Assembly: GCF_947487605.1 (NCBI RefSeq)
Contig: NZ_CANKXK010000011.1
Location: 47,759 to 111,758 of the forward strand
Length of the DNA stretch: 64,000 nt
Reading direction: 5' to 3'
DNA from: an uncultured Algibacter sp.
GTDB taxonomy: Bacteria > Bacteroidota > Bacteroidia > Flavobacteriales > Flavobacteriaceae
The notes under the pieces were generated by a model that worked only from the letters and a program-made list of their open reading frames with translations, was not told where the DNA came from and searched no databases. Both the position numbers and the translations under genes were made by a program. Positions 1 to 64,000 of the stretch are shown piece after piece (within the stretch, counting starts at the first letter, position 1; every line of letters begins with the position of its first letter).

Positions 1-176
1 TCTGAAAAAACTTCAACACCTTTCGAAACAGAATTACAATAATAATGCAACCCATGTTTTATAAAAACATGATATGCCTCTTGTATAGCTCCATGCTTCG
101 AATGATATTGCTCATCCCATTCTGGCAAATGAATTGTAGAAGAACCATCACCAGTTATAACAATTTTTCGTTCCAA
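1..176 (-). CDS. mnmD: MnmD/MnmC-type tRNA 5-methylaminomethyl-2-thiouridine methyltransferase, N-terminal fragment (gene runs off the left edge)
   Basis: Own minus-strand translation from TTG 176-174: LERKIVITGDGSSTIHLPEWDEQYHSKHGAIQEAYHVFIKHGLHYYCNS... The T.DGS.T...PE..E.YHS.HGA..E..HVFI..GL pattern is the N-terminal signature I associate with MnmD. Open to position 1. Start codon uncertain. Too short for the ORF track. Confidence 0.5.
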   Translation of the reverse strand, partial: MERKIVITGDGSSTIHLPEWDEQYHSKHGAIQEAYHVFIKHGLHYYCNSVSKGVEVFS

Positions 177-178
177 AA

Positions 179-682
179 TTATTGAATTACTAGAACGCCA
201 TCTGCCTCAAACGAATAGGTTCTCTTGGGTTCTGTTATTTTGGCTATTTCCTCTGCAGATTTACCCGCATCTTTAGCATAATGACGTTGTTCATCAACAG
301 AAACTTCTTTTACGTAAGCCTGTCCGTTTACAATAACTTCTTTACCTGAAATATCCTTGGGTACAAAAAAACCATAATCTTTAAACTTAACCATAATTTC
401 ACTCCCATCGCCAGTATTTAAAATCATCCAACAACCTTTTGCTTGACAAACCTCACTAACTTTTGCCTTCATTTTAGAATTGATACTATCTCCTGTCTGC
501 ATAGTCTTATAATGTGCAGCCATTGAGGTTACATCTATGGCATCATCAGCAATAATATCTTTACCAAAAGACGCATATTCTATTTTTTCTTCTTCTAGTT
601 GTACCTCGGCGTTGTTAGCGCTTTTCTTTTTGCAAGAATTTAACACTAATACACTGATAATTAATAAGGTAATTCGCTTCAT
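179..682 (-). CDS. DUF4920-like lipoprotein, function unknown
   Basis: ORF track 167 aa. Lipoprotein-type signal peptide ending LNSC. Central QAKGCWM motif as I recall for DUF4920 proteins. Confidence 0.7.
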   Translation of the reverse strand: MKRITLLIISVLVLNSCKKKSANNAEVQLEEEKIEYASFGKDIIADDAIDVTSMAAHYKTMQTGDSINSKMKAKVSEVCQAKGCWMILNTGDGSEIMVKFKDYGFFVPKDISGKEVIVNGQAYVKEVSVDEQRHYAKDAGKSAEEIAKITEPKRTYSFEADGVLVIQ

Positions 683-747
683 GGTATGAATATTTCAATT
701 TTAAACGATTTATGTAAATATACCCCTTTTTTAAAAACGTTTTTGTA

Positions 748-755
748 TAAATTTG
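748..755 (+). promoter_or_regulatory. Bacteroidota sigma-A -7 box candidate (TAAATTTG) for ilvE
   Basis: Exact match to the TAnnTTTG consensus 22 nt upstream of the ilvE ATG, in a divergent intergenic region. Confidence 0.35.
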
Positions 756-776
756 TAGTAATAAATTACTTGGCTT

Positions 777-1844
777 ATGAATGCTATAATCAATGACATA
801 GAGGTTATAAAAGCAAAAACTTCCAAAATTACAGAAGTTGACTTTAACAACTTAAAATTTGGAAATACATTTTCAGATCACATGTTAGTTTGTGATTATA
901 AAGAGGGTAAATGGCAAGCTCCTAAAGTAATGCCATATCAATCTATTTCTTTAGATCCTTCTGCAAAGATTTTTCATTACGGACAATCTGTTTTTGAAGG
1001 AATGAAGGCTTATAAAGATGCTGATGAAAACGTCTGGTTATTTCGTCCCTTAGATAATTTTAAGCGTTTAAATATTTCATCAAAGCGATTAGCTATTCCA
1101 GAACTCCCTGAAAGTTATTTTATGGATGGTTTAAAAACGTTATTGCAAGTGGATAGTGATTGGATTCCAAAAAATGAAGGAAGTTCATTATACATTAGAC
1201 CGTTTGTATTTGCTTCTGGCAATGGTTTTCATGCCTCACCTGCAGATGAATACAAGTTCATAATAGCAACTGCTCCTTCAGGATCTTATTTCTCAGGAAA
1301 GGTGCGCGTTTTAATTGAACAAAAATACTCTCGTTCTGCCAATGGAGGTGTTGGATTTGCTAAAGCCGGAGGAAACTATGCTGGTCAATTTTATCCAACC
1401 CAATTAGCGGTTGAAAAAGGGTATCAACAAGTTATATGGACAGATGATAATACACATGAGTATATAGAAGAAGCTGGAGCTATGAATATTTTTGTTCGTA
1501 TTAACGATACATTAATAACGGGTCCAACAAGTGATAGAATTTTGGATGGTATAACAAGAAAGAGCATCATCCAATTAGCAGAATCTGAAGGTATTCCTGT
1601 TGAAGTAAGAAAACTTTCGGTACATGAAGTGGTTGCTGCTGCAAAAGATGGCTCGTTAAAAGAAATGTTTGGTGCTGGTACTGCAGCGGTAATTTCACCT
1701 ATTTCTGGATTTGGTTATAAAGATAAAGATTATGATTTACCAGAATTGAAGGATACTTATGCTAGTTACTTAAAAAAGCGTATTACAGATATCCAAACTA
1801 ATAAAGCTGAAGATCCATATGGATGGCGTTATGCAGTTAAATAG
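777..1844 (+). CDS. ilvE: branched-chain-amino-acid aminotransferase (fold type IV PLP enzyme)
   Basis: 355 aa. FHYGQSVFEGMKAY, LYIRPF, GGNYAG and EEAGAMNIF blocks are typical of the long form of IlvE. Confidence 0.92.
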   Translation: MNAIINDIEVIKAKTSKITEVDFNNLKFGNTFSDHMLVCDYKEGKWQAPKVMPYQSISLDPSAKIFHYGQSVFEGMKAYKDADENVWLFRPLDNFKRLNISSKRLAIPELPESYFMDGLKTLLQVDSDWIPKNEGSSLYIRPFVFASGNGFHASPADEYKFIIATAPSGSYFSGKVRVLIEQKYSRSANGGVGFAKAGGNYAGQFYPTQLAVEKGYQQVIWTDDNTHEYIEEAGAMNIFVRINDTLITGPTSDRILDGITRKSIIQLAESEGIPVEVRKLSVHEVVAAAKDGSLKEMFGAGTAAVISPISGFGYKDKDYDLPELKDTYASYLKKRITDIQTNKAEDPYGWRYAVK

Positions 1845-1870
1845 CTAACTTATAATATATTACAAAAAAA

Positions 1871-2002
1871 GAGGCTGTCTAAAAATTAAGTTAGATGTCA
1901 TATTGAGCTTGTCGAAATGTTTTTAACTTACTAATTAGTCAATATCGGTTTCGACAGGCTCAACCTGACAAATCAAGCTATAAAGACTTTTTAGACAGCC
2001 TC
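1871..2002. repeat. 132-bp nested-hairpin intergenic repeat, copy 1 (outer arms GAGGCTGTCTAAAAA / TTTTTAGACAGCCTC; inner arms GTCATATTGAGCTTGTCGAAAT / GTTTCGACAGGCTCAACCTGAC)
   Basis: Read directly. About 90 percent identical to 53597-53729. Flanked by an A-run and a T-run, and sits between convergent genes, so it probably also acts as a bidirectional terminator. Confidence 0.85.
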
Positions 2003-2008
2003 TTTTTT

Positions 2009-2413
2009 TTATACTTTTAAAATAGATTCGATATTAGGTTTAAAATAATTAGGTCCTTTTAAAACCTTTCCATCTTCACGATAAATTGGTTGTCCGTCTT
2101 CGCCTAATTTACTCATATTACTTCGTTGGATTTCATCAAAAACTTCTTCTATTTTATACTGCATTCCATGTTCTATAATAGTTCCGCATAATATGTAAAG
2201 CATATCGCCTAATGCATCGGCAACTTCAATTAAGTCATTATTATTAGCAGCTTCTAGGTACTCTTCATTTTCTTCGCGCATCAATTTATAGCGTAACATA
2301 TTTTTTGCCAAACCTAAATCTGCCTTAGGTGTTTCTCTATGCCCAATTTTAAATGCTGTATGAAATGCTTTTACTGCTTCTATTTTGTTCTTCATTAACA
2401 ATATATTTTTCAT
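2009..2413 (-). CDS. MazG-like nucleoside triphosphate pyrophosphohydrolase family protein
   Basis: 134 aa all-alpha protein with REENEEYLEA ... ADALGDMLY (EExxE...D metal-binding pattern of the MazG/HisE superfamily). The true start may be M7 at 2395. Confidence 0.7.
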   Translation of the reverse strand: MKNILLMKNKIEAVKAFHTAFKIGHRETPKADLGLAKNMLRYKLMREENEEYLEAANNNDLIEVADALGDMLYILCGTIIEHGMQYKIEEVFDEIQRSNMSKLGEDGQPIYREDGKVLKGPNYFKPNIESILKV

Positions 2414-2441
2414 TTCCCTAAATAAGGAAATCTGTTTTCAT

Positions 2442-2449
2442 TAAATTTG
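2442..2449 (+). promoter_or_regulatory. -7 box candidate (TAAATTTG) for the small membrane protein gene
   Basis: Exact TAnnTTTG match 16 nt before the ATG at 2465. It overlaps the TTG that the ORF track used as a start. Confidence 0.35.
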
Positions 2450-2464
2450 TATAAAAATAACTAT

Positions 2465-2650
2465 ATGTTTAGTAAAGGTCAAATCATTTTCGGAGTTTTA
2501 TTTTTTATTGCTTTTGCTATAATAATTGCTTTTACTTATCGAAAAGATTTAAAACTTCATAAACGATTCTACGCTGGTAGTGTTTGGATTCTTATTGCCT
2601 TTATAGCTTTTATCCTGTTTATTACTGCTATTAAATTTTTATTCAAATAA
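2465..2650 (+). CDS. small two-TM membrane protein, function unknown
   Basis: ORF track 2447..2650. I prefer the ATG at 2465 (MFSKGQIIFGVLFF...) because the TTG start lies inside the predicted -7 box. Two clear hydrophobic helices. Confidence 0.5.
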   Translation: MFSKGQIIFGVLFFIAFAIIIAFTYRKDLKLHKRFYAGSVWILIAFIAFILFITAIKFLFK

Positions 2651-2679
2651 ATTCTTTATCAATTTCGCAATAAATATTA

Positions 2680-2709
2680 TGTGACTTAGTGGGAGAATTG
2701 TGGTCTAAA
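2680..2709 (+). promoter_or_regulatory. weaker copy of the tandem TGTGACT.A / TGTG.TCT.AA motif
   Basis: TGTGACTTAGT and TGTGGTCTAAA start 19 nt apart, the same spacing as the strong copies at 15789 and 18260. Lies about 80 nt upstream of the small ORF at 2792. Confidence 0.3.
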
Positions 2710-2791
2710 CTGTTATATAATAAACCCCTTGAAATTAAACGCAACCAATCGATTTAATTTGTATCTATTTTATAACTAAATCAAACAGGCA

Positions 2792-2878
2792 ATGAAAATA
2801 CTTTTACTCGTTACAGTGCTTATTGTTATTAACCTACTTTTACTCGTTTTTAGCGTAAACAAAAAAACAGATCCTTGA
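2792..2878 (+). CDS. 28-aa hydrophobic peptide MKILLLVTVLIVINLLLLVFSVNKKTDP (candidate small membrane protein)
   Basis: Own translation, below the ORF-track cut-off. The stop is embedded in a terminator hairpin. No homology knowledge. Confidence 0.3.
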   Translation: MKILLLVTVLIVINLLLLVFSVNKKTDP

Positions 2879-2895
2879 TTAAAGAATCTGTTTTT
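2861..2895. terminator. bidirectional intrinsic terminator
   Basis: AAACAGAT (2865-2872) pairs with ATCTGTTT (2886-2893). A-run upstream and T-run downstream. Lies between the small + ORF and the 3' end of the minus-strand M49 peptidase gene. Confidence 0.6.
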
Positions 2896-2920
2896 AAATA
2901 AATTTACAAACCTATTACCT

Positions 2921-4957
2921 CTAATTTACCTCGGGTAAAAAATTATAGTGTTTGCTATAATCTAACATTTGTCCAGAAAAGGTTTCTGGTTGCGTAACCT
3001 TTACTGCTGTTATTTCTCCAGCATCGTTAGTTTCTGGTATTAAAACTGGATTTACAAAACCACTGTAAGGAGCTGATGGGAACTGTTTATTTCTTTCTAA
3101 AACTTCGGTATGAATAGCTTGGTCTACTTTTACGCCATAACCTTCAACTAAGGCTTCAACGGCAGCATAATCGCCTTCCGATTTTATACGTTGTGTTTCA
3201 CGTAGTAACTGTCCAAATAAATCATGAAGCTTATCATAATCATTAATATTAAAATAGGTTTTTCCATCACGCGTAACTTTTTCAATCACATTATCGGCTT
3301 TACCTTTTTCGTAAGCCCAAGCAGAAACCCATTGTCTGTTTCGCATATGCGCTTCTTCAACATCGTCTCCTAAGTTTAAACGTATTAATTGCGTCATTAA
3401 TCCGTTTCTTATATAGCCATCGTAGGCTGCTTTTCCAATTGATTTCCAATCTTCAACCAAACCTAACTCTTGAAGCTTAGAATTGTATAAATAATATAAC
3501 CCAACTAAATCGGCACGTCCTTCTTCTAAAGTAGAGGCATAATTTTTTAAAGTTTCCTTTGTTTCACCAACTCCAGGATTTAACTGCCCAGAGGCATGAC
3601 CTATTACTTCGTGTAGCGCTGTATGTAATTTATCGGCTAATTGCCCATATTTTTCTTCTAATTCAAGCTCCTCTTTATCGTGAACAAATTCTTTAAGGCG
3701 TCCCGAACTCGATGCATTATTATAAGCATTTGTTATATTTCCTAGCGAGACCGACTTACTTCCAACTGCTTTTCTAATCCAATTGGCATTTGGTAAATTT
3801 ACCCCTATTGGTGTACTTGGTGAAGCATCACCTGCTTCTCCTGCTACACTAACTACTTTATAAGTTATACCAACCACATTCTTCTTTTTATGTTCGTCCA
3901 TTAGCGGTGAGTTATCTTCAAACCATTGTGCATTTTCAGATAAAACTGCCATTTTTTGAGACATATCAAAATCATTAATCTGGACGATAGTCTCATACGA
4001 ACCTCTATAACCCAACGGATCATTATATACCTCAATAAAGCTATTAATATAGTCTATATCGCCTTCCGTAGCGCCTGTCCAGGCCACATTATAATCATCC
4101 CAAGTTTGCAAATCACCCGTTTTATAATAGTCTATTAATAATCCTAAGGCATTTTCTTGAGCTTCATTTTCAGCAACGCCTTTAGCCAATTCTAACCACT
4201 TTACAACCTCATCAATTGCCGAACCATATAATCCTCCAGATTTATAGACGCGTTCTTTAAGTGCACCATTTTCTTTAACCAATTGAGAATTTAATCCAAA
4301 TGATAAAGGTTTATCAGGGTTTGGTGATACTTTAGCTTTATAAAAACTTTCAACATCAGCATTTGTAACATCTGGTCCATAAAAATTAACCGCAGAAAGA
4401 GCTACATTATCCACACCTTTGGCTTGATTTACTTTTTTACTATCGGCATCATTAAAAATAACATCAAACGCATCTCCTTCTAAAGTAGTATTTGTCGCAG
4501 CTAGTAATTGACTTAAATAATCTGACGAAAACTCAGGCTTTAATTTATCATTCGAATAATGATGATGAATACCATTACTAAACCAAACACGCTTTAAGTA
4601 GGTTTCAAAAGTACTCCAATCTTTGGAAGATTTGTCGCCGTCATAATTCGTATAAACATTTTCTAGAGCCTTTCTAATCTTTAAATTGTGACGATAATTT
4701 TGATCCCACATTATATCTCTTCCAGAAAGTCCAGCTTGCGTTAAGTAATAAACAAGTTTTTGTTGCTTTAACGAGAGGTTATCCCATCCTGGGATTTGGT
4801 ATCGTAGAATTTTAATATCGGCAAATTGCTCTACATTATAATTAAATTCGGTAGGTTCAGCAATTGCTGGTTCTTCTTGTTTTTTAGATTTATCGTCCAC
4901 GCATGACGACAAAAAGGCAGCAACTAATAAGATGCTTAAGAATGATTTTAGTTTCAT
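2921..4957 (-). CDS. peptidase family M49 (dipeptidyl-peptidase III-like) zinc metallopeptidase, lipoprotein
   Basis: 678 aa. LHEVIGH plus downstream EEGRAD matches the HExxGH / EExRA(E/D) double signature of M49. Lipoprotein signal ...FLSSC. Confidence 0.85.
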   Translation of the reverse strand: MKLKSFLSILLVAAFLSSCVDDKSKKQEEPAIAEPTEFNYNVEQFADIKILRYQIPGWDNLSLKQQKLVYYLTQAGLSGRDIMWDQNYRHNLKIRKALENVYTNYDGDKSSKDWSTFETYLKRVWFSNGIHHHYSNDKLKPEFSSDYLSQLLAATNTTLEGDAFDVIFNDADSKKVNQAKGVDNVALSAVNFYGPDVTNADVESFYKAKVSPNPDKPLSFGLNSQLVKENGALKERVYKSGGLYGSAIDEVVKWLELAKGVAENEAQENALGLLIDYYKTGDLQTWDDYNVAWTGATEGDIDYINSFIEVYNDPLGYRGSYETIVQINDFDMSQKMAVLSENAQWFEDNSPLMDEHKKKNVVGITYKVVSVAGEAGDASPSTPIGVNLPNANWIRKAVGSKSVSLGNITNAYNNASSSGRLKEFVHDKEELELEEKYGQLADKLHTALHEVIGHASGQLNPGVGETKETLKNYASTLEEGRADLVGLYYLYNSKLQELGLVEDWKSIGKAAYDGYIRNGLMTQLIRLNLGDDVEEAHMRNRQWVSAWAYEKGKADNVIEKVTRDGKTYFNINDYDKLHDLFGQLLRETQRIKSEGDYAAVEALVEGYGVKVDQAIHTEVLERNKQFPSAPYSGFVNPVLIPETNDAGEITAVKVTQPETFSGQMLDYSKHYNFLPEVN

Positions 4958-5103
4958 AGTAATATTAATTTATTGTTCTTCAAAATATGGGCAATTAAAC
5001 GATTAAAATTATTGATTAATCTGAATTTTAGATATTTAATTAGTGAATATTTATTTTTTGAACAGCAAATGTAATAATTTATTAACGGAAATTTAAAAAT
5101 GAT

Positions 5104-5111
5104 TATATTTG
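5104..5111 (+). promoter_or_regulatory. -7 box candidate (TATATTTG)
   Basis: Exact TAnnTTTG match 34 nt upstream of the ATG at 5145. Confidence 0.35.
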
Positions 5112-5144
5112 ATTTTACATTTTAACTAAATTTAAAACCATATC

Positions 5145-6164
5145 ATGAAAGCTTTTAAGTACATCCTTTTTTTATTATTAATTGCTATTATTGGCGGAGC
5201 CATTTATATTGCTGTTCAACCAGATTCTTTTGATGTAACAAGGAGTCGAACCATAAAAGCCCCAACCTCGGTAGCTTATAATAACATAATTGATTTTAAA
5301 AACTGGGAAGCTTGGTCTCCATGGGTTGAAAAAGAACCTAGTACTGTCATCACATTAAGTGAACAAACTAAAGGTGTAGATGGGTTTTATACATGGGAAG
5401 ACAAAGACGGCATAGGTACTATGAAAACTATTGCTACTGAAATCAATAAAACTATTACTCAAGACATGCAATTTGCAGATTTTCCGCCTTCTAAAATAAA
5501 TTGGACTTTCAACCCTAACAACGATGGCTCAACCGAAGTCATTTGGAATATGAAAGGTAAAGATTTACCCTTTGACTTTAAAGCCTACACAGCATTTGCA
5601 GGTAGTATGGACGAACAGGTTGGTCCAGATTTTGAACGAGGATTAGAAAAGTTAGACAGCATTTTAGTTGCAGATATGAAAAAATATAGTGTAGAAGTAA
5701 ATGGCATCACGCAGCACGGTGGTGGCTATTATTTATACACAACAACCTCGTGTAAAATTTCTGAATTAGAAAGTAAAATGCAAGAAATGATGCCAAAAGT
5801 TGGTATGTATGCCATGAGTAATAATATTAAAATGGCTGGAGCACCTTTTACACACTATCATAAATGGGACGAAGCAAATAATGCTGTTATGTTTTCTGCT
5901 TGTGTGCCAACTACCGAAAAAATTATTACAACAGATAGTGAGATATTAACGGGACAATTAGCCTCTTTTAAAGCAGTTAAAACAACACTTAAGGGAAACT
6001 ACAAAAACTTAAAAGAAGCTTGGGATGAAGCCATGAAATATATTCCAGAAAACGGATTAGAATTTGCCGAAAATGGACCAATGCTTGAAGCCTACCTTAA
6101 CGACCCAATGAGCAACCCAAACCCAGCAGATTGGATTACTGAAATTTATATCGCCGTAAAATAG
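5145..6164 (+). CDS. membrane-anchored SRPBCC-domain / GyrI-like effector-binding-domain fusion protein
   Basis: 339 aa. N-terminal TM helix. The first half resembles SRPBCC (polyketide cyclase-like) proteins. The C-terminal half (GNYKNL..AW......IPENGL........LE.YLNDP) resembles the GyrI-like small-molecule-binding fold. Confidence 0.6.
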   Translation: MKAFKYILFLLLIAIIGGAIYIAVQPDSFDVTRSRTIKAPTSVAYNNIIDFKNWEAWSPWVEKEPSTVITLSEQTKGVDGFYTWEDKDGIGTMKTIATEINKTITQDMQFADFPPSKINWTFNPNNDGSTEVIWNMKGKDLPFDFKAYTAFAGSMDEQVGPDFERGLEKLDSILVADMKKYSVEVNGITQHGGGYYLYTTTSCKISELESKMQEMMPKVGMYAMSNNIKMAGAPFTHYHKWDEANNAVMFSACVPTTEKIITTDSEILTGQLASFKAVKTTLKGNYKNLKEAWDEAMKYIPENGLEFAENGPMLEAYLNDPMSNPNPADWITEIYIAVK

Positions 6165-6165
6165 T

Positions 6166-6531
6166 ATGAAGCAATTATTATTAGTTTTTGTTGGTGGTGG
6201 CTTTGGTAGTGTTTTACGTTTTATTATCGGGAAATATTTAAATAGCACCGAAACGGGTATTCCTTATGGCACCTTTGCTGCTAATATTTTAGGAAGTTTA
6301 CTTATTGGTATTATTTTAGGTTTAGCTGCCAAAAATAATTCCTTATCCCAAAGTCAAACATTATTATTAGCAACAGGATTTTGTGGTGGCTTTACAACGT
6401 TCTCAACTTTTGCTTACGAGAACCATGTGTTCTTAAAATCTGGCGACTTTACAAGTTTTGCTTTATATACTATTGGCAGTTTTGTGGTTGGTTTTTTAGC
6501 AGTTTTTTTGGGGATGTTTTTGGCGAAATAA
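6166..6531 (+). CDS. crcB: fluoride ion channel CrcB/FluC
   Basis: 121 aa, four TM helices. GGGFGSVLRF and GFCGGFTTFSTF signatures. Confidence 0.9.
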   Translation: MKQLLLVFVGGGFGSVLRFIIGKYLNSTETGIPYGTFAANILGSLLIGIILGLAAKNNSLSQSQTLLLATGFCGGFTTFSTFAYENHVFLKSGDFTSFALYTIGSFVVGFLAVFLGMFLAK

Positions 6532-6631
6532 GCCTTGACTTAGTAAAAATTTCCAACCAGCTTCTTTAACGTATTTTGCACAAACAGCATCATAATAATA
6601 AGTTAGCAAAAGAACTTCATACAGGTATCAT

Positions 6632-7237
6632 TCAATGCTTACTAAAAGACTTCTCCCCTGCTTCTACTCTAGTTTTTAAATAATTCTTTCGAGGTACGAT
6701 TGGACACGAATATTTATCGTTGTAAGCACAGTATGGATTATAAGATTGATTAAAATCAATTATCATGGTATCGTCTTTAGGAATTCTAGCATCAATATAA
6801 CGGCCTCCACCATAACTTTCTTGTCCATTTGTTTCATCTAAAAAAGGCAGAAATAGATAGTCTTCATAGCCCTCTTTTTCAATCAAATCTAAATTTTGAT
6901 ATATATTTAAAATAAAAATTTCTCCTTTTAAAATAAAATTAAGTTCGCCGTATTTTACATGACTAAGCTCTATATCTGTCGTCGTTTTCATTTTAAAAGT
7001 CTTTTCATTTGGTGTTCTTTTAAAACTAGCTTCAACAACGTAAGTAGAATCAAACTTAAAAAACTCTAATCCCTTAAATACCTTACGGTCTTTATCTTTT
7101 AGCGGTGATTTACTAGCATCTTTAAAGATGGCGTTCTGTTCTTTTTGAAAGGCAGTTTCACCTAAAACTGGTCGCTTTTTTTGAGCACAACTTGTGAGAC
7201 AAATAATTGATATAAAAACACATATTCCAAATTTCAT
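6632..7237 (-). CDS. DUF1684 domain-containing lipoprotein
   Basis: 201 aa. C-terminal NQSYNPYCAYNDKYSCPIVPRKN block is the DUF1684 hallmark as I recall it. Confidence 0.7.
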   Translation of the reverse strand: MKFGICVFISIICLTSCAQKKRPVLGETAFQKEQNAIFKDASKSPLKDKDRKVFKGLEFFKFDSTYVVEASFKRTPNEKTFKMKTTTDIELSHVKYGELNFILKGEIFILNIYQNLDLIEKEGYEDYLFLPFLDETNGQESYGGGRYIDARIPKDDTMIIDFNQSYNPYCAYNDKYSCPIVPRKNYLKTRVEAGEKSFSKH

Positions 7238-7421
7238 TTTTAAAATAATTTGATTTCAAAAATACAACTTAAGAAAATTTTACATAGCTTTGACCTTTCA
7301 AAAGAAATAAAAATGCGTTGTAACGTCACAATTTATAGAAAGCAATGGACCTCTTGTTTAAAAACAAGTAGTTGGGCTTATAATATATTGTGGTGATATG
7401 AATATAAAATATTACAATATT

Positions 7422-7455
7422 AAAAAGTCCGACTTCGCAGTCGGACTTTTTTTTT
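7422..7455 (+). terminator. strong intrinsic terminator with no annotated gene upstream (orphan)
   Basis: GTCCGACT (7427-7434), loop TCGC, AGTCGGAC (7439-7446), followed by nine T. The flanking genes are divergent (DUF1684 on minus, MFS on plus), so it does not terminate either. Confidence 0.7.
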
Positions 7456-7497
7456 ACCAATTCAAATAAAATTCAAATATGTAGAAAACTAGAACTC

Positions 7498-8748
7498 ATG
7501 AACAAATTATTTAATAATTACCTAAATACCTTTAAAGGCCTATCGCAAGAAGTATGGTGGCTATCCCTAATAACACTTATAAATAGAGCTGGCACCATGG
7601 TAATTCCTTTTTTGTCCTTATACTTAAGAGAAAGTCTAAATTTCTCTTTTACTGATGTAGGCTGGGTAATGAGTGCTTTTGGATTAGGTTCTGTTATTGG
7701 GTCATGGCTAGGCGGTAAACTAACCGACAAAATAGGCTATTACAAAGTAATGGTTTACAGCTTGTTAGGAACAGGTGTCTTATTTATAACTTTACAATAT
7801 TTAACAACTTTTTCTGGATTTTGCTTTGGCATATTTCTGGTAATGTTGGTGGCAGATATGTTTCGTCCCGCCATGTTCGTGGCGCTGAGTGCATACAGTA
7901 AACCAGAAAATAAAACACGTAGTGTAACGCTAATTAGGTTAGCTATAAATCTTGGGTTTTCGGCAGGACCAGCTATTGGTGGGCTAATTATTACTACATT
8001 AAGTTATGGTGGGTTATTTTGGGTTGATGGTATTACTTGTATCGCTGCTACTGCTGTACTTATTAATGTTTTAAACCCAAAAACAACTAAAACTTTAGAT
8101 AATGTTAAAACTGAAAATCCTAAATCGGCTTATGGAGACAAAGCCTTTTTAATCTTTTTGGTTGCCATGGTACTTTTTGGAATTGTATTCCTGCAATATT
8201 TTTCTACCATGCCATTATACTATAAAGACGTACATGCTTTAACCGAATTTGAAATAGGTGTCCTTTTAGGAATGAACGGATTTATAATTTTTGCACTAGA
8301 AATGCCATTAATAAAATGGTTAGAAAATACCACGTTTACAAAATCTGGATTAATGCTTTTTGGAGCTATCTTAACCGGTTTAAGTTTTTTAATATTAAAC
8401 ATGTCTAATTGGGCAGGTGTTTTAATATTTGGTATGCTCTTGATGACTTTTGGTGAAATGATAGCCTTTCCTTTTTCTAATGCTTTTGCAATGGATAGAG
8501 CTAAAAAAGGAAATCAGGGAGAATATATGGCTCTTTATTCTATTTCATTTTCTATAGCACATATCTTTGGACATAATGCTGGTATGCGAATGGTAGATAA
8601 TCTAGGATTTGATAACACTTGGTATATTGTAACAATACTTGCTGCACTTTGTGTATTTTTATTATTTATTTTAAATCAGTATTTAAATATTAAGAAAAAA
8701 CAAAAAATGAAAGATATAGAAGAAGAAAAAGAAATTTTATGGATTTAA
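7498..8748 (+). CDS. MFS transporter
   Basis: 416 aa, about 12 TM helices, MFS-type loop motifs (GGKLTDKIGY). Confidence 0.8.
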   Translation: MNKLFNNYLNTFKGLSQEVWWLSLITLINRAGTMVIPFLSLYLRESLNFSFTDVGWVMSAFGLGSVIGSWLGGKLTDKIGYYKVMVYSLLGTGVLFITLQYLTTFSGFCFGIFLVMLVADMFRPAMFVALSAYSKPENKTRSVTLIRLAINLGFSAGPAIGGLIITTLSYGGLFWVDGITCIAATAVLINVLNPKTTKTLDNVKTENPKSAYGDKAFLIFLVAMVLFGIVFLQYFSTMPLYYKDVHALTEFEIGVLLGMNGFIIFALEMPLIKWLENTTFTKSGLMLFGAILTGLSFLILNMSNWAGVLIFGMLLMTFGEMIAFPFSNAFAMDRAKKGNQGEYMALYSISFSIAHIFGHNAGMRMVDNLGFDNTWYIVTILAALCVFLLFILNQYLNIKKKQKMKDIEEEKEILWI

Positions 8749-9116
8749 ACCAAATAACAATTCCGTCATTAGATGTTGCAAGAGCAACAGAATTTTACAA
8801 AACTTTGGGATTGCATCTTATTGTTGATGCAATCCCAAGATATGTAAGGTTTGAATGCCCTAATGGAGACAGCACATTTTCTATTCATAAGGTAGAAGCT
8901 ATTCCTAACAATTCTGGTATAAGTATTTATTTTGAAAATGACAATTTAGATGTTCTTGTTGAAGAACTTCAACAAAAGGGTATTGTTTTTACAGAACTAA
9001 CAGAAGACAAATCTTGGTTATGGCGAGAAGCACATTTGCAAGACCCTGATGGTAATAACATTATCTTGTATTATGCTGGAAAAAACAGGAAAAATCCGCC
9101 TTGGCGAATTAATTAA
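8739..9116 (+). CDS. VOC (glyoxalase/bleomycin-resistance/dioxygenase) family protein
   Basis: 125 aa. Beta-alpha-beta-beta-beta module pattern ending LQDPDGNNIILY. 10-nt overlap with the MFS gene suggests co-translation. Confidence 0.75.
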   Translation: MDLNQITIPSLDVARATEFYKTLGLHLIVDAIPRYVRFECPNGDSTFSIHKVEAIPNNSGISIYFENDNLDVLVEELQQKGIVFTELTEDKSWLWREAHLQDPDGNNIILYYAGKNRKNPPWRIN

Positions 9117-9130
9117 TTATTGTTAATACG

Positions 9131-9541
9131 ATGGAAAAATGGGAAAAATTACCGGTTTTTAAAAAAGCCATGGATATCCAAAAATTAGTAAACTATATTG
9201 TTAAAAGTGTAGAAAATACAGATATTGATTTTGAACATGATATAGAAGCTGAAATGCTAAAAAGTAACCTTAATTATTTAAGAGAAAATTCTATAATTAT
9301 TTCTGCAAAAATTGCAGGTGCTGCAGATGAAAACACGCTTTATGATATTAAAATGGAAAATGCTGCTATAATTAGAAAATCTGCTAGGGAATTAATAACT
9401 GATGTACAAGGTATAGAAATGCATGGATTTAAAGAGATTGAATACTTAGATTTATTGAGAAATGAAGTGGATGAATTTAGAATAATTTTTGCCGAATGGG
9501 TAAAAACTTTTGACTGCTGGAATTATAGTATAGATCGATGA
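9131..9541 (+). CDS. hypothetical helical protein, distantly four-helix-bundle-like; ends at an in-frame TGA that is followed by 29 more open codons
   Basis: ORF track 136 aa. N-terminus KLPVFKKAMDI resembles the paralogue at 10202. See the finding on the TGA at 9539-9541. Confidence 0.6.
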   Translation: MEKWEKLPVFKKAMDIQKLVNYIVKSVENTDIDFEHDIEAEMLKSNLNYLRENSIIISAKIAGAADENTLYDIKMENAAIIRKSARELITDVQGIEMHGFKEIEYLDLLRNEVDEFRIIFAEWVKTFDCWNYSIDR

Positions 9542-9634
9542 GGACTTTTTAATCCTCCTGGTGTGAATTATGATGATATTCATCCTGATGATAATATTCC
9601 TTATAATCCTGAAGATTTTGAAGGGTTGTAAAAA

Positions 9635-10078
9635 TTATTTTATTGGAATAACTTCTTTCTGTTTTACTACTCTAGATAAAACTATTTGTGTTTTTGATTC
9701 TCCATAAGAAATCAATTGGTCTATAAAAGCTTCAAGATGCTTTTGATTTTTTAAAACCACTTCCATAACAATGTTTTCATCCCCAGTAATGCGATAACAG
9801 TTAATTACCTCATCATAGGTTTTTACCTTTTCTAAAAAAGGTTTTAATTTCCCCATAAAAGCCCTTAAAGTAATTATGGCTTTAAGTTGATATCCAATTT
9901 CAAAAGGTGATACTATAGTTTTATACCCCTCTATAATACCAAGATCTTCCATCTTTTTAATACGCTCTGAAACAGCAGGAGAACTTATGCCTACTCGCCT
10001 ACCAATTTCGGCATTAGACAGTCTTGCGTTTTCTTGCAAACACTTTAAAATCTTGCTGTTAATGGAATCTAGATTCAT
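9635..10078 (-). CDS. Lrp/AsnC family transcriptional regulator
   Basis: 147 aa. N-terminal HTH (LQENARLSNAEIGRRVGISSPAVSERIKKME) plus a C-terminal RAM/AsnC_trans_reg domain. Confidence 0.9.
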   Translation of the reverse strand: MNLDSINSKILKCLQENARLSNAEIGRRVGISSPAVSERIKKMEDLGIIEGYKTIVSPFEIGYQLKAIITLRAFMGKLKPFLEKVKTYDEVINCYRITGDENIVMEVVLKNQKHLEAFIDQLISYGESKTQIVLSRVVKQKEVIPIK

Positions 10079-10168
10079 TTAAAGGAAAATTAATATAAAA
10101 TAATTAAAATCCAAAGCAAATATACAATTTTACTTTAAAATCTAAAGTTGAATCTCGTTTCTTGTGAC

Positions 10169-10176
10169 TAATTTTG
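10169..10176 (+). promoter_or_regulatory. -7 box candidate (TAATTTTG) overlapping a single CTTGTGACTAATT unit
   Basis: Exact TAnnTTTG match 26 nt upstream of the ATG at 10202. Confidence 0.35.
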
Positions 10177-10201
10177 GTAAAATTGCTTATAGAATTAGAT
10201 T

Positions 10202-10597
10202 ATGTTACACAATACCCCACCAAATCTATCGGATTTACCGGTTTATCAAAAGGCATTAGAGATTTTTGCGCTTTCTCAAAATATATCTACATACCTAAAT
10301 CACGATCTATCTAATTTAAAAACAGATGGTTCTGAAGATTATAATATTTATTTTTCTGGAGATATTGTGCAACAATCTGTATCATTAGTTCCTGAAATCA
10401 TGAATGCCGAACTAGAACGATACTCTGATAGAAAACATAAACACCTTGATTCTCTAAGACGACTTACCAATAAGCTTTACAAAAATTCTTACAGGTTAGA
10501 ACGCTCAAACAGTAACGGGAAAGATTTTTTACCAATTCTTAGGAGTGAATTAAAGAAGTTTAAGAAGCTTCAAAGTTCTTGGATGCTAACTTTATAA
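10202..10597 (+). CDS. hypothetical helical protein, paralogue-like of 9131..9541
   Basis: 131 aa. DLPVYQKALEIF N-terminus parallels KLPVFKKAMDI of the other protein. Confidence 0.55.
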   Translation: MLHNTPPNLSDLPVYQKALEIFALSQNISTYLNHDLSNLKTDGSEDYNIYFSGDIVQQSVSLVPEIMNAELERYSDRKHKHLDSLRRLTNKLYKNSYRLERSNSNGKDFLPILRSELKKFKKLQSSWMLTL

Positions 10598-10604
10598 GGC
10601 TGCT

Positions 10605-11033
10605 TTAAATTTTCTTGAATTTCTGCCCGCAACCTTCTATACATTGATACCAGAGTATTAAATTTCCTGTTATTGGTAAATCAAAATAAACCTTAGCAGA
10701 ACGAGAAATACAAGTATTAGGTAATATTTCACCATCATTTTGTATATTATTATTAGTATCAGTGATTAACGTATAAGTTCCTGTTTCTACGTCACCAACT
10801 TCAGAAGACATAAAACACAATATGCCATTAGTTTCTACTGTTCCATCTTTAAAAAACTCGATTGTACGGTTACTATTTATAGGCTGAAAAGTTCCGCTAC
10901 CATCTCCTGGGTCAACAAGTTGTTCGATTAGTCTCCATTTTCCTATTAATTCCGTTTCACCAGAAGGTTTTGCATCATCTGATGAACAACATAGAAAAAC
11001 AATTGAAATAATAGTAATTATTAACTTTTTCAT
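10605..11033 (-). CDS. small lipoprotein (lipocalin-like?), function unknown
   Basis: 142 aa. Signal peptide with LCCSS lipobox. The GKWRL start is typical of lipocalin-like lipoproteins. Confidence 0.6.
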   Translation of the reverse strand: MKKLIITIISIVFLCCSSDDAKPSGETELIGKWRLIEQLVDPGDGSGTFQPINSNRTIEFFKDGTVETNGILCFMSSEVGDVETGTYTLITDTNNNIQNDGEILPNTCISRSAKVYFDLPITGNLILWYQCIEGCGQKFKKI

Positions 11034-11141
11034 TTTAACAAGACGTCTTTATCAATAGATGAATAAAACTAGAAATGGTTGCTCTTAAAACAGAAAAAAA
11101 ATGATTTTTATAAGTAAAATAAGATTCTTATGTCTTAATCT

Positions 11142-11276
11142 GGATAAGCGATTCACTCACTTTTTCTGAAATAGAAAAAGTGGTTCTAATAAATTTAATT
11201 TACATTTAAAAGATCCCGAGACTATGCTCGGGATAAGCGATTCACTCACTTTTTCTGAAATAGAAAAAGTGGTTCT
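11142..11276. repeat. two perfect 46-bp direct repeats (11142-11187 and 11231-11276), each containing a 10-bp-stem hairpin, separated by a 43-bp spacer that has its own hairpin
   Basis: GGATAAGCGATTCACTCACTTTTTCTGAAATAGAAAAAGTGGTTCT read twice. Internal stem CACTTTTTCT/AGAAAAAGTG. The spacer contains ATCCCGAG-N6-CTCGGGAT. Confidence 0.85.
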
Positions 11277-11280
11277 CTGC

Positions 11281-14200
11281 TTACATATTTCTGCGATACT
11301 GCCCTCCTACTTCAAACAATGCCTTTGTAATTTGACCTAAAGAACATACTTTACAAACTTCCATTAAGGCTTCAAATATATTTTCGTTATTTATGGCTTT
11401 ATTTTGAAGCGTTTTTAAAAGTGCTTCAGCGTCATTTGACTTATGAAGATTTTCCAAAGTTTTTATTTGAAACTCTTTTTCTTCTTCTGTTGCTCTAATA
11501 ACTTCCGCAGGTAAAACCGTTGGTGATCCTTTACTGCTTAAAAACGTATTTACGCCTATTATTGGAAATTTTCCGTTATGCTTTAAGGTTTCATAGTACA
11601 AACTCTCTTCTTGAATTTTTGAACGTTGATACATGGTTTCCATAGCTCCTAAAACGCCACCGCGTTCTGTAATTCTATCAAATTCTAATAATACTGCCTC
11701 TTCAACCAAATCGGTTAATTCTTCAATAATAAAGGACCCTTGTATTGGGTTTTCATTTTTAGCTAATCCCAATTCTTTGTTTATTATGAGTTGAATTGCC
11801 ATAGCTCTTCGAACAGATTCTTCAGTAGGTGTAGTTATTGCCTCATCATAAGCATTGGTGTGTAATGAGTTACAATTATCATAGATTGCATACAATGCTT
11901 GAAGTGTGGTTCTTATATCATTAAAATCAATTTCTTGAGCATGTAAGCTTCTGCCAGACGTTTGAATATGATACTTCAACATTTGTGCTCTAGCATTGGC
12001 TCCATACTTATGCTTCATAGCCTTTGCCCAAATTTTACGAGCAACACGACCTATTACAGCATATTCAGGGTCTATGCCATTTGAAAAGAAAAAAGAGAGA
12101 TTTGGCCCAAACTTATTGATATCCATCCCTCTGCTTAAATAATATTCCACATAAGTGAAACCATTTGATAAAGTCAACGCTAACTGAGTGATGGGGTTTG
12201 CTCCAGCTTCTGCAATATGGTATCCTGAAATGGAAACAGAATAAAAATTACGAATATTATTTTCAATAAAATACTCTTGAACATCACCCATCAATCGTAG
12301 TGCAAATTCTGTAGAAAAAATACAGGTGTTTTGCGCTTGATCTTCTTTTAAAATGTCTGCTTGAACTGTTCCTCTAACTTGAGCAATGGTTTTTGTTTTA
12401 ATAGCTTGATAAATAGCCTCAGGCAACACTTGGTTTCCAGTAACTCCCAAAAGCATCAACCCTAAACCATTATTTCCTTTTGGTAATTCGCCATTGTATT
12501 TTGGACGCTCTTTTTCTTTATAAATCTTAGAAATTTTAGCTTCTACTTCTTTTTCTAATCCGTTTTCTTTAATGTAGATTTCACATTGTTGGTCGATGGC
12601 TGCATTCATAAAAAAGCCTAACAACATTGGTGCTGGCCCATTAATAGTCATGCTTACAGAAGTCATTGGGTTTGCTAAATCAAAACCAGAGTATAATTTC
12701 TTAGCATCATCCAAACAACAAATAGACACCCCTGCATTACCAATTTTTCCATAAATATCTGGACGATAGTCTGGATCGTTTCCATAAAGTGTTACACTAT
12801 CAAAAGCTGTTGACAAACGCTTTGCTGGCAAACCCGCACTGACATAATGAAAGCGTTTATTGGTTCGCTCTGGACCTCCTTCACCAGCAAACATACGTGC
12901 TGGGTCTTCTCCTGTTCTTTTAAAAGGATACAAACCAGATGCAAAAGGGAACTCTCCTGGAACATTTTCTTGTAAACACCATTTTAATATATCTCCCCAA
13001 GCTTGATATTTTGGAAGTGCAACCTTAGGAATTGGAGTATGTGATAAAGATTCGGTATATGTTTCAATTTTAATTTCTTTATCTCTTACTTTAAAAGAAT
13101 ATATTGGGTTTCTGTATTTATTAACTTTTTCATTCCAACCTAAAATAACTTCCCAATTGTAGGGGTCTAAGTCAAGTTTAACTCTATCAAATTCTGAAAC
13201 TAAAAGTTTTATGAAATCTTTATTATCATCCTTAACCTGTTTCAGAATTTCATCATCCTTTAAACCTAATTTTCCAATAAAAGATCTTTGGACTGCGTTC
13301 ATGGTGACATTCAAAACGGAACAAATGGTTTTATAGATTCCATAAAGCTTTTGAGCAACCTCAGTTTGCTCAATAACCTTCTTGTCATAAGCACGATTAT
13401 TTTCAGCAATCTCAGATAAATATCGTGTTCTTGAAGGTGGGATAACAAAAATCTTCTCGCTCATTTCATTTGAAATCGTGAAAGTCGATTTTAAATCAGA
13501 ATCTATTTTTTCAACTAATTTATCCATCACCGCTTTGTATAGCGTATTCATACCTGGGTCATTAAACTGTGATGCTATGGTTCCAAAAACGGGTAAATCA
13601 TCTTGATGAACATCCCAAAGGTTATTATTACGCATGTACTGCTTTTTTACATCGCGTAGCGCATCCAAAGCGCCTCGTTTATCAAACTTATTTATAGCCA
13701 CTAAATCTGCAAAATCGAGCATATCAATTTTTTCGAGTTGGGTTGCTGCACCAAATTCTGGTGTCATAACGTAAAGCGACACATTAGAATGTTCAATAAT
13801 TTCAGTGTCACTTTGCCCTATTCCAGAAGTTTCAAGAATAATTAAATCGTATTCAGCAGCTTTTAAAACTTCAACTGCTTCGTTTACGTGTTTAGATAAT
13901 GCTAAATTTGATTGACGTGTTGCCAAACTTCGCATATAAACTCTAGAGTTATTAATGGCATTCATTCTAATTCTATCTCCTAATAAAGCTCCACCTGTTT
14001 TTCTTTTTGAAGGATCAACTGAAATAATACCAACTGTTTTTTCTGGAAAGTCTATTAAAAAACGTCTTACTAATTCATCTACTAAACTCGATTTACCAGC
14101 ACCTCCAGTTCCTGTAATCCCCAAAACAGGGGTATTAGATTCTTTATTTTTTAGATGAATTTTATCCAAAGTTTCTTTTGCGATTTCTGGAAAGTTTTCA

Positions 14201-14718
14201 GCAGAAGAGATTACTCTGGCAATAGATTTTGGATTTTTTTTCTTCAACGCATCCAATTCAACATTAAATTGATTGCCTATAGCAAAATCTGATTTTTCTA
14301 CCAAATCATTAATCATACCTTGTAATCCCATTTCACGACCATCATCGGGCGAATAAATTCTACAAATCCCATAATCCATTAAATCCTTTATCTCTGATGG
14401 TAATATGACACCACCTCCACCTCCAAAAATCTTAATATGCTCTGAGCCTCTTTCTTTTAAAAGATCAAACATATACTTAAAATATTCGTTATGCCCACCT
14501 TGATATGAGGTTAAGCAAATAGCATTTACATCTTCTTGAATAGCTGTATTAACAACTTCCTCTACACTTCTATCATGCCCTAAATGGATTACCTCTACAC
14601 CAGTTGCCTGAATAATACGCCTCATAATATTAATTGAAGCATCATGTCCGTCAAAAAGAGATGTGGCTGTAACTATTCTAACTTTAAATTTTGGTTTATA
14701 AGGTGTTTGTTGTATCAT
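11281..14718 (-). CDS. icmF: fused isobutyryl-CoA mutase (B12-binding domain, MeaB-like G-protein and mutase catalytic domain)
   Basis: 1145 aa. N-terminal [14 protein letters not shown]12-binding motif, P-loop GTGGAGKSS, then a long methylmalonyl-CoA-mutase-like TIM-barrel region. This domain order is diagnostic of IcmF. Confidence 0.88.
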
Positions 14719-14766
14719 TCGTAATAAAAGTTGTTTTTAAGCGTTGTAATTTACGAAATATTTAAA

Positions 14767-14780
14767 AAATACATGTATTT
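14767..14780. promoter_or_regulatory. perfect 14-bp palindrome AAATACATGTATTT in the icmF/purU divergent region
   Basis: Read directly. Flanked by a looser outer inverted repeat GTTGTAAT ... ATTTACAAC. Confidence 0.35.
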
Positions 14781-14793
14781 ACAACTGAATATC

Positions 14794-14841
14794 TAAAATT
14801 AATCTAAATGAAAAATCATCTAAGTTTTTAGATTAATTTTA
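14794..14841 (+). promoter_or_regulatory. 15-bp perfect inverted repeat (TAAAATTAATCTAAA / TTTAGATTAATTTTA) with an 18-nt loop, just upstream of purU
   Basis: Read directly. Ends 23 nt before the purU ATG. Either a 5'-UTR stem-loop or an operator. Confidence 0.4.
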
Positions 14842-14864
14842 TGCGCTAAATAATTCAGAATTAA

Positions 14865-15719
14865 ATGAATAAAATAATCATACTCATTCATTGTAAAGAT
14901 AAACCAAATATTATTGCATCGGTAACTAATTTTGTTGCTGAAAAAGGCGGGAATATTGTATATCTAGATCAGCATGTCGATAGAGAGCAAGATGTTTTTT
15001 TCATGCGTTTGGAAAGCGAGTTTATTTCTGATGCTTTCTTGACCGAAGATTTTAAAAATGACTTTAAAGATATTTTAGCCGATAAGTTTGAAATGAAATG
15101 GCGCATCTATTCCTCAAAGAAAAAGCCAAAGATGGCACTATTTATTTCTAAATACGACCATTGTTTATACGATTTACTTGGTCGCTATAATTCTGGAGAA
15201 CTAAATTTAGAGATTCCCTTTATTATTAGTAATCATACTAATTTAAAATCGATTGCAGATAATTTTAAAATTCCGTTTTATCATATTCCCGTAACAAAAG
15301 ACACAAAAGACATTGCAGAAGAGAAGCAATTGGCTCTTTTAGAAGAATACAAAATAGATTTTATTGTTTTAGCAAGATACATGCAAATTATATCTAGTAA
15401 ATTAATTAGCAAGTATCCCAACAAAATAATAAACATTCATCATTCTTTTTTGCCTGCTTTTGTGGGTGCAAAACCCTATCATTCGGCTTACAAGCGTGGT
15501 GTTAAAATTATAGGAGCTACCAGTCACTATGTTACAGAAGAACTTGATGCTGGCCCAATTATTGAACAGGATGTTGCACACGTATCTCACACCTACTCTA
15601 TTAAAGATTTAATTGCTAAAGGGCGTGACCTTGAAAAAATTGTTTTAGCAAATGCTGTAAAACTTCATACCAACAGAAAAGTAATGACCTACAACAACAA
15701 AACCGTTATTTTTTCATAA
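14865..15719 (+). CDS. purU: formyltetrahydrofolate deformylase
   Basis: 284 aa. N-terminal ACT domain, C-terminal formyl-transferase domain with NIHHSFLPAF and GPIIEQDV blocks. Confidence 0.92.
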   Translation: MNKIIILIHCKDKPNIIASVTNFVAEKGGNIVYLDQHVDREQDVFFMRLESEFISDAFLTEDFKNDFKDILADKFEMKWRIYSSKKKPKMALFISKYDHCLYDLLGRYNSGELNLEIPFIISNHTNLKSIADNFKIPFYHIPVTKDTKDIAEEKQLALLEEYKIDFIVLARYMQIISSKLISKYPNKIINIHHSFLPAFVGAKPYHSAYKRGVKIIGATSHYVTEELDAGPIIEQDVAHVSHTYSIKDLIAKGRDLEKIVLANAVKLHTNRKVMTYNNKTVIFS

Positions 15720-15788
15720 CGTAATCTTCTTATTATCAATTAACAAGAATACACTTATTAATTATATCATAAAATTAATAAAATTAAT

Positions 15789-15820
15789 TGTGACTAATTA
15801 ATTTTCCTTGTGTCTCATTG
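15789..15820 (+). promoter_or_regulatory. tandem TGTGACTAATT - N7 - CTTGTGTCTCA motif, copy A (upstream of the OmpA-family gene)
   Basis: Both 11-mers are identical to those at 18260-18290. Ends about 40 nt before the ATG at 15858. Confidence 0.45.
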
Positions 15821-15857
15821 ATGTGGAAAATATAACCATTAACTAAATTTTAATTTT

Positions 15858-16955
15858 ATGAAAACAAATTTATTTTTATGTCTAGCGTTTTTGTTAGGCA
15901 TCGGCTTCTCGCAAGCACAAGACTTACCAGCAAATCCTGATCCAGGTAAATGCTACGTTAAATGTATTACCAAAGACGAGTTTAAAGATGTTGAAGAAAC
16001 TATAGAAGTTTATCCAGCATATACGAAGTTAGAAGTAGTACCTGCAACATATAGAACCGTTGAAGAACGTGTTTTAGTAAAAGAAACTTCTAAAAAATTC
16101 GTGTACGTACCAGCAACTTACGAAACTATTGAAGTTCCTTACATTAAAAAAGAAGGAAGAACAGATTTAAGCATTAATCCTGCAACTTTTGGTTCAGATT
16201 CTAGAACTTTCGAAGTATACCCTAAAACATCAGGTTGGGAGTACAAAGAAACTACTTGTGATTCACCAAACAAAGAAGACTGTGTTGTTGCATGTTTTGT
16301 TGAGTATCCAGCACAATTTAGAGATGTAAGTTTTACTACCTTAGCTAATGATGCTGGTACTAGCAATATTCCAATACCAGAAGTACCTACAGTATACAAA
16401 AAACGTGTTATTAAAACACCAGCTAGAATGGATGAGATAGAAATTCCAGCAGAATATACGACTATCAAGCGTCAAGTTGTAGCAACTCCTGCAACTACAA
16501 GAAGTGTAACTGTACCTGCAAAGTCTCAATCTATAACAAGAACTGTTTTAGCTAAAAAAGGTGGTATTACTACTTGGGAAGAAGTTGATTGTGGTCTTTT
16601 AAACGCGAACGTTTTACCAATATTTTATGAATTGGCTAGTGCTAGAATTACACCTGCATCTAAAAAGATAATTGATGAAACTCTATTACCATTACTTAAC
16701 AGCAAGCCTGTAAGCATTGAATTAATGTCTCATACAGATTCAAGAGGTAATGATGATTACAACATGTCTTTATCACAACAACGAGCTAACTCTGTAGTAA
16801 ACTACCTAGTATCTAAAGGTATTTCTAGAAGTAGACTATCTGCTAGAGGATATGGCGAGTCTAGATTAGTAAACCGTTGTGCAAATGGTGTTGAATGTTC
16901 TGAAGCAGAGCATCAAAAAAACAGAAGAACAGAATTTAGAGTAATTGGAAACTAA
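15858..16955 (+). CDS. OmpA-family protein with an N-terminal repeat region (PA.Y.T modules)
   Basis: 365 aa. Signal peptide. Repeated VPATYRTVEE / VPATYETIEV / IPAEYTTIKR modules. C-terminal OmpA_C domain (HTDSRGNDDYNMSLSQQRANSV ... NRRTEF). Confidence 0.85.
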   Translation: MKTNLFLCLAFLLGIGFSQAQDLPANPDPGKCYVKCITKDEFKDVEETIEVYPAYTKLEVVPATYRTVEERVLVKETSKKFVYVPATYETIEVPYIKKEGRTDLSINPATFGSDSRTFEVYPKTSGWEYKETTCDSPNKEDCVVACFVEYPAQFRDVSFTTLANDAGTSNIPIPEVPTVYKKRVIKTPARMDEIEIPAEYTTIKRQVVATPATTRSVTVPAKSQSITRTVLAKKGGITTWEEVDCGLLNANVLPIFYELASARITPASKKIIDETLLPLLNSKPVSIELMSHTDSRGNDDYNMSLSQQRANSVVNYLVSKGISRSRLSARGYGESRLVNRCANGVECSEAEHQKNRRTEFRVIGN

Positions 16956-17001
16956 ACAGTTGGTTAGGGTTAGCTAAATGTTGTTTAGTGGTTTGTTAAT
17001 T

Positions 17002-17033
17002 GGACGTCCTTCTCTCAGGGCGTCCTTTTTTTT
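17002..17033 (+). terminator. intrinsic terminator of the OmpA-family gene
   Basis: GGACGTCC (17002-17009) pairs with GGGCGTCC (17018-17025), including one G-U pair, followed by eight T. Overlaps the last codons of the convergent gene. Confidence 0.6.
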
Positions 17034-18142
17034 ATCTCATATTGTTGGTAACTAACATTTTTCTTCGCTATTGATATCCCGTAATTATCAATCATATTAG
17101 AGACCATTAAATCGAAATACTTATAGTGTATTTGCCAATCATGCAATTCTGTAACAAACTTAGAATTTTCAATTACTATAGGTGTATTTAACAAATTAGC
17201 CAATCTGTAACTAACATCTTGTAATGATACATTATCGGCTTGAATTTCTGAGTCTCCAATTAAAAAATGTGGCGTCTCTACCCCCCAATCTATTTGATTC
17301 GTGTTCCAGAACCTTGGAGATTCAATATCAAAAACGAGTGCTTCTCCAGCAGTTTCTATACTTACATGACCTAAATTTAAAGCATCTAAAATCGTATTCG
17401 ATTTATTAGAATAGGCTGAAGAGTCTAAATTAAATTGTACCTGATAAAAATTATTCAGCTCTGAAGGTATCTTTATTTGATTGCGATACACATTCAATGA
17501 ATATGCTAGAATATCTTGTAGATTTCCTTTCAACTCTAAATAACTAGAGTGCTTTATAATTTGAAATTCATTTCTATGCTCTGTAGATTGTAATTTGGTA
17601 ATACTAAAATCCTTTTTAGGAGACTCCTTAACTTTTACAACTTCCTTTACATAGGAATTAAGTTTAAACATTTTCTCCTTCGAAATTTTCTTACTGTTAC
17701 TATTTAAAAACTTTCTTATGTGATAATTCTTAAAATCAGCAGGATGCCCTTCCCAAAGTTTCTTTCCATTAGCGTTAAATAAAATGCCCTGTGGTAAACT
17801 TTGTATATTATTATGTTTAAACGTTTCTCCTTCAAAATCTATAGCTACAGCTAAATTCATCTTATGTTTTTTCATAAAACGTTTTACAACATCGGCATTT
17901 TCTTGTGTAAGTGAAAGCACGTAAAAATTATTTGGGTACTGACTCTGTAAAGATTCTAAATATTTAGATACATGAATACAAGGCTTACACCAAGTAGCCC
18001 AAAACTCAACAAAATAGAGTGCATTATTATTGCCTTTTGCTATTTGAGACTCTTGAATATGTTCTGAAATTTTTATCTGTCCGAAAAAAAATATCGGAAA
18101 CAAAAAACACAATAAATAAATAACTCTTTTTTTTATGCTCAT
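17015..18142 (-). CDS. thioredoxin-fold (TlpA-like) protein with an uncharacterised C-terminal domain
   Basis: 375 aa. Signal/anchor, then FWATWCKPC (CxxC) in a redoxin-like domain. About 200 aa of C-terminal extension with no family I recognise. Confidence 0.7.
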   Translation of the reverse strand: MSIKKRVIYLLCFLFPIFFFGQIKISEHIQESQIAKGNNNALYFVEFWATWCKPCIHVSKYLESLQSQYPNNFYVLSLTQENADVVKRFMKKHKMNLAVAIDFEGETFKHNNIQSLPQGILFNANGKKLWEGHPADFKNYHIRKFLNSNSKKISKEKMFKLNSYVKEVVKVKESPKKDFSITKLQSTEHRNEFQIIKHSSYLELKGNLQDILAYSLNVYRNQIKIPSELNNFYQVQFNLDSSAYSNKSNTILDALNLGHVSIETAGEALVFDIESPRFWNTNQIDWGVETPHFLIGDSEIQADNVSLQDVSYRLANLLNTPIVIENSKFVTELHDWQIHYKYFDLMVSNMIDNYGISIAKKNVSYQQYEIKKRTP

Positions 18143-18259
18143 TATTTAATTAAGATTTGATAAACATTAAAACTATTACTGATAAACATATAACAATAAT
18201 TATGCTAAAATAGTATTTTTTGAAAATTAATGACATTTCCATAAAAGCAAACCATATTC

Positions 18260-18290
18260 TGTGACTAATTTCTTTTCTTGTGTCTCAATT
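18260..18290 (+). promoter_or_regulatory. tandem TGTGACTAATT - N6 - CTTGTGTCTCA motif, copy B (upstream of the DUF4197 gene)
   Basis: See copy A. Lies about 135 nt upstream of the ATG at 18424. Confidence 0.45.
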
Positions 18291-18392
18291 ATTAACACAT
18301 GAGGTTTATAATATATCGCATTTAAATTATACGATTAATTATTATTGAACTATAATAGCATCTACTTAATACAAAATCTAAACCATAACTCT

Positions 18393-18400
18393 TATATTTG
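18393..18400 (+). promoter_or_regulatory. -7 box candidate (TATATTTG) for the DUF4197 gene
   Basis: Exact TAnnTTTG match 24 nt upstream of the ATG. Confidence 0.35.
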
Positions 18401-18423
18401 TTAAATCCACAAAATCCAAAATC

Positions 18424-19134
18424 ATGATTCGAAAATTTTTAGCATTTTTCTTAATATTTAACCTTACTGCCTGCGCAGAATTACAAGAAGTTATTAATCA
18501 ATTACCTCAAGGAGGTACTATAGGAAATGCTGAAATAGCTTCTGGTTTAAGACAAGCCTTAGATTTTGGAATTGACAAACAAGTAACCAAACTCACACAA
18601 ACCGATGGTTTCTTTAAAAATGAATTGGTTAAAATTTTATTACCAGAAGAACTAAGAAAAGTTGATAAAGCACTTCGCGACATTGGACTTAGTAAATTAG
18701 CAGATGAGGGACTAAAAGTACTTAATAGAGCCGCTGAAGATGCTGTAAAAGAAGCAACACCTATTTTTATTGATGCCGTTAAGGGTATTACCTTTACAGA
18801 TGCAAAAAACATCTTGCTAGGTCAAGACAATGCTGCGACGCAATATTTAACTTCGAAAACCGAAGCAGCTTTATACGCTAAATTTAATCCTGTTATAAAA
18901 AACTCTTTTAACAAGGTTGGAGCTGATGATATTTGGAACAACCTAATTAGCAAGTACAATAATTTACCATTCACTTCAGATGTAAATCCAGACTTAACAG
19001 ATTATGTAACTGGTGAAGCTTTACAAGGTGTTTACACTATGATAGCTGTGGAAGAAAAAGAAATCCGTAATAAAATATCTTCTAGAACTACAGATTTATT
19101 GAGAAAGGTATTTGCTTTGCAGGACAGGAAGTAA
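18424..19134 (+). CDS. DUF4197 domain-containing lipoprotein
   Basis: 236 aa. Lipobox LTAC. GLRQALDFGI..QV..L...DGFFKNE.VKILLPEEL and NRAAEDAV blocks match my memory of DUF4197. Confidence 0.7.
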   Translation: MIRKFLAFFLIFNLTACAELQEVINQLPQGGTIGNAEIASGLRQALDFGIDKQVTKLTQTDGFFKNELVKILLPEELRKVDKALRDIGLSKLADEGLKVLNRAAEDAVKEATPIFIDAVKGITFTDAKNILLGQDNAATQYLTSKTEAALYAKFNPVIKNSFNKVGADDIWNNLISKYNNLPFTSDVNPDLTDYVTGEALQGVYTMIAVEEKEIRNKISSRTTDLLRKVFALQDRK

Positions 19135-19227
19135 AAGAAGATATTACTATCTAAGAAATTACTGCTATTTTCTTAATTTGCAATTTTTAAAATTAAATAG
19201 TTTCAATTTGTTGCAAAGAATAACAAA

Positions 19228-19746
19228 ATGAATAAAAATGAATTAAAGCAAATATTTGACACATATTACCAAGCGCTCGTATTATATGCTAATCGTTTTT
19301 TATTTACAAAAGACGAATGTGAGGATTTAGTTCAAGATGTTTTTGTTAGTCTTTGGGAAAAAGAAACCACATTTCCAAATGACTTATCTTTAAAAGCTTT
19401 CCTATATAAAACAGTGCGTAATAAATGCTACAATGTTATTAAGCATAACAAAGTAAAAAATAAATATGCCGAAAATATCGTACAGTCATTAGAAGATGAT
19501 AATTTATTTTTAAAACAAATTCTTGAAGAAGAAATTGTTCGCCAACTACATCAAGCCATAGAATTACTCCCCGCTAGAAAAAAAGAAATCATTAAGCTAA
19601 GTCTTAAAGGTCTAAAAAATGCTGAAATCTCCGAAGAACTTGGCATAAAACTACAAACGGTAAAAACGTTAAAATCCCAATCATATAAAATATTAAGAGA
19701 ACAGTTTCAGGAATTAAGCACAATTATTTACTTTTTATTAACTTAA
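19228..19746 (+). CDS. ECF-type RNA polymerase sigma-70 factor (Bacteroidota PUL-associated type)
   Basis: 172 aa. Region 2 (DLVQDVFVSLWEK) and region 4 HTH (LKNAEISEELGIKLQTVKT). Followed by a FecR gene. Confidence 0.88.
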   Translation: MNKNELKQIFDTYYQALVLYANRFLFTKDECEDLVQDVFVSLWEKETTFPNDLSLKAFLYKTVRNKCYNVIKHNKVKNKYAENIVQSLEDDNLFLKQILEEEIVRQLHQAIELLPARKKEIIKLSLKGLKNAEISEELGIKLQTVKTLKSQSYKILREQFQELSTIIYFLLT

Positions 19747-19978
19747 TTCATTGAAATTTTATTATAAATACTTTATTCGAAGTGTTTTTTAGTGACATGC
19801 AATGATAAACCCTTAAAAATCAATGCCATTCGTTATTCATTCAAAACGAATCAACATATATTTCATTGTGAATTTAGCAATTTATACTAGTGATTTTTTA
19901 TTATATCGCAAAAAAAACTAGTTTTAAATAGTACCTTATTAAAACTAAGTTGTTTTATAATTAAATACTTCAAATAGA

Positions 19979-21157
19979 ATGAACGATATTTTTCATATAT
20001 CAAAGCTATTAATTAAGAAAAAATTAAGGATTTTAACAGATTCTGGTAAATTACAATTAAAGAAATTTATCAAAGAATTTCCATTTACAAATGAAGTTAA
20101 AATTGAAGAATTAATAGATAAAATTGAATCTTATTCTACAATTAACAAAGCAGAGGCTTGGAAATCTATAGAGAAAAAATCTCAAAACAAGAAGTATACA
20201 CCTGTTTTTACACTAAGAAACAAAACGTGGTATAAATATGCTGCTGCAGCTATTATTGTTGGTGTCCTTACCACTACGTATTTCTTCAAAGATAATTCAT
20301 CAAACACACCTGTATCAAATACGCCAATAATAGTAAATTCAGATTCTAATACTATTAAACCAGGGACAGACAAAGCAACCTTAACACTAGAAGATGGCTC
20401 TCTTGTAACACTAGAAAAAGGAAATAATTATAAAACGCAAAACATAAATAGTAATGGAAAACAAATTGTTTACAAAGCGCCAGAAAAGGTTTCCTCTAAA
20501 ATTAAATACAACTACCTAACCATTCCAAGAGGTGGACAATTCTTCATCAAGTTGTCTGATGGTACTCAGGTATGGTTAAACTCAGAATCTCAACTAAAAT
20601 ATCCAGTAGCTTTTGCCGATGGTGTTGATCGTGTAGTTGAATTAGTCTATGGTGAAGCGTATTTTGATGTGTCTCCTAGTACGGAACATAAAGGCGCTAA
20701 GTTTAAAGTATTCAACCAATCTCAAGAAGTTGAAGTGCTAGGTACAGAGTTCAATATTAAAGCCTACAAAGATGAGACTAATATTTACACCACTTTAGTT
20801 GAAGGTAAAGTTCTAGTAAGTTCCGAAAATCAATATCAAAACTTAACACCCAACCAACAATCAAACCTTAATTTGTTAAAGAATAGTATAACAATCGCTA
20901 ATGTTGATGGATATGCAGAAACTTTATGGCGTAAAGGGATTTTTAGCTTTAAAGGGAAACCGCTAAAAGAAATTATGAAAGTTATATCTAGATGGTATGA
21001 TGTTGAAGTTATTTTTGAAAACAAAGAACATGAAGATTTAAAATTTAAGGGGGTTTTAGGAAAAAACCAAGACCTTCAAGAAATTCTTCAAACAATAAAA
21101 AGCTTAAGTATAATTAAAAACCACGAAGTGCATGACAAAATAATAATACTAAAATAA
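19979..21157 (+). CDS. FecR-family anti-sigma factor
   Basis: 392 aa. Single TM around residue 90, periplasmic FecR domain (LSDGTQVWLNSESQLKYP) and a C-terminal DUF4974-like region. Confidence 0.85.
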   Translation: MNDIFHISKLLIKKKLRILTDSGKLQLKKFIKEFPFTNEVKIEELIDKIESYSTINKAEAWKSIEKKSQNKKYTPVFTLRNKTWYKYAAAAIIVGVLTTTYFFKDNSSNTPVSNTPIIVNSDSNTIKPGTDKATLTLEDGSLVTLEKGNNYKTQNINSNGKQIVYKAPEKVSSKIKYNYLTIPRGGQFFIKLSDGTQVWLNSESQLKYPVAFADGVDRVVELVYGEAYFDVSPSTEHKGAKFKVFNQSQEVEVLGTEFNIKAYKDETNIYTTLVEGKVLVSSENQYQNLTPNQQSNLNLLKNSITIANVDGYAETLWRKGIFSFKGKPLKEIMKVISRWYDVEVIFENKEHEDLKFKGVLGKNQDLQEILQTIKSLSIIKNHEVHDKIIILK

Positions 21158-21162
21158 AAAAT

Positions 21163-21216
21163 AAAGGGAAAAAGAGTTTAGACCGTGGAAAGTATAAAAA
21201 CTCAATCCCCTTTTTT
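21163..21216 (+). terminator. imperfect hairpin plus T6 after fecR (possible terminator or insulator ahead of susC)
   Basis: AAAGGG/CCCTTT and GAGTTT/AAACTC helices with internal loops, then TTTTTT. Confidence 0.3.
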
Positions 21217-21267
21217 ATCGATTACCAATTAATTAAATGTTTAACCAACTAATAATTTATCAAATTT

Positions 21268-24200
21268 ATGAAAATTAAACTAAACTATGCCCTTTTTTGT
21301 ATAAGAAGGGAGTTACTAATTAACATGATGAGAACCTTTATCTTCTTGTGCTTTACGTTTGCCTTTAGCATTACACCAAGTAATATGTTATCTCAAAATG
21401 CGAAAATTAAAATTGAATCAAATAAAACATTAACCGTTGATGATGTTTTTGATTTAATTATGCAACAAACAGATTATAAGTTTATTTATCAAGAAGGAAT
21501 TTTTAAAAACTTCCCTAAGGTTGAAGTTAAAAAGGGAACTATTAAAGCAAATGAACTAATAAGAAAAAGTTTATCTAACGGCAATTTTGAAATAACCGTT
21601 GGAAAAGATAATACAGTAGTTGTAAAGGAGAAAATAATAAGTACTAAACCTGAGCAGCAACATCAAATAAAAGGAACAGTTGTTGATGAATCTGGACTAC
21701 CTCTACCTGGAGCCAATATTTTGGAGAAGGACACTACTAATGGTACTCAAACAGATTTTGATGGGAATTTTTCTTTGGAAGTGTCTAGTGAAAATGCCAT
21801 AATAGTAATTTCTTATATAGGGTATGAATCTCAACAAATCACTGTTTCTAACCAATCTACTTTTAATATAGTTCTACAACCTGATTTACTTGGTTTAAAC
21901 GAAATTGTAGTTATAGGTTATGGTTCAATGAAAAAAAGTGATTTAACCGGTGCTGTCTCTTCAGTATCTGGAGACGACTTACTAAAAGTAGCTTCAAACA
22001 GACCTGTAGAAGCTATTCAAGGAAGAGTAGCTGGTGTTTCTATTAACAAAACATCTGGACGCCCAGGAGCAGGCATGAAAGTAAGAATTCGTGGTGTTGG
22101 TAGTACAAATAACTCCGATCCTTTGTACGTAGTTGATGGTGTTCCAATTGGGAATGATATTGAGTTTTTAGCACCAGAAGATATTCAAAGCATTGAGATT
22201 CTTAAAGATGCATCTTCCACTGCAATTTATGGTAATAGAGGTGCAAATGGCGTCATTATTGTAACCACAAAATCAGGAAAATCTTCTAGTAAGCCTGTTT
22301 TTTCTTTTAACAGTTATTATGGTATTTCAGAAATTCCTAATAAGGTAGAATTATTAGATGCCACACAACAAGCTGGTTTAATTTTAGAAGCTGCAGCTAA
22401 TGATGGACAAACACTTCCATCTGGTTTAGAAAGTCGTATAAATTATGTTTTGGCAAATAATGCTAAAGGAACCGATTGGCAAAGTGAAGTATTTAGAGAA
22501 GCGCATCAACAAAATTATAACTTAAATATAAGAGGAGGAATTTCATCTGATGATGATTCTGGAAGAAAATTTTTATATGCATTAAGTGGTACTTTGTTTG
22601 ACGAAGATGGAACTGTAAAAAATACCGCATTTAAAAAATATATATTTAACACAAAAACAGAATATTATTTTAATGAAAAAGTAAATGCTGGAGTACAAAT
22701 TAATATTTTTAGAAGTGAACTAGGTAATTTCCCTCAAAGCATTTTTAATGGCCCTATACCATTAGCTTTAACTTCAAGTCCAATTGATAGCCCTAGAGGT
22801 GTAGATGGAGAGTTTATACCTATGTTAACTGCTTTTGGCAATAACCCATCTTTATTAGTTGACCACTTAAAATATGGTAACAACAAAACAAATTCTTATT
22901 TACTAAGAACATGGCTACAATTTGATATTCTTGACGGGCTTAATTTTAAAACAAATTATCAAATTTCAAACGGTGCAATTCACAATAAAAACTATAGTCC
23001 AGCATATTATTTAAATGAGAATTTTAATAGAGCAGAAAGCCAGTTATATGAACAGAGAGGCGATTTTTATAGTTGGACATGGGTTAACTTATTAAACTAT
23101 AATAAAACATTTAATGACGTTCATAAGGTTATAGCAACTTTGGGACATGAGTCTTCATATAACAGAAGTGGAGGTTTCAGTGGTGTTGGTATTAATGTAC
23201 CAAGTGAACCAGATTTACAGCATTTAAATTTATCTAAAACGTTTAATGAAAGAATAAATGCATATCAAGGACAAGGTGGTACAGAATCTTATTTTGCAAG
23301 AGCCTTCTATTCCTTTAACAATAAGTATATGTTTACTGGTACTGCTAGGTACGATGGTTCAAGTAAATTCTCAGGAGATAATAAATGGGGGTTCTTTCCA
23401 TCTTTTGGTGCCTCATGGAAAGCTGATGAAGAGTCTTTTATACAAGACCTTAATGTGTTTTCGGCTTTAAAGTTTAGAGTTGGTTGGGGACGAGTAGGAA
23501 ATGAATCTAGTGCTCAAGCAGGATCTGATGTTGCTAATATTGGAAACTATTCAATGCAATATGTATTTAATGATGTTCAATATCAAGGAGGTACTACAAC
23601 CAACATTCCAACCCCAGATTTAAAATGGGAGATTATTGAAACTCAAAACTTTGGTGTTGATATGGGCTTCTTAGATGGTGATTTAACCTTAACAGCAGAC
23701 TATTTTATTAGAGACACCAAGGATATGATTACGCGTGTGGCACTACCTGGATATTTTCCAAAAGACAGACCTAACGCTAATATAGGAACCATGAGTAACA
23801 AAGGTTTTGAATTTGCTGCAAATTACGGAGCCAAGTTAGGTGAGGTCAACTTTAGCGTTGGTGCAAACATAACCTTCATTGATAATGAAATAGTTAAGTT
23901 AAACTCAAATGATGATGCGTTTATTGATGGAGGGTTTATTGATAAATTAGGCTTTACAACAAGAACAGAATCTGGTAGAGAAATTGCTTATTTCTATGGA
24001 TACCAAACTGATGGAATTTTTAAGACTCAAGAAGAAGTTAATGCTTATGCTTCTATTCAGCCTGATGCAAAGGTAGGAGATGTTAGATTTGTTGATAATA
24101 GTGATAATGGAACAATTGATGCTGATGACAGAGTTTATTTAGGTTCTGGTCAATCTGATTTCTCATATGGATTTAATTTTAATGTTGAGTATAAAGGATT

Positions 24201-24675
24201 TGACTTATCTGGTAATTTCTTCGGTGTTCAAGGAGCAGAAATAGTTAATGGTTTAAATGTAAGGCTATTAGGTATTAGTGATTATTATAACTCCTATGCA
24301 GATAGAGTCAATCGTTTTCATCCAATAAATAATCCAACGGGCACACAACCAAGAGTAACCTTATCTGATGCTAATAATAATCTACGTTTTTCTGATAGAT
24401 ATGTAGAAGATGGATCTTTTTTAAGGCTAAAAAACTTACAGGTTGGTTACACTATACCTTCAAAATTTACTGAAAAATCAGGAATAGAGAAATTACGACT
24501 TTACGTATCTGGTCAAAACCTTTTAACATTCACGAAGTACAAAGGCTATGATCCTGAAGTAGGAGACTTAACTCAAGGAGCAAGCAATGACGTTAGAAGC
24601 CTTGGTATTGGAGTAGATCTAGGGAATTACCCTCAACCAAGATTATTCTATCTTGGAGTTAACCTTACATTTTAA
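21268..24675 (+). CDS. SusC/RagA-family TonB-dependent outer-membrane transporter with an N-terminal STN signalling domain
   Basis: 1135 aa. STN-like segment (LTVDDVFDLIMQQTDYKFIYQ), carboxypeptidase-regulatory-like domain (IKGTVVDESGLPLPGANI), plug (IQSIEILKDASSTAIYGNRGANGVIIVTTKSGK), terminal F. The true start is probably M20 at 21325. Confidence 0.92.
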   Translation: MKIKLNYALFCIRRELLINMMRTFIFLCFTFAFSITPSNMLSQNAKIKIESNKTLTVDDVFDLIMQQTDYKFIYQEGIFKNFPKVEVKKGTIKANELIRKSLSNGNFEITVGKDNTVVVKEKIISTKPEQQHQIKGTVVDESGLPLPGANILEKDTTNGTQTDFDGNFSLEVSSENAIIVISYIGYESQQITVSNQSTFNIVLQPDLLGLNEIVVIGYGSMKKSDLTGAVSSVSGDDLLKVASNRPVEAIQGRVAGVSINKTSGRPGAGMKVRIRGVGSTNNSDPLYVVDGVPIGNDIEFLAPEDIQSIEILKDASSTAIYGNRGANGVIIVTTKSGKSSSKPVFSFNSYYGISEIPNKVELLDATQQAGLILEAAANDGQTLPSGLESRINYVLANNAKGTDWQSEVFREAHQQNYNLNIRGGISSDDDSGRKFLYALSGTLFDEDGTVKNTAFKKYIFNTKTEYYFNEKVNAGVQINIFRSELGNFPQSIFNGPIPLALTSSPIDSPRGVDGEFIPMLTAFGNNPSLLVDHLKYGNNKTNSYLLRTWLQFDILDGLNFKTNYQISNGAIHNKNYSPAYYLNENFNRAESQLYEQRGDFYSWTWVNLLNYNKTFNDVHKVIATLGHESSYNRSGGFSGVGINVPSEPDLQHLNLSKTFNERINAYQGQGGTESYFARAFYSFNNKYMFTGTARYDGSSKFSGDNKWGFFPSFGASWKADEESFIQDLNVFSALKFRVGWGRVGNESSAQAGSDVANIGNYSMQYVFNDVQYQGGTTTNIPTPDLKWEIIETQNFGVDMGFLDGDLTLTADYFIRDTKDMITRVALPGYFPKDRPNANIGTMSNKGFEFAANYGAKLGEVNFSVGANITFIDNEIVKLNSNDDAFIDGGFIDKLGFTTRTESGREIAYFYGYQTDGIFKTQEEVNAYASIQPDAKVGDVRFVDNSDNGTIDADDRVYLGSGQSDFSYGFNFNVEYKGFDLSGNFFGVQGAEIVNGLNVRLLGISDYYNSYADRVNRFHPINNPTGTQPRVTLSDANNNLRFSDRYVEDGSFLRLKNLQVGYTIPSKFTEKSGIEKLRLYVSGQNLLTFTKYKGYDPEVGDLTQGASNDVRSLGIGVDLGNYPQPRLFYLGVNLTF

Positions 24676-24687
24676 AAACAATAAGTT

Positions 24688-26286
24688 ATGATAAAAGTAT
24701 TTAAAATATTGCTTCTATTAGCAGGAGCAATGGTTATATCTTCTTGTGAGAGTAACCTAACCGATTTAGAAAACATTGGAACACAAACAGCCGAAGTTTA
24801 TTTTAATGACCCAGATAATGCCTTGGCAGGACTAAATTCTGTTTATGCAGCCACTCAAGATGATCAATATTTTGTGTACGGTGATATACTATCTGATGAT
24901 AGTGTTAAAGGAGGAAGCTCTTTCTTTGACTGGGTAGATCGAGAATATCTAAGATCTTTTACCGCAAACTCTGGAAATGGAGTTTCAGGAGGAACATGGT
25001 CATTATTATATACTACTATAGTAAGAGCCAATGAAGTTATCAACTCTTTACCCGAGGCAACCTTTGATAGTGATTTAAAAGACAGAATAATTGGAGAAGC
25101 TAAGTTTTTAAGAGCCTACGCTTATTCTAAGTTGGTGCCTTTATTTGGAGGAGTTCCCTTAGTTACTGATAATTTTGAAGTAGATAATTTAACCGCACCA
25201 AGAAGTACTGAAGATGAAATATATGCTTTCATAAAACAAGATTTGGATGATGCAATTGCAAACCTACCTGAAAAAAGTGGTTATACGCTAGCAGATTTAG
25301 GTCGTGTTACCAAAGGGGCTGCAAGAATGTTAAAGGTTAGGGTTTTAATGCAAGAAACAGGGTATAGCTACAATTCTGTTTTATCAGCTTCAACAAATTA
25401 TGCAGTAGATGTAGCCGCAAACTGGAACGAAGTTTATAATCTTACAAATGATATTATTACCTCTGGAGAATATCAATTGGTTGATAATTTTGCTTCAATT
25501 TGGGAAGAAGAAGGAGAAAATAATATAGAGTCAATTTTTGAAATCCAACACAAACAAACTAATAATGAATGGGGCGAAAGTGTTGGAAACAAAACTATAG
25601 TTCAAATGGGTAATAGAGACGACTGGGGTTGGTGCTTTAATTTACCAACAGATGCTTTGTATAATACTTTTTCTAGTTCAGACCCAAGATTATTGTGCAC
25701 AATATACGGACAAGAATATGATATCTTATTTGGAGTTAAGCAAATTTGGGATAAACAAGTTTGGACCTTAACAGATGATAGTACTAAAGATGAAGTTAGC
25801 AACTGTAGATTAAATAGAAAATATGCACTTGCAAAAGAGGCTAGACATGGTAATCATAATAATCAAGATGTAAATAAAAGAGTTATACGTTATGCAGAAG
25901 TATTGTTAGCGCATGCTGAATCTGCTTACTATAAGGGGTTTGAAGGAGAAGCACGAGATTATGTAAATATGGTTAGAGATAGAGCTCAAAATTCAACCTT
26001 GCCATTAGGTTCAGCAGAAGGACAAACATCAAATTACACTTATGATACTTTAGCTGGCGCATCTGTTCCTCCAATAGTGAGTTCTGGTAATGCCTTACTA
26101 GAAGATATCTTAAAAGAACGCCGTCTAGAATTAGCAATGGAAGGTATTCGATATTTCGACATAATAAGAACTGGTAGAATCGATTTATTACCATACACAG
26201 ACAACTACCAATCACATGACGGTCTTTTACCACTACCTATTGGTGACGTAAACACTTTTGGATTGCCACAAAACAAAAACTATTAA
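24688..26286 (+). CDS. SusD/RagB-family nutrient-binding outer-membrane lipoprotein
   Basis: 532 aa. Lipobox ISSC. Immediately follows susC. TPR-like SusD blocks (RAYAYSKLV..FGGVPL, ERRLELAMEGIRYFD). Confidence 0.92.
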   Translation: MIKVFKILLLLAGAMVISSCESNLTDLENIGTQTAEVYFNDPDNALAGLNSVYAATQDDQYFVYGDILSDDSVKGGSSFFDWVDREYLRSFTANSGNGVSGGTWSLLYTTIVRANEVINSLPEATFDSDLKDRIIGEAKFLRAYAYSKLVPLFGGVPLVTDNFEVDNLTAPRSTEDEIYAFIKQDLDDAIANLPEKSGYTLADLGRVTKGAARMLKVRVLMQETGYSYNSVLSASTNYAVDVAANWNEVYNLTNDIITSGEYQLVDNFASIWEEEGENNIESIFEIQHKQTNNEWGESVGNKTIVQMGNRDDWGWCFNLPTDALYNTFSSSDPRLLCTIYGQEYDILFGVKQIWDKQVWTLTDDSTKDEVSNCRLNRKYALAKEARHGNHNNQDVNKRVIRYAEVLLAHAESAYYKGFEGEARDYVNMVRDRAQNSTLPLGSAEGQTSNYTYDTLAGASVPPIVSSGNALLEDILKERRLELAMEGIRYFDIIRTGRIDLLPYTDNYQSHDGLLPLPIGDVNTFGLPQNKNY

Positions 26287-26306
26287 AAATTTAACAAACT
26301 AATAAG

Positions 26307-27998
26307 ATGAATAAATATTTAAATTTTTCAACAATTATACTTTTAGTGTTGGTAAGCATCTTTGGTTGTCAAACAGATGATTCGACTTATGATGTAAACT
26401 GGCCAATCCCAACGATAACAAATGTAAGTAGCTATAATGATTTTTTATCAAGCACAATTACATTAACAGGTAATTTTACCAAAGTAAATAATATCACTTT
26501 TGGAGGCGTTCCAGGTGAGGATTTAGAAGTTGATAGCAATGGAACTTCGCTTAGCGTAAAAGTTCCAAGATCTATGCCTGTAGATGGCGGTGTTATTTTA
26601 GTAACTAATGAGTATTCACAAAGTTATGCAACAATAGAAAAGTTTGTTCCAATAATCCCTACTACTACGGTTGCAGAAGTTACCGATATACAGGTGGGGC
26701 TCACATTTACCGTTACAGGAGTAAATGTTGATTTATTAACAGAAGTAGCTGTTGATGGTGTTCCTGTTCCTGTTGTAGCTAAAACTACAGAATCCATAAT
26801 ATTATCCGTATCTGGATTAGACCTAAGAGCGGGTATGCTTGTTGATGTTTCGTTTACCAGTTTAGCTAAAAATGATATTCCTGTTGCTGAAAAAATTGAA
26901 GTAATCTATCCTTTTATTTCTTATAACGAAGTAGTTATCTGGGATTTTATGGATGGAACGCATCAGTACACAGGAGAAGGTACAGCATCTATTCAGAATG
27001 GTGACGTTTTAGGAGAAACAGCAAATTACTTTTCATTAAGAGCTCCTGGTTACGGATGGGATAAAACTACTGGCGAAATGATTTCTGATGATATTCCAGA
27101 TATTAGCAAGCTTGTAAACCCATACATTACATTTGCCATTAGAACACCCGCTGGAAGTGCTGGCTACTTTCAATTAGAAGATCAAAATAGCCATTGGAGA
27201 CATTTTGGTTACGGTTATGATACAGGAGGAGAATGGGTAATCATATCTTTACCACTTGAAGAAAGCTGGGAAGGTGGCGGAGATTTTAGTGCTGGGGCTT
27301 TTAAACCAAAATTAGGCTTTAAAGCTGGTAATGCTGGTGCTAATCAAGACGTTGATGTAGCTTTTGTAAAAATTACAGAAGGGCAGTATGACGGTAGTCA
27401 AGAAATAGGTGATGCATTAGTAGGTTCTACAAAACCAGCTAAACTAGTAGTAATGGATTTTGAAGACACCGAAAATTGGCCAAACATACTTAATGGTGGA
27501 AATCTTGTAGCATCTTTAGATTTGAGAAAAGATGAAATAGAACCGTTCTTTGGAAATGAGTTTTTTACTTACACAGATGATGGATCTCTTGGTGACTGGG
27601 GAGGTTACTGGGGACAAACAATTTCTAAAAGTATGGTAGATTCTCAACTTTCTGTTTTTGATGAGCCCTATTTATCCTTTGCATTAAATTGTATTGAGGG
27701 TAATGCGCAATATTTAATTGTAAGAATTTGGCAATATGACGAACAATTACAATTGATTCAAAAATTCTTCCCAGACTCAAACGGTAGTTGGGAGACTTTC
27801 CAATTTAGCTTATTTAACACAGACATGGAAAATTGGAGTGATGACAGCACACCACTAGGGGCGCATTACAAATCTTTAAAAAGATTAAATCGAGATGCAC
27901 CTATAGATAGAGTAGAACTTATTGTTAGTAGAAATTCTGGAAATACTGTTGGCTTAAGTATTGATGACCTTGTTATTACTGAAGGCCCAAGGTACTAG
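26307..27998 (+). CDS. PUL-encoded surface lipoprotein with IPT/TIG-like repeats and an uncharacterised C-terminal domain (SGBP candidate)
   Basis: 563 aa. Lipobox FGC. Two or three Ig-like modules (TITLTGNF....ITFGG ; LTFTVTGVN). It occupies the usual SGBP slot after susD. Confidence 0.65.
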   Translation: MNKYLNFSTIILLVLVSIFGCQTDDSTYDVNWPIPTITNVSSYNDFLSSTITLTGNFTKVNNITFGGVPGEDLEVDSNGTSLSVKVPRSMPVDGGVILVTNEYSQSYATIEKFVPIIPTTTVAEVTDIQVGLTFTVTGVNVDLLTEVAVDGVPVPVVAKTTESIILSVSGLDLRAGMLVDVSFTSLAKNDIPVAEKIEVIYPFISYNEVVIWDFMDGTHQYTGEGTASIQNGDVLGETANYFSLRAPGYGWDKTTGEMISDDIPDISKLVNPYITFAIRTPAGSAGYFQLEDQNSHWRHFGYGYDTGGEWVIISLPLEESWEGGGDFSAGAFKPKLGFKAGNAGANQDVDVAFVKITEGQYDGSQEIGDALVGSTKPAKLVVMDFEDTENWPNILNGGNLVASLDLRKDEIEPFFGNEFFTYTDDGSLGDWGGYWGQTISKSMVDSQLSVFDEPYLSFALNCIEGNAQYLIVRIWQYDEQLQLIQKFFPDSNGSWETFQFSLFNTDMENWSDDSTPLGAHYKSLKRLNRDAPIDRVELIVSRNSGNTVGLSIDDLVITEGPRY

Positions 27999-28105
27999 TA
28001 CAGAGTTTAAGTAGTTAGTTAGTTTAGTTTTTTTAGATAGGGCATTTATATAAATGCCCTATTCTAAAAAGTAACCAAAGAATCATTCCTTTTTTAATTA
28101 CCGTT

Positions 28106-30046
28106 ATGAAAATATTTATAAAAGTTTTATTAGTTGTTTTCCTAGTTTACTCTTGTTCAAAAGATGACGAAGCAGTCACGCTTAGTAATGAATCCAAATT
28201 AATTTCCTTTTCAATAAAAGAAATCTCAGAAAGCTTTAATATATCTAATAATAATATTGTTGAAACTATAATTTCTGAAGAACAAGATTTAACAAATCTA
28301 ACAGCTATTTTTACTATTTCTCCTAATGCAAAAGCATATATAGGGAATGACCTACAAACATCTGGCTATTCTAGAAATAATTATTCTAATCCGGTAACTT
28401 TTGTTATTGAAGCCGAAGATGGAACTAAAACCAACTACACCATAATTGTGGACATAGAAGCAAACCTATTAACTTTCAGTGTCTTAGAGCTTCCTAGTAT
28501 TCCATTTAACATAAATGACACAAATATTACCGCAACCGTACCATCAGGAACCGATTTAACTGAACTTACTGCAACGTTTTCTTTATCGGGTAACTCTGAA
28601 TTATATATTGGTAGTACAAAACAGATTTCAGGTGAAACAAAAAATGATTTTAGTCAAGCTGTAACTTATGATTTAAAGAAAAACAATGAATTAGTTAAAG
28701 CATACACCGTAGCCATTGAAGAAGCTCCTAATACTAACCCAGTAGCAGAAGCAGGAGATGACAAAATAGCCATACTTGTTGGTTCAGCTACAACCGCAAC
28801 TATAAATTTAGATGCTTCTAAATCATATGATGCCGAAGCTCCCCTAGCCTCTTATGAGTGGAAACTTGAAGGAAACACTATTAGTACAGAAACCCTAACA
28901 AGTGTTGAATTACCTTTAGGTATTCATGTTATAGAATTAACGGTAACAGATTCAAGTGGAACAATAGCCACAGATACTATAACTGTTGAAGTAAGAATGC
29001 AAGGCGTTTATATACCCATAGATTCAGAAGCTACTTTTGAGACAAAAAATTTGTATAATAAAATAGCTTCCTTAGCAAACAGTAGCGAATTTGCTTTTGG
29101 ACAGGAGTTCCCAATGTCATTTCAATTAAATAATTTAAGAACAGATTTAAGTACATCTGATTGTAAAGATATTACTGGAGAACATCCAGGAGTTTATGGC
29201 ATTGACCCGCATTACTTAATGTACAAAACTAGCGAACAAAAACAGCTACATATTGATGAGGCTAAATATGCTTATAACAATGGTTCAATCGTAACATTCG
29301 ATTTTCATCAACAAAGTAGAAATGATCATAAAATTTATATCGATAATATTACCACTAGTACAGATAAAAGTTTAATGTACGATATTGTAAATAATCAAAA
29401 TGGTTCACGTGAATGGTTTTATAGTGAATTAGATGAAGTTTTAGAAATAATAAATAACGATCTAGGGTTTCCCATAGTATTTAGATTATTCCATGAAATG
29501 GATGGAAATTGGTTCTGGTGGGGCTCAAGTGCAACAAATCATTCAACTCAATTATATATTGATTTTTACAGATTAGCTGCAGATTATATTAAAGAAAGAA
29601 CGAATCTTGTGCTATTTGGATGGACACCTAATCAAAAATTAAACATAAATTACTATCCAGGTGATACTTATGTAGATGTTGTAGGTATAGATGTATATGA
29701 TGGAGTAAGTGCTAACTTAAAAACCAATTTGATTGAATTAAGTGATTTTGCTTACAATCATGGTAAAGTGGCAATTTTATCAGAAACAGGAAAGCAAAAT
29801 TATGTAAATAGCGATATCGATTTCTGGACAGGTAACATACTATCTGCTATTGAATCAGGGGGAAGTGATATTAGGATTGCTTGGGCATTAGCATGGTTTA
29901 ATGCGCCATGGGATTCTAGTCAATCAAACCTGTTTATACCCAATACTAATAGTTCAGATGAAGTTAAAAATGATTTTATTTCATTTTATAATAGCCCGTT
30001 AACACTTTTCCAATCTGAAGTAAAAGCTCTGGATGTTTATAATTAG
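28106..30046 (+). CDS. multidomain GH26 endo-beta-mannanase lipoprotein (2 Ig-like repeats, PKD domain, GH26 domain)
   Basis: 646 aa. Lipobox YSC. Two about 90-aa repeats ending NYTIIVDIE / AYTVAIEE. PKD-like segment. FRLFHEMDGNWFWWG (GH26 acid/base region) and AILSETG (nucleophile region). Confidence 0.85.
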   Translation: MKIFIKVLLVVFLVYSCSKDDEAVTLSNESKLISFSIKEISESFNISNNNIVETIISEEQDLTNLTAIFTISPNAKAYIGNDLQTSGYSRNNYSNPVTFVIEAEDGTKTNYTIIVDIEANLLTFSVLELPSIPFNINDTNITATVPSGTDLTELTATFSLSGNSELYIGSTKQISGETKNDFSQAVTYDLKKNNELVKAYTVAIEEAPNTNPVAEAGDDKIAILVGSATTATINLDASKSYDAEAPLASYEWKLEGNTISTETLTSVELPLGIHVIELTVTDSSGTIATDTITVEVRMQGVYIPIDSEATFETKNLYNKIASLANSSEFAFGQEFPMSFQLNNLRTDLSTSDCKDITGEHPGVYGIDPHYLMYKTSEQKQLHIDEAKYAYNNGSIVTFDFHQQSRNDHKIYIDNITTSTDKSLMYDIVNNQNGSREWFYSELDEVLEIINNDLGFPIVFRLFHEMDGNWFWWGSSATNHSTQLYIDFYRLAADYIKERTNLVLFGWTPNQKLNINYYPGDTYVDVVGIDVYDGVSANLKTNLIELSDFAYNHGKVAILSETGKQNYVNSDIDFWTGNILSAIESGGSDIRIAWALAWFNAPWDSSQSNLFIPNTNSSDEVKNDFISFYNSPLTLFQSEVKALDVYN

Positions 30047-30372
30047 TATTAAACTTATCTGACTGTAGTTTTTAGAGGATTACGTTTCTCTTTCATCTCT
30101 TTAATTTTCTTTTTAGAAAGAAAGTATAGCGTAAATTCAACATAAATATTTAGGTATAACTATTAAATATTAGTAAGTTATCATTTAATGCCTAATTAAA
30201 CCTTTCAGCAGTGCTAAAGAGTACAATGATTTTATCAATAAATGCTGTAAAGTTTAGATTCTAACGTTGAACTCACATCAATATAAATAGCATTTTAAGG
30301 TATTTGTAATTTGATTTTATAGAGAAAAAAAAGGTTTAGTGCCTAACTAAGAATTGTTAAATAAATATAATA

Positions 30373-32970
30373 ATGTTAAAAAAAGTATCTTTAGTTGTTT
30401 TCGTATGTTTTCTAGTATTACTATCCTGCAATTCAAAACGAGAAAAAAACATGATTGTTCGAGAATTAAATACTAACTGGAGTTTTAATGAGGTTAATGG
30501 TAAGCTAGGAGGTAAAGCAACTATCCCTGGAACAATCCATACCGATTTGCTGGCCAACAATTTAATTGAAGATCCTTTTTATCGTGTTAACGAAAAAAAG
30601 CAACAATGGATTGACAAAAAAGATTGGGAGTACAATACCAGCTTTAATATTGATGAAGCTATTTTAAAGAAGCGAAATATTATTCTAGACTTTCAAGGTT
30701 TAGACACCTATGCAGATGTTTTCCTTAACGATAGTATAATTTTACAAGCAGATAATATGTTTAGATCTTGGGAGGTGAATGTAAAATCTATTGCAAAGTT
30801 GGGTGAAAACAAGCTTAGGGTTTTGCTACATTCACCAACAAAAAAAGGACTAGAGTTATTAAGTAAATCGCCATATCCGTACCCAGCAATAAATGATCAA
30901 TCCGAAAATGGAGAAATGGGCGATGATAAAGTGTCCATATTCACAAGAAAAGCAGGCTATCATTATGGTTGGGATTGGGGACCAAGGTTAGTAACTTCTG
31001 GTATTTGGCGTCCGGTAGTTTTAAAAGCATGGAACCATACCATCATAGAAAATGTATTTGTAAAACAACCAAAAGTCACTAAAAAAGAAGCATTATTAAC
31101 TTTTGATATCTCTGTAAATATTGACGAGGCATTTTCTGGGGAGCTGCGTATAATAAACTCAGAAACACAGGCAATATACCATTCTGCAGAAGTAAATTTT
31201 AAAGAAGGTAGCGATATAGCTTCGATGTCCTTTTCAATACAGAATCCTAAATTATGGTGGTCTAAAGGCTTAGGCGAACCAAACATGTACAATTTTACAG
31301 TTCAAGTTCTTGATAATAAAGGCAATGAGATTACAAAAAAGGAAATTGCAACAGGTATAAGAGATATAAAGTTAATAAGAGAAAAAGATGAGTTTGGTGA
31401 ATCTTTTTTATTTAAAGTGAATGGTATTTCTACATTTATTAAAGGCGCAAACTATATACCCAACGATAATTTTTTACCCAGAGTTACTAAAAATGATTAC
31501 GACAAAGTAATTAAAGATGCAGTAGATGCCAATATGAATATGCTACGAGTTTGGGGCGGCGGTATATATGAAAATGATTATTTCTATGAGTTGTGTGATA
31601 AAAATGGACTGCTAGTATGGCAAGATTTTATGTTTGCATGTTCTATGTATCCTGGAGACGATGCTTTTTTAGAAAACATAAAGCAAGAAGCTATAGATAA
31701 TGTAATACGATTACGAAATCACCCAAGTATTGCGCTTTGGTGTGGAAATAATGAAATAAATGCAGCTTGGAGCCATTATAATGATGGTGGTTGGGGATGG
31801 AAAGAAGAATATACATATGAGCAGCGCGAAGAAATTCAAAAAGCCTATTTAGATATTTTTCATGAAGTACTACCTAATGTCGTTAAACAATATACTGATG
31901 GTGATGATTACTGGCCTTCTTCCCCACAAGCTGGTTTTGAACCTGAAAAGCATGCAGGTTATGAAAACCCATCTGGAGACATGCATTATTGGGGTGTTTG
32001 GCATGGGCAGCATCCTTTTGAAGATTTTGAAAAATATAAAGCGCGTTTTATGAGCGAATATGGTTTTCAATCATTCCCCAATATAGAAACCGTTAAAAAG
32101 TATGCCATTCCTGAAGATTACGATATTGAGAGTGAGGTTATGGCGTCTCATCAAAGAAGTGGCATTGGTAATCTTAGAATTAAGGAATATATGGGGTGGG
32201 ATTACAAAGTTCCCGAAAATTTTGAGGTATTTCTATATATGAGTCAAGTACTGCAAGCCCGTGGAGTAAAAATGGCAATCGAGGCACATCGTAGAGCTAT
32301 GCCCTATTGTATGGGAACTATGTATTGGCAAATAAACGATTGCTGGCCAGTAGCAAGTTGGAGTAGTACAGATTATTATCATAAATGGAAGGCTTTACAT
32401 TATGCTGTAAAAAAAGTATACAAACCAATAATTTTAACTGTACACGAAGAAAATAAAGAATTAAAAATTCATGCCATTTCAGATGAATTGGTAGCTAATA
32501 AAGGAGAATTAAAGCTAACTGTTATAGATTTTAATGGTAATACATTATCAGAAAGTATTATTAACACCGTTATAAACCCTAACACCAGCACAAACCTTTT
32601 TAAAATTGATACTGCAAAATTTGTAAAAGGATTTAATACAAAATCAATAGTTTTAAAAGTAGCATTTATTAAAGAAGGGCTACAAATTGCCGATAATTTA
32701 TATTATTTCGAAAAACCAAAAAATCTTGCCTTTGAAAACCCGACCATCTCAAAGGAAATTATAAAAGAAGAAGGGAAAACATATTTAAAACTTTCAACCG
32801 ATAAGTTGATAAAAGATTTATACATTAATTTTAAAAACCACAGTGTATTTTTAGCTGATAATTATTTTGATATGATACCTAATAAAGATAAACTAGTAGA
32901 GCTAACTGGAGATGTAGATCATATTGATATCAATAACATGGATTTGCTTTACTTATCCAAGGCTGAATAA
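30373..32970 (+). CDS. GH2 beta-mannosidase lipoprotein
   Basis: 865 aa. Lipobox LLSC. MLRVWGGGIYE, WCGNNEINAAW (acid/base) and FMSEYGFQSFP (nucleophile) as in GH2 beta-mannosidases. Confidence 0.85.
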   Translation: MLKKVSLVVFVCFLVLLSCNSKREKNMIVRELNTNWSFNEVNGKLGGKATIPGTIHTDLLANNLIEDPFYRVNEKKQQWIDKKDWEYNTSFNIDEAILKKRNIILDFQGLDTYADVFLNDSIILQADNMFRSWEVNVKSIAKLGENKLRVLLHSPTKKGLELLSKSPYPYPAINDQSENGEMGDDKVSIFTRKAGYHYGWDWGPRLVTSGIWRPVVLKAWNHTIIENVFVKQPKVTKKEALLTFDISVNIDEAFSGELRIINSETQAIYHSAEVNFKEGSDIASMSFSIQNPKLWWSKGLGEPNMYNFTVQVLDNKGNEITKKEIATGIRDIKLIREKDEFGESFLFKVNGISTFIKGANYIPNDNFLPRVTKNDYDKVIKDAVDANMNMLRVWGGGIYENDYFYELCDKNGLLVWQDFMFACSMYPGDDAFLENIKQEAIDNVIRLRNHPSIALWCGNNEINAAWSHYNDGGWGWKEEYTYEQREEIQKAYLDIFHEVLPNVVKQYTDGDDYWPSSPQAGFEPEKHAGYENPSGDMHYWGVWHGQHPFEDFEKYKARFMSEYGFQSFPNIETVKKYAIPEDYDIESEVMASHQRSGIGNLRIKEYMGWDYKVPENFEVFLYMSQVLQARGVKMAIEAHRRAMPYCMGTMYWQINDCWPVASWSSTDYYHKWKALHYAVKKVYKPIILTVHEENKELKIHAISDELVANKGELKLTVIDFNGNTLSESIINTVINPNTSTNLFKIDTAKFVKGFNTKSIVLKVAFIKEGLQIADNLYYFEKPKNLAFENPTISKEIIKEEGKTYLKLSTDKLIKDLYINFKNHSVFLADNYFDMIPNKDKLVELTGDVDHIDINNMDLLYLSKAE

Positions 32971-33252
32971 AATAATCTAAACACCCTTCATTATATTCTA
33001 AACTGATATCAAATATATAAACACAAATAGATTTTATATAGGGAAACACGAAATGAGCCTACAAGCTCTTAGTGTTTCCCTATCTTCACAAAACCATACG
33101 TGTATAAACCCTAAGTGATTTTAGCATAAAACATGCTATTCATATTTTTATTATTTACAGCATATTTTTTTTGAATAATAAAATAAATCGCGTCCATTCT
33201 TTTGCCTATCAATAAAAAAATGTATATTTAAGTACTTGTTTATCAAGACATC

Positions 33253-33447
33253 ATGGATAGAATAGTTGATATTAAAGACCAACAAGACAAACTCAACACA
33301 AAGTATAAACTTTTAGTAGAGCAAGCTTATAATCTTAGACAGACAGACTCTGCTTTAAGTGATATTTCTGAATACAGAGCTATTAAACTACTCAATAAGC
33401 TTAATAGGCTAAAATATCTTTCCAGAGGACAAAATCAATCCGCGTAA
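33253..33447 (+). CDS. small helical protein resembling the Lacal_2735 family
   Basis: 64 aa. L..KYK.L.EQAY.L......SD...Y.A pattern resembles what I remember of this flavobacterial small-protein family. Confidence 0.5.
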   Translation: MDRIVDIKDQQDKLNTKYKLLVEQAYNLRQTDSALSDISEYRAIKLLNKLNRLKYLSRGQNQSA

Positions 33448-33633
33448 ATATTTAGCATTTCTTTAACCTTTTCTTTACATCTAAAAGACTCATTTACACG
33501 TACTTTATATATATAAAAAGAACGGAAATGAACACACAATTTTGTAGAGTTGGAAAAATAAAACCCAACCTAAGTAAATCAATTAGTTTAAAAGAATTGG
33601 AAAAAAGAATAGCAAATTTTGTAGATGATACTA

Positions 33634-34455
33634 CTAAAGTGCATTATTCTGAAGATTTAAATGGAGCGTTTTAAAGTAAGTAAATGCTTTTGTTAATCTA
33701 GAGCCATACCAAGAAAACATCTCACCATCAACTAATATGAAGGTTGCATTGGAATAAATTTCTTGTAACTCTTTTTCATGCATATCTTTAAAAGGAAAAG
33801 GTTCTGAAGAAAGCATAACGATATCTACACTTTCATTTTTTTTAGAATCTGTTAACTCAATTTCTGGGTAGCGCTCTTTGTCTGAATATACATTTTGAAA
33901 TTTATTTAATTGAAGTAAATAGTTTATAAATGTATGGTTTCCCGCTACCATCCATGGATTCTTCCATATAAAATAAGCAACTTTTAATGAAAACTTGTTT
34001 TTAGTAAACATATTAAAGCTATTTAATTCAGCTTTAATATTATAGATGATAGATGATGCGTTTTCTCTACAATTAAATATTTCTCCATACTGCTGAATTA
34101 AACCTAAACTGTCAGAGATATTATAAATATCAGAAACATGTACTGCACAAATTTGTTCGCATGCTTCAACAATGTCTTTAGTATTCTCCTCTTTATTACA
34201 AAGAATGATATCAGGCAGTAATCCCTTAATCTTATCTAAATGAATTTGTTTAGTCCCCCCAACTACTGCAACATTAGATTTAATATGATGTGGATGCACA
34301 CAGAATTTGGTTATGCCTACTAGACTAGCTTCCAAACCCAAATCACATAATAATTCGGTTTGACTTGGCACTAATGAAATGATGCGTTTTGGAGTTTCTT
34401 TTAAATGAATACTTCTGTTGAGTTGATCTTGAATTTTAACAGGAGTCTTTTTCAT
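33634..34455 (-). CDS. TroA/BtuF-like (cobalamin or Fe-siderophore type) substrate-binding protein without an obvious signal peptide
   Basis: 273 aa. PKRIISLVPSQTELLCDLGL start and a C-terminal SWYGSR block are typical of the class III helical-backbone binding fold. No permease or ATPase neighbours. Confidence 0.7.
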   Translation of the reverse strand: MKKTPVKIQDQLNRSIHLKETPKRIISLVPSQTELLCDLGLEASLVGITKFCVHPHHIKSNVAVVGGTKQIHLDKIKGLLPDIILCNKEENTKDIVEACEQICAVHVSDIYNISDSLGLIQQYGEIFNCRENASSIIYNIKAELNSFNMFTKNKFSLKVAYFIWKNPWMVAGNHTFINYLLQLNKFQNVYSDKERYPEIELTDSKKNESVDIVMLSSEPFPFKDMHEKELQEIYSNATFILVDGEMFSWYGSRLTKAFTYFKTLHLNLQNNAL

Positions 34456-34518
34456 TACGAGAAAAATTATTGATTTTACGTGACAATCTTTAAACTATTA
34501 ACAGATTCCCACGTTATT

Positions 34519-35346
34519 TCATTCCTCAGAATGGTAGCTTAATTCATGCTTCATTTGCGCCTGTAGCTCCTCAGCTTTTAAAGCCGCCGCTTTTGTAAAA
34601 TCAGTACCATTTGAAGCATAAAGAATACCTCTTGAAGAATTGATTAATAAACCTATATTCTCGCTCATGCCATACCTGCAAACGTCTTGTAAATTACCGC
34701 CTTGAGCTCCAACACCAGGAACAAGTAAAAAACTGTCTGGAATAATTTTTCTAATATCAGCTAAATACTCCGCTTTTGTAGCGCCAACTACGTACATTAA
34801 GTTTTCAGAATGCTTCCAAGATTTTGAAATCTCTAGAACGTGTTTATATACCTCTTTATTTTCAATGTTTTTAGTTTGAAAATCGAAAGCCCCTTGATTT
34901 GAAGTTAATGCTAAAAGAATAGTGTGCTTATTTTCAAAGGCTAAAAAAGGTTCTACTGAATCTTTTCCCATATATGGTGCTACAGTAACAGAATCAAACG
35001 CTAAATCTTCAAAAAAAGCTTTAGCATACATGGTACTTGTATTACCAATATCACCACGTTTTGCATCAGCAATGGTAAAAATATCTGGGTGATTTTCGTT
35101 TAAATAATTAATCGTTTTTTCCAGAGCTTGCCAGCCTTTTATACCATAAGCTTCGTAAAAAGCCGTATTGGGTTTGTATGCCACACATAAATGATGAGTA
35201 GCATCAATAATAGCCTTATTAAAAGCAAAAATGGGATCGTCTTCTTTTAAAAGATGCTCAGGAATTTTATTTAAATCAACATCCAATCCAATACATAGAA
35301 AGGATTTCTTTTTTTTGATTTGCTGTATTAGGTCGCTAGTTGTCAA
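34519..35346 (-). CDS. pyrF: orotidine-5'-phosphate decarboxylase (type 2, long form)
   Basis: 275 aa. [20 protein letters not shown] and VPGVGAQGG blocks. Confidence 0.92.
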
Positions 35347-35363
35347 TTCTAATAATATTTGTC

Positions 35364-35383
35364 ATTCCTGCGAAAGCAGGAAT
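35364..35383. repeat. REP-like hairpin ATTCCTGC-GAAA-GCAGGAAT between prfA and pyrF
   Basis: Read directly. This cattcctgcgaaagcaggaat type of hairpin is a common Bacteroidota intergenic element in my experience. No T-run. Confidence 0.5.
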
Positions 35384-35438
35384 CTAATTTTACATTGATT
35401 TTTAATGAAATGGAGCCTGTCTTCAGAGGAATAACAGT

Positions 35439-36515
35439 CTATATCACATCATTACTAGCCTTTAACTTCTCTGTGTTTTCAGCTAGTTGCAATTCGTCTA
35501 TAATTTTTTGAATATCTCCATTTACAATGTTCTGTAAATCATAAAGCGTTAAACCAATTCTATGATCAGTAACGCGTCCTTGTGGATAGTTATACGTTCT
35601 AATTTTTGCACTTCTATCACCACTAGTAACCATGGTACCACGTAAAGCGGCATCTTCTTCCATCTTTTTAGCTAACTCCAAATCATATAAACGAGAACGT
35701 AATACTTTAAAAGCTTTCTCTTTATTTTTGTGTTGCGATTTTTGGTCTTGACACTGGGCTACCAAACCTGTAGGCTCATGCGTTAAACGAACAGCTGAAT
35801 AAGTTGTATTTACAGATTGCCCTCCAGGACCAGAAGAACAGAAAAAATCTATTCGTACATCTTTTGGATTAATTTCAACATCAAACTCTTCAGCTTCAGG
35901 AAATACCATTACCGTTGCAGCACTGGTATGTACACGACCTTGAGTTTCTGTTTGCGGTACACGTTGCACTCGATGTACACCAGCTTCAAACTTTAAAGTC
36001 CCATAAACGTCTTCTCCAGAAACTTCAAACTGAATTTCTTTAAAACCGCCGTTAGTACCTTCACTAAAATCTACCGTATCAACACGCCAGCCTTTGCTTT
36101 CACAATATTTAGTGTACATTCTAAATAAATCGCCTGCAAAAATACTCGCTTCATCACCACCAGTTCCTGCACGTAATTCCACAACTGCGTTTTTAGAATC
36201 TTCAGGATCCTTTGGTATTAAAAGAACTTTAATTTCTTCCTCTAGTTTTGGAATACCTTCTTTAGCTTCATCATATTGCATTTTAGCCATTTCTACCATT
36301 TCGGCATCACTACCATCCGCAATTATTTCTTCAGCTTCAGCTAAATTATTGGTGAGTTCAAGATAGACCTCACGCTTATCCATTAAAATTCTTAAATCTT
36401 TATATTCTCGATTAAGCTCAACATAACGCTTTTGATCTGTGATGATATCTGGCTGAATAATTAAATCACTTACCTCATCAAAACGTTGTTTTACTATTTG
36501 TAATTTCTCTAACAT
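35439..36515 (-). CDS. prfA: peptide chain release factor 1
   Basis: 358 aa. PQT tripeptide motif (RF1 type P.T) and GGQ (SGPGGQSVN). Confidence 0.95.
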
Positions 36516-36634
36516 CTACCTTTTTTAATTGGTGACCAAAAATACGATAATTTATGAATTTTAAGGGCTTCCCTATAACCAGAATAAATGAAAATTAAAA
36601 ATAATATGATGTATTTGACGTTAATAAAGTTACT

Positions 36635-36922
36635 ATGCAACAGTTATCATCAATCTTTCTGTTTTATAAACCTTTCCTTATTTGGTCTTTTGGAGTAAAT
36701 ATTTTTTTATTGGTAATAGGTATTAATATTTTAAGCATTGCTTTTACAAAAATATTACTAACTCTTTTTTTATGGCACATTATTGAAGATACCAAAGAAA
36801 AGAAAATCCTGAAAATTCTAAAAAACAAAGGGTTTACTGCGTTTAAACTATTTTCTATTATTTACCTTATAGATATTTTTTTAAGCGTCCCTTTTCTACT
36901 AGTTCTGAATGAATTTATTTAA
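36635..36922 (+). CDS. small membrane protein, function unknown
   Basis: 95 aa with three hydrophobic helices. No family recognised. Confidence 0.45.
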   Translation: MQQLSSIFLFYKPFLIWSFGVNIFLLVIGINILSIAFTKILLTLFLWHIIEDTKEKKILKILKNKGFTAFKLFSIIYLIDIFLSVPFLLVLNEFI

Positions 36923-36967
36923 CCTTTACAACTTATATTAAACCAAGTAGAGCCTAATCTATCAAGA

Positions 36968-39523
36968 TTATCCACACTTAGAAGACCCGCAATCTTTACA
37001 AGTTAAACAACCTTCTTGATAAATTAAATTTTCTGATTTACAATTGCTACACGTCTGTCCTTTAGCTTTAGTACCATCGGCAACATAACGTTTTAAAGCT
37101 CTTACCACACCATTCTTCCAAGTATTGATTGAAGCACTATCTAGTTGCAGACTATTAATTAAATCTACTATTTTATCTATTGGCATACCATGCCTTAAAG
37201 TACCAGATATTAGTTTGGCATAATTCCAAAATTCAGGATTAAATTTATGAGATAATCCTTCGATAGTTGTTTTATAACCTCTGGTATTTTTATATTGAAA
37301 ATCATACCGAGAACCTCCTTCTTCATTTCTATTTTTAATAATCAAACCATCATTAACCCAACGTGGTATTAAAATACCATCTTCATCATCAGCAAGTCCT
37401 GTAAATATTTCATAAGGCTTATCATCGACTAGCCCTACAAATGCAATCCATTTTTCTTTACTGTTTTGAAAACGCACAACATCGGCTTCTAAAACTTGAG
37501 GCCTTTTTTTAGGAAACACGGTTAAGATACGGTTAGAGTTATCCTTTTTTTCATCATCATTAGAAATTAAAACCCCAGAGCGCGAACCATCTCTATAAAC
37601 GGTAACACCTTTACATCCTACTTCCCAAGCTTTTAAATATAATTCACCTACTAAATCTTCGCTGGCATCATTAGGTAAATTAATAGTAACACTTATAGAA
37701 TGATCGACCCACTTTTGAATAGCTCCTTGCATACTTACCTTACTCATCCAATCAACATCATTTGATGTAGATCCGTAATAAGGTGATTTTTTTATAAGTA
37801 CATCTAACTCTTCCTGTGTGAAGTTTTTAGAGGCGTCTATACCATTCACTTCCATCCATTGTTTAAACCTATGGTGGAATACCACATATTCTTCCCAAGA
37901 ATCTCCAACGTCATCAACAAAATCAATACGTACATCTTTATCTCCTGGGTTTACCTTTCTTCTTCGCTTATAAACTGGCAAGAATACAGGTTCTATTCCC
38001 GACGTGGTTTGCGTCATTAAGCTAGTAGTTCCTGTTGGAGCAATGGTTAAAAGCGCAATATTACGTCTGCCATATTCTAACATTTCATAATACAACTTAC
38101 TATCAGCTTCTTTTAATCTATTTATAAACGGATTTTCTTTCTCTCTATCCGCATCAAAGATGTTAAACGCTCCGCGTTCTTTTGCTAATTGTACAGACGC
38201 TCTATATGCTTCAATTGCAATGGTTTTATGAACTTCTAAGGAAAAAGCATTACCTGCTTCACTTCCATACTGAATTCCTAAAGCAGCTAACATATCGCCT
38301 TCTGCAGTAATTCCTATACCAGTTCTTCTGCCTTGTTCTGCCTTTCTTTTAATGTTAATCCACAAATTACGTTCAATCGCTTTTACTTCATCTAACTCAG
38401 GATCGGAATCTATTTTTTCAAGAATCACATCTATCTTCTCTAATTCTAAATCAATAATATCATCCATTATTCTTTGCGCGTAAGACACATGCTTTTTGAA
38501 TAATTCAAAATTGAAAGATGCGTTATCTGCAAACGGGTTTTCTACATAAGAAAACAGATTAATGGCTAGCAAACGACATGAATCATAAGGACATAATGGA
38601 ATCTCTCCACAAGGGTTTGTAGATACTGTTTTATAACCTAAATCTGCATAACAATCTGGCACAGATTCATTAATAATAGTATCCCAAAACAGAATTCCAG
38701 GTTCGGCAGATTTCCAAGCATTATGCACTATTTTTTTCCAAAGTGCATTCGCATCGATAGGTTTTGAAACTTTAGGGTTAGCACTATATATGGGGTATTT
38801 TTGAATGTAACTGTTTTCGTTTTTAACAGCTTTCATAAAATCATCATCTATTCTAACCGACACATTAGCTCCAGTAACTTTTCCTTGCTCAAGTTTTGCA
38901 TTTATAAAGTCTTCAGAATCTGGATGATTAATTGAAACCGAAAGCATCAATGCTCCTCTACGTCCATCTTGTGCTACTTCTCGGGTAGAATTGGAATAGC
39001 GCTCCATAAACGGTACAATTCCAGTTGATGTTAGTGCAGAATTTTTAACCGCAGACCCTTTTGGACGTATATGTGACAAATCATGCCCTACACCTCCACG
39101 ACGCTTCATGAGTTGTACTTGCTCTTGATCGATTTTCATAATTCCTCCGTAAGAATCAGAGTTTTCAGAATTACCAATTACAAAACAATTAGAGAGTGAT
39201 GCAATTTGGAATGGATTGCCAATACCAGCCATAGGACTACCTTGCGGAACAATATACTTGAACTCTTTAATTAAATTGTATACCTCTTCCTCGGTTAGTT
39301 TATTAGCATATTTAGTTTCAACTCTCGCTATTTCTTTTGAAATTCGGCGGTGCATATCGTCTGGAGTAAGTTCGTAAAGATTACCGTCAGAATCTTTTAA
39401 AGTATATTTATTGAGCCAGACCCGAGCAGCTAAATCGTCGTTTTTGAAGTATTTTAATGAAGCTTCAAATGCTTCTTCATGAGTGAAAGTTTTGGTGAAT
39501 GATTGGGCAAGTTCGAGATTCAT
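36968..39523 (-). CDS. nrdJ: adenosylcobalamin-dependent (class II) ribonucleoside-diphosphate reductase
   Basis: 851 aa. Active-site block VSTNPCGEIPL, APTGTTSL, and a C-terminal Cys-rich tail CSNCKSENLIYQEGCLTCKDCGSSKC typical of monomeric-type NrdJ. Confidence 0.9.
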   Translation of the reverse strand: MNLELAQSFTKTFTHEEAFEASLKYFKNDDLAARVWLNKYTLKDSDGNLYELTPDDMHRRISKEIARVETKYANKLTEEEVYNLIKEFKYIVPQGSPMAGIGNPFQIASLSNCFVIGNSENSDSYGGIMKIDQEQVQLMKRRGGVGHDLSHIRPKGSAVKNSALTSTGIVPFMERYSNSTREVAQDGRRGALMLSVSINHPDSEDFINAKLEQGKVTGANVSVRIDDDFMKAVKNENSYIQKYPIYSANPKVSKPIDANALWKKIVHNAWKSAEPGILFWDTIINESVPDCYADLGYKTVSTNPCGEIPLCPYDSCRLLAINLFSYVENPFADNASFNFELFKKHVSYAQRIMDDIIDLELEKIDVILEKIDSDPELDEVKAIERNLWINIKRKAEQGRRTGIGITAEGDMLAALGIQYGSEAGNAFSLEVHKTIAIEAYRASVQLAKERGAFNIFDADREKENPFINRLKEADSKLYYEMLEYGRRNIALLTIAPTGTTSLMTQTTSGIEPVFLPVYKRRRKVNPGDKDVRIDFVDDVGDSWEEYVVFHHRFKQWMEVNGIDASKNFTQEELDVLIKKSPYYGSTSNDVDWMSKVSMQGAIQKWVDHSISVTINLPNDASEDLVGELYLKAWEVGCKGVTVYRDGSRSGVLISNDDEKKDNSNRILTVFPKKRPQVLEADVVRFQNSKEKWIAFVGLVDDKPYEIFTGLADDEDGILIPRWVNDGLIIKNRNEEGGSRYDFQYKNTRGYKTTIEGLSHKFNPEFWNYAKLISGTLRHGMPIDKIVDLINSLQLDSASINTWKNGVVRALKRYVADGTKAKGQTCSNCKSENLIYQEGCLTCKDCGSSKCG

Positions 39524-39601
39524 TATTATCTAATAGTTTTAAGTTAGTGATAGTTTAAATTTTGAAAAACATAAAGAAACTAAAACACAACAACTTAAAA
39601 C

Positions 39602-39615
39602 ATGACAAAAATCAT
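39602..39615. promoter_or_regulatory. CRP-like palindrome ATGACAAAAATCAT (core TGACAAAAATCA), site 1, upstream of nrdJ
   Basis: Identical 14-mer to 51907-51920 and 12-nt core identical to 57108-57119. Centre is about 85 nt upstream of the nrdJ start codon. Confidence 0.5.
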
Positions 39616-39735
39616 AAACCCCTCCAGCAAAACCAATTAAACTATTGATTATAAGTATTTTATATTTTTATCAACAATAAAAAGTTAACAAATTTCAGAA
39701 AGAAAAATTACGGCACATTATTCAAGATAAAGAAT

Positions 39736-40695
39736 TTAAAAATCCATTGCAACCCCAACACCCAGAAACTGCTTCCACTGCACTTTGGCTCCAGCTTCAT
39801 CAAACTCGCCTTCAATTTCTGTTGGAACTTGGATTTTTACATCATCATCATAACGCAGATGGGAACCTAAAGTAGCTCTTACAAAGCTATTGACTTTAAA
39901 ATCGAAATCGATGCGCCAATCCAGATCAATATTGCCAAAATTATTTATATAATCGGAATACAAACTCACTTGATGCTTTAAACCAATATTTTCAACAATT
40001 TCCATTTCGTAGCTGTTTGTCATCAAAATACCAACTTCACGACGAACGCGTTCACCTTTTTTAATGATATTTCCAAGAGCATCAAAAGTAGCTGGTGTAA
40101 CACCAAATGCTCCAGCATTAGCAAGGTCTTCGTCTAGAACAAACGTTGCCTTTAATGTTAAAGGTGAAAAATAAAAAGACAATTCATCTATTTGTTTTCC
40201 GTACTCCATTCCTCCTCCAAAAAAAACGTACCCAGGAGCCAATAATCTAGAAATAGGATTCTCTTTATTTGGATAATTATATCCATTTGTTAGCTGGGTT
40301 CTAAAGTTTAACCTTGCAGAATAAAACCAATTAGATAAACTATCTGGTTTGTAGCCCATATTAGAATTTATCTCGATTAAATCATCTGTTTTTCTGAGTT
40401 CTCTGGCTTCTTGCTTGTTTACGCCATAGCGAACCTCTACATTATTCTTCCAATTAAAATACTTGTCTTTATAATTGAGGTTAGATTTTATTCCTAATAA
40501 TCCAGAAATTGAATTTGTACCACCAGAATTCCAGTTTACAAAAGCTACCTCACTCAAATCTAAAGAAGCTCTGTTTTGTTGCGTCCATTGAGGGCCTGTG
40601 TATTTTTGTGTTTTCTCTTGTATGAAGAGTGAATCTGGTTGTCCAAAACCTAAATTAAAGAATAAACAAATAAGGATTACTTGAATATGTTTCAT
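39736..40695 (-). CDS. DUF3078 domain-containing outer-membrane beta-barrel protein
   Basis: 319 aa. Signal peptide. LDLSEVAFVNWNSGGTNSISGL block and terminal aromatic residue (MDF). Confidence 0.7.
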   Translation of the reverse strand: MKHIQVILICLFFNLGFGQPDSLFIQEKTQKYTGPQWTQQNRASLDLSEVAFVNWNSGGTNSISGLLGIKSNLNYKDKYFNWKNNVEVRYGVNKQEARELRKTDDLIEINSNMGYKPDSLSNWFYSARLNFRTQLTNGYNYPNKENPISRLLAPGYVFFGGGMEYGKQIDELSFYFSPLTLKATFVLDEDLANAGAFGVTPATFDALGNIIKKGERVRREVGILMTNSYEMEIVENIGLKHQVSLYSDYINNFGNIDLDWRIDFDFKVNSFVRATLGSHLRYDDDVKIQVPTEIEGEFDEAGAKVQWKQFLGVGVAMDF

Positions 40696-40832
40696 GGTTG
40701 TGTTAGGTTATTTTTAATTTTACTTATCAAAAACTGTTCCATTTAAGACATTTGCTTTTATATTCTCTCCATCAAAAAGAATATCAATTTTAAACTATAC
40801 CTCAAGACTGAACTTTGATAATTTTTTTTAAA

Positions 40833-42011
40833 TTAATAACTAAACTCTCCGTACTCCGATTTTATTGTTAGCTTTTTAGTTTCTGAAGCTTCCACCCTAC
40901 CAATAATTTTAGCATCCACATTGAAAGATTTGGAAATTGATATTATGTCGGCTGCTACTTCTTTAGAAACATAAAGTTCCATTCTATGACCACAATTAAA
41001 AACTTGATACATTTCTTTCCAGTCCGTTTTTGATTGCTCCTGAATTAGTTTGAACAACGGAGGTATAGGAAACATATTATCTTTTATAATATGAAATTTA
41101 TCTACAAAATGAAGAATTTTAGTTTGAGCTCCACCTGAACAATGTACCATACCATGGATACTATCGCTGTTGTATTGAGATAAAATTGCTTTTATAATTG
41201 GTGCATAGGTTCGTGTTGGCGACAAAACCAATTTACCAGCGTCGATAGGTGCATTTTTAACAGCATCAGTTAATTTAACGCCTCCTGAATACACCAATTC
41301 TTCAGGAACCGAAGGATCGAAACTTTCTGGGTAATTTTCGGCAAGATATTTACTAAACACATCATGTCGTGCAGAGGTTAATCCGTTACTGCCCATACCG
41401 CCGTTATATTCCTTCTCATAAGTTGCTTGACCAAAACTCTCTAGCCCAACTATAACATCTCCTGCTTTTATATTTGCATTGTCTATTACATCACTACGCT
41501 TCAGCCTTGCTGTTACAGTAGAATCTACAATAATAGTTCGCACTAAATCACCAACATCGGCAGTTTCGCCTCCTGTAGAATGAATTGTTACACCAAAGGA
41601 TTTTAAATCTTCTAGTAACTCTTCTGTTCCGTTAATGATTGCTGAAAGTACTTCGCCTGGAATTAGGTTTTTATTCCTACCTATTGTAGAAGACAACATA
41701 ATATTATCTGTAGCGCCAACACATAATAAATCGTCTATATTCATTATTAAGGCATCTTGTGCAATTCCTTTCCAAACAGAAATATCTCCCGTTTCTTTCC
41801 AGTACATATATGCCAAAGATGATTTTGTTCCAGCACCATCTGCATGCATGATTAAACAATAATTGTCATCATTTGTTAAATAATCAGGAACAATTTTGCA
41901 AAATGCTTTTGGGAATAATCCTTTATCAATATTTTTTATTGCGTTGTGGACATCTTCTTTCGAGGCCGAAACACCACGTTGCGCATAACGTTTAGAAACT
42001 TCTTGACTCAT
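40833..42011 (-). CDS. purM: AIR synthase-related protein (Bacteroidota-type phosphoribosylformylglycinamidine cyclo-ligase)
   Basis: ORF track 40833..42050. I prefer M14 (MSQEVSKRYAQRGVSASKEDVH...). PurM-like N- and C-domains (HADGAGTK, DDLLCVGA). Confidence 0.75.
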   Translation of the reverse strand: MSQEVSKRYAQRGVSASKEDVHNAIKNIDKGLFPKAFCKIVPDYLTNDDNYCLIMHADGAGTKSSLAYMYWKETGDISVWKGIAQDALIMNIDDLLCVGATDNIMLSSTIGRNKNLIPGEVLSAIINGTEELLEDLKSFGVTIHSTGGETADVGDLVRTIIVDSTVTARLKRSDVIDNANIKAGDVIVGLESFGQATYEKEYNGGMGSNGLTSARHDVFSKYLAENYPESFDPSVPEELVYSGGVKLTDAVKNAPIDAGKLVLSPTRTYAPIIKAILSQYNSDSIHGMVHCSGGAQTKILHFVDKFHIIKDNMFPIPPLFKLIQEQSKTDWKEMYQVFNCGHRMELYVSKEVAADIISISKSFNVDAKIIGRVEASETKKLTIKSEYGEFSY

Positions 42012-42091
42012 ATGGTTGTATTGAGCTGCAAATTTACTTTTTTGAATCAAAAAACCCTTATTTTAATGCAGGAATTAAGAAACTTTAAACA

Positions 42092-44278
42092 CTATCGTGT
42101 AAAAAGCATCTCTCTATACTTCGTTAATGGCCAAATTTCGTCATCAACTAAAAGTTCTAGCTTGTCGCAATGATAGCGAATTTCATCAAACATAGGCTTT
42201 ACTTTAAAAGAATAATTAAGGGCTTTCTTTTCTAAATCACTCATAGAATTAGATTTTTTACGCTCGTCAATCATCTTTGTTACTTTCGCATTAATAGCTT
42301 CAATGTGATTTGAAATTTCTTCTATTAAATTAATTTGTTCTTTAGATACGGCATTATATTTTTCTTCGAAAATCTCTTTTAGTCCTCTTACATTTTCAAT
42401 TAAAATGTTCTGATACCTTACTGCAGTTGGCACAATATGATTGCGTGCAATATCACCCAATACGCGGCTTTCAATTTGAATATGCTTAATATAGGATTCC
42501 ATTTCAATTTCATAACGTGCTTCAGTTTCTACTTTACTCATAACTCCCATTTCTTGAAAGAGCGATATTGACTGTTTAGAGACTCTAGCTTTTAAAGCTT
42601 CTGGAGTCGTTTTGTTATTACTTAATCCTCTTTTCTTAGCCTCTTTTTCCCAATCTTCACCATAACCATTACCCTCAAACAAAATATCTTTACAAGACTT
42701 TATGTATTCTCGAAGTACATTAAAAATAGCCTCATCCTTTTTAAGACCTTTTTCATCGATTAATGTGTCAACTTCAACTTTAAAATCTTTCAATTGTTTT
42801 GCTACAATAGTATTTAAAACAGTCATTGGGCTGCCGCAATTAGCTGTTGAACCAACAGCTCTAAATTCAAATTTATTTCCTGTAAATGCAAAGGGAGATG
42901 TTCTGTTTCTATCTGTATTATCTAATAAAACATCTGGAATTTTACCTACTACATTAAGTTTTAATTCTGTTTTTTCTTCGGGTGATAATTTACCTTTTGT
43001 TACACCCTCTAATTCTTCTAAAACTTTGGTTAATTGGTTACCAATAAAAATAGACATTATTGCTGGTGGGGCTTCATTAGCTCCTAATCGATGATCATTA
43101 CTTGCCGAAGCTATAGTTGCTCGTAATAATGCTTCATACTCACGAACTCCCTTAATTGTATTTATAAAAAAAGTGAGGAATTGCAAATTACTCATTGGGG
43201 TTTTTCCTGGACCTAATAAATTCACTCCAGTATCTGTTGTAAGCGACCAATTATTATGTTTCCCAGAACCATTAACTCCTGCAAATGGCTTTTCGTGTAA
43301 GAGCACTTTAAAATTATGACGTGATGCTACACGTCCCATAACATCCATTAATAAGGAATTATGATCTACGGCTAAATTTGCTTCTTCATATATTGGTGCC
43401 AATTCAAATTGATTTGGAGCCACCTCATTATGCCTTGTCTTAACTGGAATACCTAAAACAATACATTCGTTTTCTAATTCGCGCATAAAATTTAAAGCTC
43501 TACTAGGGATAGAACCAAAATAATGATCGTCTAATTGCTGACCCTTAGCAGATGAATGCCCTAATAGAGTTCTACCTGTTAAGGTGATATCTGGACGGCT
43601 TGCAGCCATCATTTTATCAATTAAAAAATATTCCTGTTCCCACCCTAATGATGATGTTACCTTCTTTACATTTTTATCAAAATATTTACAAATAGCTGTG
43701 GCTGTATTATCTACCGCATGTAAAGCTCTTAACAGCGGTGTTTTATAATCTAATGCCTCTCCCGTATATGCAACAAATATGGTAGGAATACATAAGGTAG
43801 TTTCGTAGATAAAAGCTGGCGATGAAGGATCCCACGCAGTATACCCTCTAGCTTCGAAGGTGTTTCGAATTCCGCCACTAGGAAAACTTGAGGCATCTGG
43901 TTCTTGTTGTACTAGTTGTCCGCCATCAAATTTTTCAATAGCCAAACCATCTCCAATTGTTTCAAAGAAGGCATCATGCTTTTCTGCAGTTGAACCAGTT
44001 AAAGGTTGAAACCAATGCGTGTAATGTGTTACACCTTTCGATAGTGCCCAATCTCGCATTGATGAAGCTACTTGATCTGCTATTTTTCTATCTATTTTTT
44101 TCCCGTGTTGAATCGCATTTATAACCCCATCAAAAGCATCCTTTGTTAAATATTGACGCATTTTCTGTTCGTTAAAGACATTTTTACCGAATAAATCGGA
44201 ACGTCTTTCCTTTTCTTCAAAAAAAATTGGCTTAGATGCTAAAGATTCTTTTATCGCATGAAATCTTAATGTAGGCAT
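42092..44278 (-). CDS. glutamine synthetase type III
   Basis: 728 aa, the typical GSIII length. Blocks HYTHWFQPLTG, EQEYFLID, NEVAPNQFE and NGSGKHNNWS. Confidence 0.92.
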   Translation of the reverse strand: MPTLRFHAIKESLASKPIFFEEKERRSDLFGKNVFNEQKMRQYLTKDAFDGVINAIQHGKKIDRKIADQVASSMRDWALSKGVTHYTHWFQPLTGSTAEKHDAFFETIGDGLAIEKFDGGQLVQQEPDASSFPSGGIRNTFEARGYTAWDPSSPAFIYETTLCIPTIFVAYTGEALDYKTPLLRALHAVDNTATAICKYFDKNVKKVTSSLGWEQEYFLIDKMMAASRPDITLTGRTLLGHSSAKGQQLDDHYFGSIPSRALNFMRELENECIVLGIPVKTRHNEVAPNQFELAPIYEEANLAVDHNSLLMDVMGRVASRHNFKVLLHEKPFAGVNGSGKHNNWSLTTDTGVNLLGPGKTPMSNLQFLTFFINTIKGVREYEALLRATIASASNDHRLGANEAPPAIMSIFIGNQLTKVLEELEGVTKGKLSPEEKTELKLNVVGKIPDVLLDNTDRNRTSPFAFTGNKFEFRAVGSTANCGSPMTVLNTIVAKQLKDFKVEVDTLIDEKGLKKDEAIFNVLREYIKSCKDILFEGNGYGEDWEKEAKKRGLSNNKTTPEALKARVSKQSISLFQEMGVMSKVETEARYEIEMESYIKHIQIESRVLGDIARNHIVPTAVRYQNILIENVRGLKEIFEEKYNAVSKEQINLIEEISNHIEAINAKVTKMIDERKKSNSMSDLEKKALNYSFKVKPMFDEIRYHCDKLELLVDDEIWPLTKYREMLFTR

Positions 44279-44538
44279 TGTCTTAATAAATTGATTTAAT
44301 TTAGTTTACAAAAATAACTATCTACTATAAATATAAAGTAAAACAGAAATATCTTGTTAACAATTTTTCAGTAATTATATAAAATAATATACTTTTTCTA
44401 AAATATACCTTAAAAAAATGGGGTTTAAATAAAAATAAGTTAGGTTTTTATTAAAACACCCCCTAAAATTTATAGTATCTTTTTAATGGTATATATTTGT
44501 GTGATTACTTTTAATATTTCAATTATAATATATTCATT

Positions 44539-45561
44539 ATGGCAAAAATTAAATTAGAATACCTTTGGTTAGATGGGTATTATCCAACTCAAAACTTAAG
44601 AAGCAAAACTAAGGTAGAAGAGCATGAAAACTTTCAAGGTACTTTAGAAGAATTAGGAATGTGGTCTTTTGATGGATCTTCAACAAGACAAGCTGAAGGT
44701 GGGTCTTCTGACTGTTTATTAAAACCTGTAGCTATTTATCCAGATCCAGACAGAATCAACGGATATTTAGTTATGACTGAAGTTTTAAATGCAGATGGAA
44801 CACCGCATACATCTAACGGTAGAGCTACTATTGATGATGATGATAATGATTTCTGGTTTGGTTTCGAGCAAGAGTATTTTATAATGGATACAAAAACAGG
44901 ATTACCTTTAGGTTTCCCTGTTGGAGGTTATCCTGCACCACAAGGTATGTACTACTGTTCTGTAGGTGGTAAAAACACACACGGTAGAGATTTAGTTGAA
45001 GAGCATGCAGATTTATGTATTGATGCAGGTTTAAACTTTGAAGGAATTAACCAAGAGGTTGCTTCTGGACAATGGGAATTCCAATTATTCGCAAAAGGCG
45101 CTAAAAAAGCTGGAGACGAAATATGGATTGCTAGATATTTACTAGATCGTTTAACAGAAAAGTATGGTTACTACATTGAGTACCATCCAAAACCTCTTGG
45201 AAAAGACATGGATTGGAATGGTTCTGGTATGCACGCCAATTTCTCTAACACAACACTAAGAACTTGTGGTTCTGAAGAAATTTACGGAAAAATCTGTGAA
45301 GCTTTTCGCGATGTTGTAGATGAGCATATTGCTGTTTATGGTGAGTTTAACGACCAACGTTTAACTGGATTACACGAAACTGCAGCTATTACAGATTTCT
45401 CTTGGGGAGTTTCAGATAGAGGTGCATCAATCCGTATTCCAATTATTGCTGTAGAGAAAGGATGGAAAGGTTGGTTAGAAGATAGAAGACCAGCTTCTAA
45501 TGGAGATCCATACAAAATTGCAGGAAGAATTATAAAAACGGTTAAATCAGCTAAAATATAA
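44539..45561 (+). CDS. glutamine synthetase type II (eukaryote-like)
   Basis: 340 aa. FDGSSTRQAEGGSSD, FGFEQEYF, NGSGMHANFS and EDRRPASNGDPY blocks. Confidence 0.92.
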   Translation: MAKIKLEYLWLDGYYPTQNLRSKTKVEEHENFQGTLEELGMWSFDGSSTRQAEGGSSDCLLKPVAIYPDPDRINGYLVMTEVLNADGTPHTSNGRATIDDDDNDFWFGFEQEYFIMDTKTGLPLGFPVGGYPAPQGMYYCSVGGKNTHGRDLVEEHADLCIDAGLNFEGINQEVASGQWEFQLFAKGAKKAGDEIWIARYLLDRLTEKYGYYIEYHPKPLGKDMDWNGSGMHANFSNTTLRTCGSEEIYGKICEAFRDVVDEHIAVYGEFNDQRLTGLHETAAITDFSWGVSDRGASIRIPIIAVEKGWKGWLEDRRPASNGDPYKIAGRIIKTVKSAKI

Positions 45562-45586
45562 CTTAGCCTATATAAGTTTTGTTCAT

Positions 45587-45622
45587 AAAAAAGCGCTTAC
45601 ATTTAAAATGTAAGCGCTTTTT
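45587..45622. terminator. bidirectional intrinsic terminator between GSII and the antiporter gene
   Basis: AAGCGCTTACAT (45591-45602) pairs with ATGTAAGCGCTT (45608-45619). A-run before and T-run after. Confidence 0.75.
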
Positions 45623-45641
45623 AGTTTCTAACAGTTTCTAT

Positions 45642-46589
45642 TTACTTACCTGAAGTAAAAACCATAAACATAAATACGCCATATGCAAAAACTAAGAAAA
45701 ACCCTTTTGCTCTACTAATTTGTAATTTTTTGGGAATAAAAATAATTGGTATTAGAATCGCTGCAAATCCAAGCATCCAAAAAATGTCATTAGAAAGTAT
45801 TTGTAATTCTGTAACTGGTATGGGTTTTATTATAGCTGTTAAACCCAAAACAGAACCTATATTAAATATATTAGAACCAATTAAGTTTCCTAATGAAATA
45901 GCTTTTTCTTGTTTTGCTGCAGCAATAACTGAAGCTGCAAGTTCTGGCACACTCGTTCCTACTGCAATTAAAGAAACTCCTATTACAGCTTCGCTAACAC
46001 CTATTGAACGCGCAATTTCTTTAGATCCTGTTACTAACCATTCACTGCCAAAATAAAGTGCTAAAGCACCAATTACTAGCCATAATATTATTTTGAAGTT
46101 TGAAACTACCGATAAAGCTTCATCGACCTCCTCAACAACCATATCTTTTCTTGAGTTTCTTATTAAAAAAATTAAAAAAAGAATGAGTGCTAAAAATAAA
46201 ATACCTCCCTCTATTGCTGTCAATAGGTAGTCATTAATTAAAAAATAATACAGTATTATAGAAAAAATCATCATGACTGGCCAATTCACTTTGTAAAATG
46301 ATTTATCTACAGCAATTACTCCAACCATAGCAGTAATACCAAGTACTAGACCAATATTCGCAATATTAGACCCGATAACATTATTAATGGCAATTGCTGG
46401 AGAACCAGATAATGCTGCTTGTAAACTAACAAGTAATTCTGGTGCAGAGGTTGCAAATGACACAACCGTCATGCCTATAACCATTTTTGAAATATTAAAC
46501 TTAAAAGATAATGCCACCGAAGAGCGCACTAAAAACTCACCTCCTACTACTAACAGTATAAATCCAAGAATTACCAATAGCAAATTCAT
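45642..46589 (-). CDS. CaCA-family calcium/sodium antiporter (YrbG-like)
   Basis: 315 aa. Two alpha-repeats (GMTVVSFATSAPEL ; IAVGTSVPELAASV). Confidence 0.88.
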   Translation of the reverse strand: MNLLLVILGFILLVVGGEFLVRSSVALSFKFNISKMVIGMTVVSFATSAPELLVSLQAALSGSPAIAINNVIGSNIANIGLVLGITAMVGVIAVDKSFYKVNWPVMMIFSIILYYFLINDYLLTAIEGGILFLALILFLIFLIRNSRKDMVVEEVDEALSVVSNFKIILWLVIGALALYFGSEWLVTGSKEIARSIGVSEAVIGVSLIAVGTSVPELAASVIAAAKQEKAISLGNLIGSNIFNIGSVLGLTAIIKPIPVTELQILSNDIFWMLGFAAILIPIIFIPKKLQISRAKGFFLVFAYGVFMFMVFTSGK

Positions 46590-46703
46590 AAAATATTTTT
46601 TTGCGAAGATAAATGAAAGTAAAAAGTCAAATGTGAAAAGTGATTTTTTTTTTTAAAACTTAAAATTTAGTTAAATAACTATCTATTTAGTTGTATAACT
46701 ATA

Positions 46704-46723
46704 AAAATAGTTATAGGTTTGTA
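46704..46723. promoter_or_regulatory. perfect palindrome ATAACTAT-AAAA-ATAGTTAT (a third ATAACTAT copy lies at 46684-46691)
   Basis: Read directly. Lies in the divergent region between the antiporter and blaI-like genes. Confidence 0.35.
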
Positions 46724-46734
46724 ATGCGTTAGGG

Positions 46735-46828
46735 ATTGAAGTGAAAAGCCCACAGCGAACAGATTTTTATCTGGAAGCGAGGACTTGTAGCGTAAAGCCC
46801 GACCCTTGTGGTAACGCCCAAATATTTT
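46735..46828. repeat. intergenic repeat family 3, copy A (blocks GCGTTAGGGATTGAAGTGAAA ... GGACTTGTAGCGTAAAGC)
   Basis: Both blocks recur at 60100-60120 and 60204-60221 with 2 and 2 mismatches respectively. The inter-block spacer is 34 nt here versus 83 nt in copy B. Confidence 0.6.
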
Positions 46829-46882
46829 TAACTAAAACTAAAAAGATTTCCTTATTCGGGGAGCTAAAAAAAATACGTTTTT

Positions 46883-47242
46883 ATGGAGAAGCTTACAAAT
46901 AAAGAGGAAGAAATTATGCATATATTATGGAAGCTTAAAAAAGCTTTTGTAAAGGACGTATTAGCAGAAATTAAAGACGATAAGCCTCACTACAACACCT
47001 TATCAACCATTATTAGGAATTTAGAAGATAAAGGATATGTTGCCTACAATGCATATGGAAAGACCCACCAGTACTACCCTGTTGTAAGTAAAGAAAATTA
47101 TAGAAAGAAGTTTATGAATACAGCGATAAACAACTATTTTAATAATTCATATAAAAATATGGTGTCGTTTTTTGCTAAAGAAGAAAAGATAAGTGTTGAC
47201 GAACTTAAAGAGATTATTAACCTTATTGAAAAAAACAAATAG
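46883..47242 (+). CDS. BlaI/MecI/CopY-family transcriptional repressor
   Basis: 119 aa. Winged-helix N-terminus (EEEIMHILWK...FVKDVL) followed by an M56 gene 2 nt downstream. Confidence 0.88.
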   Translation: MEKLTNKEEEIMHILWKLKKAFVKDVLAEIKDDKPHYNTLSTIIRNLEDKGYVAYNAYGKTHQYYPVVSKENYRKKFMNTAINNYFNNSYKNMVSFFAKEEKISVDELKEIINLIEKNK

Positions 47243-47244
47243 CT

Positions 47245-49086
47245 ATGGAATATTTAATTAAAGTAAGTGCTGTTATAGCTATTTTTTATATTATTTATAA
47301 AGTGTTTTTAGATCGATATACTTTTTTCGAATCTAATAGATGGTTTTTATTGTTTGGACTAATAACTGCTTTCGCTATCCCTTTTTTAGTTATTCCTGTT
47401 TATATTGAAAGTTCACCTGCAATTGTACCAGACTATTTATATGCTGGAACAACAAGTAATGTTGTGGAGCAAAGGGCAACATTTAATCTAGTAGACACCA
47501 TAACCAGCATTTATTTACTTGGTTTAGTGGCGTTTAGTATTCGGTTTATAATTCAAATTGCTGCCTTATTTTTGATTATTATTAAAAATAAGAAAGAAAA
47601 AGAAGGTCATTATATCTTTATTAAAACCAATAGTAACATTTCGCCATTTTCATTTTTTAACTGGATTGTTTACAACCCGAAAGACTATTCGCAGACTGAG
47701 CTAAGTCTTATAATAGCTCACGAAAAGGTACATGCGTGTCAATTCCATTCGGTTGATGTTTTACTTACTCAATTGTCTTGTATTATACTTTGGTTTAATC
47801 CTTTTATTTGGCTGTATAACAAAGATTTAAAACAAAATTTAGAATTTATTGCAGACAAAAATGCGCAACAAAATTCTAATTGTAAAAAAAGCTATCAATA
47901 CACATTACTTAAAACAAGTATGCCAACTCATCAATTGGCTTTAAGTAATAATTTTTATAATTCATTAATCAAAAAACGAATCGTTATGTTACAGAAATCA
48001 AAATCTAAAAAAATTAATCAAATTAAGTACATCTTGGTTGTACCTTTATTGACTCTCTTTTTAATGAGTTTTAATACCAAAACTATTTTTATAGAAAAAG
48101 AAAATCCTCTCATTAATGAGCTTAATTCGTTTAATTTTAATGAAGATAAGCCAGAAACTGAACAACAAACTAACTTAATTGCAGAAGAGCCAATAATAAA
48201 CAAGGAATACGGTAATACCAAAGAAACTAAAAAAGAGTCTAAACCATCTATTGTAAATAATAACCTTGATAAAGCTAAGAATGTTCAAGATTTTATAATA
48301 ACTAAAAATAGTAGTGATGCAGATTTAGATAAATTAATTTCAAAAATTAAAGCCGCAGGTGTAGACATAAAATTTAAGGGTGTTAAAAGAAATAGCAAAG
48401 GAGAAATTACATCAATTAAGATAGAAGCAAAATCTAAAAACTCTAACGCTAGCTTTAATCTTAACTCAGATGAGACCATCGAACCAATAAAAATCTCTTT
48501 TAAAAAAGGCGGTAAAAACCTATCTATAGGAAACACGTCTGCTATTCATCGCCTTCATACATCTGGAAAAGACCATAACGTTTTTATTTATTCTGATGAA
48601 GATGATGACCGCAAAATCCATAAAATAACTGGAGATTCAATTCACTATACTTACGCGACAAAAAAAGGCAAATACCATGTGTTAAGTAAAAATAAAAAGG
48701 TAGAGATAATATCTAGTGACGATAGTGATGGTGAAGTTGAAGTAATTATTGAAAGTGATGACGACAATGATGAGAACCATGAAGAAGATGCTATTATAAT
48801 TAAAAATGGAAAAACGATTACAACATCAAATAAAGGGAGTAATACTTTTAAAGTAAAAACCTTAGGAAATAGTAAAAGTGATAGTAAAATAATTATCACT
48901 TCAGACGATAAAGAGCAACCATTATTCATTGTTGATGGAGAAGAATACGAAAAAACAGGAATCGACGATATAAAACCAGATAACATTGAAAGTATTAATG
49001 TATTAAAAGGAGAATCGGCTGAAAAAAAGTATGGTAATAAAGGAAAAAATGGGGTTGTTGAAATTATAACAAAAAAGAAAAAATAA
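47245..49086 (+). CDS. BlaR1-like M56-family membrane metallopeptidase with a long low-complexity acidic region and a TonB-receptor-plug-like C-terminal motif
   Basis: 613 aa. TM helices, HEKVH zinc motif (IIAHEKVHACQFH). Asp/Glu/Ser-rich region. C-terminal IESINVLKGESAEKKYGNKGKNGVVEIITKKKK. Confidence 0.85.
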   Translation: MEYLIKVSAVIAIFYIIYKVFLDRYTFFESNRWFLLFGLITAFAIPFLVIPVYIESSPAIVPDYLYAGTTSNVVEQRATFNLVDTITSIYLLGLVAFSIRFIIQIAALFLIIIKNKKEKEGHYIFIKTNSNISPFSFFNWIVYNPKDYSQTELSLIIAHEKVHACQFHSVDVLLTQLSCIILWFNPFIWLYNKDLKQNLEFIADKNAQQNSNCKKSYQYTLLKTSMPTHQLALSNNFYNSLIKKRIVMLQKSKSKKINQIKYILVVPLLTLFLMSFNTKTIFIEKENPLINELNSFNFNEDKPETEQQTNLIAEEPIINKEYGNTKETKKESKPSIVNNNLDKAKNVQDFIITKNSSDADLDKLISKIKAAGVDIKFKGVKRNSKGEITSIKIEAKSKNSNASFNLNSDETIEPIKISFKKGGKNLSIGNTSAIHRLHTSGKDHNVFIYSDEDDDRKIHKITGDSIHYTYATKKGKYHVLSKNKKVEIISSDDSDGEVEVIIESDDDNDENHEEDAIIIKNGKTITTSNKGSNTFKVKTLGNSKSDSKIIITSDDKEQPLFIVDGEEYEKTGIDDIKPDNIESINVLKGESAEKKYGNKGKNGVVEIITKKKK

Positions 49087-49108
49087 CCTTAACAAAATAT
49101 CATTTTAA

Positions 49109-49137
49109 AGACACTCAAGTATGAGTGTCTTTTTTTT
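49109..49137 (+). terminator. intrinsic terminator of the blaI/blaR1-like operon
   Basis: AGACACTCA (49109-49117), loop AGTA, TGAGTGTCT (49122-49130), followed by a T-run. Confidence 0.75.
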
Positions 49138-49456
49138 GTTTTTACTTTTCAAAAAGATGAAAAGTTAAAAAAACAGCATTTTTAATATAAAAACGCCCTT
49201 GGTTTAAAAAATTCTTATTAAAAATAGCCTATAATTATTACAAATAGTAACATTATTTAAACAATTTGATTTCGATTTAATACTTGTTAAAAGTAAGTCA
49301 CACTAATATTAAAATCAATTCTATAATTTTACTTACATATCTATATTCAAATTCATGGATTTAAGCTAAAACACTTGGAAGATAGATTGCCAAAAATATA
49401 TATTGGAAACTCAATCAAGAAACAATAACTATTTATTAACCTTAAAACCTAAAATT

Positions 49457-49510
49457 ATGATGACACTTGCCACTCTTATAATCGATTTAATCTTCTCGAT
49501 TATATTCTAA
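49457..49510 (+). CDS. 17-aa hydrophobic peptide MMTLATLIIDLIFSIIF (speculative small ORF)
   Basis: Own translation. Followed 10 nt later by a perfect 10-bp-stem hairpin. No homology knowledge. Confidence 0.2.
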   Translation: MMTLATLIIDLIFSIIF

Positions 49511-49520
49511 ACCAAAAAAT

Positions 49521-49555
49521 GTAAAACTTAGTCTAGAATAAGTTTTACTATTTTT
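49521..49555. terminator. perfect 10-bp-stem hairpin usable on both strands
   Basis: GTAAAACTTA (49521-49530) pairs with TAAGTTTTAC (49539-49548). T-rich on the plus side (TATTTTT) and TTTTTT on the minus side. Possibly the terminator of the minus-strand sqr operon. Confidence 0.55.
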
Positions 49556-49560
49556 GTTAC

Positions 49561-49713
49561 ATGCAAAAGCAGGTTTTCAAAATTTTAGCAAAGGTTAACA
49601 AAATCATCCTACCAAGTTATTCTAAACAACAATTAGATTTAGCAAAAGCTAATAAACTGCAAATGGCAATTATTGGCTGGCGTTGGTTTATTACAAAAAA
49701 TGCATTGGATTAG
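49561..49713 (+). CDS. 50-aa basic peptide MQKQVFKILAKVNKIILPSYSKQQLDLAKANKLQMAIIGWRWFITKNALD (speculative)
   Basis: Own translation, below the track cut-off. Convergent with the dsrE-like gene and has no terminator of its own. Confidence 0.3.
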   Translation: MQKQVFKILAKVNKIILPSYSKQQLDLAKANKLQMAIIGWRWFITKNALD

Positions 49714-49739
49714 ATTTAAATATAAACTGTTATTACGTT

Positions 49740-50213
49740 TTAAATAAATAGTAGCTGACAGCCTTCTTGATCTGCTCTACTATAAAAATCTCCTATGGTT
49801 AGTATGCCATCTAATTCATCAATTAAATCTTCATCTTTTAAATGAAACATATCTACCGCCAATTTACATGCCCAGAGCTTACAACCTGAGTCTGAAAGAA
49901 TTTCTAAAAACTCACCTACAGGTGGCATGTCTAATTTTTCCATTTCTTTTTTCATCATTTTTGTAGCTAAAGCTTCCATTCCTGGTAAACCGCCTAACAT
50001 GGTTGGTATGTGCATCCCTGGATTACCTACTGTGGCTACATGTAAATGTTCTAGCTTTTTCTTTTGAATAGCTTCCAGTCCAAAAAAAGTAAAAAATATT
50101 TCGGATTCTATCCCTTCCATTCTTGCACCGTTGGCCATTACAAATGCAGCATATGCATTTTCTATAGTTGCTTTTGATAAGATGAAAAGCATTTTTTTAA
50201 CTTTTGTGCCCAT
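49740..50213 (-). CDS. DsrE/DsrF/DrsH-like sulfur-relay family protein
   Basis: 157 aa. Rossmann-like DsrE fold pattern (LFILSKATIENAYAAFVMANGA) with conserved Cys in KLWACKLA. Last gene of the sqr operon. Confidence 0.75.
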   Translation of the reverse strand: MGTKVKKMLFILSKATIENAYAAFVMANGARMEGIESEIFFTFFGLEAIQKKKLEHLHVATVGNPGMHIPTMLGGLPGMEALATKMMKKEMEKLDMPPVGEFLEILSDSGCKLWACKLAVDMFHLKDEDLIDELDGILTIGDFYSRADQEGCQLLFI

Positions 50214-50251
50214 AATTATATGTTTTAAATTAGTCTTTCGTATTTATTAAA

Positions 50252-50560
50252 TTAAATACAACTTTTTGGTTTTGGTACACCAGCAATTTTAGTTGAAATT
50301 TTTAATGGCCCTTTAGGAAAGAGTGCATAGAATTCTTTGATGTCTAATACACCACTTTTTTTAATACCTCTAATAGATAAGGCTACGTCATTTTTTACTT
50401 GCTCTTGAAGCCAAGAAACCACTTCCCAATGCCTATCTGTCATTTCAATACCTTCATTCTTAGCTATCTCAAGTCCAATGTCTTTATTCCATTGAGATAC
50501 GTCTGTTAAATATCCGTCTTCCGTGACGTCTAATCTAATTCCTGCAATATTTAAATCCAT
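50252..50560 (-). CDS. TusE/DsrC/DsvC-family sulfur-relay protein (single C-terminal Cys, TusE type)
   Basis: 102 aa. GYL.D...W, HWEVV..LQ, and C-terminal GVPKPKSCI with the penultimate Cys. No second Cys 10 residues upstream. Confidence 0.8.
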   Translation of the reverse strand: MDLNIAGIRLDVTEDGYLTDVSQWNKDIGLEIAKNEGIEMTDRHWEVVSWLQEQVKNDVALSIRGIKKSGVLDIKEFYALFPKGPLKISTKIAGVPKPKSCI

Positions 50561-50577
50561 AATATTTAGTGTTTTAA

Positions 50578-51822
50578 TTAATTCCTTTTTATATCAAATA
50601 TTTTTCCTTTAAAACTCATATTCCTTGAAACAAATGGAATGGCAATACCTTTTAAAAGCATATTCCAATAAATCCATCTAAAAGCCAATTTTCCCCAGTG
50701 ATTAAAAATACTTTCTTTTAATAATTTTAGAGGTCCGATTTTTGGAAAAGGGAAAGTTCCATGTACTGGTTCTGTATTATAATTAAAATCAATAAGTAAA
50801 GCCTTGTTATTTCCGGTCTCTATAAAGCAGTTTGCATGTCCATCAAATTCTTCTTTTAAGGTATATCCTTTTATATATAAAAGAATGTTATCGGTTAAAG
50901 TTTCAGCTTGAAAGTGTGCTACAGATCCTGCTTTAGAAGCTGGCACATTGGTCGCATCACCAATTACAAATATGTTTTCGTGTTCTATAGATTGTAAGGT
51001 ATGCTTATGTGTTGGAATAAAGTTTAAATCATCTCCCAAACCAGAGCGTTCAATAAGCTCATCACCCATATTTGTGGGAACTGTTACTAATAAATCAAAC
51101 GGGATTGTTTTATCTCCGTAATCAACAATTTCTTTTTTTTCATTGTCTACTCTTTCTATTGCAAAATCAGCTTCCATATGGATTCCTTTTTCAGATAAAA
51201 GATAGCTTAATGATTTAGAGCAGGTAGGCTTTGTGAAAGCCCCAGACAAAGGCGTAACATAAGTAATTTCTACTTTATCTCTCATGCCTTTTTTAGTAAA
51301 ATAAGAATCAGCCAAAAACGCAAATTCTAAAGGTGCTACTGGGCATTTAATAGGCATTTCTGTTATGTGTATAACCAGTTTCCCACCATCCCATTCACGC
51401 AATTTATTTCGTAATGCTAAAGCACCTTCAAACGTGTAAAAATCGAATATATCTTTTTTCCATAGTGGTCCTAATAAACCTTCGGTTTCCTCTGGTACAA
51501 TTTTAGATCCTGTAGCAATAATTAATAGGTCATAATCTAAGGTTTCATCCTCAAGAACGACTTGATTATCTACTGGTAAAATTTTATCTATTTTTTTTTG
51601 AATATAATTAACGCCTTTGGGAATAAACTTTTTACCAACTTTTTTTACTTGATCTTCTGTATAGGTATCAAATGGAAGAAATAAAAACCCTGGTTGATAA
51701 TAATGTGTTTTATATTGATCGATAATTGTAATGCTCCAATCTTTTTTTGGGAGTTTAGAAACCAAATGATTTGCCATCATAGTTCCAGAAGTTCCAGCCC
51801 CTAATATTATTAAATTTTTCAT
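50578..51822 (-). CDS. sqr: sulfide:quinone oxidoreductase-like FAD-dependent pyridine nucleotide-disulfide oxidoreductase
   Basis: 414 aa. GAGTSGT dinucleotide fold. Candidate redox Cys in IKCPVAPLEF (C160) and HANCFIE (C332). VIGDATN. Amphipathic C-terminal tail. Confidence 0.75.
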   Translation of the reverse strand: MKNLIILGAGTSGTMMANHLVSKLPKKDWSITIIDQYKTHYYQPGFLFLPFDTYTEDQVKKVGKKFIPKGVNYIQKKIDKILPVDNQVVLEDETLDYDLLIIATGSKIVPEETEGLLGPLWKKDIFDFYTFEGALALRNKLREWDGGKLVIHITEMPIKCPVAPLEFAFLADSYFTKKGMRDKVEITYVTPLSGAFTKPTCSKSLSYLLSEKGIHMEADFAIERVDNEKKEIVDYGDKTIPFDLLVTVPTNMGDELIERSGLGDDLNFIPTHKHTLQSIEHENIFVIGDATNVPASKAGSVAHFQAETLTDNILLYIKGYTLKEEFDGHANCFIETGNNKALLIDFNYNTEPVHGTFPFPKIGPLKLLKESIFNHWGKLAFRWIYWNMLLKGIAIPFVSRNMSFKGKIFDIKRN

Positions 51823-51906
51823 TTTATTTAATTTTAAACTTCCTATTAAAATTTCTAGAGTAGTTTATTTCTTTGGTAAAAGTAAACGAATTAGCATATA
51901 AATAAT

Positions 51907-51920
51907 ATGACAAAAATCAT
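51907..51920. promoter_or_regulatory. CRP-like palindrome ATGACAAAAATCAT, site 2, upstream of sqr
   Basis: Same 14-mer as site 1. Its centre lies 29.5 nt from a minus-strand near-consensus -7 box TACTTTTA (51884-51877), the same geometry as site 3. Confidence 0.5.
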
Positions 51921-51930
51921 GTAAACCCTT

Positions 51931-51948
51931 GTGTAACAAAGGTTACAC
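51931..51948. promoter_or_regulatory. perfect palindrome GTGTAAC-AAAG-GTTACAC
   Basis: Read directly. 10 nt from site 2. GTAAC-N4-GTTAC recurs at 54386-54399. Confidence 0.45.
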
Positions 51949-51991
51949 GGGTAATAAAATAACAATGACCCTCAAAATAAAATATAAAAAG

Positions 51992-52003
51992 TGATAATTA
52001 TCA
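51992..52003. promoter_or_regulatory. perfect 12-bp palindrome TGATAATTATCA (Fur-box-like half-sites)
   Basis: Read directly. Sits 24-35 nt upstream of the candidate -7 box of the FadL-like gene, in the -33 zone. Confidence 0.3.
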
Positions 52004-52026
52004 TAGTTAAAGATACCTTCTAAAAG

Positions 52027-52034
52027 TAGCTTTG
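52027..52034 (+). promoter_or_regulatory. -7 box candidate (TAGCTTTG) for the FadL-like gene
   Basis: Exact TAnnTTTG match 84 nt upstream of the ATG at 52118. Confidence 0.3.
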
Positions 52035-52117
52035 TTTAAATATTAGAAACAATAACATCTTGTAAAAAGAACTAAAAGACAACTATTTTTTTACGATGTT
52101 CTTAAATACTTTTTATT

Positions 52118-53521
52118 ATGAAAACTAAACTAATAAACCTATTATTACTATTATTTTTTTCGCCAGTAGCTTTTTCGCAAGCTGGTCACATTATGCAAGG
52201 TGCAGGAGCCGTAAACATGTCTATGGGGGGAGCTTCAACAGCACAACCACTAGATATTTCTGGAGCTTTACATTGGAACCCTGCTGCCATATCTGCTTTT
52301 AACGACAAAATTATAAAGCTTGATGTTGGTTTATTCTTTTCTTCTCCAGAATTAAGTTCTGGTTTACCTGCTAATATTCTATGGCAACCAGGAGATTTTG
52401 GCCCTGGTTCTCCTGGTGCTCCTCCAGTCTCTGGAATAACTAAAGATGATAGAGGTATGTCTCCAATGCCTGCTTTAGCCATGCTTTGGGGAAAAGAAGA
52501 TAGCAAACATACTTTTGGTGTTTCTGCTTTTGGCATTAGTGGCTTTGGTGTAACATTTCCACAAGACAATAATGCTCCTGTAGACTCACAAGGTAATCCA
52601 AACCCAAATTTTAACCCTATAGGTAATTCTAATCCCATTAATTACCCACAAGCCGCACAGGGGTTTGGACATATAGAATCTGATTACATGTTATTACAAG
52701 TAGGATTATCTTATGCTTATGAAATAACCGATAAGTTCTCTATTGGTATTCAGCCAAATATAGATTATGCTGCATTAGAACTAGCACCTAATCCAACTGC
52801 AAAACCTAATATGTTTGGATATCCAAACACAGATAGTGCAACAGCTATTGGTTTTGGTGCTCAATTTGGAGTGTTCTATGATTCAGGATTAGGATTAAAA
52901 CTAGGAGCATCCTATAAAACAGCACAAAAATTTAGTGAATTTGAATTCGATAATACATATCCAGACAATACCACTGCTAAAAATAAATTCCAAATGGATT
53001 ATCCTGCTATTTTCTCTCTTGGATTGGGATATTCACAAGGAGATATTGATTTAGCGCTAGATTTTAGACGTGTTGATTATGAAAATACAGATGGTTTTGC
53101 TGAAACAGGTTGGACAATAGATCAAAACATGTTACCTTCTGTAGCTGGATTTGGGTGGGAGAATATATCCATTATCTCTGCAGGGTTACAGTATAAAGGC
53201 ATTGCTAAATTACCTCTTCGTTTTGGCTATACTTACAGTTCTAACCCTATTCCAGAGGATATTGCGTTTTTTAATGTTCCTGCCACAGCAATTATTAAAA
53301 ATGCTTACCAATTTGGTTTAAGTTATAAGGTAAATAAAACTTGGAACATTGATGCCGTTTACCATTATGGAGATAGTAACGGAGCGACCGAAGGTCCATT
53401 ATTAAACCCTCGTAATATTTCTTCAGGAAATCCTACAGGAGCTGTTTCAGGGTCGTTTGTATCTTACGATATGACAACCTCAATGATACAATTTGGTATT
53501 AGTTATACATTTAACAAATAA
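52118..53521 (+). CDS. OMPP1/FadL/TodX-family outer-membrane transport protein
   Basis: 467 aa. Signal peptide. N-terminal GAGAVNMSMGGASTA hatch-like segment, alternating beta-strands, terminal YTF. Confidence 0.75.
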   Translation: MKTKLINLLLLLFFSPVAFSQAGHIMQGAGAVNMSMGGASTAQPLDISGALHWNPAAISAFNDKIIKLDVGLFFSSPELSSGLPANILWQPGDFGPGSPGAPPVSGITKDDRGMSPMPALAMLWGKEDSKHTFGVSAFGISGFGVTFPQDNNAPVDSQGNPNPNFNPIGNSNPINYPQAAQGFGHIESDYMLLQVGLSYAYEITDKFSIGIQPNIDYAALELAPNPTAKPNMFGYPNTDSATAIGFGAQFGVFYDSGLGLKLGASYKTAQKFSEFEFDNTYPDNTTAKNKFQMDYPAIFSLGLGYSQGDIDLALDFRRVDYENTDGFAETGWTIDQNMLPSVAGFGWENISIISAGLQYKGIAKLPLRFGYTYSSNPIPEDIAFFNVPATAIIKNAYQFGLSYKVNKTWNIDAVYHYGDSNGATEGPLLNPRNISSGNPTGAVSGSFVSYDMTTSMIQFGISYTFNK

Positions 53522-53538
53522 ATTTATTATCCCAAAAT

Positions 53539-53578
53539 AATAACCCCATAAACTGTAATTAATGTTTATGGGGTTATT
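53539..53578 (+). terminator. 15-bp-stem hairpin after the FadL-like gene
   Basis: AATAACCCCATAAAC (53539-53553) pairs with GTTTATGGGGTTATT (53564-53578). No clean T-run. Confidence 0.5.
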
Positions 53579-53596
53579 AAATAATTTAGATAAAAA

Positions 53597-53729
53597 GAGG
53601 CTGTTTAAAAAGTAAGTTCGATATCATATTGAGCTTGTCGAAATATTTTTAACTTATACTGATAATCAATATCAGTTTCGACAGGCTCAACCTAACAAAT
53701 CAAACTATAAAGACTTTTTAGACAGCCTC
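53597..53729. repeat. nested-hairpin intergenic repeat, copy 2
   Basis: About 90 percent identical to 1871-2002, with the same outer and inner inverted repeats. Again lies between convergent genes. Confidence 0.85.
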
Positions 53730-53868
53730 TTAACAATCAATCAAAAAACAAAGCGCCTTTATCTCCTTCAATTAATTAAAAACAAGCAAAAGACATATGT
53801 TACTTTAATCGACCAACCAACCATGCTATTAATCAGTTAACAAATACATTTTTTTTATTTTAATATCA

Positions 53869-54354
53869 TTAGTTTATTATCTCTTTTCTTAGTAAGAACC
53901 CTTTCTTTCTTTGCTCGTTATAATGTTTATCAAACCAATCTGGTTTCTCTATATCATTATCATATATATAATCTGAAATTTGTTTTAACTTTTCCTCAGA
54001 AACTTCAAGCTTGGGCATTAATCCAAATCTTTTCACAGCACCATACATTTTTGCATTAGCTTCTGTTGGATTTTCAAACCAAGCATAGATATCGTTAATA
54101 AAATCTTCTTTATTTGTTCCCTCTAAGATATATCGTTTTTTTACTGCTATCATTGGTGGCGCTAATCTTTCATCATGACTTGCAGTTGCGCTATGGCATA
54201 TATTACATTGGTTCTCCATAAGCTTTTTACCAGGATGTATTTCTTGATTATTATGCTGTACAAAAGGCGGGTATTTTTTTGTCTTCTGGCAACTAACTAC
54301 AAACACCAAAGCGGTTAATAAGATAAGAGGTTTCATAAATTTTGTATTATACAA
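53869..54354 (-). CDS. monohaem c-type cytochrome lipoprotein
   Basis: 161 aa. Lipobox VVSC. Haem-binding CNICH. Candidate axial Met in LAPPM. The start may be M7 at 54336. Confidence 0.75.
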   Translation of the reverse strand: MYNTKFMKPLILLTALVFVVSCQKTKKYPPFVQHNNQEIHPGKKLMENQCNICHSATASHDERLAPPMIAVKKRYILEGTNKEDFINDIYAWFENPTEANAKMYGAVKRFGLMPKLEVSEEKLKQISDYIYDNDIEKPDWFDKHYNEQRKKGFLLRKEIIN

Positions 54355-54385
54355 TCAAAGATACCAACTCATAATAAAATTTAAC

Positions 54386-54399
54386 GTAACCTAAGTTAC
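54386..54399. promoter_or_regulatory. palindrome GTAAC-CTAA-GTTAC upstream of the cytochrome c gene
   Basis: Read directly. Same half-sites and spacing as 51931-51948. Lies 32-45 nt upstream of the annotated start. Confidence 0.4.
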
Positions 54400-54463
54400 A
54401 GATGGATTATTAACATTTAAAAAGTCGAAACTTTACACGATAAATTTTACAAAATAATGGAAA

Positions 54464-54505
54464 TAAAAAAAGACCTTAATATTCATAAAAAGAATATTAA
54501 AGTCT
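54464..54505 (-). terminator. intrinsic terminator of tRNA-Arg
   Basis: 14-bp stem (54471-54484 / 54492-54505, one mismatch), followed on the minus strand by a T-run (A-run 54464-54470 on plus). Confidence 0.7.
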
Positions 54506-54512
54506 TTGTCTG

Positions 54513-54586
54513 TGACCACGGCAGGATTCAAACCTGCAACCTCTTGAGCCGTAATCAAGTGCGCTATTCAGTTGCGCCACGTGGCC
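54513..54586 (-). tRNA. tRNA-Arg (anticodon ACG)
   Basis: Hand-folded cloverleaf: acceptor GGCCACG/CGTGGTC, D-stem GCGC/GCGC, anticodon stem CTTGA/TCAAG with loop TTACGGC, T-arm GCAGG-TTTGAAT-CCTGC, discriminator A. CCA is not encoded. Confidence 0.9.
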
Positions 54587-54669
54587 GTTTTTAATGGGTG
54601 CAAATATACTATTAATTAAAACTTTAACAAACAATTTATTTCAAATTTATAAATCCGTATTTTTGAACC

Positions 54670-55299
54670 ATGACTAATGAAATATTACATCAAAAATTTA
54701 ATCATACCCTCGATAGCAATCTTTTAAATGAAATTGCAAATGTTGGTACGTATAAATCTTTTTTAAAAGATGATATAATTATAGATATTGATCAACCATT
54801 AGAAAATATACCACTCTTATTAAGTGGCCATATTAAAATACTAAGAGAAGATGACCAAGGAAATGATTTACTTATTTATTTCTTAGAAGCTGGTGAAACT
54901 TGCACCATGTCACTTACTTGCTGTATGGGGACATCAAAAAGTAAAATAAGAGCCGTTGCAGAGCAAGATTCTAGCCTCGTTATGATACCTGTACAAAAGA
55001 TGCAAGAATGGTTTCATAATAATGAGAGTTGGCGTAACTTTATTTTGAGTAGTTATCAGATTCGTTTTGATGAAATGCTTGATGCTATTGATAGTATTGC
55101 GTTTTTAAAAATGGATGAGCGTTTACACAAATACCTAGTCAACAAAACGGTACTAAATAGCTCTAATACTATTTTAATGAAGCACCAAGATATTGCTGAA
55201 GATTTACATACTTCTCGAGTTGTTATATCAAGACTTCTTAAGCAACTTGAAAACGAGAATAAAATAAATCTTGGCAGAAATAAAATCGTGGTTTTATAA
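54670..55299 (+). CDS. Crp/Fnr-family transcriptional regulator with a three-Cys cluster in the effector domain
   Basis: 209 aa. cNMP-binding-like beta-barrel and C-terminal HTH (HQDIAEDLHTSRVVISRLLKQL). Its only cysteines are C78, C84 and C85 (GETCTMSLTCCMG). Confidence 0.88.
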   Translation: MTNEILHQKFNHTLDSNLLNEIANVGTYKSFLKDDIIIDIDQPLENIPLLLSGHIKILREDDQGNDLLIYFLEAGETCTMSLTCCMGTSKSKIRAVAEQDSSLVMIPVQKMQEWFHNNESWRNFILSSYQIRFDEMLDAIDSIAFLKMDERLHKYLVNKTVLNSSNTILMKHQDIAEDLHTSRVVISRLLKQLENENKINLGRNKIVVL

Positions 55300-55343
55300 A
55301 CTTATTCATCTAAAACTTAACAAGATATTTAGACTAAACTATT

Positions 55344-55892
55344 ATGGAATACATATTAAACCCTTGGCCGTGGTATATATCTGGCCCATTAATAGCCATT
55401 ATAATGGCCTTGCTTTTATATTTTGGAAAAACCTTTGGCATGTCTTCTAATTTAAGTACGATGTGTACCATTTTGGGTGCTGGAAAGCGCATAAATTTTT
55501 TTAAAATGAACTGGAAAGATCAATCTTGGAACATAACTGTTGTTATTGGTGCCATTATTGGAGGTTTCATAGCTACCCAATATTTAAGCAATAATAGTAT
55601 TACTAATCTAAATTCTACTACGATTACAGAACTACAACAAATGGGATTTAAAAACTCAGGGGTTTCCTTAGTTCCAGATGAAATATTTAAGTTAAGTTCA
55701 ATAAAAGAATTACTAATCTTAATAACTGGAGGTCTACTTGTTGGGTTTGGAACACGGTATGCTGGCGGATGCACCTCTGGCCACGCTATTTCTGGCCTTA
55801 GCAGTTTACAAAAACCATCGCTTATTGCAGTTATTGGATTCTTTATTGGTGGCCTAATTATGACTAATATTATTTTACCTCTAATATTTTAA
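55344..55892 (+). CDS. YeeE/YedE-family sulfur-compound transporter, first half-type subunit
   Basis: 182 aa. TM helices. RYAGGCTSGH signature. Confidence 0.8.
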   Translation: MEYILNPWPWYISGPLIAIIMALLLYFGKTFGMSSNLSTMCTILGAGKRINFFKMNWKDQSWNITVVIGAIIGGFIATQYLSNNSITNLNSTTITELQQMGFKNSGVSLVPDEIFKLSSIKELLILITGGLLVGFGTRYAGGCTSGHAISGLSSLQKPSLIAVIGFFIGGLIMTNIILPLIF

Positions 55893-55894
55893 AT

Positions 55895-56308
55895 ATGAAA
55901 TACTTAAAATTTTTGCTTGTTGGTGTTTTCTTTGGAATTATACTAGTTAAATCTGAAGCTGTTTCTTGGTATAGAATTTATGAGATGTTTAGATTTCAAT
56001 CTTTCCACATGTATGGTATTATAAGCACTGCAATTGTGAGTGGTATTTTATTTTTACAGTTTTCAAAAAGAGGTTATATTAAAAGTATAAAAGGAGCCAA
56101 TATTTTTGTCCCTAAAAAAGAAAAAGGTATTACAAGATACTTCGTTGGAGGCATTATTTTTGGTCTAGGATGGGCATTAATAGGCACATGTCCTGGTCCC
56201 ATGTATATATTATTAGGCACAGGTGTTTTTAGCATGTTTATTGTAATTGCTGCTGCCATATTGGGCACTTTTATATATGGCGTCTTAAAAAACAAACTCC
56301 CTCATTAA
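55895..56308 (+). CDS. YeeE/YedE-like membrane protein, second half-type subunit (DUF6691-like)
   Basis: 137 aa. Four TM helices. LIGTCPG motif. 2-nt gap after the previous gene. Confidence 0.7.
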   Translation: MKYLKFLLVGVFFGIILVKSEAVSWYRIYEMFRFQSFHMYGIISTAIVSGILFLQFSKRGYIKSIKGANIFVPKKEKGITRYFVGGIIFGLGWALIGTCPGPMYILLGTGVFSMFIVIAAAILGTFIYGVLKNKLPH

Positions 56309-57100
56309 ATGGATAACACCCAACTATTTGGATATATTGGTGCGTTAATAGTAGGATTAGTACTAGGATTAATTGGAGGAGGCGGATCCATCTTAACAGT
56401 GCCTATATTGGTGTACTTACTAGGCTATAATCCAATAGTTGCTACTGCCTATTCTCTATTTGTTGTTGGCACTACATCCATGGTTGGCACGTTTCAGAAA
56501 TACAAAAAAGGGTTGGTAGACTTTAAAACGGGTTTTGCTTTTTCTTTTCCATCGTTTATAGCAGTTTATCTTTCGCGAAGATATTTGGTACCTAATATTC
56601 CTGATAGACTTTTTAATATTGATGATTTTACATTTACTAAAGAAATGGGAATTATGATCTTTTTTGCAATCATAATGATTATAGCGTCCTATTCTATGAT
56701 TAAAAATAAAACAGACAATAGTTCACTAAAAGAAAAGCAAGCATATTACAAAACTTTTATTCAAGCAATAGTTATAGGAACAATTACAGGATTTATAGGC
56801 GCAGGAGGTGGATTTTTATATGTACCAGCACTTGTAATTTGGGCAAATATTCCAATGAAAAAAGCAGTTGGCACATCATTAATAATAGTTACCATCAACT
56901 CATTAATTGGTTTTATTGGCGATATTCAAACCTTAGAGATAGATTGGGTATTCCTTTTATCGTTTACACTAATATCTATAGTTGGCATTATTTTGGGTGT
57001 ATTTCTGTCAAAATTTATTAGTGGTAAAAAACTTAAAAAAAGTTTTGGATTTTTCACTTTAATAATGGCTGTTTATATTATATATAAAGAAACCAATTAA
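56309..57100 (+). CDS. TauE/SafE-family sulfite/organosulfonate exporter
   Basis: 263 aa. Two internal repeats with GGGGSILTVP and GAGGGFLYVP motifs. Confidence 0.85.
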   Translation: MDNTQLFGYIGALIVGLVLGLIGGGGSILTVPILVYLLGYNPIVATAYSLFVVGTTSMVGTFQKYKKGLVDFKTGFAFSFPSFIAVYLSRRYLVPNIPDRLFNIDDFTFTKEMGIMIFFAIIMIIASYSMIKNKTDNSSLKEKQAYYKTFIQAIVIGTITGFIGAGGGFLYVPALVIWANIPMKKAVGTSLIIVTINSLIGFIGDIQTLEIDWVFLLSFTLISIVGIILGVFLSKFISGKKLKKSFGFFTLIMAVYIIYKETN

Positions 57101-57105
57101 AGTAA

Positions 57106-57121
57106 TGTGACAAAAATCACA
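57106..57121. promoter_or_regulatory. perfect CRP-consensus palindrome TGTGA-CAAAAA-TCACA, site 3, upstream of the cstB-like gene
   Basis: Read directly. Its centre lies 29.5 nt upstream of the first base of the -7 box at 57143, which would put it near -42 of the inferred start site (a class II activator position). Confidence 0.55.
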
Positions 57122-57142
57122 AATCAACCCAATATGATTTAT

Positions 57143-57150
57143 TATTTTTG
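57143..57150 (+). promoter_or_regulatory. -7 box candidate (TATTTTTG) for the cstB-like gene
   Basis: Exact TAnnTTTG match 18 nt upstream of the ATG at 57168. Confidence 0.4.
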
Positions 57151-57167
57151 AATGATACTTTTTTAAA

Positions 57168-58580
57168 ATGAAAATAGAGCAAATATATACAGGCTGTTTA
57201 GCACAAGGTGCTTATTACATAGAATCTAATGGAGAAGTTGCGATAATTGATCCGCTTCGTGAAACCCAACAATATGTAGATAAAGCCAATAGAGAAAATG
57301 CAAAAATTAAATATATTTTTGAAACACATTTTCATGCCGATTTTGTTTCTGGTCACGTAGATTTAGCAAAAAAAACTGGTGCTATAATTGTTTATGGGCC
57401 AGGGGCAGAAACCAATTACGATATACATTGTGCTAAGGATGAAGAAAAATTTAAATTAGGAAATATTACTATAAAAGTTTTACACACACCGGGACATACA
57501 TTAGAGTCTTCTACTTACCTATTAATTGATAAATCTGGAAAAGATTATGCTATTTTTTCTGGAGACACTTTGTTTTTAGGCGATGTTGGAAGGCCCGATT
57601 TAGCCATAAAGTCTGACCTAACAAAAGAAGATTTAGCAGGAATGCTCTACGATTCGCTTAGGAATAAAATAATGCCATTAGCAGACGATGTTATTGTTTA
57701 TCCCGCTCATGGTGCTGGTTCTGCATGCGGAAAAAATTTGAGCAAAGAAACCATTGGAATTTTAGGTGATGAGAAAAAAACAAATTACGCATTAAGAGCA
57801 GATATGACCAAAGCAGAATTTATTGAAGAAGTTCTTGATGGCATAGCGCCACCACCACAGTATTTTGCAAAAAATGCGATGATGAATAAATCTGGGTATG
57901 ATACTTTTGAAACAGTTTTAAAAAAGGGAGACAATGCGTTAACCCCTGAAGCCTTTGAACATTTAGCAAACGAAGGAAATGCTTTAGTGCTGGATGTAAG
58001 ACATGAAAAAGATTTTATAAAGGGCCATATTCCAAACTCCATTTTTATTGGCATCCATGGTGGGTTTGCACCTTGGGTAGGTGCTTTAATTACAGACTTA
58101 AAACAACCTATTTTATTAGTAGCTCCAGAAGGTAAAGCAAAAGAAACTGTTACTAGATTATCTCGTGTAGGGTATGATAACACACTTGGCTATTTAGAAG
58201 GCGGTATTGAAGCTTGGGTAGCTTCTGGAAGAGATATAGAAACTTTAGACTCTATTTCGGTTAACACCTTTAAGAATGTGTTTAAGGACAAAAGCATTCA
58301 TGTTTTAGATGTTAGAAAAGATGGTGAATACAAATCGGAACATTTAGATGGAAATTCTGTGCAGCACTTTGCTTTAGATTATATAAATGATAACATGAAT
58401 AAAATTGATGTAAGGAAAACATATTACATTCATTGTGCAGGTGGTTATCGATCTGTAATTGCAGCTTCTATACTTAAAGCTCGTGGCTTTAAGAACTTAA
58501 TAGATGTCGCAGGTGGTTTTGGAGCCATGAAAAAAACAGATTTACCAACTACAGAGTTTGTTTGCCCTTCAACTTTATAA
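57168..58580 (+). CDS. CstB-like persulfide dioxygenase (MBL fold) fused to a pseudo-rhodanese and an active rhodanese domain
   Basis: 470 aa. THFHADFVSGH metal motif. The middle rhodanese-like domain lacks a catalytic Cys. The C-terminal domain has HCAGGYRS. Confidence 0.82.
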   Translation: MKIEQIYTGCLAQGAYYIESNGEVAIIDPLRETQQYVDKANRENAKIKYIFETHFHADFVSGHVDLAKKTGAIIVYGPGAETNYDIHCAKDEEKFKLGNITIKVLHTPGHTLESSTYLLIDKSGKDYAIFSGDTLFLGDVGRPDLAIKSDLTKEDLAGMLYDSLRNKIMPLADDVIVYPAHGAGSACGKNLSKETIGILGDEKKTNYALRADMTKAEFIEEVLDGIAPPPQYFAKNAMMNKSGYDTFETVLKKGDNALTPEAFEHLANEGNALVLDVRHEKDFIKGHIPNSIFIGIHGGFAPWVGALITDLKQPILLVAPEGKAKETVTRLSRVGYDNTLGYLEGGIEAWVASGRDIETLDSISVNTFKNVFKDKSIHVLDVRKDGEYKSEHLDGNSVQHFALDYINDNMNKIDVRKTYYIHCAGGYRSVIAASILKARGFKNLIDVAGGFGAMKKTDLPTTEFVCPSTL

Positions 58581-58616
58581 GTAATTTTTGATATCAAGTT
58601 GATAAAGAAATATAAA

Positions 58617-58883
58617 ATGAAAACAACTTTAGAAATACAAAACCTAAAATGTTCTGGTTGTGCTAATACCATTACCAAAAAGGTTTCTAGTTTAGAAGGT
58701 ATCACAGAATTAAAGGTTTATACAGACACTAACACTTTATCTTTTCAATATGAAAACGAAGCTACTGCAGATAAAGTAAAAGAGCTTCTTTCTATTATTG
58801 GATACCCTGTTGTAGGAGAAAAAAATGCATTAACAACTAAAGCAAAGTCTTTTGTAAGTTGCGCAATTGGGAGAATAAAATAA
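58617..58883 (+). CDS. heavy-metal-associated (HMA) domain protein
   Basis: ORF track 58599..58883. I prefer M7 (MKTTLEIQNLKCSGCANTI...). Ferredoxin-like HMA fold with a CSGC motif plus an extra C-terminal Cys (SFVSCAIG). Confidence 0.7.
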   Translation: MKTTLEIQNLKCSGCANTITKKVSSLEGITELKVYTDTNTLSFQYENEATADKVKELLSIIGYPVVGEKNALTTKAKSFVSCAIGRIK

Positions 58884-58890
58884 TTAGATT

Positions 58891-59166
58891 TTAAACAATT
58901 TCGGCACTTAAACCAGCCTCCAATAGCATGGAACAACGTGGTTTTAAATCGTCGTACAAACCCGTTTTAACAGTACATTTACCTTTATAATGAACTATTA
59001 AGGAACATTGCTCTGCTTGTTCTGAAGTATGCTCACATGCATAGATTAACGTTTCAATAACATGATCGAATGTATTAACATCGTCATTGTATAAAACAAT
59101 TTCGTTTTGTGTTGACACTTCTTCTTGAAGTAATAATTCTACCGATGTTTTTTCTTGTGAACTCAT
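58891..59166 (-). CDS. clpS: ATP-dependent Clp protease adaptor ClpS
   Basis: 91 aa. LYNDDVNTFDHVIETL and QCSLIVHYKGKC blocks. Confidence 0.9.
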   Translation of the reverse strand: MSSQEKTSVELLLQEEVSTQNEIVLYNDDVNTFDHVIETLIYACEHTSEQAEQCSLIVHYKGKCTVKTGLYDDLKPRCSMLLEAGLSAEIV

Positions 59167-59231
59167 CCTATTGTCTTTCAGACATTTTCCAAAGGGGAAA
59201 ATTATTATTAATATTTTTTGTAATTATACTA

Positions 59232-60068
59232 CTAATTTAAAAATTTTAATGAAACCCAATTATTTCTTTCTAACTTTTCTTGAAATTTTAACAGATATTT
59301 TTCACATAAACCTTGAATTATTGGAATATCATCATTATAAAACCCGCTTAAAAATAGGCTGCCTCCTTTATTTAAACAAGAAACATAAATTTCCATATCT
59401 TGTAATAAAATATTCCGATTGATATTGGCTATAATAATGTCGTAAGTATTCTTTCCTAATACCGATGCATCACCTTCTATAACTGTAATGTTCTCACAAT
59501 TATTACGTTCTACATTTTCTAAACTGTTTAAATAACACCAATTATCATAATCTATGGCATCTATAGCAGTTGCTCCTTTCATTTCTGCTAAAATTGCTAA
59601 AACACCCGTTCCACAGCCCATATCTAAAACCGACTTATTTGTAAAGTCATTTTTTATAATATGTTGAATCATCATATGAGTTGTTTCATGATGCCCTGTA
59701 CCAAAACTCATTTTTGGCTCTATGATGATATCATATTCAGTGTCAAATTTTTCATGAAACGGTGCGCGAACAGCACAAACATTATCTACAACTATGGGAT
59801 TAAAATTCTTTTCCCATTCAGCATTCCAATTAGTTTGTTCGATATCTTCAAAAGTGTAAGTAATATTGAATTCTCCAGATTTTAATATTTGAATATCATC
59901 AAGAATTGATTTATTCCATTCTACTTTTTGAATATAGGCTGTTACCCCTTCATCAGTTTCTACAAAACTTTCGAAACCAGCGTATCCTAATTCTGCTATA
60001 AGAATTTCTACTCCGGGTTGTATGGGTTGTACTTTAAAGTAATAACCAATGTAAATAGTATTAGACAT
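59232..60068 (-). CDS. prmA: ribosomal protein L11 methyltransferase
   Basis: 278 aa. MSFGTGHHETT, SVLDMGCGTGVLA SAM motif. Confidence 0.9.
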   Translation of the reverse strand: MSNTIYIGYYFKVQPIQPGVEILIAELGYAGFESFVETDEGVTAYIQKVEWNKSILDDIQILKSGEFNITYTFEDIEQTNWNAEWEKNFNPIVVDNVCAVRAPFHEKFDTEYDIIIEPKMSFGTGHHETTHMMIQHIIKNDFTNKSVLDMGCGTGVLAILAEMKGATAIDAIDYDNWCYLNSLENVERNNCENITVIEGDASVLGKNTYDIIIANINRNILLQDMEIYVSCLNKGGSLFLSGFYNDDIPIIQGLCEKYLLKFQEKLERNNWVSLKFLN

Positions 60069-60099
60069 TGCTTGAGAAATATAATTTACGGGTAAGCCC

Positions 60100-60251
60100 G
60101 CGTTAGCGATTGTAGTGAAACATTTATGTTCATGAATTCATTCATATAAAATAGAAATGCATGAATAAAATCCCACTGGGAGCCCCATTACCAGGGTGCT
60201 CAAGGACTTGTAACGTAAGGCGCAACCCACGTGTTAAACGTGGGTAAGGCC
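60100..60251. repeat. intergenic repeat family 3, copy B, bracketed by near-identical GGGTAAGCCC / GGGTAAGGCC 10-mers
   Basis: Blocks GCGTTAGCGATTGTAGTGAAA (60100-60120) and GGACTTGTAACGTAAGGC (60204-60221). Terminal hairpin CCCACGT-GTTAA-ACGTGGG. Direct 10-mers at 60090-60099 and 60242-60251. Confidence 0.6.
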
Positions 60252-60303
60252 ATAAAAATTTATACAGATTCCATCTTCATGGAAATGAAAAAACTATTTT
60301 TAA

Positions 60304-61053
60304 TTAAAACGCGTTTACTATTGCGTAAAAATCTTCTGCATTAAGCGATGCACCACCAATTAAACCGCCGTCAACATCTGGTTTTGAGAAAATTTCTTCA
60401 GCGTTTGCTGGTTTTACACTACCACCGTAAAGAATTGACACTTCGTCTGCAATATTATTACCATATTTATCTGCTAATGTCTTTCTTATAAATGCATGCA
60501 TATCTTGCGCTTGCTCTGGACTTGCAGTTTCGCCAGTGCCAATAGCCCAAACTGGCTCATAAGCCAATACAATGTTTTGAAATGCCGCTGCTTCTAAATG
60601 AAATAACGCATTTTTAATTTGACCACCAACAACAGCTTCTTCATTACCAGATTTTCTGTCTGCTAATTCTTCACCAAAACAAAAAATAATACGCATACTA
60701 TTTGCTAAGGCTGCATCTACTTTTTTAGCTAGTAGCTCATCAGTTTCATTAAAATATTCGCGACGCTCGCTATGACCTAAAATAACGGTTTCTACACCTA
60801 CACTTTTTAACATACTAGCACTAATTTCTCCAGTATAAGCACCGTTAGCTGCAAAATGCATGTTTTGAGCTACAACTTCAATATTTGAAGTTCTTAATGC
60901 TTCGAATGCATGATATAAATTTGTAAAAGTAGGTGCTACCATTACTTCTGCATTTGAAGATTGGTTTTGCTTTTTTAAATCTGACAACAACGCTTCAGTC
61001 TGCGCTAAATCGTTATTCATTTTCCAGTTTCCGGCAACAATTTGTTTTCTCAT
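60304..61053 (-). CDS. tpiA: triose-phosphate isomerase
   Basis: 249 aa. AGNWKMN, ILGHSERR, AYEPVWAIGTG blocks. Confidence 0.95.
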   Translation of the reverse strand: MRKQIVAGNWKMNNDLAQTEALLSDLKKQNQSSNAEVMVAPTFTNLYHAFEALRTSNIEVVAQNMHFAANGAYTGEISASMLKSVGVETVILGHSERREYFNETDELLAKKVDAALANSMRIIFCFGEELADRKSGNEEAVVGGQIKNALFHLEAAAFQNIVLAYEPVWAIGTGETASPEQAQDMHAFIRKTLADKYGNNIADEVSILYGGSVKPANAEEIFSKPDVDGGLIGGASLNAEDFYAIVNAF

Positions 61054-61118
61054 AAATATTGATTTTTTCTTCTATAAAAGAAGGTATTTAAGTATTTACT
61101 AATTCAATGCAAAAATAC

Positions 61119-61610
61119 TTAATTTCTTAGAGCTTTTATTAACTTATCATCATCAGCTTCAATAACATTAAATACAACGATTTCGCCAGCTTTATTTATA
61201 ACCATGTATCTAGGAATCCAACTAATATTTACAAAATCGCCAAAGTCACATTTCTTTTGATCTTGCATGTAATAATGTTCTCCTTCTACACCATACTTTT
61301 TTATACCGCGTTTCCAACGGTCTTCTCCTCTATCTAATGAAAAGAACAGGTAAACCACATCGGTATAATCTTTTTGTAGTGCTTTTACTTTAGGCATACC
61401 TTTAATGCAATCGCTACACCAAGAAGCCCAAATATCTATTACAATAGTTTTGCCTTTATGCTTTTTTAAAATTGATTTTAAAGTTACTTGATTGCCTTCT
61501 AAAGTAGTAAAGGTATCATTTAGAGCTTCTGGTGAAAACTTCGTAGGCTCTACAGTATTACAACTTAAAAAACTGACTAATAGTAATATTATATAACTCA
61601 TTTTTTTCAT
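61119..61610 (-). CDS. TlpA-like thiol-disulfide oxidoreductase lipoprotein
   Basis: 163 aa. Lipobox FLSC. IWASWCSDC CxxC motif. Confidence 0.8.
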   Translation of the reverse strand: MKKMSYIILLLVSFLSCNTVEPTKFSPEALNDTFTTLEGNQVTLKSILKKHKGKTIVIDIWASWCSDCIKGMPKVKALQKDYTDVVYLFFSLDRGEDRWKRGIKKYGVEGEHYYMQDQKKCDFGDFVNISWIPRYMVINKAGEIVVFNVIEADDDKLIKALRN

Positions 61611-61616
61611 AATTTG

Positions 61617-62693
61617 CTATTGCAATTTAACTTTTGGATCTAACCAAACATAGATTAGGTCGACAAAAATATTGATAATTACAAACATAGTTGCAATAAT
61701 TAAAACTGCTCCCATAATTACTGGTAAATCAAGTGTGTTTAAAGAATTAACAATTTCTTTTCCGAGACCATTCCAACCAAAAATATATTCCACAAAAACT
61801 GCTCCTGCCAACATGGATGCAAACCAACCTGAAATTGCTGTAACAACTGGATTTAATGCGTTTTTTACCGCATGCCTTTTAATAATTTGAAATTCACTAA
61901 GTCCTTTTGCTCTTGCCGTTCTTATATAATCTTGATTAAAAACTTCTAATAAAGAATTGCGCATTAATTGAATAACCACCGCTAATGGACGAATACCTAA
62001 TACGATTGCTGGTAATATTAAATTTTTCCATTTTATATGCATTGCTTCACCAAAATCGTCCAATTCATAAAGACTTCCTGTCATTTCTAAATTGGTGTAT
62101 TTATGAAGCAGATAGCCAAAAAACCAAGCAAATAAAATAGCACTAAAGAATGATGGTATACTCATACCTAGTGTGCTTAAAACCTGAATCGTTTTATCTA
62201 ACCAATTATCCTTAAACAAAGCAGAAATAACTCCTAAAAAGACACCAAAAATAATGGCAATTACTATGGCTGCAATAGCCAATACGAAAGTATTAGGGAG
62301 TGTTTCTTTTAAAACCTGACTTACTTGTTTTCCTTGTTTTGTAAAAGACTCTCTTAAATAAGGTAATTTTAATACTGTGGTCGTACCTCCAATTGAAAAC
62401 AATTTGGTTGCAGTGTATTTTCCTGCTTTTAAAAATGTATAATCTGCATCATTATTTGAGTGAAAAGAAACTGGAGACAAATCGTTAAGATAATAAAGGT
62501 ATTGTGTAGAAATAGACTTATCAAAACCATATTTCTGTTTTACTAAAGCTAACTGCTCGCTATCTTCATTTTGTCCAAGCATCATTTGTGCAGGATCTCC
62601 TGGAAGTACATTAAATAAAAGAAAAATAACGGTCACTACTCCAAATAATGTGAGTAAGGAATACGTTATTTTATTTAGCAGATAGTTTATCAA
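61617..62693 (-). CDS. ABC transporter permease (DppB/OppB-like), orphan
   Basis: 358 aa. N-terminal LPGDPA motif and EAA-like loop (YIRTARAKGLSEFQIIKRHAVKNAL). No ATPase or binding protein adjacent. Confidence 0.8.
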   Translation of the reverse strand: MINYLLNKITYSLLTLFGVVTVIFLLFNVLPGDPAQMMLGQNEDSEQLALVKQKYGFDKSISTQYLYYLNDLSPVSFHSNNDADYTFLKAGKYTATKLFSIGGTTTVLKLPYLRESFTKQGKQVSQVLKETLPNTFVLAIAAIVIAIIFGVFLGVISALFKDNWLDKTIQVLSTLGMSIPSFFSAILFAWFFGYLLHKYTNLEMTGSLYELDDFGEAMHIKWKNLILPAIVLGIRPLAVVIQLMRNSLLEVFNQDYIRTARAKGLSEFQIIKRHAVKNALNPVVTAISGWFASMLAGAVFVEYIFGWNGLGKEIVNSLNTLDLPVIMGAVLIIATMFVIINIFVDLIYVWLDPKVKLQ

Positions 62694-62746
62694 TAAAAAA
62701 GTTTAATTGTTGATGTGTTTATTTATATGAGAACTAAAACCAAAAA

Positions 62747-63841
62747 CTATAATTTTAAATCACCAATATCATTCCAATGTACCTTTTGCTTTACTGTACC
62801 ATGAGCTAATTCTAAAATCCCTGGATTAGCACGCACTACAGTCTTTAATGCTTTTTCATCGCATAAATACCAATCGAAATCAACATTATAAGCCTCTTTA
62901 ATATGCTGTTTTGCCTCGTCTCCAGATGCTGTTAAGCCAATAATTGTATAACCCTTTTTAATAGCTTGATTTTGCAATTCTCTTAACTTTAAAGCACCAT
63001 CGCTTTCAATTTTTTCGAGACTATATGAAACGACCACAATTAAGTTTTCTTGCTCTAGATAGTGTGAAGTTAGATCTTCATCGTTACTTTCAATAGAAAA
63101 ATCTACAACAGGTGGTGTATAGCCTTCTTGTATAACTTTGGTTTCTACACTAACAAAATCACCATCCACAGAAGGGTATTGACCATTTGTTTTAATAACC
63201 TTTTCTTCTCCACCAATATTAAATTTCCAACTGTACTCTTGAATAGGTTTAGGAGCATCCTCAGGAATTTCCATACCTTCTTTAATATTGTTACCAATTT
63301 TATAAGCTCTAAAATCTATTGAAGGCAGGTGCATTAATACATGATAACCAAACCATAAACTTAAAATGAATCCCAAAAGTGCTAATACTGTTGTGGGTAG
63401 TTTTCCAAATATGGGTTTTATGTGCTTAACTCCAAAAAAGAGTATAACAATAAAAACTAAGAGAATAACATCTTTCCAAAAGGTTTCCCAAGGTTTAAGC
63501 TTTAAGAAATCACCAAAACATCCGCAGTCTTTTACTTTTTCGAAATAAGCAGCATAAAAAGTTAGGAATGTAAAAAAAACAATCATCCCTAAAAGGCTCC
63601 AAACTGTAAATTTAGGCTTATAGCCTATAAGTAAAAAGACGCCTAATACAACTTCGAATACAACAACAAAAATCGAAATCATTAATGCATAAGGTTCCAA
63701 AGAAGGAATATTTAAAACATCTTGACTAAAATATTCTTGAAGTTTATACGAGAACCCTAATGGATCATTGAGCTTTATAAAACCAGAGAATATAAATAAT
63801 ACACCTACTAATATTCTTGATATGCTTACTATTGCTTTCAT
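62747..63841 (-). CDS. DoxX-like membrane domain fused to a thioredoxin-like C-terminal domain (BT_3928-like family)
   Basis: 364 aa. N-terminal DoxX-type helices (ILVGVLFIFSGFIKLNDP), CGCF motif, soluble C-terminal domain. Confidence 0.65.
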   Translation of the reverse strand: MKAIVSISRILVGVLFIFSGFIKLNDPLGFSYKLQEYFSQDVLNIPSLEPYALMISIFVVVFEVVLGVFLLIGYKPKFTVWSLLGMIVFFTFLTFYAAYFEKVKDCGCFGDFLKLKPWETFWKDVILLVFIVILFFGVKHIKPIFGKLPTTVLALLGFILSLWFGYHVLMHLPSIDFRAYKIGNNIKEGMEIPEDAPKPIQEYSWKFNIGGEEKVIKTNGQYPSVDGDFVSVETKVIQEGYTPPVVDFSIESNDEDLTSHYLEQENLIVVVSYSLEKIESDGALKLRELQNQAIKKGYTIIGLTASGDEAKQHIKEAYNVDFDWYLCDEKALKTVVRANPGILELAHGTVKQKVHWNDIGDLKL

Positions 63842-63844
63842 ATT

Positions 63845-64000
63845 TTAGTTTTCATTTAAATGAATCATAGCAAAAACAGCATAATTAATCATATCTTGAT
63901 AATTAGCATCAACACCTTCACTTACCAATGTTTTTCCTTTATTATCTTCAATTTGCTTTACGCGTAAGAGTTTTTGCAAAATTAAATCGGTTAAACTGCT
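63845..64000 (-). CDS. DUF1599 domain-containing protein, C-terminal fragment (gene runs off the right edge)
   Basis: Own translation: ...SSLTDLILQKLLRVKQIEDNKGKTLVSEGVDANYQDMINYAVFAMIHLNEN*. The R.KQ.......EG....Y.D..NY..FA.I pattern matches my memory of DUF1599. Confidence 0.6.
   Translation of the reverse strand, partial: SSLTDLILQKLLRVKQIEDNKGKTLVSEGVDANYQDMINYAVFAMIHLNEN

Follow-up and report, generated by a model that had tools for sequence, protein, structure and literature searches.

Eleven protein-coding genes and one embedded tRNA gene lie between positions 49740 and 58883 of the window, i.e., the whole 64-kb stretch of DNA from an uncultured Algibacter that was analysed here. ORF and tRNA calls confirmed the gene coordinates of the initial annotation, and Pfam and NCBIfam profile searches upheld all of its functional assignments. 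No further ORFs of at least 60 aa were found inside the island. The left arm includes an operon on the minus strand. Its 3'-most gene (49740-50213) encodes a DsrE2-like sulfur carrier (PF13686 DrsE_2, 113 bits), whose score of 101 bits against NF047629 DsrE2 is below the equivalog cutoff. The next gene (50252-50560) encodes a DsrC-family protein (PF04358, 91 bits; TIGR03342, 80.8 bits for a cutoff of 53.5). Since this protein ends in PKPKSCI, with a single C-terminal cysteine and no second one 11 residues upstream, it is TusE-like and not a two-cysteine DsrC. The third gene (50578-51822) encodes a type III sulfide:quinone oxidoreductase (SQR) of the Cys form (NF049943, 648 bits for a cutoff of 525). 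It matches human SQOR (1e-43) and keeps both catalytic redox cysteines (PIKCPVAP and GHANCF). An identity as NDH-2 is rejected. The best-matching SQR model carries a selenoprotein-subtype name. Homologs of this SQR with 83-93% identity are widespread, and a DsrE2-like gene is also found downstream of sqr and a dsrC-like gene in five related loci (L001, L020, Mariniflexile L081, and the Lutibacter-type L082 and L083).

Divergent from sqr, on the plus strand, is a gene for a FadL/Toluene_X-type outer-membrane channel (52118-53521; PF03349, 58.6 bits for a cutoff of 29.7), a pairing that recurs in L001, L020, and L081. A c-type cytochrome lipoprotein is then encoded on the minus strand (53869-54354; PF00034, 22.4 bits for a cutoff of 21.3), with a CNICH haem motif and the lipobox LVFVVSC; its true start is probably the ATG at 54336. 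This gene is directly upstream of crp in three Seonamhaeicola loci (L004-L006) as well. A tRNA-Arg(ACG) was identified by ARAGORN and Rfam at 54512-54586 on the minus strand.

The genes of the right arm are all on the plus strand. They start with a Crp/Fnr-family regulator (54670-55299; PF00027 and PF13545) and two halves of a YeeE/YedE protein. The first half (55344-55892; PF04143) is of the C-terminal type, with a GGCTSGH motif, and covers positions 165-327 of the 330 in the TsuA model; the second (55895-56308; PF20398 and PF04143) is of the N-terminal type, with DUF6691, and covers positions 5-115. YeeE is related to YedE. A TauE/SafE-family anion exporter (56309-57100; PF01925, 152 bits) precedes a CstB-type protein (57168-58580) made of an MBL persulfide dioxygenase, a pseudo-rhodanese, and a rhodanese domain (PF00753 and two PF00581). 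The whole length of this protein can be aligned to PDB 3tp9 (7e-64) and 3r2u (1e-56), in line with the initial annotation. It keeps the H-x-H-x-D metal motif, the cysteine of HGAGSACGK, and that of the C-terminal rhodanese (YIHCAGGYRS), and its middle rhodanese-like domain lacks the active-site cysteine. The arm ends with a small cytoplasmic CopZ-like HMA protein carrying a CSGC motif (58617-58883, alternative start at 58599; PF00403, 39.6 bits). Profile searches found no CsoR, ArsR, or sigma54-activator domain among the ORFs of the island, as expected from the earlier claim that sensors of the CstR, SqrR/BigR, and FisR types are missing.

The two arms had been proposed to be tied together by shared palindromes. 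We built from relatives a weight matrix for a 16-bp palindrome, TGTrAy-N4-rTyACA (hereafter the sulfur-type operator), and set the threshold for a site at 12 bits. The window has only three such sites (51930, 54383, and 57104), all in intergenic regions of the island, for a mean of 0.75 in composition-preserving shuffles of its 64 kb. Hence, the shared palindromes are real and exceed chance, and the link that they make between the arms is upheld, but they fall into two classes and not one, as the FNR-type boxes described below have the pattern ATGAy-N4-rTCAT. The first operator, TGTAACAAAGGTTACA (51932-51947, 13.2 bits), is a perfect 6-4-6 palindrome in the divergent sqr/fadL region, the second, CGTAACCTAAGTTACA (54385-54400, 14.3 bits), is in the cytochrome c promoter, and the third, TGTGACAAAAATCACA (57106-57121, 23.1 bits), is in the cstB promoter. 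Across 1.5 Mb of related loci we found 164 sites at or above the threshold, 74 of them before cstB and 59 between crp and yeeE. In relatives, 75 of 77 tauE-cstB intergenic regions contain a match to 10 or more of the 12 consensus positions that are specified, and the palindrome is kept there while the flanking sequence diverges. It is also conserved before yeeE in relatives; the yeeE-tauE genes of the window have lost this operator and its promoter. All six sqr loci, from four genera, have a sulfur-type site upstream of this gene: the window and the five loci listed above, where the sites score 17-20 bits. The site also precedes PhsA-like and rhodanese operons. Judging by sequence, the operator is conserved over many related genera.

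The initial annotation regarded the two arms as one island. Our comparison set comprises 80 related loci, which belong to a single clade and are thus not independent; 75 of them have the order tRNA-Arg, crp-yeeE-yeeE-tauE, cstB as a conserved chromosomal core, and only 2 have the sqr arm within 10 kb. As a conserved architecture, the two-armed island does not hold up. The tRNA-Arg lies around 85 bp upstream of crp in about 18 of the 25 relatives checked (in a few it is further off or absent). It marks the boundary between the core and a variable slot on its 3' side, where the window has the sqr arm and other relatives have other modules. No gene accompanies the regulator more constantly than tauE, which is its neighbour in Salegentibacter, Altibacter, and a Flavobacterium sp. 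too; the order regulator-tauE(-cstB) and the operator are both kept in Salegentibacter and in the Flavobacterium sp. On balance, we favour, if only slightly, the view that the sqr arm, as an accessory module, landed beside the tRNA-Arg and belongs to the same regulon without being part of a fixed island, a degree of confidence that applies jointly to the whole explanation proposed here.

The operators could be bound by a regulator encoded elsewhere, the adjacent Crp/Fnr gene having another role: the sqr arm is adjacent in so few loci, Crp/Fnr paralogs are numerous in flavobacteria (at least 7949 matches at E <= 1e-10), and the motif GTAAC-N4-GTTAC has been predicted for HcpR2-type regulators in Bacteroides and Clostridia. 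However, directly after the regulator gene comes an operator-bearing promoter, both in the majority of the 80 loci and in distant genera, and no hcp gene is found nearby. Furthermore, the Lutibacter sulfur clusters encode their own homolog of the regulator (44% identity, identical recognition helix, C78 and C85 kept) beside operator-bearing genes. We thus regard a coincidental juxtaposition as very improbable, and the adjacent Crp/Fnr-family protein as the putative local regulator, binding the predicted site TGTrAy-N4-rTyACA.

The position of the operators suggests how this regulator may act. The distance from the dyad centre to a TAnnTTTG -7 box is 29 nt in 61 of 63 cstB promoters and in 28 of 35 yeeE promoters. 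In the window, the cstB promoter (-7 box TATTTTTG, 57143-57150) and the minus-strand cytochrome c promoter (-7 box with plus-strand sequence CAAAGATA, 54356-54363, operator centre 29.5 nt away) conform to this spacing. With transcription starts placed from the Bacteroidetes -7 consensus, the operator would be centred at about -41.5, in place of the -33 element, at cstB, at the cytochrome c gene, and at yeeE in relatives, which implies class II activation; the Crp/Fnr protein is thus most likely a class II activator. At sqr the corresponding position is taken by an FNR-type box, ATGACAAAAATCAT (51907-51920), whose pattern is kept in six sqr promoters from four genera and, by manual count, is separated by 29 nt from a TAnnTTTA box in five of the six. 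The sulfur-type operator lies 22-28 bp further upstream, with variable spacing. A second FNR-type box, TGATAATTATCA (51992-52003), is in the fadL promoter, where its centre precedes the -7 box TAGCTTTG (52027) by 29.5 nt; the exact pattern has two matches in the window for 0.28 expected. These boxes imply a second regulator for sqr and fadL; the two genes thus seem to combine two signals, the second of them probably oxygen-related.

Taken together, these genes would form a heterotroph-type set for the detoxification of sulfide and sulfane sulfur. The SQR would convert sulfide into enzyme-bound sulfane sulfur, which would be handed to the TusE-like and DsrE2-like carriers, and the CstB-type persulfide dioxygenase-rhodanese would turn persulfides into sulfite and thiosulfate. 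TauE and the split YeeE may transport sulfur anions over the inner membrane, with the FadL-type channel and the cytochrome lipoprotein serving the envelope side. Judging from the regulon content and the conserved cysteines, the effector would be sulfane sulfur (persulfide or polysulfide). The regulon of relatives also takes in an RND efflux pump, DUF2202, and DUF4405, with ExtM/ExtI-like and TehB-like genes near some of its members, none of them obviously sulfide-specific. The regulator might sense thiophilic metals or metalloids, or else chalcogen oxyanions (Cu, Cd, Hg, As, selenite, tellurite), and control a wider response to chalcogen and metal stress. The operator-bearing RND modules, the nearby ExtM-like cytochrome, ExtI-like porin, and TehB-like methyltransferases, the HMA protein at the end of the right arm, the selenoprotein-subtype name of the SQR model, and the YeeE-YedE kinship are compatible with this, and As(III) and Hg sensors typically use sites of three cysteines. 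Yet, the RND pump scores as a multidrug pump and not as one of the CusA/CzcA type (483 vs 264 bits), and the HMA gene is linked to cstB only loosely: it is present in 52 of the 80 loci, adjoins cstB in 48, and is separated from it in some by a lexA-imuB-dnaE2 cassette. As it is TauE, YeeE, and CstB that accompany the regulator constantly, and the operator is present at every sqr examined, we consider metal or chalcogen sensing unlikely.

The cysteines themselves are consistent with sensing of sulfane sulfur. The only three in the regulator of the window, C78, C84, and C85, were described initially as a C-x5-CC cluster and are invariant among close relatives. Among 140 distant representatives, C78 is kept in 138, a second cysteine at 84 or 85 is found in 97, and C78 is alone in 41, so the feature of the subfamily is Cys78 with usually one of the other two, and a two-cysteine bridge cannot be universal. 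In the AF2 model (mean pLDDT 89.6), C78 comes right after strand 66-73, and C84 and C85 are within a short helix (82-85); this loop and helix would be the counterpart of the phosphate-binding cassette in a cNMP pocket. Sulfane sulfur would modify Cys78 and bridge it to Cys84/85, thereby imitating activation by ligand. We lean, with modest confidence, towards such a cysteine-based sensor controlling the detoxification set. The pocket could instead bind a small sulfur anion or metabolite (thiosulfate, sulfite, a nucleotide) non-covalently, with the cysteines only lining it. The subfamily keeps the G-E...(K/R)-S framework found in cNMP binders (G75, E76, and, in 125/140 representatives, S91), reversible ligands are common among Crp/Fnr proteins, and the nearest neighbours, YeeE and TauE, are associated with thiosulfate import and sulfite export. 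Nevertheless, a near-invariant cysteine at 78, and not a charged or polar residue, suggests chemistry beyond shape, and manual alignment gives a cassette with four residues more than that of CRP, making this reading improbable. Similarly doubtful is the possibility that the cysteines hold a cofactor through which oxygen or the redox state, and not reactive sulfur, is sensed, either an FNR-like Fe-S cluster or a CooA-type Cys-ligated haem. Three clustered cysteines in a Crp/Fnr-family protein invite this idea, a lone near-invariant Cys78 could be a haem thiolate ligand, and oxygen control would be sensible since the dioxygenase requires O2 and electrons from SQR enter the quinone pool. But the regulator has no N-terminal C-x2-C-x5-C cluster, one to three cysteines (one in 41/140) are too few for Fe-S, and neither CooA nor FNR is close to it in sequence. 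Moreover, oxygen control of sqr is already covered by the separate FNR-type box and, in L081, by an additional FNR-like protein that bears an N-terminal cysteine cluster.

Overall, the observations of the initial annotation are confirmed and its interpretation is partly supported. We found no published characterisation of the regulator or of this architecture, which had been described as uncharacterised in Flavobacteriia. The regulator is a member of a distinct Crp/Fnr subfamily. The dedicated sensors of reactive sulfur species listed in a 2026 review are only of the CsoR, ArsR, and Fis types; should experiments bear out its role in sulfur sensing, the Crp/Fnr protein would add a new class to the bacterial sulfur sensors. 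The gene set itself has a known counterpart, as the parallel between the sulfide genes of Algibacter and the cst locus of Staphylococcus aureus is upheld.

The eleven open reading frames of the initial annotation and its tRNA-Arg(ACG) gene (54512-54586, minus strand) were recovered at exactly the same coordinates, and profile searches upheld the function proposed for each of the 11 proteins. Two of them, the regulator and the SQR, are 100% identical to NCBI proteins of an uncultured Algibacter sp. The left arm encodes a DsrE2-type protein, a DsrC/TusE-family protein, a type III SQR (50578-51822; 648 bits for NF049943 against a cutoff of 525), a FadL/Toluene_X outer-membrane channel, and a cytochrome c lipoprotein. 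The right arm encodes a Crp/Fnr regulator (54670-55299, plus strand; 35 bits for PF00027 and 32 bits for PF13545, both above cutoff), two YeeE halves, TauE, an MBL protein with two rhodanese domains, and an HMA protein. The 414-aa flavoprotein, for which NDH-2 had been named as the alternative, is an SQR: its best solved relative is human SQOR (1e-43), and its cysteines in PIKCPVAP and GHANCF align with the catalytic cysteines of that enzyme. It thus has the FAD-binding motif and redox cysteine pair of the SQR in a cst-type system. The best NCBIfam model for this protein is named for the selenoprotein subtype of type III SQR; the window gene has no in-frame TGA and encodes the cysteine form. 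Nor is the MBL protein a plain glyoxalase II, since its alignments with the MBL-rhodanese structures 3tp9 and 3r2u span the full length. The iron ligands (ETHFHADF), the internal cysteine (HGAGSACGK), and the cysteine of the C-terminal rhodanese (YIHCAGGYRS) are conserved. The middle domain lacks the catalytic cysteine and is a pseudo-rhodanese. These are the elements of a CstB-type persulfide dioxygenase (PDO), namely MBL His/Asp ligands, internal cysteine, pseudo-rhodanese, and catalytic rhodanese. The sole C-terminal cysteine of the DsrC/TusE-family protein lies in the penultimate region (..KIAGVPKPKSCI), and the two C-terminal cysteines of DsrC proper (CysB-x10-CysA) are not found in it. 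It is therefore TusE-like, at a score (65.7) far under the TusE equivalog cutoff of 191. The enzymes belong to known families and are unremarkable within them, the pathway is the SQR / persulfide dioxygenase / rhodanese route of heterotrophs, and the genes very probably have the functions assigned to them.

The initial annotation treated the two arms as one island. We scanned one genome per species and collected 80 loci centred on regulator orthologs (72-86% identity) in the Algibacter, Seonamhaeicola, Flavivirga, Tamlana, and Hyunsoonleella clade, a set made of close relatives because the back-translated patterns are very specific; distant contexts of the regulator were taken from a profile search and contig look-ups. 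Synteny by tblastn showed that crp-yeeE-yeeE-tauE-cstB is complete in 75 of the 80 loci and is then followed by clpS-prmA-tpiA. The right arm is therefore a conserved chromosomal core. Only two loci, those of Hyunsoonleella aestuarii and Algibacter mikhailovii, have sqr-tusE-dsrE2 within 10 kb; fadL was found in five loci and the cytochrome c gene in three. The hma gene is present in 52 loci, and several have a lexA-imuB-dnaE2 SOS mutagenesis cassette between cstB and hma (L002, L006, L016, L020, and L033, at about 14.1-19.2 kb). Its content was confirmed with Pfam in L002 and L020 and deduced from the size of the gap in the three others. These insertions of 5-6.5 kb had been considered as a place for hidden sulfur genes, an idea that was rejected once they proved to be such cassettes.

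In most relatives checked the tRNA-Arg gene lies around 85 bp upstream of crp, and its 3' side is a variable slot whose contents differ between genomes: the sqr arm, an RND pump with DUF2202, DUF4405, and YgaP-like genes, or unrelated glycoside hydrolases. The two arms lie between housekeeping or unrelated genes: blaI-blaR1-like genes to one side, and clpS, prmA, and tpiA to the other. We rejected an integrative island targeted to the tRNA: there is no integrase among the open reading frames, no second copy of the 3' segment of the tRNA, and no step in the GC content (0.27-0.36). With a core right arm and an sqr arm carried in a slot, the "island" is therefore a core operon pair juxtaposed with an accessory module, regulon members that came to be neighbours by chance. 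The sqr gene is 83-93% identical across many assemblies, and wherever it was examined it belongs to an sqr-dsrC-like-dsrE2 operon. The closest SQR homologs (90-93% identity) are absent from the closest relatives as judged by the regulator, a mismatch that hints at lateral movement of the sqr module. Separately, the gap between fadL and the cytochrome c gene (53595-53731) holds a long near-perfect hairpin (RNA fold of -53 kcal/mol, z = -10.6), whose core TTGAGCTTGTCGAAA and inverted partner recur about 52 kb away (1903-1963). It resembles a repeated palindromic element of the REP or MITE kind. The search of Rfam gave no match besides the tRNA, and none for this hairpin.

The intergenic region between tauE and cstB carries a palindrome in which all 12 positions of TGTRAY-N4-RTYACA are present in 48 of 77 cases and 11 positions in 22 more. 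This predicted operator is conserved in about 75 of the 77 cstB promoters, while the surrounding sequence diverges. A weight matrix built from these palindromes identified, with a threshold of 12 bits, only three sites in the 64 kb of the window, for 0.75 expected: in the cstB promoter (57104, 23.1 bits), 31 bp before the cytochrome c open reading frame (54383, 14.3 bits), and in the sqr/fadL divergent region (51930, 13.2 bits). A weak matrix site at 19415, inside an open reading frame, was treated as chance. In the 1.5 Mb of the relatives' loci, 74 matrix sites precede cstB and 59 lie between crp and yeeE; the sqr/fadL site was recovered in both relatives of the 80-locus set that have sqr, and more sites precede accessory modules in the variable slot. 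Such modules (L004-L006, L021, L030, and L052) include DUF2202 (ferritin-like) and DUF4405 (cytochrome b-like) genes, an OEP-HlyD-AcrB multidrug-type RND pump, and a YgaP-like TM protein. The sites have the TGTGA-like palindromic half-sites, close to a promoter, of Crp/Fnr operators. We also considered the exact 12-mer TGACAAAAATCA (39603, 51908, and 57108) as a single shared operator and rejected it. At 57108 the 12-mer falls within the sulfur-type palindrome; the copies at 39603 and 51908 have no matrix score and belong to an FNR-type class, ATGAy-N4-rTCAT.

The same operator recurs in other genera. In Mariniflexile aquimaris and two Lutibacter-type genomes, it lies 100-130 bp upstream of sqr (17.7-19.5 bits, in all three), and it also precedes a PhsA-like operon (22.1 bits) and rhodanese genes. 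The neighbours of sqr in these loci are the PhsA-like molybdoenzyme operon, another split YeeE, four rhodaneses, and a porin. The PhsA-like molybdoenzyme has Fer4 and NrfD subunits and is accompanied by an ExtI-like porin and an ExtM-like multihaem cytochrome (L081 12195-21245, L082 1-7007, L083 1-7042). This cluster may be a module for polysulfide or thiosulfate (or selenite/tellurite) respiration under the sulfur-type operator. If the adjacency of crp were a coincidence, a different regulator would act at the predicted sites, which we find improbable. Each of the two Lutibacter-type loci has a gene for a homolog of the regulator (44% identity), with an identical recognition helix, TSRVVxSRLLK, and cysteines at 78 and 85. 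In a Flavobacterium sp. the regulator is followed by tauE-cstB, with operators present, and in Altibacter by tauE alone. In Salegentibacter, where TTGTAACCCTTGTTACTG is the operator ahead of tauE, the genes after the regulator are those for TauE and an ICMT/PEMT-type methyltransferase, cydAB, and MBL genes. The ICMT/PEMT family includes MddA, the H2S/methanethiol S-methyltransferase, and the gene set is suggestive of a sulfide-tolerance response. This set, whose cydAB genes encode a cytochrome bd oxidase and which also has TehB-like methyltransferase genes, was located in L084 (Salegentibacter salegens, 9001-15551) and L087 (9630-10094).

A response to metals or chalcogen oxyanions would fit the HMA protein, the RND pump, and the ExtM/ExtI-like and TehB-like neighbours; we give it a low probability. 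Heavy-metal efflux was rejected as a theme of the regulon, because the relatives' RND pump scores as a multidrug type and not as CusA/CzcA. The initial annotation was thus right that shared palindromes tie the arms together, with matrix sites in both. As the operators are found across genera, this tie extends to a family-wide sulfur regulon. Of the original interpretation, the enzyme functions and the operator link stand, and the island as a unit, with the sqr arm nearby so rarely, does not.

The position of the operator is informative on the mode of regulation. In 61 of 63 cstB promoters and 28 of 35 yeeE promoters, a TAnnTTTG box begins exactly 29 nt downstream of its dyad. We take TAnnTTTG to be the Bacteroidetes -7 element; placed at about -12 to -5, it puts the dyad near -41.5. 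There is no -33 TTTG element; the right half-site stands where it would be. Judged from sequence, this layout is the signature of class II, activator-dependent promoters. The cstB and cytochrome c promoters of the window (the latter with its box at 54356-54363, minus strand) both fit the spacing, and the local regulator is probably a class II activator. In the window, the 44-bp spacer between crp and yeeE (55300-55343) has lost operator and -7 box, which are kept in L001-L003, L008, L009, L016, L018, and most other relatives, including the closest. This is a predicted lineage-specific loss of regulated yeeE-tauE transcription, and yeeE-yeeE-tauE are probably read through from crp. The spacer between tRNA-Arg and crp (54587-54672) is highly conserved between genera. 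Only 4 nt separate the end of its -7 box, TATTTTTG, from the crp ATG, so the crp mRNA is predicted to have little or no leader.

The sqr promoter has a different design, which four genera share. A second palindrome, ATGAy-N4-rTCAT, comes 7-13 bp after the sulfur-type one and matches the FNR core TGAT-N4-ATCA. By manual count, this second box lies 29 nt from a TAnnTTTA box in five of six sqr loci; in the fadL promoter, TGATAATTATCA takes up that 29-nt position. Control of the left arm thus seems to involve two factors, the sulfur-type regulator and a second protein of the Crp/Fnr type that plausibly responds to oxygen. In L081, a gene beside nrfAH encodes an FNR-like protein that is distinct from the regulator and has a cysteine cluster at its N-terminus. 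The FNR-type 14-mer of the sqr promoter, ATGACAAAAATCAT, recurs at 39602-39615, around 80 bp upstream of the ribonucleotide reductase large-subunit gene (36968-39523, minus strand), where the spacing to a -7-like box is not clean. This copy suggests that a second Crp/Fnr-type regulon exists, which possibly responds to oxygen.

The regulator itself is a bona fide Crp/Fnr protein, with a cNMP-binding-type beta-roll and a C-terminal HTH_Crp domain. Its AF2 model has a pLDDT of 89.6 when built from 67 sequences (with 25 close sequences the pLDDT is below 50 across residues 60-85), and its best Foldseek matches are CAP, NtcA, and 3dv8. The Foldseek search of the PDB returned generic CRP, NtcA, and FNR folds only, with no hint of an effector. 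The only cysteines, C78, C84, and C85, are invariant among close relatives. An exhaustive search of cluster representatives delimited a subfamily of 172 clusters (50% identity) at E <= 1e-30. Among its 140 full-length representatives, Cys78 is present in 138, C84 in 73, C85 in 77, at least one of the latter two in 97, and S91 in 125. The closest solved structure, 3dv8, is an uncharacterised structural-genomics target that has cysteines aligned to C78 and C84. In the AF2 model, C78 follows the strand 66-73 and G75-E76, and C84/C85 are inside a short helix (82-85). By manual comparison with CRP, the modelled C78 loop and helix are the counterpart of the phosphate-binding cassette in cNMP-binding domains. 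The residue equivalent to CRP position 181 is Val in the clade of the window and Glu in most of the subfamily. A signal of oxygen or redox state read through a cofactor would recall FNR; the protein has no N-terminal cysteine, hence not the C-x2-C-x5-C motif with a fourth central cysteine of FNR proper, and we regard this alternative as unlikely.

Two features suggest that the signal is sulfane sulfur: the cysteine in the pocket, and a regulon made up of SQR, persulfide dioxygenase, rhodaneses, and sulfur-anion transporters. That the regulator senses it through its cysteines is a tentative reading, to which we give slightly less than an even chance. Thiosulfate or sulfite could be bound non-covalently by the same protein, a scenario with little probability in our view, set beside the near-invariance of Cys78. 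Under the sulfane-sulfur reading, the Cys78 Crp/Fnr subfamily might be a fourth structural class of dedicated reactive-sulfur-species sensors governing the Flavobacteriaceae sulfur regulon, a proposal we make with the same reserve. Such a sensor would be a class II activator modified at cysteine. It would control a modular regulon of cstB, tauE, yeeE, sqr-tusE-dsrE2, PhsA-like reductases, and rhodaneses, possibly also cytochrome bd and S-methyltransferases, and would act jointly with an FNR-type oxygen signal at sqr. Taken as a whole, the model seems to us somewhat more probable than its contrary.

Flavobacteriaceae, which live at oxic-sulfidic interfaces, have a major part in the degradation of algal and particulate organic matter. 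If the model is true, a Crp/Fnr-type sensor would be a new scaffold for sensing, in which the reactive cysteine sits in a pocket of the cNMP type. The operator and promoter pair would be ready-made for sulfide biosensors in Bacteroidetes, and sulfur regulons could be predicted in marine genomes from sequence alone. The control of heterotrophic sulfide oxidation in Bacteroidota is now directly testable, with one protein, three cysteines, and a 16-bp site.

Among known systems, the closest analogue is the one initially proposed, the Staphylococcus aureus cst locus (cstR, tauE, cstA, cstB, sqr). Both group TauE, a CstB-type PDO (with a full-length match to 3r2u), and SQR with a dedicated regulator, for a predicted function in sulfide and persulfide detoxification. 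However, cst is controlled by a CsoR-like repressor and the window by a predicted Crp/Fnr-type activator, the SQR is of type II in cst and type III here, and the multidomain CstA is replaced by free TusE-like and DsrE2-like proteins. The window lacks CstR and any CstA-type gene. Beyond the cst set it has a split YeeE, a FadL-type channel, and a cytochrome c, and its sqr module is adjacent only occasionally. As first noted, no regulator of the CstR, SqrR/BigR, or FisR type was found in this region: the open reading frames of at least 60 aa between 49.1 and 58.9 kb all fall into other families, and CsoR, ArsR, and sigma54-activator domains are absent from them. FisR, from the pdo-sqr operon of Cupriavidus pinatubonensis, is also a dedicated activator, rather than a repressor, proposed for sulfide-oxidation genes. 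Yet it is a sigma54-dependent enhancer-binding protein, whereas the window would use a Crp/Fnr dimer at a class II position of a Bacteroidetes sigmaA-type promoter. The ArsR-type repressors SqrR/BigR share the proposed cysteine-based sensing and regulons with sqr, a PDO-rhodanese fusion, and TauE/YeeE transporters. They differ in fold, DNA motif, and logic (repression against predicted activation), and their cysteines are placed in a winged-helix dimer instead of a cNMP-type pocket.

HcpR2 has an almost identical operator core, GTAAC-N4-GTTAC, within its predicted motif GTAACnnnnGTTAC, has Pro at the CRP-181 position, and always occurs with hcp (Rodionov et al. 2005, PMC1274295). The regulator has Val or Glu at this position and a regulon of sulfur genes, and no hcp was found in the window region or in the loci examined. 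Type III SQR, known from Caldivirga maquilingensis, is abundant in metagenome-assembled genomes of Flavobacteriales, in a work that did not study its regulation (PMC8443593). The window protein exceeds the NCBIfam cutoff and has the canonical cysteine pair; here it belongs to a conserved three-gene operon with TusE-like and DsrE2-like proteins under predicted dual Crp/Fnr-type control, a combination for which we found no published description. In a 2026 review, the dedicated sensors of reactive sulfur species are CsoR-, ArsR-, and Fis-type proteins only, and the secondary ones include OxyR, PerR, MarR-type proteins, LasR, and AdpA. Our search of the open-access literature found no Crp/Fnr sensor of this kind and no account of the cluster in Flavobacteria, consistent with the initial view that the architecture is uncharacterised in Flavobacteriia. 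Finally, the system resembles class II control by CRP/FNR in Escherichia coli in its dimeric regulator, its 16-bp palindrome with TGTGA-like half-sites, its dyad near -41.5, and its weak or absent upstream promoter element. Unlike these proteins, the regulator lacks a cAMP-type cassette and N-terminal Fe-S cysteines, has Val at 181, and faces a Bacteroidetes TAnnTTTG promoter. The regulator and its operator are well supported as a variant of sulfide-response control, one that is apparently undescribed.

Follow-up and report, generated by a model that had tools for sequence, protein, structure and literature searches.

In the window, i.e., the 64,000-nucleotide stretch of DNA analysed here, three genes follow one another on the minus strand, coding for a sulfide:quinone oxidoreductase (SQR), a small carrier protein of the DsrC/TusE family, and a DsrE-like protein. 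This trio and its surroundings comprise the following features.

50578..51822, minus strand: type III SQR gene (sqr), ORF of 414 aa with its start at 51822
50561..50577, minus strand: gap of 17 nt between sqr and the TusE-type gene (5-63 nt in relatives)
50252..50560, minus strand: gene of the DsrC/TusE-family carrier, ORF of 102 aa
50214..50251, minus strand: gap of 38 nt between the TusE-type and the DsrE-like gene (12-80 nt in relatives)
49740..50213, minus strand: DsrE-family (DrsE_2) gene, ORF of 157 aa
51823..52117, strand not given: divergent control region between sqr and the FadL/Toluene_X-like gene, presumably containing the sqr promoter
52118-53521, plus strand: gene of a FadL/Toluene_X-like outer-membrane protein, divergent from sqr
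54670-55299: Crp-type regulator, the regulator nearest to the trio (about 3 kb away)
56309-57100: TauE gene, candidate sulfite/thiosulfate exporter
57168..58580, plus strand: CstB-like ORF of 470 aa, outside the conserved trio and given as context

The arrangement described in the sequence-only reading, that is, three genes on the same strand with gaps of 17 and 38 nt, agrees exactly with the coordinates of the ORF list. The 17-nt gap is too short to hold a promoter, so that the TusE-type gene would have no independent one at this place, and co-transcription of the trio is suggested by the gap lengths. Among RNA-seq runs, none was found to contain this organism, the best ones sharing at most 0.10 of the sampled words. 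A scan for sigma-70 promoters and terminators, the model of which is ill-suited to Bacteroidota promoters, gave fewer sites than were found in shuffled sequence, and zero terminators. According to sequence and hydropathy analysis, signal peptides and transmembrane helices are absent from all three proteins.

The SQR is of type III, as assigned by model NF049943 (648.3 bits, cut-off 525, with positions 1-405 of the 406-position model aligned), and it also matches PF07992 in the Pfam scan. The FAD Rossmann motif GAGTSG is located at the extreme N-terminus, and the catalytic pair consists of Cys160 (MPIKCPVAP) and Cys332 (GHANCFIETG), in agreement with the numbering of the redox cysteines of published type III SQRs, approximately Cys159 and Cys331-339 (PMC10989961, PMC13047784). 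Both residues are invariant in Flavobacteriia (79/79) and are also kept in other phyla. NF049943 carries the designation "selenoprotein subtype"; the ORF of the window is uninterrupted and codes for cysteine at both catalytic sites, and the enzyme is the Cys form of type III SQR. The closest solved structure is that of human SQOR (1e-42). With a maximum 19-residue hydropathy of 1.1 and neither a signal peptide nor a transmembrane helix, the SQR would sit as a peripheral protein at the cytoplasmic face of the membrane, and it is predicted to catalyze sulfide-dependent quinone reduction.

The 102-aa carrier ends in VPKPKSCI, and its only cysteine is the penultimate residue, Cys101. It matches PF04358 (7e-26; 91.2 bits, cut-off 24.9) and the DsrC/TusE model TIGR03342 (80.8 bits, cut-off 53.5). 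In an alignment to the DsrC structures 2xsj and 1sau the C-terminal arm IAGVPKPKSCI is conserved, and the position of CysB of DsrC, 11 residues before the penultimate cysteine, is occupied by threonine; in all relatives examined it is Ser, Ala, or Thr. The designation "TusE-type" given on first reading is thus apt for the cysteine pattern, but does not hold for TusE identity, since the protein reaches 65.7 bits with the TusE equivalog NF008562, below the cut-off of 191, and is closer to the DsrC structures than to 7syb, the lone "Sulfurtransferase" chain among the structure matches, which we take to be a TusE-type protein. A TusE of tRNA thiolation was rejected because of the failed NF008562 cut-off and the lack of tus genes nearby, and DsrC proper because of the missing CysB and the lack of dsrAB nearby. 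We retain "TusE-type" as a name for the cysteine pattern. Cys101 is found in 78 of 78 Flavobacteriia loci, and the penultimate cysteine together with the whole C-terminal arm is invariant across four phyla.

The product of the third gene, a protein of 157 aa, is assigned to PF13686 (DrsE_2; 2e-32, 112.8 bits, cut-off 25). It is soluble, with no transmembrane segment. Its Cys116, located in KLWACKLAV, aligns with the cysteines of DsrE2B SSO1126 (2QS7; PDB match 8e-12) and of 3PNX; the ORF translations confirm both this cysteine and the single penultimate one of the TusE-type protein, as had been noted initially. Cys116 is conserved in 73/73 Flavobacteriia loci and in other phyla. By analogy with 2QS7, the protein is probably a homotrimer. 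With the DsrE2 equivalog NF047629 (Allochromatium vinosum type) it scores 101.1 bits, below the cut-off of 210. The nearest characterised DsrE relative, DsrE2B of M. cuprina, was unreactive with six of six sulfur compounds in vitro and took no sulfur from TusA or DsrE3A (PMC4175335).

Conservation of the trio was followed in both directions. Starting from the SQR, the full trio was found in all 75 Flavobacteriia loci whose length allowed it to be seen, and the rest of the gene island of the window is not kept beside it. In the reverse search of metagenome contigs, with the single TusE-type protein of the window as query, an SQR gene lay directly upstream in 78/78 cases and a DsrE-like gene downstream in 78/79. 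This near-absolute association implies that the TusE-type carrier is dedicated to SQR. Homologue searches with the window SQR returned close Flavobacteriia relatives only; the wider diversity was obtained from 50%-cluster representatives and from searches seeded with fusion proteins. Outside the order of the window, 9 loci from further orders and phyla were informative, and synteny is conserved in 8 of them. The same gene order is kept in Marivirga (Cytophagales), in Bacillaceae, Desulfitibacter, and a Clostridia MAG (Bacillota), in Tessaracoccus and Nocardioides (Actinomycetota), and in Haloferula (Verrucomicrobiota). The order is thus kept in at least four bacterial phyla, and the synteny of the trio is conserved outside this genome. 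The arrangement is far beyond chance, recurring in four phyla and in every related locus of sufficient length that was examined. The putative active cysteines of all three proteins, conserved throughout the Flavobacteriia loci with the counts given above, persist in the orthologues of Actinomycetota, Bacillota, and Verrucomicrobiota. One type III SQR lineage, Nitratidesulfovibrio, lacks the carriers, which counts against the module proposed below. On plasmids, tblastn detected SQR-like genes only at up to 34% identity (haloarchaea, Bacillus, and others) and no type III trios.

In several Actinomycetota (Corynebacterium, Propionibacteriaceae, Mobiluncus, and Actinomycetaceae) the SQR and a TusE domain are naturally fused, and in Corynebacterium hansenii a DrsE_2 gene lies immediately 3' of the fusion gene. 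By the classic logic of gene fusion, such proteins point to a direct functional link. AlphaFold2 models of two SQR::TusE fusions of about 35% identity reached pTM values of 0.85 and 0.87, with disordered linkers of 56 and 29 residues; as these values exceed what the SQR domain by itself could give, the TusE domain would be confidently docked, a position deduced from the arithmetic of pTM. The sequences of the TusE-type and DsrE-like proteins vary in concert, with subtypes A and B found behind SQRs that are 84-86% identical. Against the proposed module, TusE-type identity falls to 58% behind an SQR of 86% identity, so that the contact of these two proteins must be limited, perhaps to the invariant arm. 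Synteny, fusions, and invariant cysteines taken together give strong comparative support to the dedicated carrier pair for SQR that was proposed from the letters of the window.

Clusters of SQR and sulfur carriers are already known, of which the TusE-type trio is a variant, so that the idea is not wholly new. The DsrE4 group was defined by Liu et al. (2014) as "encoded downstream of SQR", with TusA, its prototype being Mcup_1724 (PMC4175335). The DsrE-like gene of the trio fits this position, coming second after sqr in all relatives as well as in the window. A DsrE-family gene directly downstream of SQR and a small single-Cys sulfur carrier alongside are common to both systems, whereas the DsrE4 systems differ in the carrier (TusA, PF01206 fold), the gene order, and the host, an archaeal sulfur oxidiser. 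A further precedent is the type III SQR-TusA homologue-DsrE2 operon of Methylacidiphilum fumariolicum SolV (MFUM_v2_0219-0221), all genes of which are induced together under H2S (log2 fold changes 0.83, 0.74, and 0.71; Schmitz et al. 2023, PMC10205796). It shares with the window the SQR type, the order of SQR, small carrier, and DsrE-family gene, and the location in one operon; its middle gene, however, is homologous to TusA according to that paper, in which the role of the carriers is not discussed.

In Staphylococcus aureus, the cst operon combines CstR with tauE, cstA, cstB, and sqr, and both this operon and yrkD-yrkJ of Bacillus licheniformis unite an SQR with rhodanese, TusA-, and DsrE-type carriers, a PDO-rhodanese fusion, and TauE, the carriers being fused as CstA in S. 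aureus (PMC5480029, PMC9918477). The window resembles cst in that genes for TauE and a CstB-like protein occur less than 7 kb away. Unlike the trio, the cst and yrk systems contain a type II SQR and rhodanese/TusA/DsrE carriers with no member of the DsrC/TusE family; cst is under the control of CstR, whereas the trio of the window has no adjacent regulator gene. That a protein can accept sulfur at SQR has a direct precedent in the SQR::rhodanese (DUF442) fusion of Cupriavidus pinatubonensis, in which the fused domain stops direct transfer of sulfane sulfur to glutathione and limits its accumulation in vivo (Ran et al. 2022, PMC9163753). As in the actinobacterial fusions, a sulfurtransferase domain is joined to SQR, but there it has a different fold, being an N-terminal rhodanese, and the SQR is of another type, while the trio-type fusions carry a C-terminal DsrC/TusE domain, which in the window is encoded by a separate gene.

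The pairing of the two carrier families as such is that of the Dsr and Tus relays. In contrast to TusBCD and DsrEFH, both of which are heterohexamers, the window contains a single DrsE_2 protein, probably a homotrimer. In DsrEFH-DsrC of Allochromatium vinosum, with DsrEFH in the form DsrE2F2H2, and in TusBCD-TusE of E. coli, sulfur passes between a cysteine of the DsrE family and the penultimate cysteine of DsrC/TusE (PMC11094781). Those relays are wired to DsrAB or MnmA, the relay of the window to SQR, and its proteins fall below the TusE and DsrE2 equivalog cut-offs, the carrier lacking the second cysteine of DsrC. The "distinct wiring" of Tus/Dsr modules suggested at the outset has to be qualified, as precedents in which TusA takes the part of TusE have been published (PMC4175335, PMC10205796). 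No paper was found in the literature on the TusE-type version of the trio, on its breadth, or on SQR::TusE fusions.

As to the genomic surroundings, the ORF at 57168..58580, read by eye, appears to comprise a metallo-beta-lactamase (persulfide-dioxygenase-like) domain and two rhodanese domains in CstB-like fashion, and in this genome it could plausibly serve as a sink, further down the path, for the sulfane sulfur bound to the carriers. A homologue adjoins the trio in only 2 of 80 genome loci, of which one is a rhodanese-only match of 32% identity, and among the metagenome loci in 1 of 80. Most genomes have the trio by itself, PDO, rhodanese, and transporter genes being absent from its neighbourhood, and in no locus examined are tusBCD, mnmA, isc, or suf found beside it. 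The window has no PF02583 (CstR, CsoR-like) gene close to the trio and thus lacks the CstR of a cst-type operon. Directly upstream of the trio, Desulfitibacter and the Clostridia MAG have a CsoR/CstR-type PF02583 regulator, and Haloferula an ArsR-type HTH_5 regulator. To judge from their families, these regulators would be of the persulfide-sensor type, which argues for a function of the trio in sulfide oxidation and sulfur capture.

With a probability of roughly 0.68, the trio would form one operon and constitute a self-contained module of sulfide oxidation and sulfur capture at the cytoplasmic face of the inner membrane. As established in the literature for type III SQRs and predicted for the enzyme of the window, SQR would oxidise HS- at Cys160/Cys332, the electrons passing via FAD to quinone and the sulfane sulfur remaining bound to a cysteine of the enzyme. 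The DsrC/TusE-family carrier would then reach with its flexible C-terminal arm into the SQR active site, where Cys101 would take over the sulfane sulfur as a persulfide. By analogy with DsrEFH-DsrC and TusBCD-TusE, persulfide exchange between Cys101 and Cys116 may follow, in either direction, with the DsrE-like protein, probably as a trimer, buffering the sulfur or passing it on. For this genome it may be speculated that a low-molecular-weight thiol or the rhodanese domains of the CstB-like protein (57168-58580) finally receive the sulfur, which after oxidation would leave the cell as sulfite or thiosulfate, TauE (56309-57100) being the candidate exporter. The net effect would be that reactive sulfane sulfur from SQR is kept protein-bound instead of being released. 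Given the conserved order of the trio and its partial fusion in some actinobacteria, a hand-off of sulfur from protein to protein is likely. Against an essential part of the carriers in the reaction, the Caldivirga type III SQR studied by Lencina et al. in 2013 reportedly showed activity in vitro when given sulfide and quinone alone, so the carriers would not be needed for basic turnover.

The type III SQRs of bacteria that do not use glutathione (Bacteroidota, Actinomycetota, Bacillota, some Verrucomicrobiota) might be the first for which a dedicated protein acceptor is obligatory in vivo: a DsrC-like arm would enter the active site, leave it persulfidated, and unload on a DsrE-like trimer, the product being a protein persulfide and not a polysulfide or small-molecule persulfide, with the actinobacterial fusions as the one-polypeptide form. 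This far-reaching version is put forward tentatively, and we regard it as doubtful.

The carriers might, instead, guard or buffer SQR, modulating the enzyme and preventing the leakage of sulfane sulfur, with neither a directional relay nor a defined acceptor. The solitary trio of most genomes would suit such a role, as would the Cupriavidus SQR, which is modulated by its fused DUF442 domain with minimal accumulation of sulfane sulfur (Ran et al. 2022, PMC9163753), and the inertness of DsrE2B towards free sulfur compounds (PMC4175335). Yet two distinct carriers are always kept together and co-vary, which gives them the look of a donor-acceptor pair rather than of a single cap. A mere guard is thus unlikely, although it overlaps heavily with the relay described above and differs from it only in the fate of the sulfur after capture.

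It is also conceivable that sulfur from SQR is loaded on the carriers for assimilation into Fe-S clusters, thiolated tRNA, or molybdenum cofactor, and not for detoxification. The homologues TusE and TusD/DsrE of E. coli serve tRNA thiolation, and host-associated Corynebacterium and Mobiluncus possess the trio with no oxidation genes nearby. Considering, however, the sub-threshold TusE score of the carrier, the lack of tusBCD, mnmA, isc, and suf beside the trio, the persulfide-stress type of regulators adjoining it in other lineages, and the induction of the homologous Methylacidiphilum SolV operon by sulfide stress (PMC10205796), this route is quite improbable. Finally, the DsrC-like protein could be a regulator (DsrC/RspA-type HTH), or the adjacency could be merely historical, with no functional coupling. 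The DsrC fold does have an HTH-like motif, and for cysteine-less members of the family a regulatory function has been proposed; but the penultimate cysteine and entire C-terminal arm of the carriers are invariant across four phyla and synteny is near-absolute in both search directions. The natural fusion of the carrier domain to SQR itself in Actinomycetota brings these explanations close to refutation.

The in vivo acceptor of SQR sulfane sulfur is still debated, the focus so far having been on glutathione, sulfite, and polysulfide. Many trio-bearing bacteria have no glutathione, and the trio offers a genetically defined candidate pair of protein acceptors for SQR sulfur. It occurs widely among the Flavobacteriia, which are abundant heterotrophs of the sea, and among Actinomycetota and Bacillota that live in soil or with hosts. 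If the transfer is true, the DsrE-DsrC/TusE partnership would reach beyond dissimilatory sulfite reductase and tRNA thiolation into sulfide detoxification, and the natural SQR::TusE fusions lend themselves directly to structural and kinetic work. A minor feature of the surroundings is the FadL-like gene, which adjoins the trio in about a quarter of the Flavobacteriia loci and also in Haloferula.

The three genes at 49740-51822, which a sequence-only reading had taken for an SQR operon with dedicated sulfur carriers and protein-mediated persulfide hand-off, are confirmed by the ORF listing with exactly the described coordinates and intergenic gaps, the latter being 17 nt (sqr/TusE-type) and 38 nt (TusE-type/DsrE-like):

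51822..50578, minus strand: type III SQR gene, 414 aa
50560..50252, minus strand: TusE-type (DsrC/TusE-family) gene, 102 aa
50213..49740, minus strand: DsrE-like (DrsE_2) gene, 157 aa

The SQR opens straight with the FAD-binding GAGTSG motif and is classified as type III by the NCBIfam profile NF049943, "type III sulfide quinone reductase, selenoprotein subtype" (648 bits; cut-off 525); it is the Cys form, because the ORF is uninterrupted. Its closest solved structure is human SQOR (1e-42), a type II enzyme. The canonical type III redox pair, given as Cys159/Cys331 and Cys159/Cys339 (PMC10989961; PMC13047784), is represented by Cys160 (MPIKCPVAP) and Cys332 (GHANCFIETG). The middle protein, with the C-terminus VPKPKSCI and C101 as its sole cysteine, is a member of the DsrC/TusE/DsvC family (PF04358, 7e-26; TIGR03342 over cut-off). 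It is matched by DsrC structures at 1e-15 and at 3e-8 by 7syb, which we take to be a TusE-type protein, its chain label reading only "Sulfurtransferase". The designation "TusE-type" stands solely by the single penultimate Cys, since the TusE equivalog, a curated single-function profile, is missed (65.7 versus 191 bits), DsrC structures match better, and the position of the second conserved cysteine of DsrC (CysB) is occupied by Thr. The third protein carries the motif KLWACKLA, in which the Cys is C116, and belongs to the DrsE_2 family (PF13686, 2e-32), the DsrE2 equivalog not being reached (101 bits; cut-off 210). Its nearest solved relative, in which a family Cys aligns with Cys116, is 2QS7, the homotrimeric DsrE2B SSO1126 (Liu et al., PMC4175335). 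Neither a signal peptide nor a membrane-spanning hydrophobic stretch was found in any of the three proteins, which therefore should meet on the cytoplasmic side.

The arrangement is by no means restricted to this genome. With the window SQR as query and one genome per species, 585 relatives were obtained, and the best 80 loci, all from Flavobacteriia or related Bacteroidota, were kept (72-92% identity; top relative Algibacter agarivorans, 92%). Among these best 80 of 585, the TusE-type and DsrE-like genes lie directly downstream on the same strand in all 75 sufficiently long loci, with gaps of 5-63 nt and 12-80 nt; the five seeming exceptions are contig ends. Other genes of the sulfur island of the window (Crp, YeeE halves, TauE, PDO-rhodanese) almost never adjoin the trio in these relatives, which makes the trio itself the conserved unit. 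The reverse search, with the window TusE-type protein against metagenome contigs, showed that an SQR directly precedes the TusE-type gene in 78/78 informative loci, with frameshifts splitting two of them, and that a DsrE-like gene lies downstream in 78/79. At the sole locus lacking the latter (L098, 1061-2836), unrelated opposite-strand genes follow right after the TusE stop codon; given an assembly coverage of about 2x, the probable cause is either a chimeric join or recently inserted DNA.

Outside the class, the module is present in eight of nine informative contexts. The order SQR-PF04358-PF13686 is found in Marivirga sericea (Cytophagales), in Bacillaceae IKA-2, Desulfitibacter alkalitolerans and a Clostridia MAG, in Tessaracoccus and Nocardioides panacihumi, and in Haloferula (Verrucomicrobiota). 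A Desulfurella contig, which stops at the SQR gene, is not counted among the nine. In Nitratidesulfovibrio, the module is replaced by an Rrf2-SQR-HMP arrangement (L084); the PF07849 (HMP) protein encoded there after the type III SQR (5256-5957), where the two carriers are missing, may be an alternative SQR partner. Among actinobacterial type III SQRs, many reach 490-540 aa, exceeding that of the window by about 80-125 aa (e.g., L082, 5001-6482); the extra length contains no recognised domain, and separate TusE-type and DrsE_2 genes still follow. In Tessaracoccus, the DrsE_2 protein is also extended, by about 45 residues at its N-terminus.

The candidate active cysteines are equally constant. 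Among the best 80 of the 585 SQR-seeded loci, the penultimate Cys of the TusE-type protein is kept in 78/78, Cys116 of the DsrE-like protein in 73/73, and Cys160 and Cys332 of the SQR in 79/79, and all are retained in the other phyla examined; in the cross-phylum TusE alignment the arm I-A-G-x-x-K-P-x-x-C is invariant. Within Flavobacteriia, two carrier-pair subtypes occur, the second in 19 loci (Lutibacter and others):

L005, L008-L013, L016, L018, L020, L022-L027, L046, L062, L072, at about 7300-8150 in each: second carrier-pair subtype

Here, the TusE-type and DsrE-like proteins are only about 58% and 55% identical to those of the window, whereas the preceding SQRs are mostly 81-86% identical (L062, 76%); the DsrE-like protein possesses an additional CxxC (..KVCxICAKG..) in its N-terminal part and a further Cys close to the C-terminus. 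Since both carriers diverge together and the SQR much less, the carriers change jointly without following the SQR, which fits a cognate TusE-DsrE pair contacting the SQR mainly via the invariant arm; apparently, both carriers were swapped together.

When 50%-identity cluster representatives of the window SQR were screened for fusions, a C-terminal PF04358 domain was found on P0124 (581 aa) and P0145 (562 aa), ending in GLPKPRGCV and GIPKPVGCI, respectively, with CysB absent in both. Searches seeded with these two proteins yielded dozens of 90%-identity clusters of SQR::TusE fusions, from Corynebacterium lactis, C. hansenii, Propionibacteriaceae, Mobiluncus curtisii, M. porci and Actinomycetaceae; in C. 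hansenii, a DrsE_2 gene follows 9 nt after the fusion gene. AlphaFold2 models of the fusions from C. hansenii (P0276; pLDDT 85.8, pTM 0.85, disordered linker 434-489) and M. curtisii (P0391; pLDDT 86.6, pTM 0.87, disordered linker 429-457), which are about 35% identical, both have a pTM that, given that the SQR domain accounts for no more than about 75% of each chain, implies a predicted confident docking of the TusE domain on the SQR. A structure search, run with the P0276 model alone, superposed its SQR part on human SQOR (TM-score 0.89). Another type III SQR, P0128 (568 aa), carries a C-terminal CBS-domain pair instead of the TusE domain, which suggests SQR regulation by a nucleotide or ligand in some lineage. 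Eight representatives (P0133, P0137, P0150, P0151, P0152, P0168, P0193, P0217) show Gly or Trp in the alignment column of one or both of the catalytic cysteines, as expected from an in-frame TGA read under gene-caller code 25 or 4; these representatives may be selenocysteine enzymes, the form to which the family name points.

Quinone-dependent sulfide oxidation by type III SQRs is documented in references cited in PMC10205796. In the proposed mechanism, SQR-bound sulfane sulfur would be passed to Cys101 of the TusE-type protein, which would exchange it with Cys116 of the DsrE-like protein; in this genome, it might then reach a putative CstB-like MBL-rhodanese protein and exit through TauE. Such exchange between a Cys of a DsrE-family protein and the penultimate DsrC/TusE Cys is known from the Dsr and Tus relays (PMC11094781), and an SQR-fused sulfurtransferase domain has been shown to capture, in vivo, the sulfane sulfur that the enzyme produces (PMC9163753). 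Regulatory support is seen in the co-induction by sulfide of all three operon genes in Methylacidiphilum fumariolicum SolV (PMC10205796) and in the CstR-type or ArsR-type regulator genes that immediately precede the trio in Bacillota and Verrucomicrobiota. Against the mechanism stands the lack of the carriers in some type III lineages (Nitratidesulfovibrio). Type III SQR, moreover, reportedly functions in vitro without carriers. Also, the DsrE2B of M. cuprina was inert in vitro (PMC4175335). Altogether, comparative genomics lends support to the dedicated-carrier interpretation.

The claim of a distinct wiring would hold for the TusE-type version only, the general idea being preceded by the SQR-TusA-DsrE2 operon of SolV (PMC10205796), by S. 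aureus CstA, in which rhodanese, TusA and DsrE modules are fused within the sqr cluster (PMC5480029, PMC9918477), and by the experimentally studied SQR::DUF442 fusions (PMC9163753). The trio is thus a variant of an already known type of SQR-plus-sulfur-carrier module. In the searchable full-text literature, outside which many subscription papers lie, no description was found of a DsrC/TusE-family protein as SQR-linked carrier, of its all but unbroken association with type III SQR in four phyla, or of the SQR::TusE fusions, which is not proof of novelty. The window is one among many hundreds of module carriers and in that sense ordinary.

Divergent from sqr, the window encodes a FadL/Toluene_X-type outer-membrane protein (52118-53521, plus strand). 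Such a gene, likewise divergent from sqr, is located beside the trio in about 20 of the SQR-seeded loci L001-L080 and 18 of the metagenome loci L091-L170, or about a quarter of the Flavobacteriia loci, and directly downstream of the DsrE-like gene in Haloferula (L088, 6303-7589). Its occurrence in two phyla suggests a functional tie to the trio, possibly in the passage of hydrophobic sulfur species. The regulator type directly upstream of the SQR varies by lineage: CsoR/CstR-type (PF02583) in Desulfitibacter and the Clostridia MAG (L086, 3720-3983; L089, 3719-3982), ArsR-type HTH_5 in Haloferula (L088, 3663-4004) and Rrf2 in Nitratidesulfovibrio (L084, 3413-3982). In the window, no regulator gene adjoins the trio, the nearest being a Crp-type gene at 54670-55299.

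Follow-up and report, generated by a model that had tools for sequence, protein, structure and literature searches.

The window, the whole 64,000-nucleotide stretch of DNA analysed here, encodes a Crp/Fnr regulator that would be an undescribed type of reactive-sulfur sensor and that appears to turn on sulfide-detoxifying genes in marine flavobacteria. The explanation that best accounts for our results is a thiol-based Crp-type activator responding to sulfide or sulfane sulfur, through cysteines in its effector pocket, and acting on a sulfur-detoxification regulon; our confidence in it is evenly balanced. Its role as a local regulator is well supported by sequence comparison. We start from the observed fold of the protein, the position and conservation of its cysteines, its gene linkage, its operator and a fixed promoter geometry; from these we infer the sensing chemistry, the binding of the operator by this protein, and activation.

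The known CsoR, ArsR and sigma-54 classes leave the control of sqr, pdo and tauE in Bacteroidota unexplained. The Bacteroidota concerned include abundant marine flavobacteria, whose degradation of algal matter takes place in sulfidic sediments and particles. If the proposal is true, it adds a new sensor scaffold and a new logic, activation instead of de-repression, and it would show how the most-studied allosteric pocket of bacterial gene regulation can be converted to covalent chemistry with sulfur. The proposal can be tested directly on the predicted operator, the promoter architecture and the three target residues, which might also yield a compact reporter of sulfide for Bacteroidota.

Fold of the regulator and position of the cysteine triad

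The regulator gene (54670-55299, + strand) starts with ATG and encodes 209 aa, according to the ORF list of the window. Pfam places a cNMP_binding domain at residues 29-117 and an HTH_Crp_2 domain at residues 150-209 (PF00027 scored 35.1 bits against a cut-off of 27.5, and PF13545 was also matched). The AlphaFold model has a mean pLDDT of 91.8, with a long helix at residues 119-144 and the HTH at 172-195, and the best Foldseek matches of this model were CAP, NtcA and GlxR, with a probability of 1.00. The protein is a member of the Crp/Fnr superfamily, built of a beta-roll, a long dimerisation helix and a winged HTH, and Pfam, AlphaFold and Foldseek agree on this. By block, conservation is highest in the HTH (0.87), where the recognition helix TSRVVISRLLKQLE (55213-55254, +) is the most conserved part, followed by the phosphate-binding cassette (0.81) and the C-helix (0.79). 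A search of sequencing runs with this stretch returned metagenome DNA only, with a share of at most 0.10, and no RNA runs.

The preliminary description had drawn attention to C78, C84 and C85 as the only cysteines of this ORF, and its translation confirmed this. They lie inside GETCTMSLTCCMG, which begins at residue 75 in the phosphate-binding cassette; their codons fall within 54901-54924 (+), at 54901-54903 and 54919-54924. A BLASTP alignment to E. coli CRP sets C78 on I70, C84/C85 on F76/E77 and K90-S91 on R82-S83. In the AlphaFold model residues 79-86 form a short cassette helix. Taken with the CRP alignment, this helix places the triad in the effector pocket, so the proposed location at the cAMP site of CRP is borne out. 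The model is least confident in this region (pLDDT 70, residues 81-90). On an ideal helix C78 is 6-7 residues away from C84/85, so that a link between them would need deformation of the helix.

Conservation of the cysteines in cluster-linked orthologues, which had been set beforehand as a test able to refute the idea, holds: 157 of the 160 orthologous loci retain the C-x5-CC triad (79/80 genome loci and 78/80 metagenome loci), while overall identity falls to 46-57%. It is invariant in all 16 orthologues taken from different genera. Judged from these alignments, the triad is more than chance. One lineage (L164, L172) carries W-E in place of C84-C85, yet pdo and yeeE still adjoin its regulator. 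C78 was present in 138 of the 140 representatives that share 50% identity or less, and 97 of the 140 have a further Cys at position 84, 85 or both. Since C78 is conserved family-wide, including in members next to unrelated genes, it may be structural.

Sulfur-gene island and predicted operators

Directly downstream of the regulator lie yeeE1, yeeE2, tauE and pdo, separated by gaps of 44, 2, 0 and 67 nt. The first three gaps match the claim that the regulator heads a yeeE-yeeE'-tauE operon, and no terminator was found in the window between crp and pdo. The two yeeE genes (55344-56308, +) encode a split YeeE/YedE-type sulfur transporter (Pfam Sulf_transp and DUF6691) and are syntenic in most loci; they are followed by a TauE/SafE sulfite-exporter family protein (56309-57100, +; Pfam TauE, 3e-44) and by pdo (57168-58580, +), which encodes a CstB-like persulfide dioxygenase with an MBL fold and two rhodanese domains (Pfam Lactamase_B and Rhodanese x2) and with partial NCBIfam matches to Blh and GloB. 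An HMA-domain gene (58599-58883, +), which follows pdo in many loci and here starts 18 nt 3' of it, is probably co-transcribed with pdo. Upstream of the regulator are an operon for a type III SQR, a TusE/DsrC-like protein and a DsrE2-like protein (49740-51822, - strand; Pfam DsrC and DrsE_2, with NCBIfam NF049943 on the SQR at 648 bits against a cut-off of 525), a gene for a FadL/TodX-type outer-membrane protein (52118-53521, +; Pfam Toluene_X) and one for a lipoprotein cytochrome c (53869-54336, -; Pfam Cytochrom_C). The start of the latter was revised to the ATG at 54336; the alternative TTG at 54354 is only 2 nt past the predicted -7 box. Among the ORFs of the window, no further regulator was found in the island besides the Crp/Fnr protein.

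The same linkage is seen in relatives. The yeeE, tauE and/or pdo genes are directly downstream of the regulator in 73 of the 80 genome loci, and sulfur genes adjoin it in 53 of the 61 metagenome loci of at least 5 kb; yeeE and tauE are the most tightly linked. More distant triad members (44-51% identity) have tauE-pdo, yeeE-thioredoxin or sqr nearby, with the same palindrome, and 3 of the 8 examined have no sulfur genes nearby. Three contigs (L092, L094 and L095) were too short or too poorly annotated for their neighbours to be read.

A 16-bp palindrome, TGTRAY-N4-RTYACA, in which position 4 takes G or A, lies upstream of the sulfur genes. Two perfect copies occur in the window against 0.06 expected; one-mismatch matches occur there at chance frequency (4 against 2.76 expected). 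The operator is found in 64 of 72 pdo upstream regions (0.68 expected), and in 58 of these 64 loci its centre is 28.5 or 29.5 nt upstream of a Bacteroidota -7 box (TAnnTTTG). The metagenome replicate placed it upstream of tauE in 33/37 cases, of pdo in 29/38 and of sqr in 4/4, and the palindromes are conserved and correctly placed beside the regulator in about 140 other genomes and contigs. As read from the sequences, this spacing is the class II activator geometry, as for NtcA. A sigma-70 promoter scan of the window gave hits at shuffle level (49 against 49.9 expected), a model that is inapplicable to Bacteroidota promoters. We also note that repression, not activation, could in principle result from a palindrome that abuts the -33 position.

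The sites of the window, two perfect and three weaker, are predicted to serve pdo, the cytochrome c gene, sqr and the FadL-like gene. The perfect operator TGTGACAAAAATCACA of the pdo-rhodanese promoter (57106-57121, +) has orthologous counterparts upstream of pdo, and its centre is 29.5 nt from the -7 box TATTTTTG (57143-57150, +). The same spacing separates the one-mismatch cytochrome c operator (54385-54400, -), which has orthologous sites at the cytochrome c genes of L062, L065, L076 and L079, from its box TATCTTTG (54356-54363, -). The second perfect palindrome, TGTAACAAAGGTTACA (51932-51947), is located between sqr and the FadL-like gene within a 43-nt block that is 100% conserved with Algibacter, and no -7 box was found at the standard spacing from it. 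On either side of it are two degenerate sites, both conserved with L003 and both 29.5 nt from a box: one with three mismatches (51906-51921, -; box TACTTTTA, 51877-51884), a candidate sqr promoter, and one with two, AGTGATAATTATCATA (51990-52005, +; box TAGCTTTG, 52027-52034), a candidate promoter of the FadL-like gene. A one-mismatch site at 16746 was rejected as an operator, having no -7 box at the right distance. The predicted box TATTTTTG at 54658-54665 (+) is likely to be the promoter of crp itself. Neither crp nor yeeE1 is preceded by a TGTRAY-N4-RTYACA site in the window; unlike yeeE in this genome, yeeE or tauE of many relatives has a predicted regulated promoter to itself. Further predicted targets in relatives are thioredoxin, cytochrome bd, a PsrBC-like protein, SulP and a thiol methyltransferase (TPMT), which would fit sulfide stress.

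The preliminary description had reported three GTGA-type sites. Conserved palindromes do lie nearby, but their motif is the NtcA/HcpR2-like TGTRAY-N4-RTYACA and not a strict CRP TGTGA box. The GTGA-type sites and the GTAAC palindromes belong to one motif family, which includes 51932-51947 and the cytochrome c site. A division into a 'CRP site', an 'FNR-like 5-4-5 palindrome' and a 'Fur-like box' was rejected in favour of one motif with one spacing rule. Paralogous Crp/Fnr proteins with near-identical recognition helices exist (L122, for example) and could bind the same boxes.

Proposed mechanism and alternative signals

We propose that the dimeric regulator is a dedicated local activator of a sulfide/reactive-sulfur detoxification regulon, which would comprise pdo-rhodanese, type III sqr with its sulfur carriers, the cytochrome c and the FadL-like porin and, in relatives, would also take in yeeE, tauE, thioredoxin and cytochrome bd. 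It would bind TGTRAY-N4-RTYACA centred about 41.5 bp 5' of the transcription start, where it would replace the -33 promoter element and recruit RNA polymerase in the class II manner of NtcA, FNR and CRP. The signal would be read in the former cyclic-nucleotide pocket. There C78 and the vicinal C84-C85 on the cassette helix would react with sulfane sulfur (persulfides or polysulfides from sulfide oxidation), and the resulting persulfide would resolve into an intramolecular di- or polysulfide link. Such a link could reshape the cassette helix against the C-helix and swing the HTH domains to the DNA-binding position, the route taken by cAMP in CRP.

The pocket might instead bind a sulfur oxyanion or small anion (sulfite, thiosulfate), either non-covalently or by sulfitolysis of a C84-C85 disulfide, with the cysteines lining or tuning the site. 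We consider this unlikely, even if the neighbouring PDO, TauE and YeeE have sulfite and thiosulfate as product and substrate and the linkage to the regulator is tightest for tauE and yeeE. The anion-binding pair K90-S91 (CRP R82-S83) is still present in the cassette, and the invariant R132 of the C-helix aligns with the 2-oxoglutarate-binding Arg region of NtcA; however, K90 varies in the wider triad group and a plain anion site would not predict an invariant vicinal Cys pair. Moreover, the regulators known for this gene set sense sulfane sulfur, not sulfite (PMC13467558). Somewhat less probable still is an Fe-S cluster or a soft metal (Cu, Zn, Cd, As) bound by the three cysteines, which would make the protein a sensor of O2, redox state, NO or metal, like FNR, NsrR or ArsR. 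The Crp/Fnr family does include Fe-S sensors, the three-Cys sites of Rrf2 regulators have a spacing similar to C-x5-C and an HMA-domain gene accompanies pdo in many loci, but there is no N-terminal FNR cluster, and a search for residues that co-vary with the CC pair gave only T77 and S128 and no extra ligand-type residue that could be a fourth conserved ligand. Tandem cysteines seldom ligate one cluster, the regulon is sulfur-related and not metal-related, and an O2-labile activating cofactor would fit poorly with a main target that, in aerobic flavobacteria, is an O2-dependent dioxygenase.

The same residues could serve a general sensor of thiol oxidation or electrophiles (H2O2, disulfide stress, quinones), switched by a C78-C84/85 or vicinal disulfide and not specific to sulfur. 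The Crp/Fnr proteins CprK and Flp are known to be switched by disulfides, thioredoxin is among the predicted targets, and C78 with one further Cys is common in paralogues that have non-sulfur neighbours. The core targets pdo, sqr, tauE and yeeE, however, are specific to sulfide/persulfide handling, and no catalase, peroxidase or AhpC gene was found among the 135 well-positioned operator sites, which makes us regard such a sensor as improbable. We give very little credence to a haem-thiolate sensor like CooA, with C78 as axial ligand and sulfide or another gas on the haem: it would leave the invariant CC pair unexplained, there is no conserved His nearby, M80 is I, L or V in relatives and CooA is only a weak sequence match. 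It does have in its favour that Cys75 and His77, the haem ligands of CooA, occupy the corresponding stretch of the beta-roll, that C78 is nearly universal in the family and that SqrR and YgaV were reported to use haem (PMC12344995). Finally, the cysteines could be structural only, the regulator being constitutive or acting on an unrelated signal and a paralogue binding the palindromes, as the near-identical recognition helices of paralogues would allow. C78 could be a buried packing residue, but a CC pair on a surface helix that is kept in 157/160 loci at about 50% overall identity, a cassette among the most conserved blocks and the tight co-localisation of gene and operator make this the least probable explanation.

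Comparison with known regulators

A cAMP-binding CRP was rejected because the contact residues are absent: the CRP contacts G71, E72, R82, S83, T127 and S128 correspond to T79, M80, K90, S91, M136 and L137, so that only the Ser is kept, and the NCBIfam CRP model scored 40.7 against a cut-off of 266. The CRP recognition helix, R180-E181-x3-R185, reads TGTGA. R183 and R188 do match CRP R180 and R185, as had been suggested, but E181 is replaced by V184, a Val as in NtcA. FNR holds its [4Fe-4S] cluster with an N-terminal C-x2-C-x5-C (C20, C23, C29) and C122; the stated difference from this motif stands, and an FNR-type Fe-S sensor was rejected, the protein having three Cys in all and none before residue 78. 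The FNR E-x2-S-R motif and TTGAT-N4-ATCAA box are also absent, with S-R-V-V-I-S-R and TGTRAY-N4-RTYACA in their place. FNR, CprK and Flp share the fold, and in them too cysteine chemistry governs DNA binding, but CprK and Flp form disulfides between distant cysteines and none of the three has a C-x5-CC triad in the phosphate-binding cassette.

By sequence the closest characterised relative is NtcA, the cyanobacterial nitrogen regulator under 2-oxoglutarate/PipX control, which activates in class II fashion from about -41.5 at promoters without an upstream element. Both proteins have an R-V-x-x-x-R recognition helix, and the NtcA box GTA-N8-TAC is compatible with TGTRAY-N4-RTYACA; NtcA, however, senses 2-oxoglutarate non-covalently, controls nitrogen genes and is without the cysteine triad. 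The NtcA equivalog TIGR03697 scored 44.5 on the regulator against a cut-off of 244.95, and the neighbours here are sulfur genes. Ahead of NtcA in sequence is PDB 3DV8, an uncharacterised Crp/Fnr protein of Eubacterium rectale from structural genomics and the best solved-structure match (E 2.5e-28); its cysteines align with C78 and C84, but C85 is absent and it comes from another phylum. A GTAAC-N4-GTTAC motif was predicted for the HcpR2 branch of Crp/Fnr in Bacteroides and Clostridium (PMC1274295). HcpR2 resembles our regulator in belonging to Crp/Fnr of the same phylum, in its operator type and in the substitution of CRP E181 (PMC1274295), but it is linked to hcp and nitrosative stress and has Pro at this position, against Val and a sulfur regulon here. 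No hcp was seen among the neighbours of the regulator in the window and related loci.

Sulfide and persulfide sensing has been attributed to three scaffolds, CsoR, ArsR and sigma-54 Fis-type (PMC13467558), and our literature searches found no Crp-family reactive-sulfur sensor. Like such sensors, the regulator is encoded beside sqr, pdo, tauE and sulfurtransferase genes, which are preceded by a shared operator and would be under its control. CstR (CsoR family; S. aureus cst operon) and SqrR/BigR (ArsR family) have the same targets, namely tauE, a CstB/Blh-type persulfide dioxygenase-rhodanese and sqr, and conserved cysteines as the presumed sensor. Their folds are unrelated, and they are repressors freed by two-cysteine di-, tri- or tetrasulfide links, whereas our regulator combines a Crp/Fnr scaffold, an activator-type promoter geometry and three cysteines including a vicinal pair. 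This promoter geometry speaks for activation, which sets the regulator apart from the CstR/SqrR repressors named in the preliminary description. FisR of Cupriavidus (sqr-pdo) activates genes of sulfide oxidation and has its sensing cysteines in the regulatory domain, but as an AAA+ enhancer-binding protein it acts together with sigma-54, and it has no similarity in fold or promoter. We tentatively suggest, with a little less than even confidence, that dedicated reactive-sulfur sensors have a fourth structural class in the triad Crp/Fnr proteins, one that is widespread in Bacteroidota. Its members would act as class II activators in which C78 senses, C84-C85 resolves and a covalent polysulfide link mimics cAMP, and the proteins of the wider family with C78 only or with one partner would represent a thiol-sensor radiation like that of 1-Cys and 2-Cys OhrR. 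With its Crp/Fnr fold, and not that of CsoR, ArsR or a sigma-54 enhancer-binding protein, the regulator may work like CstR, SqrR/BigR and FisR but belongs to none of their families.

Fold and effector pocket of the regulator

The regulator ORF proposed at 54670-55299 (+) is real, with an ATG start and a product of 209 aa, and its translation contains Cys at positions 78, 84 and 85 alone, within GETCTMSLTCCMG, as the preliminary description had claimed. Pfam assigned residues 29-117 to cNMP_binding and residues 150-209 to HTH_Crp_2, and the NCBIfam search gave no specific family for the protein. Among named homologues a Hyunsoonleella protein is the closest, at 86% identity, which places the source organism among marine Flavobacteriaceae. 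Structure prediction, built on 48 homologues, produced a confident AlphaFold model (mean pLDDT 91.8) with a beta-roll, a short helix (79-86), a long helix (119-144) and a C-terminal HTH, the lowest confidence lying around residues 81-90 (pLDDT 70). The model matched CAP, NtcA, GlxR and DNR in Foldseek with a probability of 1.00. Among solved structures, the sequence profile ranked the uncharacterised 3DV8 first, a protein with cysteines at the positions of C78 and C84, and NtcA second.

In an alignment of the protein with E. coli CRP, C78 corresponds to CRP I70, C84/C85 to F76/E77 and K90-S91 to R82-S83; these correspondences place the triad in the phosphate-binding cassette, in agreement with the location in the cAMP site region suggested earlier. 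The CRP cAMP contacts G71, E72, T127 and S128 are T79, M80, M136 and L137 in the regulator, and with these residues replaced cAMP binding in the CRP manner was excluded. The FNR cluster motif is absent, as had been noted, since there is no Cys ahead of residue 78. The recognition helix does keep the two Arg residues (R183 and R188 match CRP R180 and R185), and the CRP E181 position is Val, as in NtcA (R-V-T-V-T-R). The regulator could not be classified as CRP, FNR, NtcA or HcpR2, as it fails the defining tests of all four.

Conservation of the triad and linkage to sulfur genes

The cysteines proved to be conserved when orthologues were compared. All three were found in 16/16 orthologues from different genera (72-86% identity), C-x5-CC was present in 79/80 genome loci (52-83% identity), and the CC pair in 78/80 metagenome loci, which were fetched with another, more distant query and are 46-57% identical to the window protein. 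The sole genome locus with a substitution (L070, 8001-8621) carries Phe at position 85 and is also among the few that lack both sulfur genes and an operator within 16 kb. One metagenome lineage (L164, 6013-6603, and L172, 1180-1770) has Trp-Glu in place of C84-C85 and retains C78; pdo, encoding a CstB-like persulfide dioxygenase, and yeeE still follow the regulator there. Mean column conservation across orthologues was 0.81 for the cassette block (residues 66-98), 0.87 for the HTH, 0.79 for the C-helix and 0.48-0.73 for the remaining segments. Of 140 cluster representatives sharing at most 50% identity, 138 retain C78, with 53 CCC, 20 C78 + C84, 24 C78 + C85 and 41 C78-alone patterns. No other cofactor-ligating residue was found to co-vary with the CC pair, the only changes being modest shifts at T77 and S128.

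As described, crp heads the yeeE-yeeE-tauE run, with gaps of 44 nt (yeeE1), 2 nt (yeeE2) and 0 nt (tauE), and 67 nt separate tauE from pdo. On this side Pfam recognised a pair of YeeE/YedE half-proteins, TauE and an MBL-fold enzyme that carries two rhodanese domains; the other arm encodes an SQR-like flavoprotein, DsrC/TusE-like and DsrE-like proteins, a FadL-type porin and a cytochrome c. The flavoprotein is a type III SQR by NCBIfam (648 bits; cut-off 525); the matching model is a "selenoprotein subtype", and the window copy has no in-frame stop. The type III SQR, TusE/DsrC-like and DsrE2-like genes form a tight operon at 49740-51822 (-), a trio also present in Algibacter (L003). Immediately downstream of the regulator, yeeE, tauE and/or pdo occur in 73/80 genome loci. 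Three more genome loci have the cytochrome c gene, and sulfur genes lie beside the regulator in 53/61 metagenome loci of at least 5 kb.

The neighbourhoods of eight more distant triad members were mixed. They included tauE...pdo (51% identity), yeeE-yeeE-crp-GNAT-thioredoxin (47%), a divergent SQR-like gene (44%; the organism has 53% GC) and a DoxX/MauE-like gene (43%); three of the eight had no visible sulfur genes nearby. Four members without the full triad were looked up, two of them on contigs too short for neighbours. Of the other two, one that has C78 and C84 but not C85 adjoins a 2OG-Fe(II) oxygenase gene, and a C78-only member (L096, 5001-5931) is followed by a 69-aa YgaP-like (DUF2892) membrane protein, a hint that sulfur-trafficking genes are under the control of single-Cys relatives as well.

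No ArsR-, CsoR- or sigma-54-type regulator is encoded in the window's island. At its left edge (46883-49086, +) are a BlaI/MecI-like repressor and a BlaR1-like M56 membrane protein, assigned by eye from ORF translations. The island is split by a tRNA-Arg(ACG) gene (54512-54586, -), followed by a long hairpin, that lies between the genes for cytochrome c and the regulator; no integrase was seen in the vicinity. Starting 18 nt past pdo, 58599-58883 (+) encodes a 94-aa HMA-domain protein with a CSGC motif and a C-terminal Cys, which may be a metal chaperone or sulfur carrier; such a gene comes after pdo in about 30/80 genome loci and has its own operator in one of them (L075).

The predicted operator and its promoters

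Scoring of pdo upstream regions for CRP-like palindromes revealed a common 16-mer, TGTRAY-N4-RTYACA, found with at most one mismatch in 64/72 regions versus 0.68 in shuffled controls (maximum 3). Across all 80 loci the downstream genes were pdo (63), yeeE1 (26), crp (9), tauE (8), cytochrome c (5) and sqr (3); in the metagenome loci, which form an independent set, the operator lies upstream of tauE in 33/37, pdo in 29/38 and sqr in 4/4 cases. From the palindrome centre to the first base of the downstream Bacteroidota -7 box, TAnnTTTG, the distance is 28.5 or 29.5 nt in 58/64 pdo promoters, and this spacing recurs at other genes. If transcription starts a few bases past the -7 box, as we assumed, the operator would be centred near -41.5, where CRP, FNR and NtcA bind as class II activators. 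Activation is favoured over repression because the spacing is rigid across diverged promoters. No -33 element was evident in the window's pdo promoter. A similar operator, GTAAC-N4-GTTAC, was earlier predicted for HcpR2, a Crp/Fnr branch with a substituted E181 (PMC1274295).

The 135 correctly spaced sites precede pdo (70), yeeE1 (27), tauE (8), cytochrome c (5), sqr (3), crp (2), HMA (1) and remaining targets that include, in loci from relatives, cytochrome bd subunit I (L074, 12248), thioredoxin (L010, 468), a fused 4Fe-4S/NrfD, PsrBC-like protein (L044/L049, 9711), a SulP permease (L049, 16137), a TPMT-family methyltransferase (L076, 11294) and, four times, a TolC-like efflux protein (L010, L019, L065, L079). 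Sulfide induces cytochrome bd, thioredoxin and sulfide-oxidising enzymes in bacteria (PMC13467558).

The 64 kb window (32% GC) holds two perfect operator copies, against 0.06 expected. The copy at 57106-57121 (TGTGACAAAAATCACA) serves pdo, with the -7 box TATTTTTG (57143-57150) at 29.5 nt. For the other (51932-51947, TGTAACAAAGGTTACA), in the sqr/FadL-like intergenic region, neither strand offers a -7 box at 28.5/29.5 nt. This copy is flanked by weaker predicted sites for sqr (51906-51921, three mismatches; TACTTTTA, -, at 29.5 nt) and the FadL-like gene (51990-52005, two mismatches; TAGCTTTG at 29.5 nt), and all three are phylogenetic footprints common to Algibacter mikhailovii, with diverged flanks. 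The central palindrome, 26 bp and 58 bp from these class-II-like sites and within a 43-nt block identical to A. mikhailovii, may be an auxiliary or cooperative high-affinity site.

A one-mismatch operator at 54385-54400 stands 29.5 nt from the predicted -7 box of the cytochrome c gene (TATCTTTG, 54363-54356, -). Given this promoter, the TTG start of the listed ORF (53869-54354, -) at 54354 would precede the transcript, and the true start is therefore probably ATG 54336, from which the protein gains a lipoprotein signal peptide (MKPLILLTALVFVVSC). Upstream of crp, a -7 box (TATTTTTG, 54658-54665) ends just 4 nt before ATG 54670, suggesting a leaderless or nearly leaderless mRNA. Unlike many relatives, where yeeE or tauE has its own predicted regulated promoter, the window has no operator upstream of crp or yeeE1, so the crp-yeeE-yeeE-tauE unit looks constitutive or driven by the crp promoter alone.

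Proposed sensing and known systems

We infer that the regulator is the protein that binds the operator, acts as an activator and senses sulfane sulfur through its Cys. That it acts through this operator as the sulfur regulon's local regulator is highly probable, and that it activates is likely; for all of this together with sulfane-sulfur sensing by the triad, the chances are about even. In the most parsimonious model, C78 would be the family-wide sensing cysteine and C84/C85, on the cassette helix, its resolving partners; persulfidation would lead to a di- or polysulfide link within the molecule. As the partners are 6-7 residues apart on an ideal helix, in the stretch where model confidence is lowest, the link would both require and cause local unfolding. 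The distorted cassette helix, packed against the C-helix, would then control HTH placement, the route by which cAMP acts in CRP. Speculatively, strain in a vicinal disulfide might also make sulfur insertion more favourable than simple oxidation.

The W-E lineage and the triad members with no sulfur genes nearby are what chiefly weaken this sulfane-sulfur model. The Cys could be purely structural, or the protein could sense a sulfur oxyanion, non-covalently or by sulfitolysis, and K90-S91 with the invariant R132 could bind such an anion. If the triad formed an Fe-S or metal site, a fourth ligand would be lacking, and the chief target is an O2-dependent enzyme. CooA-like haem-thiolate ligation through C78 would leave the CC pair unexplained and has no conserved His to draw on, while the predicted targets point to sulfur specificity rather than to a general disulfide-stress sensor.

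No Crp-type sulfur sensor was found in a full-text literature search, and a 2026 review names only CsoR, ArsR and Fis-type scaffolds for reactive-sulfur sensors (PMC13467558). The Crp/Fnr scaffold lies outside these, and the regulator has the fold of none of the published classes. In function it nevertheless parallels CstR, SqrR/BigR and FisR with their cst/blh/sqr-pdo operons, and in structure and promoter logic it parallels NtcA.
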